Positions 1 through 24,000 of a DNA stretch of 24,000 nucleotides are shown one piece after another. Source of the stretch: Leptotrichia sp. oral taxon 215 str. W9775 (lineage in GTDB: Bacteria; Fusobacteriota; Fusobacteriia; Fusobacteriales; Leptotrichiaceae). The notes below the pieces were generated by a model, which saw only the letters and a program-made list of their open reading frames with translations, was not told where the DNA came from and searched no databases. The stretch's first letter is position 1. Every line of letters starts with the position of its first letter. The translations under genes were made by a program, and so were the position numbers. Location: assembly GCF_000469505.1 (NCBI RefSeq), contig NZ_KI272830.1, positions 1 to 24,000 on the forward strand. Direction: 5' to 3'.

Positions 1-90
1 TTTTTCCACCCCCATATATATTATAGAGCCTTTTTTTTGAAATAATTTTTTTAGTAATCTGATTTTAAAACAAATGTAAAATTAGAAAAA

Positions 91-1362
91 TTAATTATAA
101 AATTTTTCCACATCTGTAATTTCATTCTCACTTTTTGCTACAACAATTGTACAGACAGCATCTCCTGTAATATTCACCACTGTTCTGAACATATCGATAA
201 TTCTATCAACACCAATTACAACACCAAGTCCTTCCAATGGAAGTCCAGCCTGTTTTAACACAAGTGAAAGCATTAACATACCAGCACCTGGAACTCCGGC
301 TGTACCTACTGAAGCCAGTACGGCTGTTAAAATAATTCCAATGTATTGCGTTGGTCCCAGATGAATGTTGTAAAGGTTTGCAATGAATACAGCGGCAACT
401 CCCTGCATTATTGCAGTTCCATCCATATTTACTGTAGCTCCTAATGGAATTGTAAAGGAACTTATTTCTTCTGAAACTCCAAATTTTTCTGTCAATGTTT
501 CAATATTTACAGGAATTGTTGCATTACTGCTTGATGTAGAAAATGCTACTGAAATAACATTTAAAAATTTTTTTAAAAACTTAACAGGGCTCATTTTTGC
601 CATGCTTACAAGCATTATCTGATAAACTCCCGTATGAATTACAAAAGCTATTAATGTCACGACAACAAATCCTACTAATTTAATCAGCACATCTATTCCA
701 GTAGAAGCGACTACTTTTGAAATTAGTGCAAATACCCCAATTGGAGCAACTTGCATTATAAGTTCCACCATTTTTAGGACAAGTTCATTAGCTTCTTCAA
801 GTAAAATTTTCAAATTTTTTACTTTATCCCCCAAAGCTGTAATTGCTACTCCTAACAGTAAGAAGAATATTATAATGGCAAGCATTTTTTCTTCTGACAT
901 TGCATTAATAATATTTTTAGGAATCATATCCAGTAATATATCAATAAGTTTTCCCTGTTCAGCAAGTTTAAATTCTCCCTTTGGAAGTTCCCCATGGACC
1001 ATTCCTTTTCCAACACCGGAAATTCTTGCAACAAATAATCCAATTGCTACGGCAATTGCAGTAGTTGCAAAATAGAATCCTAAAACCTTTGTTCCAATTC
1101 TTCTAAGTTTCTTTACATCTCCGATGGAAGCGGCCCCCATTGCAAGAGAAATGGAAACCAGTGGCACAATCATAACTTTCATAAGATTAATAAACATTCC
1201 TCCAAAAAATGCAAGAACAGAATCTATAACAACCTCTTTTACAAATGAATTTTGTGCAAAAGGGCTAAGTATCAACCCGAATATAATCCCAAGTGCCAGT
1301 CCAATCATAATTCTGGTTGTCAAACCAAGTTTTTTCATAAATTTTCTAATAGTATAAAACAC
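91..1362 (-). CDS. Dicarboxylate/amino acid:cation symporter (DAACS/SDF family, GltP/SstT-like)
   Basis: 423-aa polytopic membrane ORF. It carries family motifs SSSNATIPV and VNMDGTA plus a reentrant-loop-like GVPGAGMLM segment. The start is GTG at 1362, after GGGGAAAGGAG; the alternative ATG at 1338 has no SD. Confidence 0.88.
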   Translation of the reverse strand: MFYTIRKFMKKLGLTTRIMIGLALGIIFGLILSPFAQNSFVKEVVIDSVLAFFGGMFINLMKVMIVPLVSISLAMGAASIGDVKKLRRIGTKVLGFYFATTAIAVAIGLFVARISGVGKGMVHGELPKGEFKLAEQGKLIDILLDMIPKNIINAMSEEKMLAIIIFFLLLGVAITALGDKVKNLKILLEEANELVLKMVELIMQVAPIGVFALISKVVASTGIDVLIKLVGFVVVTLIAFVIHTGVYQIMLVSMAKMSPVKFLKKFLNVISVAFSTSSSNATIPVNIETLTEKFGVSEEISSFTIPLGATVNMDGTAIMQGVAAVFIANLYNIHLGPTQYIGIILTAVLASVGTAGVPGAGMLMLSLVLKQAGLPLEGLGVVIGVDRIIDMFRTVVNITGDAVCTIVVAKSENEITDVEKFYN

Positions 1363-1395
1363 TATCTCCTTTCCCCAAATTTTTAAATATTTTAT

Positions 1396-1424
1396 ATTTT
1401 AACTTTTTATGGAAAAATTTACAA
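1396..1424 (-). promoter_or_regulatory. Putative sigma70-type promoter of the symporter gene
   Basis: On the minus strand: TTGTAA (1424..1419), 17 nt spacer, TAAAAT (1401..1396). An A10 tract (plus-strand T10 at 1426-1435) lies directly upstream, like an UP element. Confidence 0.4.
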
Positions 1425-1592
1425 CTTTTTTTTTTAAAATAATCAGTTTATCCTTTTAGATTTTTTCAAAAATTAAATCTAAAATTACTTGTCCTAAATT
1501 GATATTATTTTCCTTAATATAATTATTGAGCTTGTGTCTATGTCAGAATTAGTATTGACGGAAACTTTTATGCGTTATTTCTATCCTTCTTT

Positions 1593-2822
1593 CTATTTAT
1601 CCTGAAAATATGTAGCTGCTTTTGGAGTACTTTCTATTTTTTCAATAATATTTTCCGGAAGATATATTTCAATAACAGATTTTTTATCAGAATAATATCT
1701 GACAAAGATTTTTATATATTCATTTGAAAAATTAAAAGAGCCATTATCCTTAAAATAGCTTATGGAATCAATGTCTTTTAATTTGGAAGTACGAAGAAGT
1801 TCTTCAATTTTAGGATAATATCTTTTTATTTCATTTAGTTTTCTGGTGAGGGTATAAAATAGAACTATCGGCGATTTAACTCTCTTAAATTCGTTTACAT
1901 AAAGTTTTAGGTTATCTGATGCTAGATTAAGCATCAATGCCCTCTTTAAATTCTTTTCCAAATCTTCAGAAAAGGAATCTTTTACATAATTTAGATTGTC
2001 GTGTACGTATTTATATCCTCTTTTTGCCACATAAAGTAGAAACAGACGATAAATTTCTTCAGGATTGGAAACTTTATCCTTAACAAGTTCAAGCATTTTA
2101 TAAATTGTATTGTCGTATGGGCTGTAAGGCTGTCTTGCTTTATTTATGAGAAAATTAATAGATACGATTTTATTTGTCAGTTTTCCACTTTCCTTAATTT
2201 TTTCGTATGCAACAGAAAAATCAGTAAAAGTATTTATGTCCATTACAGCTTTTTTTAAAATATGCTTTTCAAAATCAAAAAACCTTTCATATTTATTGTC
2301 AGCATTAAGATAGATTTTTACTGATGAAAGTGGAAGGCAGACTTCGTTTTTATCTTTGGCATTTTTAATAATATTATTGTAAAAGCCAAATGAGAAGGAA
2401 TCTGTCATAAAAATAAATTTTTCAATCTCAAGTAGGGAAAAAAAGCTCTTTTTTAATGAGAAACAATTTTTAAATTCTTCAGTAAAAAATAATTGACAAT
2501 AATCAGTATGTAAAATAAAAGATGAAAGTATTCCAAAAGAACCGGAAAATTTATCGTTTGGAGAAAATACATAAAAAGATATATATTTTTCTGACAGAGT
2601 TTTAAAAAATGAAGTGAAATTATTAATGGAAGAAAATTCAGGTATGGAAAGAATTTCTTCAAATCTGATTTCAGCTTTTTCCAAAAAAGTGGAATCTGAA
2701 ACAATTTTAAAAAATAATAATTTTAAAAATATCTTTTCATCTTTTGTTATTTTTTTAGAAAATTCAAGTTTAATATCCTTTTTCTGTAAATTTGTAAATT
2801 TGTGGGAAAAATATATGTTCAT
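1593..2822 (-). CDS. Replication initiator-like protein (Rep_3/RepB-like winged-helix pattern), otherwise hypothetical
   Basis: 409-aa ORF. The segment FSFGFYNNIIKNA...VCLPLSSVKIYLNADNKYERFFDFEKHILKKAVMDINTFTDFSVAYEKIKESGKLTNKIVSINFLI matches the pattern I recall for the second winged-helix of Rep_3 initiators (Y-x-R-ff-dF-x-vl-x-a-x-eIN-x-tD-x-v-y-x-x-K-x-G-x-kv-x-i-F-i). Repeated palindromes sit just upstream of its start. No HMM was run. Confidence 0.5.
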   Translation of the reverse strand: MNIYFSHKFTNLQKKDIKLEFSKKITKDEKIFLKLLFFKIVSDSTFLEKAEIRFEEILSIPEFSSINNFTSFFKTLSEKYISFYVFSPNDKFSGSFGILSSFILHTDYCQLFFTEEFKNCFSLKKSFFSLLEIEKFIFMTDSFSFGFYNNIIKNAKDKNEVCLPLSSVKIYLNADNKYERFFDFEKHILKKAVMDINTFTDFSVAYEKIKESGKLTNKIVSINFLINKARQPYSPYDNTIYKMLELVKDKVSNPEEIYRLFLLYVAKRGYKYVHDNLNYVKDSFSEDLEKNLKRALMLNLASDNLKLYVNEFKRVKSPIVLFYTLTRKLNEIKRYYPKIEELLRTSKLKDIDSISYFKDNGSFNFSNEYIKIFVRYYSDKKSVIEIYLPENIIEKIESTPKAATYFQDK

Positions 2823-2837
2823 TTATAAACTCCTAAC

Positions 2838-2938
2838 TAACGAAAAAATTTGATATTTATTTCGTTTAAATTTTATAGATAATTTTAATATTTATCAATT
2901 ATATAACGAGTAACGAAAAAAGAAATAAATTTTTCGCT
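2838..2938. promoter_or_regulatory. Two copies of a palindromic AACGAAA...TTTCG motif (operator or origin-like repeats) between the divergent Rep-like gene and the PTS cluster
   Basis: Copy 1 is AACGAAA (2839-2845), 14 nt, TTTCGTT (2860-2866). Copy 2 is CGAAAAA (2914-2920), 9 nt, TTTTTCG (2930-2936). The centres are about 73 bp apart. Extra AACGA half-sites lie at 2905-2909 and 3057-3061. All six CpG dinucleotides in 2823-3063 fall in this motif or its complement. Confidence 0.45.
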
Positions 2939-3030
2939 TTTTTATAATTATACCTAAAATAAACTATAAAATCAATAAAATAGAAATAATTGTTATAAAA
3001 AACTTAAGTAAATAATTAAAAAACATTTTT

Positions 3031-3059
3031 TTGACAAAATGGAAAAGGTGAGGTATAAC
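3031..3059 (+). promoter_or_regulatory. Putative sigma70-type promoter of the PTS/peptidase cluster
   Basis: TTGACA (3031-3036), 17 nt spacer, TATAAC (3054-3059). The -10 element overlaps an AACGA half-site. The predicted TSS near 3066 argues against the GTG start at 3064. Confidence 0.45.
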
Positions 3060-3105
3060 GATAGTGAAAACAATAAAAGATAAAATTTTAAGTTGGAGGA
3101 AAAAA

Positions 3106-4002
3106 ATGGGAAAAAGATTGCTTAGCTGTTTTACTAGTGATTTTAATAAAATGTCCGGTCAGGATTTGAAAAATGCCATTAAGGCAAGTGAAGGTAGAAC
3201 AGTGTTGTCAGAAAATGTTGTAGGAAGAAAAAGTGTTGCAGGGGATGTTACAAATAGTGAGTTAGCAAGGGCTTTCGGAGCAGATCTTATATTACTGAAT
3301 GGATTGGATGTATTTAATCCATATATAGATGCACTTCCTGAATCAGATGAGCCTATAAAACTTGTAAAAAAACTTACAGGAAGACCGGTAGGACTTAATT
3401 TGGAACCGGTAGATCTAAATGCCGATATGATGGAGGAAATAGAAATTATTTCTGAAGGAAGAATTTGTTCAGAAGCTACATTGAAAAAGATAGAAGAAAT
3501 GGGATTTGACTTTGTATGCCTGACAGGGAATCCTGGTACAGGAGTTACAAACCATCAGATTTCTGAAGGTATAAAGCTGGCTAAAAAATATTTTTCCGGA
3601 ATGATAATAGCAGGTAAAATGCACTCATCAGGAGTTGATGAACCGGTTGCAAATTTCGATGTTGTGAAGGACTTTATTGAAAGTGGTGCAGATGTCATCA
3701 TGCTTCCGGCTGTGGGGACAGTACCTGGATTTACTCAGAGTGAAATGGAAAAAGCTGTAAAATATATCAAGGAAAATGGAGCTCTTTCAATGTCTGCAAT
3801 AGGAACAAGCCAGGAAAGTTCTACAAAGGAAACAATAAGACAGATTGCAATAATGAATAAAATCGCAGGAGTGGATATTCAGCATATTGGAGATGCAGGA
3901 TATGCGGGAGTTGCAAACTTCGAAAACATTTTAGAACTTTCTATAGCAATAAGAGGAGTAAGACATACAATAAGAATGATTGCGGCTTCAAATGACAGAT
4001 AA
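3106..4002 (+). CDS. Conserved hypothetical protein, alpha/beta (TIM-barrel-like) pattern; first gene of the PTS cluster
   Basis: The ORF track gives 3064..4002 (GTG). ATG 3106 has GGAGGA at 3095-3100 and lies downstream of the predicted promoter. Alternating beta-strand and helix segments (ADLILLNG, FDFVCLTGNPGTG, MIIAGKMH, ADVIMLPAVGT, SMSAIGT) suggest a barrel. I recognise no catalytic motif. Confidence 0.7.
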   Translation: MGKRLLSCFTSDFNKMSGQDLKNAIKASEGRTVLSENVVGRKSVAGDVTNSELARAFGADLILLNGLDVFNPYIDALPESDEPIKLVKKLTGRPVGLNLEPVDLNADMMEEIEIISEGRICSEATLKKIEEMGFDFVCLTGNPGTGVTNHQISEGIKLAKKYFSGMIIAGKMHSSGVDEPVANFDVVKDFIESGADVIMLPAVGTVPGFTQSEMEKAVKYIKENGALSMSAIGTSQESSTKETIRQIAIMNKIAGVDIQHIGDAGYAGVANFENILELSIAIRGVRHTIRMIAASNDR

Positions 4003-4034
4003 AAATAAAAAATATTATATATAAGGAGGATTTT

Positions 4035-4361
4035 ATGAAAAGAATATACTTATTTTGCAGTGCTGGAATGTCTACAAGCTTAGTTGCCAAAAGAATGCAG
4101 GAAGTGGCAGATAAGCATAGCCTTCCAGTTGAAGTTAAAGCTTTTCCTGATAATAAGATTGATGTTATTGTTGAGGAATTTCATCCTGATGTAATTTTAT
4201 TGGGACCGCAGGTAAAATTTAAGCTTGAACAGACAGCTTCAAAATACGAACCACAAGGTATTCCGGTAGCAGTAATTGACCTTGAAGATTATGGAAGAGT
4301 TGATGGAGAACGTATTTTAAAGAGAGCTATAAAAATATTGAAGGAAAAGGCAGGGAAATAG
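4035..4361 (+). CDS. PTS EIIB component, lactose/cellobiose/chitobiose family
   Basis: 108 aa with an N-terminal IYLFCSAGMSTS motif containing the phospho-accepting Cys. AAGGAGG SD lies upstream. The stop is 1 nt before the EIIC start. Confidence 0.9.
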   Translation: MKRIYLFCSAGMSTSLVAKRMQEVADKHSLPVEVKAFPDNKIDVIVEEFHPDVILLGPQVKFKLEQTASKYEPQGIPVAVIDLEDYGRVDGERILKRAIKILKEKAGK

Positions 4362-4362
4362 C

Positions 4363-5712
4363 ATGTTTGATAAGTTGGAAAAAGTATTAGGCCCTTTGGC
4401 ATCTAAATTGAGCAGTAATAAAGTTTTGGCGGCAATACGTGATGGATTTTTAGTAGGTACACCGTTAATTATAGCGGCTTCAATATTTCTAGTTATTGGA
4501 AATTTTCCTATTGAAGGATATGAAGCATTTGTTGCGAAATTTTTAGGAGAAGGATGGGACGGATATCTTAATGCTGTTATCCGTTCAACATTTGGAGTAA
4601 TAGCCCTTCTTGGTGTTATTGGTATTGGATATTATTATGCGAAGGCAAAGGGAGTGGAAGGGATTTCCGGGGCAGCTGTATCATTAGTAGCATTCCTTAT
4701 TATAAGTCCTCAATCTCATGATTTATTCGTAAATGCAGAAGGAAAAGCATTCAGAGGTTTTGCACTTAGAAACTTAGGTACAGAAGGTTTATTCCTTGCA
4801 ATGATTACAGCATTACTTGCGGTAACAGTATTTGCTGCAGTTAAAAACAGAGGTTGGACAATAAAACTTCCTGAAGGAGTACCACCTGCAGTAATGAATT
4901 CATTTGCGGCATTAATACCAAGTATGTTTGTAATGCTTCTATTTTTTGCATTGAGACTTTTCTTCTATTTCTTTACAAAAGATCAGTATGCACATGACTT
5001 TATTTATAAAGTTCTGCAAGGGCCTCTTGAAGGATTAGGAAAGAATTTCTTCTTTGAACCAATTTATCAGTTCTTATCAACATTGTTCTGGTTCTTTGGT
5101 ATTAACGGTCCTGCTGTTACAAATACAGTTTTCTCTCCATTACACCTGGCTATGACAACAGGAAATCAGGAAGCGTTTGCGGCTCATATGCCATTACCTC
5201 ATATATTTACAGGTTCATTCTCTGATTTCTTCTGTAACTTCGGTGGTGGAGGAAGTACATTATCTTTAGTATTACTGATGATGTTTAAAGGAAAATCTGA
5301 ACGTATGAAAAAATTAGGGAAACTATCAATAGTTCCTGGAATTTTTGGAATAAATGAAATGGTTATTTTCGGACTTCCAGTTGTATTAAATCCGATTATT
5401 GCGATTCCGTTTTTATTAACACCGCTTGTTAATACAATTTTAGGTACACTGGCAACAATGTTACACATTATTCCTCGTACTACAGGAACACTATTACCTT
5501 GGACAACGCCTTTATTCTTTTCAGGATGGCTTTCTACAGGAAGTATAATTGCAGGGCTTTTCCAAATAGTACAGGTAGCGATAGGATGTATGATTTACTA
5601 TCCGTTCTTTAAAATATTGGATAACCAGTATTTACAAGATGAAACAAAACCTGTAGAACAAAGTAAAGAAGATGATTTAGAAGACATTTCACTTGATGAT
5701 ATATCTTTCTAG
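4363..5712 (+). CDS. PTS EIIC permease, lactose/cellobiose/chitobiose family
   Basis: 449-aa polytopic membrane protein with typical EIIC-type segments (FFGINGP, NEMVIFGLPVVLNP). It appears translationally coupled to EIIB and has an acidic C-terminal tail. Confidence 0.9.
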   Translation: MFDKLEKVLGPLASKLSSNKVLAAIRDGFLVGTPLIIAASIFLVIGNFPIEGYEAFVAKFLGEGWDGYLNAVIRSTFGVIALLGVIGIGYYYAKAKGVEGISGAAVSLVAFLIISPQSHDLFVNAEGKAFRGFALRNLGTEGLFLAMITALLAVTVFAAVKNRGWTIKLPEGVPPAVMNSFAALIPSMFVMLLFFALRLFFYFFTKDQYAHDFIYKVLQGPLEGLGKNFFFEPIYQFLSTLFWFFGINGPAVTNTVFSPLHLAMTTGNQEAFAAHMPLPHIFTGSFSDFFCNFGGGGSTLSLVLLMMFKGKSERMKKLGKLSIVPGIFGINEMVIFGLPVVLNPIIAIPFLLTPLVNTILGTLATMLHIIPRTTGTLLPWTTPLFFSGWLSTGSIIAGLFQIVQVAIGCMIYYPFFKILDNQYLQDETKPVEQSKEDDLEDISLDDISF

Positions 5713-5738
5713 AAAATATAAATTTATGTTGAATAAGG

Positions 5739-5786
5739 CTGTTTCAAAATTAATTTATAAATTTTAATTTTGGAGCAGTTTTGTTC
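5739..5786 (+). terminator. Terminator-like or attenuator hairpin after EIIC
   Basis: 13-bp stem CTGTTTCAAAATT (5739-5751) / AATTTTGGAGCAG (5766-5778), including 2 G-U pairs. The loop is 14 nt and the stem is followed by TTTTGTT. Confidence 0.45.
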
Positions 5787-5874
5787 ATTATGGAGACAGT
5801 TTTAATATAAAAGTGACAGGATAGCTAATAATAAAGCTTTTAAGCAAATTTTTTACAGCAAAGGAGATATATAA

Positions 5875-6396
5875 ATGAGAATAGTTTTATTTTTTGACCA
5901 GATTCAATCGGGAACAGGTGGAAAAGAAGGAGCTAATGTGGAACTTGCACTGGAAAAAGGTGGAATGGGTTCATACATGATGTTTTCTGAATATATAAAA
6001 AATATAGGTGGAACTGTACTTGCCACTACATATTGCAGTGACAGTTATTTTAAGGAAAATCAGGAGCTTGTTCTGGAAAAAATGACAGGACTTTTAAATA
6101 AAGTAAAGGCTGATATTCTTTTATGCGGGCCATGCTTTAATTATTACAATTATGCAGAAATGTCCTCCATTTTAGCAGAGCACGTAAAGAAGGAAACAAG
6201 CTGTAAACCGGTAGTTGTATGTTCGGAAGAAAATAAGGAAATAATAGATAAATATAAAAATAATCTGGTAATGATAAAAATGCCGAAAAAAGGTGGGGTA
6301 GGCTTGCGTGAATCATTACAGAATATGGCAGATGTAATAAAATGTCTGTATGAAGGATCAGATTTATCAGAAGTAAGTGATTATATATATAAATAG
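5875..6396 (+). CDS. Stand-alone domain resembling the N-terminal part of glycine/sarcosine/betaine reductase protein B (GrdB-related); function unknown
   Basis: 173 aa. The segments MRIVLFFDQIQSGTGGKEGA, ATTYCSDSYFKEN and ADILLCGPCFNYYNY parallel the GrdB N-terminus as I recall it (VVHYxNQFFAGIGGEEKA, ICGDSYFNEN, DLFIAGPAFNAGRYG). It lacks the Sec-containing C-terminal half. AAAGGAG SD is present. Confidence 0.5.
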   Translation: MRIVLFFDQIQSGTGGKEGANVELALEKGGMGSYMMFSEYIKNIGGTVLATTYCSDSYFKENQELVLEKMTGLLNKVKADILLCGPCFNYYNYAEMSSILAEHVKKETSCKPVVVCSEENKEIIDKYKNNLVMIKMPKKGGVGLRESLQNMADVIKCLYEGSDLSEVSDYIYK

Positions 6397-6403
6397 TTAG
6401 AAA

Positions 6404-6626
6404 AAACTGTCTGAAAATAGAAATAAAAATTATGAAAATTATATTTATTCATTTGTTAAAATTTTTCTTATATAAAACAGTCATTCATTAAAAAAAAGTC
6501 AAAAATCGCCAAATTTAGGCTGTTGACTTTTTCTAAATTCATTTCCTGTTTTATATTGTAAAATTTTAAATAACTCATAAATATAATTTTTCATATTGTG
6601 TTTTAAGTCTTATTTTAAGATAGTTT
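6404..6626. repeat. Nested-hairpin intergenic repeat element, copy A
   Basis: Outer inverted repeat AAACTGTCTGAAAAT (6404-6418) / ATTTTAAGATAGTTT (6612-6626). Inner inverted repeat ATGAAAATTATATTTAT (6432-6448) / ATAAATATAATTTTTCAT (6577-6594). An extra 10-bp hairpin AAAAAGTCAA (6493-6502) / TTGACTTTTT (6523-6532) lies inside. The 31-nt core TCATTTCCTGTTTTATATTGTAAAATTTTAA (6539-6569) is shared with copy B at 29 of 31 positions. Confidence 0.6.
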
Positions 6627-6666
6627 AAACTGTTAATTTATCTATATATCAAGAAATGGAGAAGAT

Positions 6667-7656
6667 ATGAGATTAAAGGAATTATGTCAATTAAGGGGAG
6701 TTTCAGGAGATGAAAAGGAAGTACATGATTTTCTGCATAAAGAATATGAAAAAAGAAATCTTTCAATAATAAAGGATAGACTCGGATCTATTTTTGGCTT
6801 AAAAAAAGGGAACGATTCATCATATAAAATAATGATAAGCTCAAATATTGATGAAAGTGGAGGAATGATTTCAGATATCAGGGAAGACGGACTAATGGAA
6901 TTTCTGACAATAGGGCTTTATGAAAAAAGTCTTTTTGAGCAGAGAATAGTGAAAGTTTTAAATAGAAGACATGAAGAATATACAGGATTTGTAATAAAAA
7001 ATGAAAAAGAGCTGCTGATTGACGTAGGGTATGGAAGTAAAGAAGAAGTTTTAGGGGCAGGAATACAGATTGGAGATATGTTTGTGCTAGATATTCCTAC
7101 TTTATTTCTTCCAAATGAAGAAATACTTTCTAAAAATCTTTCCAACAGGGCAGGACTTGAAGCAGGGCTTACAGTATTAGATAAGATGGAAGAAAATAAG
7201 GAAATGCCTCCATTTGATGTGGTAATAGGAGGGATATCCCATTCGGTAACAGGTCAGCGTGGAGCAATAACAGCAACAACTGCATTAAAACCGGATATAG
7301 CTGTCGTTATTGATACGGCATATGTGAAAGAGCCTAAAGAAAATACAGTATATATTAGAAGTTTTGATAAATCAATGCTTCCAAATCAAATGTTAAAGAA
7401 GGAATTTTATGAAGTGGCACAGAAAAAAGGATATATTCCTGAAGGCCATGTTCAGCTGGAAGCGACAGACGGGTCTTTTATCCATAAATCATTGGCAGGG
7501 ACTCCAACAGTTGTACTTGTACTACCTTTAAAACATAAACAGGCTATGTTAAATTCGTTAAAAATAGAGCATATAAATAATTTGAGTGACATAATTATAG
7601 AATTTATTAAGGGACTGACTGTAGAAAAAATAGAAAAATTCGGATTTAAAGGGTGA
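6667..7656 (+). CDS. M42 (FrvX/TET aminopeptidase)-family paralog with a degenerate metal-binding site; probable non-catalytic subunit
   Basis: 329 aa with an M42-like N-terminus (LKELCQLRGVSGDEKEV). The canonical positions are substituted: SSNIDESG versus THMDEVG, LSNR versus FDNR, SHSVTGQRGA versus QEEVGLRGA. Confidence 0.75.
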   Translation: MRLKELCQLRGVSGDEKEVHDFLHKEYEKRNLSIIKDRLGSIFGLKKGNDSSYKIMISSNIDESGGMISDIREDGLMEFLTIGLYEKSLFEQRIVKVLNRRHEEYTGFVIKNEKELLIDVGYGSKEEVLGAGIQIGDMFVLDIPTLFLPNEEILSKNLSNRAGLEAGLTVLDKMEENKEMPPFDVVIGGISHSVTGQRGAITATTALKPDIAVVIDTAYVKEPKENTVYIRSFDKSMLPNQMLKKEFYEVAQKKGYIPEGHVQLEATDGSFIHKSLAGTPTVVLVLPLKHKQAMLNSLKIEHINNLSDIIIEFIKGLTVEKIEKFGFKG

Positions 7657-7661
7657 GAAAA

Positions 7662-8741
7662 ATGGATTTTGATATTAAATGGGAAGTTCTGAAGGAGCTG
7701 ACAGAAACTTATGCAATTTCAGGCTTTGAAGAGGATATTACCAATATGTTGAAAAAGAATATAAATTTTCCATTTTCTCAGGATGGACTTGGATCCTGCC
7801 TTTTCACAAAGGAAGGAAACGGAATTTCCATAATGATAGCAACTCATATGGATGAAGTAGGATTTGTAGTCAGGGAAATAGATGAACAGGGGTACTTATA
7901 TTTTCAGAATGTAGGAAATATGTGGTCACATGTTCTGCTTAACCAGAAGGTAGCAGTTATAAATGAGGAAAAAAAGATTTATTACGGTGTTATTGGTGGA
8001 CCGGCAGTCCATTCAATAAAGGAAAAGGAAAGAGAAAAGGTATTGCCGATTGATAAACTGTATATTGATATGGGAGTCAGCAGTAAGAAAAGGATAGAAG
8101 AACTGGGAATAAAAGTAGGGGACATGATATGTCCATATGCAGAAATGATGGAACTTAATGAGGAAGGATATCTTGCTGGAAAATCCTTTGACAATCGTGT
8201 AAGCGTTGCAACGGGAATATGGCTTATGAATATGCTGAAAAATGAAAATACAGGGAACAAAGTCACATTGGCAGCAACAGTACAGGAGGAAGTTGGGCTA
8301 AGAGGTGCAAGAACGACAGCACATAAAGTATTTCCTGATTTGGCAATAGCTGTAGATACTACTTTGGCGGGGGATACACCTTTAAATAAAAATAATATAA
8401 AGCTTGGAAAAGGAGTAGCTATTAATGTTATTGATTCAATGACTATAATGAACAGGGGACTTCTCATTTACATGGAAAATTTATGCAGAAAAAACAATAT
8501 CCCTTATCAGCTGAGCTGTTTTACAGACGGTGGAACAGATGCAGGAAATATTCATAAATCTGGAATAGGAATACCTGCAACAACTTTATCCATACCGATG
8601 AGATACATGCATACTCATCTTGGGGTTGTGCATAAGGATGATATTATCTCAGCATTAAAACTGCTAAAACTGATAATAGAAGACCTGACTCCTGAAAAGT
8701 ATGAAAGAATACTAAAGGAAAACTATCATTACAGCGAATAG
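7662..8741 (+). CDS. M42-family metallo-aminopeptidase (FrvX/YpdE/TET-like), canonical active site
   Basis: All motifs are present: ATHMDEVGF, GKSFDNRV, QEEVGLRGA, IAVDTT, RYMHTH. The ORF track start 7653 (GTG) overlaps the upstream stop. ATG 7662 follows GGGTGAG. The end coordinate is secure. Confidence 0.85.
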   Translation: MDFDIKWEVLKELTETYAISGFEEDITNMLKKNINFPFSQDGLGSCLFTKEGNGISIMIATHMDEVGFVVREIDEQGYLYFQNVGNMWSHVLLNQKVAVINEEKKIYYGVIGGPAVHSIKEKEREKVLPIDKLYIDMGVSSKKRIEELGIKVGDMICPYAEMMELNEEGYLAGKSFDNRVSVATGIWLMNMLKNENTGNKVTLAATVQEEVGLRGARTTAHKVFPDLAIAVDTTLAGDTPLNKNNIKLGKGVAINVIDSMTIMNRGLLIYMENLCRKNNIPYQLSCFTDGGTDAGNIHKSGIGIPATTLSIPMRYMHTHLGVVHKDDIISALKLLKLIIEDLTPEKYERILKENYHYSE

Positions 8742-8768
8742 AACAATAAAACTTGAGGAGGTAAGAAA

Positions 8769-9734
8769 ATGTGGGGAATAATTGCAACATGGTGTATGGC
8801 ACATGACGGTGTCAAAGAAGCGGCAGAAATACTGAAAAATGATGGGAATGCAGGAAAAGCAATAGAAACAGCAATAAAAAATGTTGAAGATTTTCCTTTT
8901 TATAAATCTGTAGGCTATGGTGGCCTTCCAAATGAAGAAATGGAAGTGGAACTGGATGCGGCATATATGGATGGAAGCAACTTTGATTTTGGTGCAGTTT
9001 GTGCCATTAAGGATTTTGCCAATCCTATATCTATTGCAAAGGATTTGAGTCATTTAAATGAAAATAGCATGTTAGTAAGTGAAGGAGCAGAAAAATATGC
9101 TCATAAAAGAGGATTTGAAAGAAAAAATATGCTGACAGACAGGGCAAAAATTCATTATAAAAATAGATTGAAGGATATGGCGCATATAGAAGAAATGGCG
9201 ATAAAACCTTATTCAGGACATGATACGGTAGGTATGGTATGTCTTGATACAGATGAAAATATAGTTGCAGGAACTTCTACAAGTGGACTTTTCATGAAAA
9301 AGAAAGGTAGAGTGGGAGATTCCCCTGTAATCGGATCAGGACTTTATGCTGACAGTGAAATCGGTGGAGCAAGTGCAACAGGGCTTGGAGAAGATATAAT
9401 GAAGGGAATAATCTCATATGAAATAGTAAAACTTATGGAAAATGGACTATCTCCTCAGGAAGCATGTGAAAAGGCTGTATTCAGTTTTGAAAAAAAATTA
9501 ATAGGAAAAAGGGGAAGAGCAGGGGATATTTCTGTAATTGCCATGAATAATAAAGGAGAATGGGGAGCAGCTACAAATATTGAGAATTTTTCCTTTGTTG
9601 CCGGAAATGAAACAAATCCTGTAAAAGTATACAGGACAAAAAGAAAAGGCGATAAAATGGTGCATGAAGAAGCAACTAAAGAATGGCTGCAGGAATACAT
9701 AGATGAAAGAACAAAACCTCTTGTAGAAAAGTAA
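8769..9734 (+). CDS. Ntn-hydrolase of the asparaginase-2 family, glycosylasparaginase type (N4-(beta-N-acetylglucosaminyl)-L-asparaginase-like); no signal peptide
   Basis: Autoprocessing motif GHD-TVGMVCLD, substrate-binding GRVGDSPVIGSG, and ATGLGEDIM. The N-terminal pattern ATW...SVGYGGLPNEEMEVELDAAYMDG is typical of glycosylasparaginases rather than the GTVGAVA-type isoaspartyl peptidases. GAGGAGG SD is present. Confidence 0.75.
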   Translation: MWGIIATWCMAHDGVKEAAEILKNDGNAGKAIETAIKNVEDFPFYKSVGYGGLPNEEMEVELDAAYMDGSNFDFGAVCAIKDFANPISIAKDLSHLNENSMLVSEGAEKYAHKRGFERKNMLTDRAKIHYKNRLKDMAHIEEMAIKPYSGHDTVGMVCLDTDENIVAGTSTSGLFMKKKGRVGDSPVIGSGLYADSEIGGASATGLGEDIMKGIISYEIVKLMENGLSPQEACEKAVFSFEKKLIGKRGRAGDISVIAMNNKGEWGAATNIENFSFVAGNETNPVKVYRTKRKGDKMVHEEATKEWLQEYIDERTKPLVEK

Positions 9735-9747
9735 GGAAGGTAAAAAA

Positions 9748-10974
9748 ATGGATGATACTTTAAAAAATAAAGGAAGTATTTGTGAAAAAGAAAGTAAAAT
9801 GAAGAAAAGTAATTCTGAAAATTTCTGTGATGATAAAATAATTATGGAAATAAAGGAAGAGGTAAAGAAAATACAGCCTGAATTAATAGAAACAATACGT
9901 GAATTAGTTTCGATTTACAGTATTCAGATGGAAGCTGAAGAAAATGCCCCATTTGGAAAAGGGCCTGCCGAAGCACTGGATAAAGCTTTGGAAATATCAG
10001 AAAGATTTAGATTTACCACAGTGAATATAGACAATAAAATAGGTTATGCAGAATATGTGTCAGAAGGAATTAAGGATTGTGATGAATATATAGGAGTTTT
10101 CGGTCATGTGGATGTAGTTCCTCTTGGTGAAGGGTGGAAACATTCTCCATTAGGCGGAGAAATAGAAAATAACCGTATATATGGAAGAGGAGTTCTGGAT
10201 AATAAAGGGCCTATTCTTTCAAATCTGTTTGCCCTTCATATTTTGAAGAAATTAGGGATAAAATTTGATGTCCCTGTAAGAGTAGTTTTTGGAACAAATG
10301 AAGAAACGGGCTTCGGATGTGTAAAACATTATCTCACAAAGGAGAAACCTCCTGTTTTTGGATGGACTCCTGACTGTAAGTGGCCAGTTGTGTATGGAGA
10401 AAGAGGAAGGCTCAAAGTAAGAATATATTCAGAAATGAAGGATTTAGACAAATTATATGATTTTGTAAATAACTATATTTTATCAGCTCCCAACAATGGA
10501 GTGAAATTGAAGATAGATTTTAGAGATGATGACTTTGGAGAAATGATATTAAGAGGTTACAGATTTGGAATTTCTGAAAATAGACATTTTTTTGAATTTG
10601 TAATGAGTTATCCTGCAGTATGTAAAAAAGAACAGCTTATGGATTTAATTAGAAGCAGCCTTGCAGAAGGAACAGAATTGGAGGAAATTGCCAACTGGAA
10701 TCCTGTATTATATGATAAAAATTCTGAATATGTGCAGACTTTACAGAAGGTATATAATTATGTTACAGGCTTTGATGCTAAACCTGTAACAACGACAGGA
10801 GGTACTTATGCAAAAATAATTCCTAATATTATTGCTTATGGTCCAAGTTTTCCTGGTCAGAAGGATATAGCACATTTACCTGATGAATGGTTTGATTTGT
10901 CAGATTTACAGAAAATAACGGAAATTTATGCACTTTCATTATATGAAATAAGTAAGTTGAAAAATAGAAAATAA
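9748..10974 (+). CDS. M20-family dipeptidase (PepV/Sapep-like)
   Basis: Motifs GHVDVVPLGEGW, GRGVLDNKGP and TNEETG. AAGGAAGG SD lies before ATG 9748. There is an N-terminal extension of about 30 aa relative to what I expect for the family. Confidence 0.85.
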   Translation: MDDTLKNKGSICEKESKMKKSNSENFCDDKIIMEIKEEVKKIQPELIETIRELVSIYSIQMEAEENAPFGKGPAEALDKALEISERFRFTTVNIDNKIGYAEYVSEGIKDCDEYIGVFGHVDVVPLGEGWKHSPLGGEIENNRIYGRGVLDNKGPILSNLFALHILKKLGIKFDVPVRVVFGTNEETGFGCVKHYLTKEKPPVFGWTPDCKWPVVYGERGRLKVRIYSEMKDLDKLYDFVNNYILSAPNNGVKLKIDFRDDDFGEMILRGYRFGISENRHFFEFVMSYPAVCKKEQLMDLIRSSLAEGTELEEIANWNPVLYDKNSEYVQTLQKVYNYVTGFDAKPVTTTGGTYAKIIPNIIAYGPSFPGQKDIAHLPDEWFDLSDLQKITEIYALSLYEISKLKNRK

Positions 10975-10981
10975 TAAAGTA

Positions 10982-11030
10982 AAAAAACTGCCTTTTATTC
11001 TTAAAAATAAGAGTATCAGACAGTTTTTAT
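10982..11030 (+). terminator. Rho-independent terminator of the PTS/peptidase cluster
   Basis: Outer stem AAAAACTG (10982-10989) / CAGTTTTT (11020-11027), with an inner stem TATTCTT / AAGAGTA, followed by a T-rich tail. Confidence 0.55.
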
Positions 11031-11072
11031 TATTTTCAATTCTCAATTAACCCAATAAATTTAGAAATAATT

Positions 11073-11195
11073 CTAAATATAAATTTTATCCCTTCTATCT
11101 ATTTGAACAATTAAAATGACTAATTCTTCCTTTTTAATTTTTGCAATAATCCTATAGTTTTTAACTCTATATCTCCAAAATCCTTTCAGAGTACA
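11073..11195 (-). pseudogene. 5'-truncated RelE/ParE-family type II toxin remnant
   Basis: The minus-strand frame reads CTLKGFWRYRVKNYRIIAKIKKEELVILIVQIDRRDKIYI*. This matches the C-terminal signature of RelE/ParE toxins (LKG..WRxRVGDYRIIYxIxxxELVILVxxIxxRKDxY). An in-frame TAA lies immediately upstream. There is no start codon, no N-terminal half and no antitoxin gene. Confidence 0.6.
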
Positions 11196-11218
11196 TTAGA
11201 TTATATTTCAGTTTCCTC

Positions 11219-11626
11219 CTATTTTTTTCTATATAGGCAAATACTGTATCCTTTTTCCAATTCCTCAGCATGAATGAAATCCATAAGAGTATTTTCTTCA
11301 GCTGCAGCTACTTCAGGTGTGACTTCAAAAATTGAAATAACATAGTGTTTTCCTGCTTCAACTGGAGGACAAGTAATAGAGATACTTTTTGCTTTTATTC
11401 TTGAATTAAGCACACTATTGGCAGGTAATTCATAGTTGGCAGTAACTACATGTGCATCAGGTGATACTTTTACAACATCTTCTAAGTCATAGCCTTTCAT
11501 ATGCTCAAATTCAGAAAAATTTTGACCATCAATTGTAATTTTTTTACCACAATAAATATGAAAATATGCCTTCGTACTGTCACTCATAAATTCTTTTTTC
11601 TTTTTTCCATTAAATAAACCGAACAT
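11219..11626 (-). CDS. Hypothetical protein (135 aa), no recognised domain
   Basis: Clean ORF with GAAGGAGAAA SD before the ATG. It is transcribed divergently from the 11891 gene. No motif recognised. Confidence 0.6.
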   Translation of the reverse strand: MFGLFNGKKKKEFMSDSTKAYFHIYCGKKITIDGQNFSEFEHMKGYDLEDVVKVSPDAHVVTANYELPANSVLNSRIKAKSISITCPPVEAGKHYVISIFEVTPEVAAAEENTLMDFIHAEELEKGYSICLYRKK

Positions 11627-11738
11627 TTTTTTCTCCTTCTTATTAAATAAAATTAATTTTTACTATAAAAATTATATCATAAGCAAAAAAAAATTTAAAT
11701 ATTTCTTTTTAAAAATATGGAAATTATGTAATAAAAAA

Positions 11739-11767
11739 TTGACTATTCTACTGTTAAGTTATATAAT
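11739..11767 (+). promoter_or_regulatory. Near-consensus sigma70 promoter for the 11891 gene
   Basis: TTGACT (11739-11744), 17 nt spacer, TATAAT (11762-11767). This implies a leader of about 115 nt before ATG 11891. Confidence 0.5.
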
Positions 11768-11890
11768 TGTATTACTGAAGTAAAATATGAAAAAGAAGAG
11801 TTATTTATAAAAATTATTTAGGGAAGTAGTAATATTGATAATATATGTAATTGTTTAAATTAGAATAAATCAAAAATTTATGGAGGAAAA

Positions 11891-12808
11891 ATGAGTGTAA
11901 GCTTTTATGTGCAAAACAAGAAAAAATTTTTAGGTTATGAGCCAGTTTTAAATGTTGAAACTGCATTGAGTTTACTGGATAAGGAGCTTTACAGCTATAA
12001 TACTGGAAATATTGATATTAACGATTTGCTGTTATCTCCAGTTTCTAATTATCAATGTCTATTAATAGGAGATGGTAAAGATAGTTCAAGAGGATTTGAA
12101 TTATTTTATGATAATAAAGATAAGTATTATAGTGTGCGGGTTTTTACTCCGTCATCCAGGGAAGATTGGCTTTTGGCATTGGAATATATAAAAGCATTGG
12201 CTAAGAAATTTGATTCAAAAATTATAAGTGAAACAGGAGAAGAATATACAGCTGAAAATATTGATAAATTTGACTATGAAAGAGATATACTTTATGGAAT
12301 AGAAGTAATTTCATCAAGAGTTAAAGGTGATGAGCCGACTCTTTACAGTATTTTTGGCATAAATAGAGTTGTGTCCTTTAATCAGGAAATGATTGATAAA
12401 ATAGAAAATTCAGATAGCCCTATTGATACTTTTTCTAATATGGTAAAGGAAATACAGTATTTAGATGCCTATTCGGCAAATCAGCGATTTTTCAAAAACA
12501 AGGAAGATGGAAGAATAAGAGGAGCTTATACTCTTACACAAAATATTAGAACAATACTTCCTTACAAGCCTAGTGTTGAATTTGAAAATTCAGATATAGT
12601 TAAAAATGAAGATATTGCCTTCTGGGATATTGGATTAGTAACTATTGACGGAGATGAAAACGATAAAGACAGTTATAATGTTGCGGCATATTTAAATTAT
12701 GATGATTTTATTAAAAATTTGCCAGAAAATAAATACAGATTTATAGATGCTTCGTATATTATGGTTGAACCATTAAACAGGGAAGAACTTTTAGGATTAG
12801 TAAAATAG
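11891..12808 (+). CDS. Hypothetical cytoplasmic protein (305 aa), no recognised catalytic motif
   Basis: ORF with GGAGGA SD. It is acidic and has no TM segment or signal peptide. It possibly belongs to a DUF family seen in Fusobacteria and Firmicutes, but I cannot verify that. Confidence 0.7.
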   Translation: MSVSFYVQNKKKFLGYEPVLNVETALSLLDKELYSYNTGNIDINDLLLSPVSNYQCLLIGDGKDSSRGFELFYDNKDKYYSVRVFTPSSREDWLLALEYIKALAKKFDSKIISETGEEYTAENIDKFDYERDILYGIEVISSRVKGDEPTLYSIFGINRVVSFNQEMIDKIENSDSPIDTFSNMVKEIQYLDAYSANQRFFKNKEDGRIRGAYTLTQNIRTILPYKPSVEFENSDIVKNEDIAFWDIGLVTIDGDENDKDSYNVAAYLNYDDFIKNLPENKYRFIDASYIMVEPLNREELLGLVK

Positions 12809-12826
12809 TTTAAAAATAACTGAAAT

Positions 12827-12966
12827 AAAAAAGACTGTTTCAAAAATATAAAAACAACATAAAAAACTATATTTTCATCATTTCCTATTTTACATTGTGA
12901 AATTTTAATTCGAAAATATAGTTTTTTTATCTAATTTTATAGTTTTTTGAGAAAGTCTCTTTTTTT
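12827..12966. repeat. Nested-hairpin intergenic repeat element, copy B (also a bidirectional terminator position between convergent genes)
   Basis: Outer imperfect inverted repeat AAAAAAGACTGTTTCAAAAA (12827-12846) / TTTTTTGAGAAAGTCTCTTTTTTT (12943-12966). Inner perfect 16-bp inverted repeat AAAAAACTATATTTTC (12861-12876) / GAAAATATAGTTTTTT (12912-12927). The core TCATTTCCTATTTTACATTGTGAAATTTTAA (12878-12908) is shared with copy A. Confidence 0.6.
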
Positions 12967-13065
12967 ATACATCAAAATATAAGAAAATTTTGATTGTAGA
13001 AGATAAAGTTTACAGAGATTTTTAGTTTTAAATTACCTATTTAATATTATTTTTTCTAATTCAAG

Positions 13066-13401
13066 TTATTTAACTTTTACAATTTCCCCTGAATTACTGT
13101 TTACATCGTATTCAAACTTCTTTCCGTTTACGTAAAATTCAATTTCATATACGGCAACACCATTTTCTACCCCAAGCTGAATTTTAGTAATTTTAGCATC
13201 ACGTTCTGCCACTCTTGCATGAGATAACGCAATCTGTTTAGCTTTTTCAGAAGAGATATTTTTTCCTGCAGAAAATCTAATTTTTTCAGCAGTATTATTC
13301 TGATTAAGAATAAAATCATTATAATTAATGTTAGCAGAATATACTGTTATTTCAAGCAAAAGAGAAATAATTACTATTGATTTTAAAAATATTTTTTTCA
13401 A
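13066..13401 (-). CDS. Secreted PepSY-domain protein
   Basis: N-terminal signal sequence, then a PepSY-like segment SSEKAKQIALSHARVAERDAKITKIQLGVENGVAVYEIEFYVNGKKFEYDVNSNSGEIV. Confidence 0.8.
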   Translation of the reverse strand: MKKIFLKSIVIISLLLEITVYSANINYNDFILNQNNTAEKIRFSAGKNISSEKAKQIALSHARVAERDAKITKIQLGVENGVAVYEIEFYVNGKKFEYDVNSNSGEIVKVK

Positions 13402-13427
13402 TTTTATTCTCCCTTCCTATTTCAATT

Positions 13428-13778
13428 TTACTTATTAGAGCTCCATTTTATAGCTCTTCCTGTGTAAGCATCAATTTCAAAATCATACGTTACTCCGGCA
13501 TGAATCAGTTTACCTTTAAATGAATCTCCTTCTCCACGGAAATCTTTAATTTCTGATACGTTTGAACCAGGAACTCTGGCTGTAACAATTTGTTTAACCC
13601 TGTCATGTGAAAGTTTTGTTCTATCATTTTTTGCACTTTTAATTTCTGAATTTCCAGTCTGATTTTCAATAACAAGATTTGGAGTTTTTACTGCTACATC
13701 AGGTTTACCTGTAGCAAATCCAATACTTCCTATAATCAGAAGACTAGACAAAGCCCATTTTAAATAATTCTTTTTCAT
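13428..13778 (-). CDS. Secreted or membrane-anchored PepSY-domain protein
   Basis: N-terminal hydrophobic leader, then a PepSY-like segment LSHDRVKQIVTARVPGSNVSEIKDF...GVTYDFEIDAYTGRAI. GGAGG SD is present. An extended -10 TGCTATAAT lies in the 13779-13897 gap on the minus strand. Confidence 0.8.
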   Translation of the reverse strand: MKKNYLKWALSSLLIIGSIGFATGKPDVAVKTPNLVIENQTGNSEIKSAKNDRTKLSHDRVKQIVTARVPGSNVSEIKDFRGEGDSFKGKLIHAGVTYDFEIDAYTGRAIKWSSNK

Positions 13779-13897
13779 ATCGATACCTCCTTATTTGTCT
13801 TATTATAGCATATTTATTTCTGTAATTCTATAATAGCAAATTTTCATTAAAGAAAAATGAGAAAAAAGACTTTTCAAAATAATTTTTAATAAAAAAT

Positions 13898-15262
13898 TTA
13901 TAGTAAATGGATTTTAAGTGGAATTTTTATTGTGAAAATTGTTCCTTCACCAAGTTTACTTACAACCGAAATAGTTCCACTATGAGCTTCCACAATCCAT
14001 TTTACCATTGAAAGGCCAAGTCCTGTTCCCTCACTGTTACGTGAAGGATCAACCTGGTAAAATCTTGTCCATATTTTATTAATATGTTCATCACTTATTC
14101 CAATTCCGTCATCAGCAATTTTGATTACAATTGTTTTCTCCTGCACATCTAAATCAACATAAATATTTCCGTTAGTTTTTCCATATGTAACAGCATTTGA
14201 GAGAAGATTTATAAAAACTCTCATTATCATTATTTCATCAATATCAGCATAAATATCAGGGGTAATTTTAGAAAAGATATTTATATTTTTTCTTTTGGCA
14301 TCTTCCCTTCTGGAATCAATAACAATTTCTGCCAGTTCACTAATATTGACATTAGCCAGATTTAATTTCTGATGTCCCCTGTCCATTCTTGAAAGGGTTA
14401 GAAGCTGAGAAACAAGCTGTGACATTTTTTGAGCTTCATTAAAGATTATGTTAAAGATATTTTTACCTTCTTCAACAGAAACTAAATTTTCCTTTCCATA
14501 TTCCGACTGGGACATTATGACAGAAATTGGTGTCCGTAATTCATGAGATACATCTGAATTAAACTGTACTTCCCTTTCAAAAGAATCTTGCAGTCTGTCA
14601 AACATTGTATCAAATGTATTTGCTAACGTATAAATTTCATCATTTCCTTCACCCAGGTTTATCCTTTGTGATAAGTCGTTTCCTTCGTTTATTTTTTCAG
14701 CGGCAGACCTAATTTTTTTAATAGGTATGAAAGCATTTCGGGTTATAATATATCCAATTATTCCGGCAAAAATAAGGAAAAATGGAAATATAATAAGAGA
14801 GATTGAAATTACAGTTTCTATGGCCTGACTTGCTCCAACTGCAGACATTACACCACGAATCCAGATTTCTCCATATCCTTCATAATTTTTTTTACTTTCA
14901 TATACATACCATTTTTCATGCTGATGTTTAACAGTTTTAATAATTTTTTTGTCTGAAAAAGTATCGTCATATTCAAAATTTAGAGGATTATTACCGTATA
15001 CAAATCCTAAATTTTTATTGTATACTGAAATCTGTATTGTGTTTATTTTGGTTTCCATATCATTGTCAACGATAATTTCCCCATTTTTGACATATATCTC
15101 CTTAAAGCTGCTTTCCACTGTAGTTTTAAGATATCCATATTCATAAGAATGGATAATCTTTTCACTCATATAGAAAATAATCAGAAGAAAGAGTATTACA
15201 AGACCTGTCATTAATCCCATATACCATAGCATTATTTTCAGTTTTATAGAAATTTTATTCAT
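13898..15262 (-). CDS. Sensor histidine kinase (two TM segments, extracytoplasmic loop, HAMP, HisKA, HATPase_c)
   Basis: H-box SHELRTPIS, N-box LLSNAVTYG, G-boxes DDGIGI and GTGLGLS. Two TM segments flank a loop of about 125 aa. It overlaps the response-regulator stop by 8 nt. Confidence 0.92.
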   Translation of the reverse strand: MNKISIKLKIMLWYMGLMTGLVILFLLIIFYMSEKIIHSYEYGYLKTTVESSFKEIYVKNGEIIVDNDMETKINTIQISVYNKNLGFVYGNNPLNFEYDDTFSDKKIIKTVKHQHEKWYVYESKKNYEGYGEIWIRGVMSAVGASQAIETVISISLIIFPFFLIFAGIIGYIITRNAFIPIKKIRSAAEKINEGNDLSQRINLGEGNDEIYTLANTFDTMFDRLQDSFEREVQFNSDVSHELRTPISVIMSQSEYGKENLVSVEEGKNIFNIIFNEAQKMSQLVSQLLTLSRMDRGHQKLNLANVNISELAEIVIDSRREDAKRKNINIFSKITPDIYADIDEIMIMRVFINLLSNAVTYGKTNGNIYVDLDVQEKTIVIKIADDGIGISDEHINKIWTRFYQVDPSRNSEGTGLGLSMVKWIVEAHSGTISVVSKLGEGTIFTIKIPLKIHLL

Positions 15263-23127: not shown

Positions 23128-24000
23128 ATGCAAATAAATAGATTATTTGAGATGCTTCATATGATGCTGAACAAGAAAAATATTACAGCAAAAGAACTAT
23201 CAGAATATTTTGAAGTATCTTTAAGAACCGTATACAGGGATGTAGAAACTTTAGCTTCTGCAGGCATCCCTGTATATTCTTTAAGAGGTAAAAATGGCGG
23301 AATTAGATTACTGGAAGGTTATACTTTGAATAAATCGCTGATTTCTCAGGATGAGCAGAATGAAATAATGTATGCATTGCAAAGTCTGAAGGCTGCAAAT
23401 TATCCAGAATCGGAAGGAACTCTTAAAAAATTGAGTTTGATTTTTAATAAATCGTCAGATAACTGGATAGAAGTTGATTTTTCCAGATATGGAAGTGACG
23501 ATAATGTTTTATTTGAAAATATAAAGCAGGCTATACTTAAAAAATTGACAATAAAATTTACATATTTTAATTTAAGAGGAGAGAAGTCTTATAGGACATC
23601 AGATCCACTGAAAATATGGTTTAAAGAAAAGGCATGGTACTTATTTGCTTATTGTCATGATAAAAAAGACATCAGGCAGTTTAAAATAAATAGAATAAAA
23701 GAGTTGATTCTTACAGAAGAACATTTTGAAAAATCGCTAGAAAATTTTAAGTTTGATGATAAAAAATCTAAAGTAAAAGATGTAAGAGTTGTAGTTGAAA
23801 TAGATAAATCACAGGCATATCGTGTTTATGATGAATGTTCGGAAGAAAATATAAGTAAAATGGAAAATGGAAATTTTGAAATTATAATGGAATATCCTGA
23901 AAATGAATGGCTTTATGGATATCTTTTGTCTTTTGGAGAATATTTGAAAGTGAAAGAACCTGAAAGAATAAAAAGAATTTTATTTGAGAAAATTGAGAAA
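23128..24000 (+). CDS. YafY-like transcriptional regulator (N-terminal HTH plus WYL domain), 3'-partial at the window edge
   Basis: This gene is not in the ORF track because no stop is reached. The frame is open from ATG 23128 to 24000. The HTH is ITAKELSEYFEVSLRTVYRDVETLASAGIPV and the WYL signature is KIWFKEKAWYLFAYCHDKKDIRQFKINRI. TATAAT at 23101-23106 overlaps the upstream stop. Confidence 0.8.
   Translation, partial: MQINRLFEMLHMMLNKKNITAKELSEYFEVSLRTVYRDVETLASAGIPVYSLRGKNGGIRLLEGYTLNKSLISQDEQNEIMYALQSLKAANYPESEGTLKKLSLIFNKSSDNWIEVDFSRYGSDDNVLFENIKQAILKKLTIKFTYFNLRGEKSYRTSDPLKIWFKEKAWYLFAYCHDKKDIRQFKINRIKELILTEEHFEKSLENFKFDDKKSKVKDVRVVVEIDKSQAYRVYDECSEENISKMENGNFEIIMEYPENEWLYGYLLSFGEYLKVKEPERIKRILFEKIEK

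What the first reader, a model, noticed from the sequence alone, without database searches (positions are those of the whole stretch)
3031..10974. Chitobiose-family PTS EIIBC clustered with four peptidases/amidohydrolases: candidate PTS-dependent glycosyl-asparagine or glycopeptide salvage locus
Seen in the sequence:
- Eight same-strand genes lie behind one consensus-like promoter and end at one strong terminator.
- They encode an unknown TIM-barrel-like protein, EIIB, EIIC (lactose/cellobiose/chitobiose family), a GrdB-N-terminal-like domain, two M42 aminopeptidase paralogs, a glycosylasparaginase-type Ntn hydrolase and an M20 dipeptidase.
- There is no glycoside hydrolase, phospho-beta-glucosidase, EIIA or regulator in the cluster, so it is not a conventional cellobiose/chitobiose operon.

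Established knowledge:
- M42 peptidase genes sit inside E. coli PTS operons of unknown function (frvX, sgcX, ypdE).
- Glycosylasparaginases cleave the GlcNAc-Asn amide bond.

Inference:
- The EIIC imports, and possibly phosphorylates, a GlcNAc-Asn-containing glycopeptide.
- The aminopeptidases and dipeptidase trim the flanking residues.
- The Ntn hydrolase then releases Asp plus GlcNAc(-6-P)-amine.

I do not know of a characterised PTS route for glycosyl-asparagine.
Basis: partly seen in the sequence, partly recalled or inferred. Interest (0 to 1): 0.7.

Follow-up and report, generated by a model that had tools for sequence, protein, structure and literature searches.

The report
PTS locus for glycoprotein-derived GlcNAc-asparagine
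This Leptotrichia gene cluster is a relative of the recently characterised Enterococcus "ega" locus, which imports N-acetylglucosamine-asparagine (the stub left when glycoproteins are degraded) through a sugar phosphotransferase system and splits it inside the cell; here it carries extra peptidase genes and genes of unknown function.

Summary
The functional reading, PTS-dependent GlcNAc-Asn or glycopeptide salvage, is supported. It is not new in kind: E. faecalis has a characterised PTS route for GlcNAc-Asn, the ega locus. That locus holds glycosylasparaginase EgaG, lac/cel EIIB and EIIC, a GrdB-like "oxidoreductase", a dipeptidase and a GntR regulator, with EIIA CelA1 encoded elsewhere.

The window carries the same five-gene core. 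Against an ega-type Enterococcus raffinosus locus the identities are: hydrolase 54.5%, EIIB 51%, EIIC 44%, dipeptidase about 37%.

The GrdB-N-like gene marks a conserved module. In 27 fully flanked non-Leptotrichia loci it sits with EIIA, EIIB, EIIC and the hydrolase in 27, with M20 in 26, CutC in 26, DUF7916 in 22 and the M42 pair in 13. Streptococcus respiraculi has all eight genes plus a regulator and EIIA.

Corrections to the finding:
- One M42 paralog has lost all metal ligands in every locus, so it is a pseudo-peptidase.
- The first gene starts at 3106.
- A strong conserved hairpin follows EIIC.
- A strain-variable 254-nt palindromic insert separates the GrdB-like gene from M42a.

GrdB-N-like and DUF7916 remain without function.

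Verdict: new variant of a known kind, moderate interest.

The parts
3031..3059 (+). Promoter-like site: TTGACA, 17 nt, TATAAC
   Evidence: Read. It is conserved in 13 Leptotrichia loci, with TATAAC or TATAAA as the -10. The scan did not list it because the last base of the -10 is C.
3106..4002 (+). DUF7916 protein, a (beta/alpha)8 TIM barrel of unknown function. Start revised from GTG 3064 to ATG 3106.
   Evidence: PF25509, 438 bits. GGAGG lies at 3096-3100, and relatives have an indel upstream. The AlphaFold2 model has pLDDT 89, and Foldseek finds only generic TIM barrels with TM about 0.5. Present in 22 of 27 non-Leptotrichia GrdB-like loci, but it also occurs alone or with other PTS types elsewhere.
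4035..4361 (+). PTS EIIB, lactose/cellobiose type. Candidate phospho-Cys in MKRIYLFCSAGMSTS.
   Evidence: PF02302, 56.8 bits. 51% identical to the EIIB of the ega-type E. raffinosus locus.
4363..5712 (+). PTS EIIC, lactose/cellobiose/chitobiose family; the presumed GlcNAc-Asn permease
   Evidence: TIGR00410, 387 bits, above its cut-off; below the cut-offs of the cellobiose, lactose and chitobiose equivalogs. Identity is 44-46% to EIIC of the E. raffinosus and L. curvatus glycosylasparaginase loci, 62-68% to EIIC of GrdB-like loci in Bacillota, and 27-40% to EIICs next to DUF7916 in unrelated loci.
5723..5794 (+). Strong stem-loop followed by UUUUG, directly after EIIC. Possibly a partial terminator or an RNA-stabilising or processing element.
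   Evidence: dG -30.1 kcal/mol, z -7.8. The first 83 nt of the spacer are at least 90% conserved in most Leptotrichia loci (85-89% in the most divergent). No Rfam family matches.
5875..6396 (+). GrdB-N-terminal-like protein without selenocysteine (the 'putative oxidoreductase' of ega loci); function unknown
   Evidence: NF041545, 226 bits against 175. Model pLDDT 94.9, a three-layer alpha/beta fold with no specific PDB neighbour. Invariant GPCFNY and MPKKGG motifs. Directly follows EIIC wherever the upstream sequence is held.
6397..6650 (.). 254-nt palindromic MITE-like insertion, present in some strains only; contains a hairpin plus T run at about 6493-6532
   Evidence: Absent in L081, L084, L086 and L090, where the GrdB-like stop is 16 nt from the M42a start. 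It matches itself in reverse complement at 73% identity. Inverted repeat arms at 6435-6465 and 6560-6590. The hairpin has dG -11.9.
6667..7656 (+). M42-fold pseudo-peptidase (M42a): all metal ligands and the catalytic Glu are replaced
   Evidence: PF05343, only 126 bits. Replacements are H->N, D->S, EE->SV and H->Q, and equivalent losses occur in all 7 loci compared. Always paired with M42b.
7653..8741 (+). Active-type M42 (TET-like) aminopeptidase (M42b)
   Evidence: PF05343, 314 bits. Closest solved structure is B. subtilis YsdC, 1vhe, E 1e-74. All ligand motifs are kept: HMDEVG, FDNR, QEEVG, AVDTT, RYMHTH.
8769..9734 (+). Cytoplasmic glycosylasparaginase (EgaG/AsnA2-type Ntn hydrolase); Thr153 is the nucleophile in GHD-T-VGM
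   Evidence: 54.5% identical to the E. raffinosus enzyme and 53.8% to the L. curvatus enzyme. 65-76% identical to proteins that NCBI names N(4)-(beta-N-acetylglucosaminyl)-L-asparaginase. The protein starts at the position of the mature Flavobacterium enzyme, so it has no signal peptide.
9748..10974 (+). Sapep/PepV-type M20 dipeptidase with a shortened lid
   Evidence: TIGR01887, 318 bits against 208. About 37-42% identical to the dipeptidases of the E. raffinosus and L. curvatus loci. Motifs GHVDVV, DNKG and NEETG read from the sequence. Follows the hydrolase in 26 of 27 non-Leptotrichia loci.
10976..11043 (+). Intrinsic terminator: an A tract, a hairpin, then a U tract
   Evidence: dG -17.7 kcal/mol, z -6.2, and no shuffle folds as well. 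Sequence read.

Best explanation
This is a Leptotrichia version of the ega-type locus for using N-acetylglucosamine-L-asparagine, the linkage stub of N-glycoproteins.

Proposed mechanism:
1. EIIB and EIIC (lac/cel family) take up GlcNAc-Asn, and probably short Asn(GlcNAc) peptides. Phosphate comes from an EIIA encoded elsewhere, so the imported compound carries a 6-phosphate on GlcNAc.
2. The active M42 aminopeptidase, probably assembled with its dead paralog into a TET-like particle, removes residues N-terminal to the glycosylated Asn. The M20 dipeptidase removes the residue C-terminal to it.
3. The cytoplasmic glycosylasparaginase then splits (6-P-)GlcNAc-Asn into aspartate and the glycosylamine. 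The glycosylamine decays to GlcNAc(-6-P) and ammonia, and the sugar enters the NagA/NagB route.
4. The GrdB-N-like protein and the DUF7916 TIM barrel are conserved accessory components with no assigned step.

What is shown here: gene content, family membership, an intact catalytic apparatus, homology to ega-type loci and cross-phylum co-conservation.

What is shown by others for relatives: PTS-dependent GlcNAc-Asn use in E. faecalis, and glycosylasparaginase activity of L. casei AsnA2.

What is inferred: the substrate of this particular EIIC, phosphorylation of the substrate, peptide trimming, an M42 hetero-oligomer, and the need for an EIIA supplied in trans.
For: Family assignments for all eight proteins.

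The Ntn hydrolase is of the glycosylasparaginase type:
- E 6e-57 to 1p4k/9gaa, against about 1e-33 for isoaspartyl peptidases.
- It keeps the HDT nucleophile motif, GRVGDSP, ATG and the sugar-stacking Trp.
- It has no signal peptide.

Literature:
- ega is described as EgaG, lac/cel EIIB and EIIC, a GrdB-like oxidoreductase (a pseudogene in OG1RF), a dipeptidase and a GntR regulator (PMC11549559).
- CelA1 is the EIIA of the GlcNAc-L-Asn PTS (PMC11976118).
- In L. casei, pepV and asnA2 are linked and AsnA2 is active on GlcNAc-Asn (PMC6960285).

Homology to annotated ega-type loci:
- The E. raffinosus locus has the ega gene order. Identities to the window are 54.5% (hydrolase), 51% (EIIB), 44% (EIIC) and about 37% (M20).
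- The L. curvatus locus holds glycosylasparaginase, GntR, GrdB-like, EIIC and Sapep.

Co-conservation:
- S. respiraculi has all eight genes plus a PRD regulator and EIIA.
- Erysipelothrix has the core plus aspartate ammonia-lyase and CutC.
- The 80 metagenome loci and their counts are.

Aspartate ammonia-lyase next to the locus in two genera fits aspartate as a product.
Against: - No experiment exists for Leptotrichia, and the primary ega paper could not be read. Its content is taken from two papers that cite it.
An E. raffinosus locus with the same gene order stood in for them.
- No EIIA, regulator, NagA or NagB lies in the window.
- PepV was dispensable for growth on 6'-fucosyl-GlcNAc-Asn in L. 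casei, so the peptidases may not act on the main substrate.
- The second sugar-contact residue of the Flavobacterium enzyme (Phe13, cited from memory) is Met here.
- DUF7916 also occurs away from any such locus.
- Internal hairpins leave the operon structure open.
Confidence: 0.75

Rival explanations
1. The locus handles GlcNAc-Asn only, exactly as in E. faecalis. The M42 pair and the M20 dipeptidase serve general peptide or amino-acid scavenging that is merely co-regulated, not glycopeptide trimming.
For: PepV is not needed for 6'FN-Asn use in L. casei. The M42 pair is optional: it is missing in L002 and L099 and in 14 of 27 non-Leptotrichia loci. Lac/cel EIICs are known for disaccharide-sized substrates (my own knowledge of the ChbC family).
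Against: The M20 dipeptidase follows the hydrolase in 26 of 27 non-Leptotrichia loci and in ega and alf-2. That is hard to explain without a shared substrate. [quoted passage not shown]
Confidence: 0.3
2. The Ntn hydrolase is an isoaspartyl (beta-aspartyl) peptidase or asparaginase. The cluster would then salvage damaged or beta-aspartyl peptides, and the PTS would be an unrelated beta-glucoside system.
For: The only NCBIfam match is weak: beta-aspartyl-peptidase PRK10226, 119 bits against a cut-off of 567. The catalytic residues are shared by both enzyme classes.
Against: The protein is much closer to glycosylasparaginases than to EcAIII or hASRGL1. The sugar-stacking Trp is kept. The hydrolase is tightly linked to EIIB/EIIC in all 27 fully flanked non-Leptotrichia loci. 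Relatives at 54% identity sit in loci with the gene order of the experimentally defined GlcNAc-Asn locus.
Confidence: 0.05
3. It is a conventional cellobiose/chitobiose PTS operon that happens to sit next to peptidase genes.
For: EIIC scores 387 bits on the cellobiose IIC model.
Against: That score is below the equivalog cut-off of 434. There is no GH1, GH4 or other phospho-glycosidase in this or any related locus. The gene set is conserved across phyla.
Confidence: 0.04
4. The substrate is a different N-glycosyl or beta-aspartyl conjugate, for example Glc-Asn from bacterial N-glucosylated adhesins or another hexosaminyl-asparagine, rather than host GlcNAc-Asn.
For: Substrate specificity was not tested. 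The second sugar-contact residue differs from the Flavobacterium enzyme, and the window enzyme has Cys where most relatives have Arg after the Trp. Leptotrichia lives in the mouth among bacteria that make such adhesins (my own knowledge).
Against: The nearest characterised relatives all act on GlcNAc-Asn.
Confidence: 0.08

Closest known systems
Enterococcus faecalis ega (enterococcal glycosylasparaginase) locus, OG1RF_10933-10939 (Combret et al., Res Microbiol 2024;175:104169; described in PMC11549559 and PMC11976118)
   Same: It has a cytoplasmic glycosylasparaginase, lac/cel EIIB and EIIC, a GrdB-related 'oxidoreductase' and an M20 dipeptidase. No EIIA lies in the locus; CelA1 acts in trans. 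The substrate is GlcNAc-L-Asn, taken up by the PTS. The congeneric E. raffinosus locus is 37-55% identical protein by protein.
   Different: The gene order differs: ega runs regulator, dipeptidase, hydrolase, EIIB, EIIC, GrdB-like. The window has no GntR regulator. It adds DUF7916 and an active/dead M42 pair. The host is a Fusobacteriota member, not a Bacillota member. Direct comparison with the E. faecalis sequences was not possible.
Lactobacillus (Lacticaseibacillus) casei alf-2 operon for 6'-fucosyl-GlcNAc-Asn (PMC6960285)
   Same: The intracellular glycosylasparaginase AsnA2 lies next to the M20 peptidase PepV. The authors proposed that PepV trims glycopeptides to GlcNAc-Asn. Aspartate is a product, handled there by AsdA and in relatives of this locus by aspartate ammonia-lyase.
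   Different: Uptake is by an MFS permease (AlfH), not a PTS, so a GlcNAc kinase (SugK) is needed. An alpha-fucosidase is present there. There is no GrdB-like gene, M42 pair or DUF7916.
Extended GrdB-like/glycosylasparaginase PTS loci of Bacillota (e.g. Streptococcus respiraculi L074, Erysipelothrix sp. HDW6C L075); annotated but, as far as I could find, not studied
   Same: They hold the same proteins at 45-76% identity, in the order EIIB, EIIC, GrdB-like, (M42a, M42b), hydrolase, M20.
   Different: They also carry a PRD/Mga-type regulator and EIIA upstream and usually CutC. DUF7916 lies at the end, not at the front. Some add aspartate ammonia-lyase.
Flavobacterium/Elizabethkingia meningoseptica glycosylasparaginase (PDB 1p4k, 9gaa, 2gl9)
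   Same: Same Ntn fold family; catalytic Thr, Arg/Asp/Thr-Gly aspartate pocket and Trp conserved; E 6e-57 over residues 4-280.
   Different: That enzyme is secreted (PMC6960285) and acts outside the cytoplasm. The window protein lacks a signal peptide. It has Met for Phe13 and a C-terminal extension of about 40 residues shared by the PTS-linked enzymes.
E. coli PTS operons that contain M42 genes (frvX, sgcX, ypdE)
   Same: An M42 peptidase is encoded inside a PTS operon of unclear substrate (my own knowledge; PDB entries for TET peptidases still carry the name 'Frv operon protein FrvX').
   Different: Those use other PTS families. They have no glycosylasparaginase, GrdB-like gene or dead M42 partner. 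This comparison was not tested here.

Membership tests
ega-type PTS locus for GlcNAc-Asn | Cytoplasmic glycosylasparaginase (EgaG/AsnA2 type) | tested here: met
   closest to solved glycosylasparaginases, catalytic motifs intact, no signal peptide, 54.5% identical to the enzyme of the E. raffinosus ega-type locus.
ega-type PTS locus for GlcNAc-Asn | Adjacent lactose/cellobiose-family EIIB and EIIC | tested here: met
   PF02302; TIGR00410 above its cut-off; 51% and 44% identity to the E. raffinosus proteins.
ega-type PTS locus for GlcNAc-Asn | GrdB-related protein without selenocysteine ('putative oxidoreductase') | tested here: met
   NF041545, 226 bits against a cut-off of 175. The L. curvatus locus protein hits the same model. 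ega is described as carrying this gene.
ega-type PTS locus for GlcNAc-Asn | Linked Sapep/PepV-type M20 dipeptidase | tested here: met
   TIGR01887, 318 bits against 208. Homologous to the dipeptidases of L160 and L161.
ega-type PTS locus for GlcNAc-Asn | GntR (LSA1692-subfamily) repressor in the locus | tested here: not met
   No regulator gene lies in the cluster or the window. Relatives in Bacillota use a PRD/Mga-type regulator instead.
ega-type PTS locus for GlcNAc-Asn | Lac/cel EIIA supplied from elsewhere in the genome | not testable with these tools
   No EIIA lies in the window or in 20-kb slices of 10 Leptotrichia contigs. The rest of the genome is not available.
ega-type PTS locus for GlcNAc-Asn | PTS-dependent growth on or uptake of GlcNAc-Asn | not testable with these tools
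   This needs an experiment.
Glycosylasparaginase (EC 3.5.1.26, Ntn hydrolase) | Autoproteolytic His-Asp-Thr site with Thr as the nucleophile, plus the aspartate pocket (Arg, Asp, Thr-Gly) | tested here: met
   GHD-T153-VGM, GRVGDSP and SATG align with T152, R180/D183 and T203/G204 of the Flavobacterium enzyme. The residue roles are cited from memory of the structural literature.
Glycosylasparaginase (EC 3.5.1.26, Ntn hydrolase) | Aromatic sugar-contact residues (Trp11, Phe13 in the Flavobacterium enzyme) | tested here: inconclusive
   Trp is conserved (W8). Phe13 is Met in this and all PTS-linked relatives.
Conventional cellobiose/chitobiose PTS operon | Phospho-beta-glycosidase (GH1/GH4 or equivalent) and EIIA in the operon | tested here: not met
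   None of the eight proteins is a glycoside hydrolase or an EIIA. EIIC is below the cellobiose, lactose and chitobiose equivalog cut-offs.
M42 (TET) aminopeptidase | Two-metal site: His, Asp, Glu-Glu, Asp, His | tested here: met
   M42b (7653-8741) keeps all of them. The ligand identities come from general knowledge of M42 structures.
M42 (TET) aminopeptidase | The same two-metal site in the first paralog (6667-7656) | tested here: not met
   Replacements are H->N, D->S, EE->SV and H->Q, and equivalent losses occur in all 7 loci compared. It has the fold but is not an active peptidase.
Glycine/sarcosine/betaine reductase selenoprotein B (GrdB) | Full-length protein of about 430 aa with the selenocysteine-containing C-terminal half | tested here: not met
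   Its 173 aa cover only positions 2-164 of the 347-position Pfam model. It scores below all GrdB/F/H cut-offs.

The most novel reading that the evidence does not exclude
The extended form of the locus (M42 pair, M20, GrdB-N-like, DUF7916, and CutC in relatives) is a PTS route for short N-glycopeptide stubs, not just for the glycoamino acid. A hetero-oligomeric active/dead M42 particle would be specialised for Asn(GlcNAc) peptides. GrdB-N-like, DUF7916 or CutC would supply so far undescribed steps, for example handling 6-phospho-GlcNAc-amine or coupling to the permease. The locus would have spread by horizontal transfer from Bacillota into oral Fusobacteriota.
Probability: 0.25. Interest if true: 0.6.

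Novelty: new variant of a known kind. Interest (0 to 1): 0.38.

Why it matters
GlcNAc-Asn is what remains when endoglycosidases and proteases have stripped host N-glycoproteins. In E. faecalis its use through the ega locus was linked to infection, according to the title of Combret et al..

The same core appears here in Leptotrichia, an oral and mucosal opportunist from a different phylum, and in many Bacillota. This suggests the route is a widespread way of feeding on host glycoproteins.

The comparison also marks four conserved and unstudied partners as the next targets for enzymology:
- a dead M42 paralog always paired with a live one;
- a selenium-free GrdB N-domain protein that always lies next to the permease gene;
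- DUF7916;
- CutC.

CutC has no settled function, and it also lies next to a glycosylasparaginase gene on a Hymenobacter plasmid.

Tried and rejected
- Megablast of window 1-12000 against plasmids found nothing. The upstream Rep3-like gene therefore does not place the window on a known plasmid.
- DUF7916 as a marker for the locus was rejected. Of 73 genome loci found with it, only the three Leptotrichiaceae loci carry the set. Elsewhere it sits alone or with glucose-, mannose- or lac-family PTS genes, GH4, ROK, GntR or BglG-type regulators, or unrelated genes.
- The GrdB-like structure model is confident, but Foldseek against the PDB gave only generic Rossmann- or flavodoxin-like matches with TM of 0.54 or less. 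A profile search of PDB sequences found nothing.
- The DUF7916 model gave only generic TIM barrels. A profile search of PDB sequences gave only insignificant hits, to NanE, DHDPS and hexosaminidase, with E above 0.1.
- The third homologue search, with DUF7916, listed only near-identical proteins.
- Cluster member look-ups gave no organism names for the large GrdB-like clusters.
- The primary ega paper is not held.
- Literature searches for DUF7916, for CutC with glycosylasparaginase, and for M42 with PTS and asparaginase found nothing relevant.
- Rfam and tRNA scans of the window were empty.
- The DAACS (glutamate/aspartate-type) symporter at 91-1362 was considered as part of the system. I dropped it because it lies on the other strand beyond the Rep3-like gene and is not syntenic in relatives.

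Full report
**What is there.** The window is AT-rich (GC 0.23-0.37). It is 97% identical at protein level to an uncultured Leptotrichia genome bin (L001). Between 3031 and 11043 lie eight + strand genes. Pfam and NCBIfam assign them as follows:
- DUF7916 (PF25509, 438 bits)
- PTS EIIB of the lactose/cellobiose type
- EIIC of the same family (TIGR00410, 387 bits against 236, but below the cellobiose, lactose and chitobiose equivalog cut-offs)
- a 173-residue GrdB-related protein without selenocysteine (NF041545, 226 bits against 175)
- two M42-fold proteins
- an Asparaginase_2 Ntn hydrolase
- a Sapep/PepV-type M20 dipeptidase (TIGR01887, 318 bits against 208)

No glycoside hydrolase, EIIA or regulator is present in the cluster or anywhere else in the window.

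**Refinements of the anatomy.**
- The promoter-like site is TTGACA-17-TATAAC at 3031-3059. It is conserved in Leptotrichia strains. Its last -10 base is C, so the consensus scan did not list it.
- The promoter ends 5 nt before the GTG at 3064, and relatives carry a 1-nt indel between 3064 and 3106. The DUF7916 gene therefore starts at ATG 3106, behind GGAGG.
- The hairpin after the last gene is a good intrinsic terminator: -17.7 kcal/mol, z -6.2, followed by a U tract.
- It is not the only strong structure. A -30.1 kcal/mol stem-loop (z -7.8) followed by UUUUG sits directly after EIIC and is conserved among Leptotrichia strains.
- The 270-nt gap between the GrdB-like gene and the first M42 gene is a 254-nt palindromic insertion. 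It has 31-nt inverted arms and its own hairpin plus T run.
- That insertion is absent in L081, L084, L086 and L090, where the two genes are 16 nt apart. The ancestral arrangement is thus a tightly packed operon. Whether the eight genes are still one transcript in this strain is open.

**The hydrolase.**
- Its best solved relatives are the Flavobacterium/Elizabethkingia glycosylasparaginases, at E 6e-57 over residues 4-280. E. coli and human isoaspartyl peptidase/asparaginases score about 1e-33 to 1e-32, and taspase scores 1e-16.
- The autoproteolytic GHD-T153 site is aligned and conserved. So are GRVGDSP, SATG and the Trp that stacks on the sugar. The second aromatic residue (Phe13) is Met. 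The residue roles are from my memory of the structural papers.
- The protein begins where the mature Flavobacterium enzyme begins, so it is cytoplasmic.
- More than 7,000 database proteins match it. The closest are 65-76% identical in Bacillota and Fusobacteriota, and NCBI already names them N(4)-(beta-N-acetylglucosaminyl)-L-asparaginase.

**The peptidases.**
- The second M42 protein keeps every ligand motif of the family and resembles B. subtilis YsdC (1vhe, E 1e-74).
- The first M42 protein has His->Asn, Asp->Ser, Glu-Glu->Ser-Val and His->Gln at these positions. Equivalent losses occur in all six other loci examined, from Streptococcus to distant metagenome contigs.
- The first M42 protein is therefore a conserved pseudo-enzyme that always accompanies the active paralog. 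A mixed TET-like particle is the obvious reading, but it is inference.
- The M20 protein keeps the GHVDVV, DNKG and NEETG motifs (read). Its lid is about 50 residues shorter than in the enterococcal dipeptidase.

**The two proteins of unknown function.**
- The GrdB-like protein gives a confident model (pLDDT 94.9). It is a three-layer alpha/beta fold with no specific neighbour in the PDB. It has invariant GPCFNY and MPKKGG motifs.
- DUF7916 gives a (beta/alpha)8 barrel (pLDDT 89) with many invariant acidic, His and Lys residues, and again only generic neighbours.
- No function can be assigned to either from these data.

**Is the set co-conserved?** I asked this from two sides.
- With DUF7916 as query, 73 genome loci were found, and only the three Leptotrichiaceae loci carry the set. 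One of these (L002) lacks the M42 pair; another (L003) ends before the M42 genes. Elsewhere DUF7916 sits alone or beside varied PTS genes. It is an accessory gene, not a marker.
- The GrdB-like protein is a small family, and its neighbourhood is strikingly constant.
- Streptococcus respiraculi has a PRD/Mga regulator, EIIA, EIIB, EIIC, GrdB-like, M42, M42, hydrolase, M20 and DUF7916.
- Erysipelothrix has the regulator, EIIA, EIIB, EIIC, GrdB-like, hydrolase, M20, aspartate ammonia-lyase and CutC.
- Among 80 metagenome loci, 27 non-Leptotrichia ones have full flanks. Of these, 27 have EIIA, EIIB, EIIC and the hydrolase; 26 have M20, the regulator and CutC; 22 have DUF7916; and 13 have the M42 pair.
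- These loci are not phylogenetically independent. They do span 39-57% identity of the marker protein.
- Ten Leptotrichia loci all lack the regulator, EIIA and CutC and have DUF7916 in front.
- The cluster is richer in G+C than its surroundings. It lies next to a conserved Rep3-like gene. Its proteins are 55-76% identical to Bacillota proteins. All of this fits acquisition by horizontal transfer.

**Comparison with what is known.** That is no longer so.
- Combret et al. (Res Microbiol 2024;175:104169) defined the enterococcal glycosylasparaginase locus, ega. I could not read that paper.
- PMC11549559 describes ega as EgaG, lac/cel EIIB and EIIC, and a gene for a putative oxidoreductase that is a pseudogene in OG1RF. 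It cites the GrdB paper for that gene. A GntR regulator and a dipeptidase lie under a separate promoter.
- PMC11976118 states that CelA1, encoded elsewhere, is the EIIA of the GlcNAc-L-Asn PTS.
- An E. raffinosus megaplasmid carries the same order: GntR of the LSA1692 subfamily, Sapep dipeptidase, glycosylasparaginase, EIIB, EIIC, then an EIIA. Its proteins are 54.5%, 51%, 44% and about 37% identical to the window's hydrolase, EIIB, EIIC and M20.
- A Latilactobacillus curvatus locus has hydrolase, GntR, GrdB-like, EIIC and Sapep.
- In L. casei, asnA2 (a cytoplasmic enzyme active on GlcNAc-Asn) lies next to pepV. The authors noted this link across lactobacilli and proposed that PepV trims glycopeptides, although pepV was dispensable for growth on 6'-fucosyl-GlcNAc-Asn (PMC6960285).

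**Most likely mechanism.**
- EIIB and EIIC, fed by an EIIA encoded elsewhere, take up GlcNAc-Asn and perhaps short Asn(GlcNAc) peptides, with phosphorylation of the sugar. This is inferred from the family and from ega.
- The M42 particle removes N-terminal residues and the M20 dipeptidase removes the C-terminal neighbour. This is inferred. It fits the enzyme's need for free alpha-amino and alpha-carboxyl groups, as stated.
- The hydrolase releases aspartate and the glycosylamine, which decays to GlcNAc(-6-P) and ammonia. The chemistry is that described for AsnA2.
- Aspartate ammonia-lyase next to the locus in two genera fits aspartate as a product.
- I put 0.75 on the locus being an ega-type GlcNAc-Asn system, and about 0.4-0.5 on the glycopeptide extension.
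- The rivals are poorly supported. They are isoaspartyl-peptide salvage, a plain cellobiose or chitobiose operon, and a different N-glycosyl conjugate.

**Verdict.** What is new:
- its presence in Fusobacteriota;
- a gene order without a regulator or EIIA;
- a larger conserved module around the core, consisting of a dead/live M42 pair, DUF7916 and, in relatives, CutC and aspartase. I found no study of this larger module.

I rate it a new variant of a known kind, with interest 0.38.

Noticed in passing
window 6397-6650 (related fragment at 12878-12926; also L080, L082, L083, L087, L088, L096): A 254-nt palindromic, MITE-like element is inserted between the GrdB-like gene and M42a in some Leptotrichia strains and is absent in others. 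A related fragment lies downstream of the DUF4299 gene, within the inverted repeat at 12842-12946. L088 appears to carry a longer or duplicated copy.
   Followed up: partly
window 5723-5794: A very stable conserved stem-loop (-30.1 kcal/mol) lies between EIIC and the GrdB-like gene. Relatives in other phyla also keep an 84-260 nt spacer at this junction. It may set the ratio of transporter to enzymes.
   Followed up: partly
window 1593-2822 (- strand): A 409-aa protein with only a Rep3_C winged-helix match (E 1e-9) is divergently oriented. It sits at the same position in the Leptotrichia loci that extend far enough upstream (54-98% identity). It could be a remnant of a plasmid-borne ancestor of the island, or a domesticated DNA-binding protein acting as its regulator.
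   Followed up: no
L075 12027-12761; L108-L141 and others; plasmid hit H14 (Hymenobacter sp. DG25B, NZ_CP010056.1): CutC-family proteins ('copper homeostasis protein', function unsettled) follow the M20 gene in 26 of 27 non-Leptotrichia loci. One is also annotated next to a glycosylasparaginase on a Bacteroidota plasmid. This suggests a role for CutC in GlcNAc-Asn or glycosylamine metabolism. No paper linking the two was found.
   Followed up: partly
L075 10621-12024; L074 1295-2716 (-): Aspartate ammonia-lyase genes (NF008909, above its cut-off) lie inside or beside the locus in Erysipelothrix and Streptococcus respiraculi. They are a functional counterpart of AsdA in the L. casei alf-2 operon.
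   Followed up: partly
window 8769-9734 and relatives: The PTS-linked cytoplasmic glycosylasparaginases share features absent from the Flavobacterium enzyme: a C-terminal extension of about 40 residues (...EWL..Y...R..PL.EK) and a basic FMKK motif before GRVGDSP. Most have Arg after the conserved Trp, where the window has Cys. These are candidates for accommodating a 6-phosphate.
   Followed up: no
window 91-1362 (- strand): A sodium:dicarboxylate symporter family (DAACS) gene lies near the cluster. In L094 a homologue lies just downstream of the M20 gene instead. This is probably coincidental, but aspartate is a product of the pathway.
   Followed up: no
window 18096-18656 and 21320-21898 (repeats D1/D2: 18312-18605 versus 21566-21859): Two paralogous genes for small membrane proteins without Pfam matches share about 71-77% DNA identity. 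They lie 3.25 kb apart, within a run of uncharacterised + strand genes (DUF2325-like, DUF1963, 2-thiouracil desulfurase family).
   Followed up: no
window 13066-15932 (- strand): Two PepSY-domain secreted proteins lie next to a histidine kinase/response regulator pair. They are unrelated to the finding.
   Followed up: no
NCBIfam accessions NF041545 (GrdB_like_no_Se) and NF041547 (GntR_LSA1692): The curated models for the GrdB-like protein and for the GntR regulator of glycosylasparaginase loci have nearly consecutive accession numbers. This suggests NCBI curators built them from this same conserved neighbourhood.
   Followed up: no
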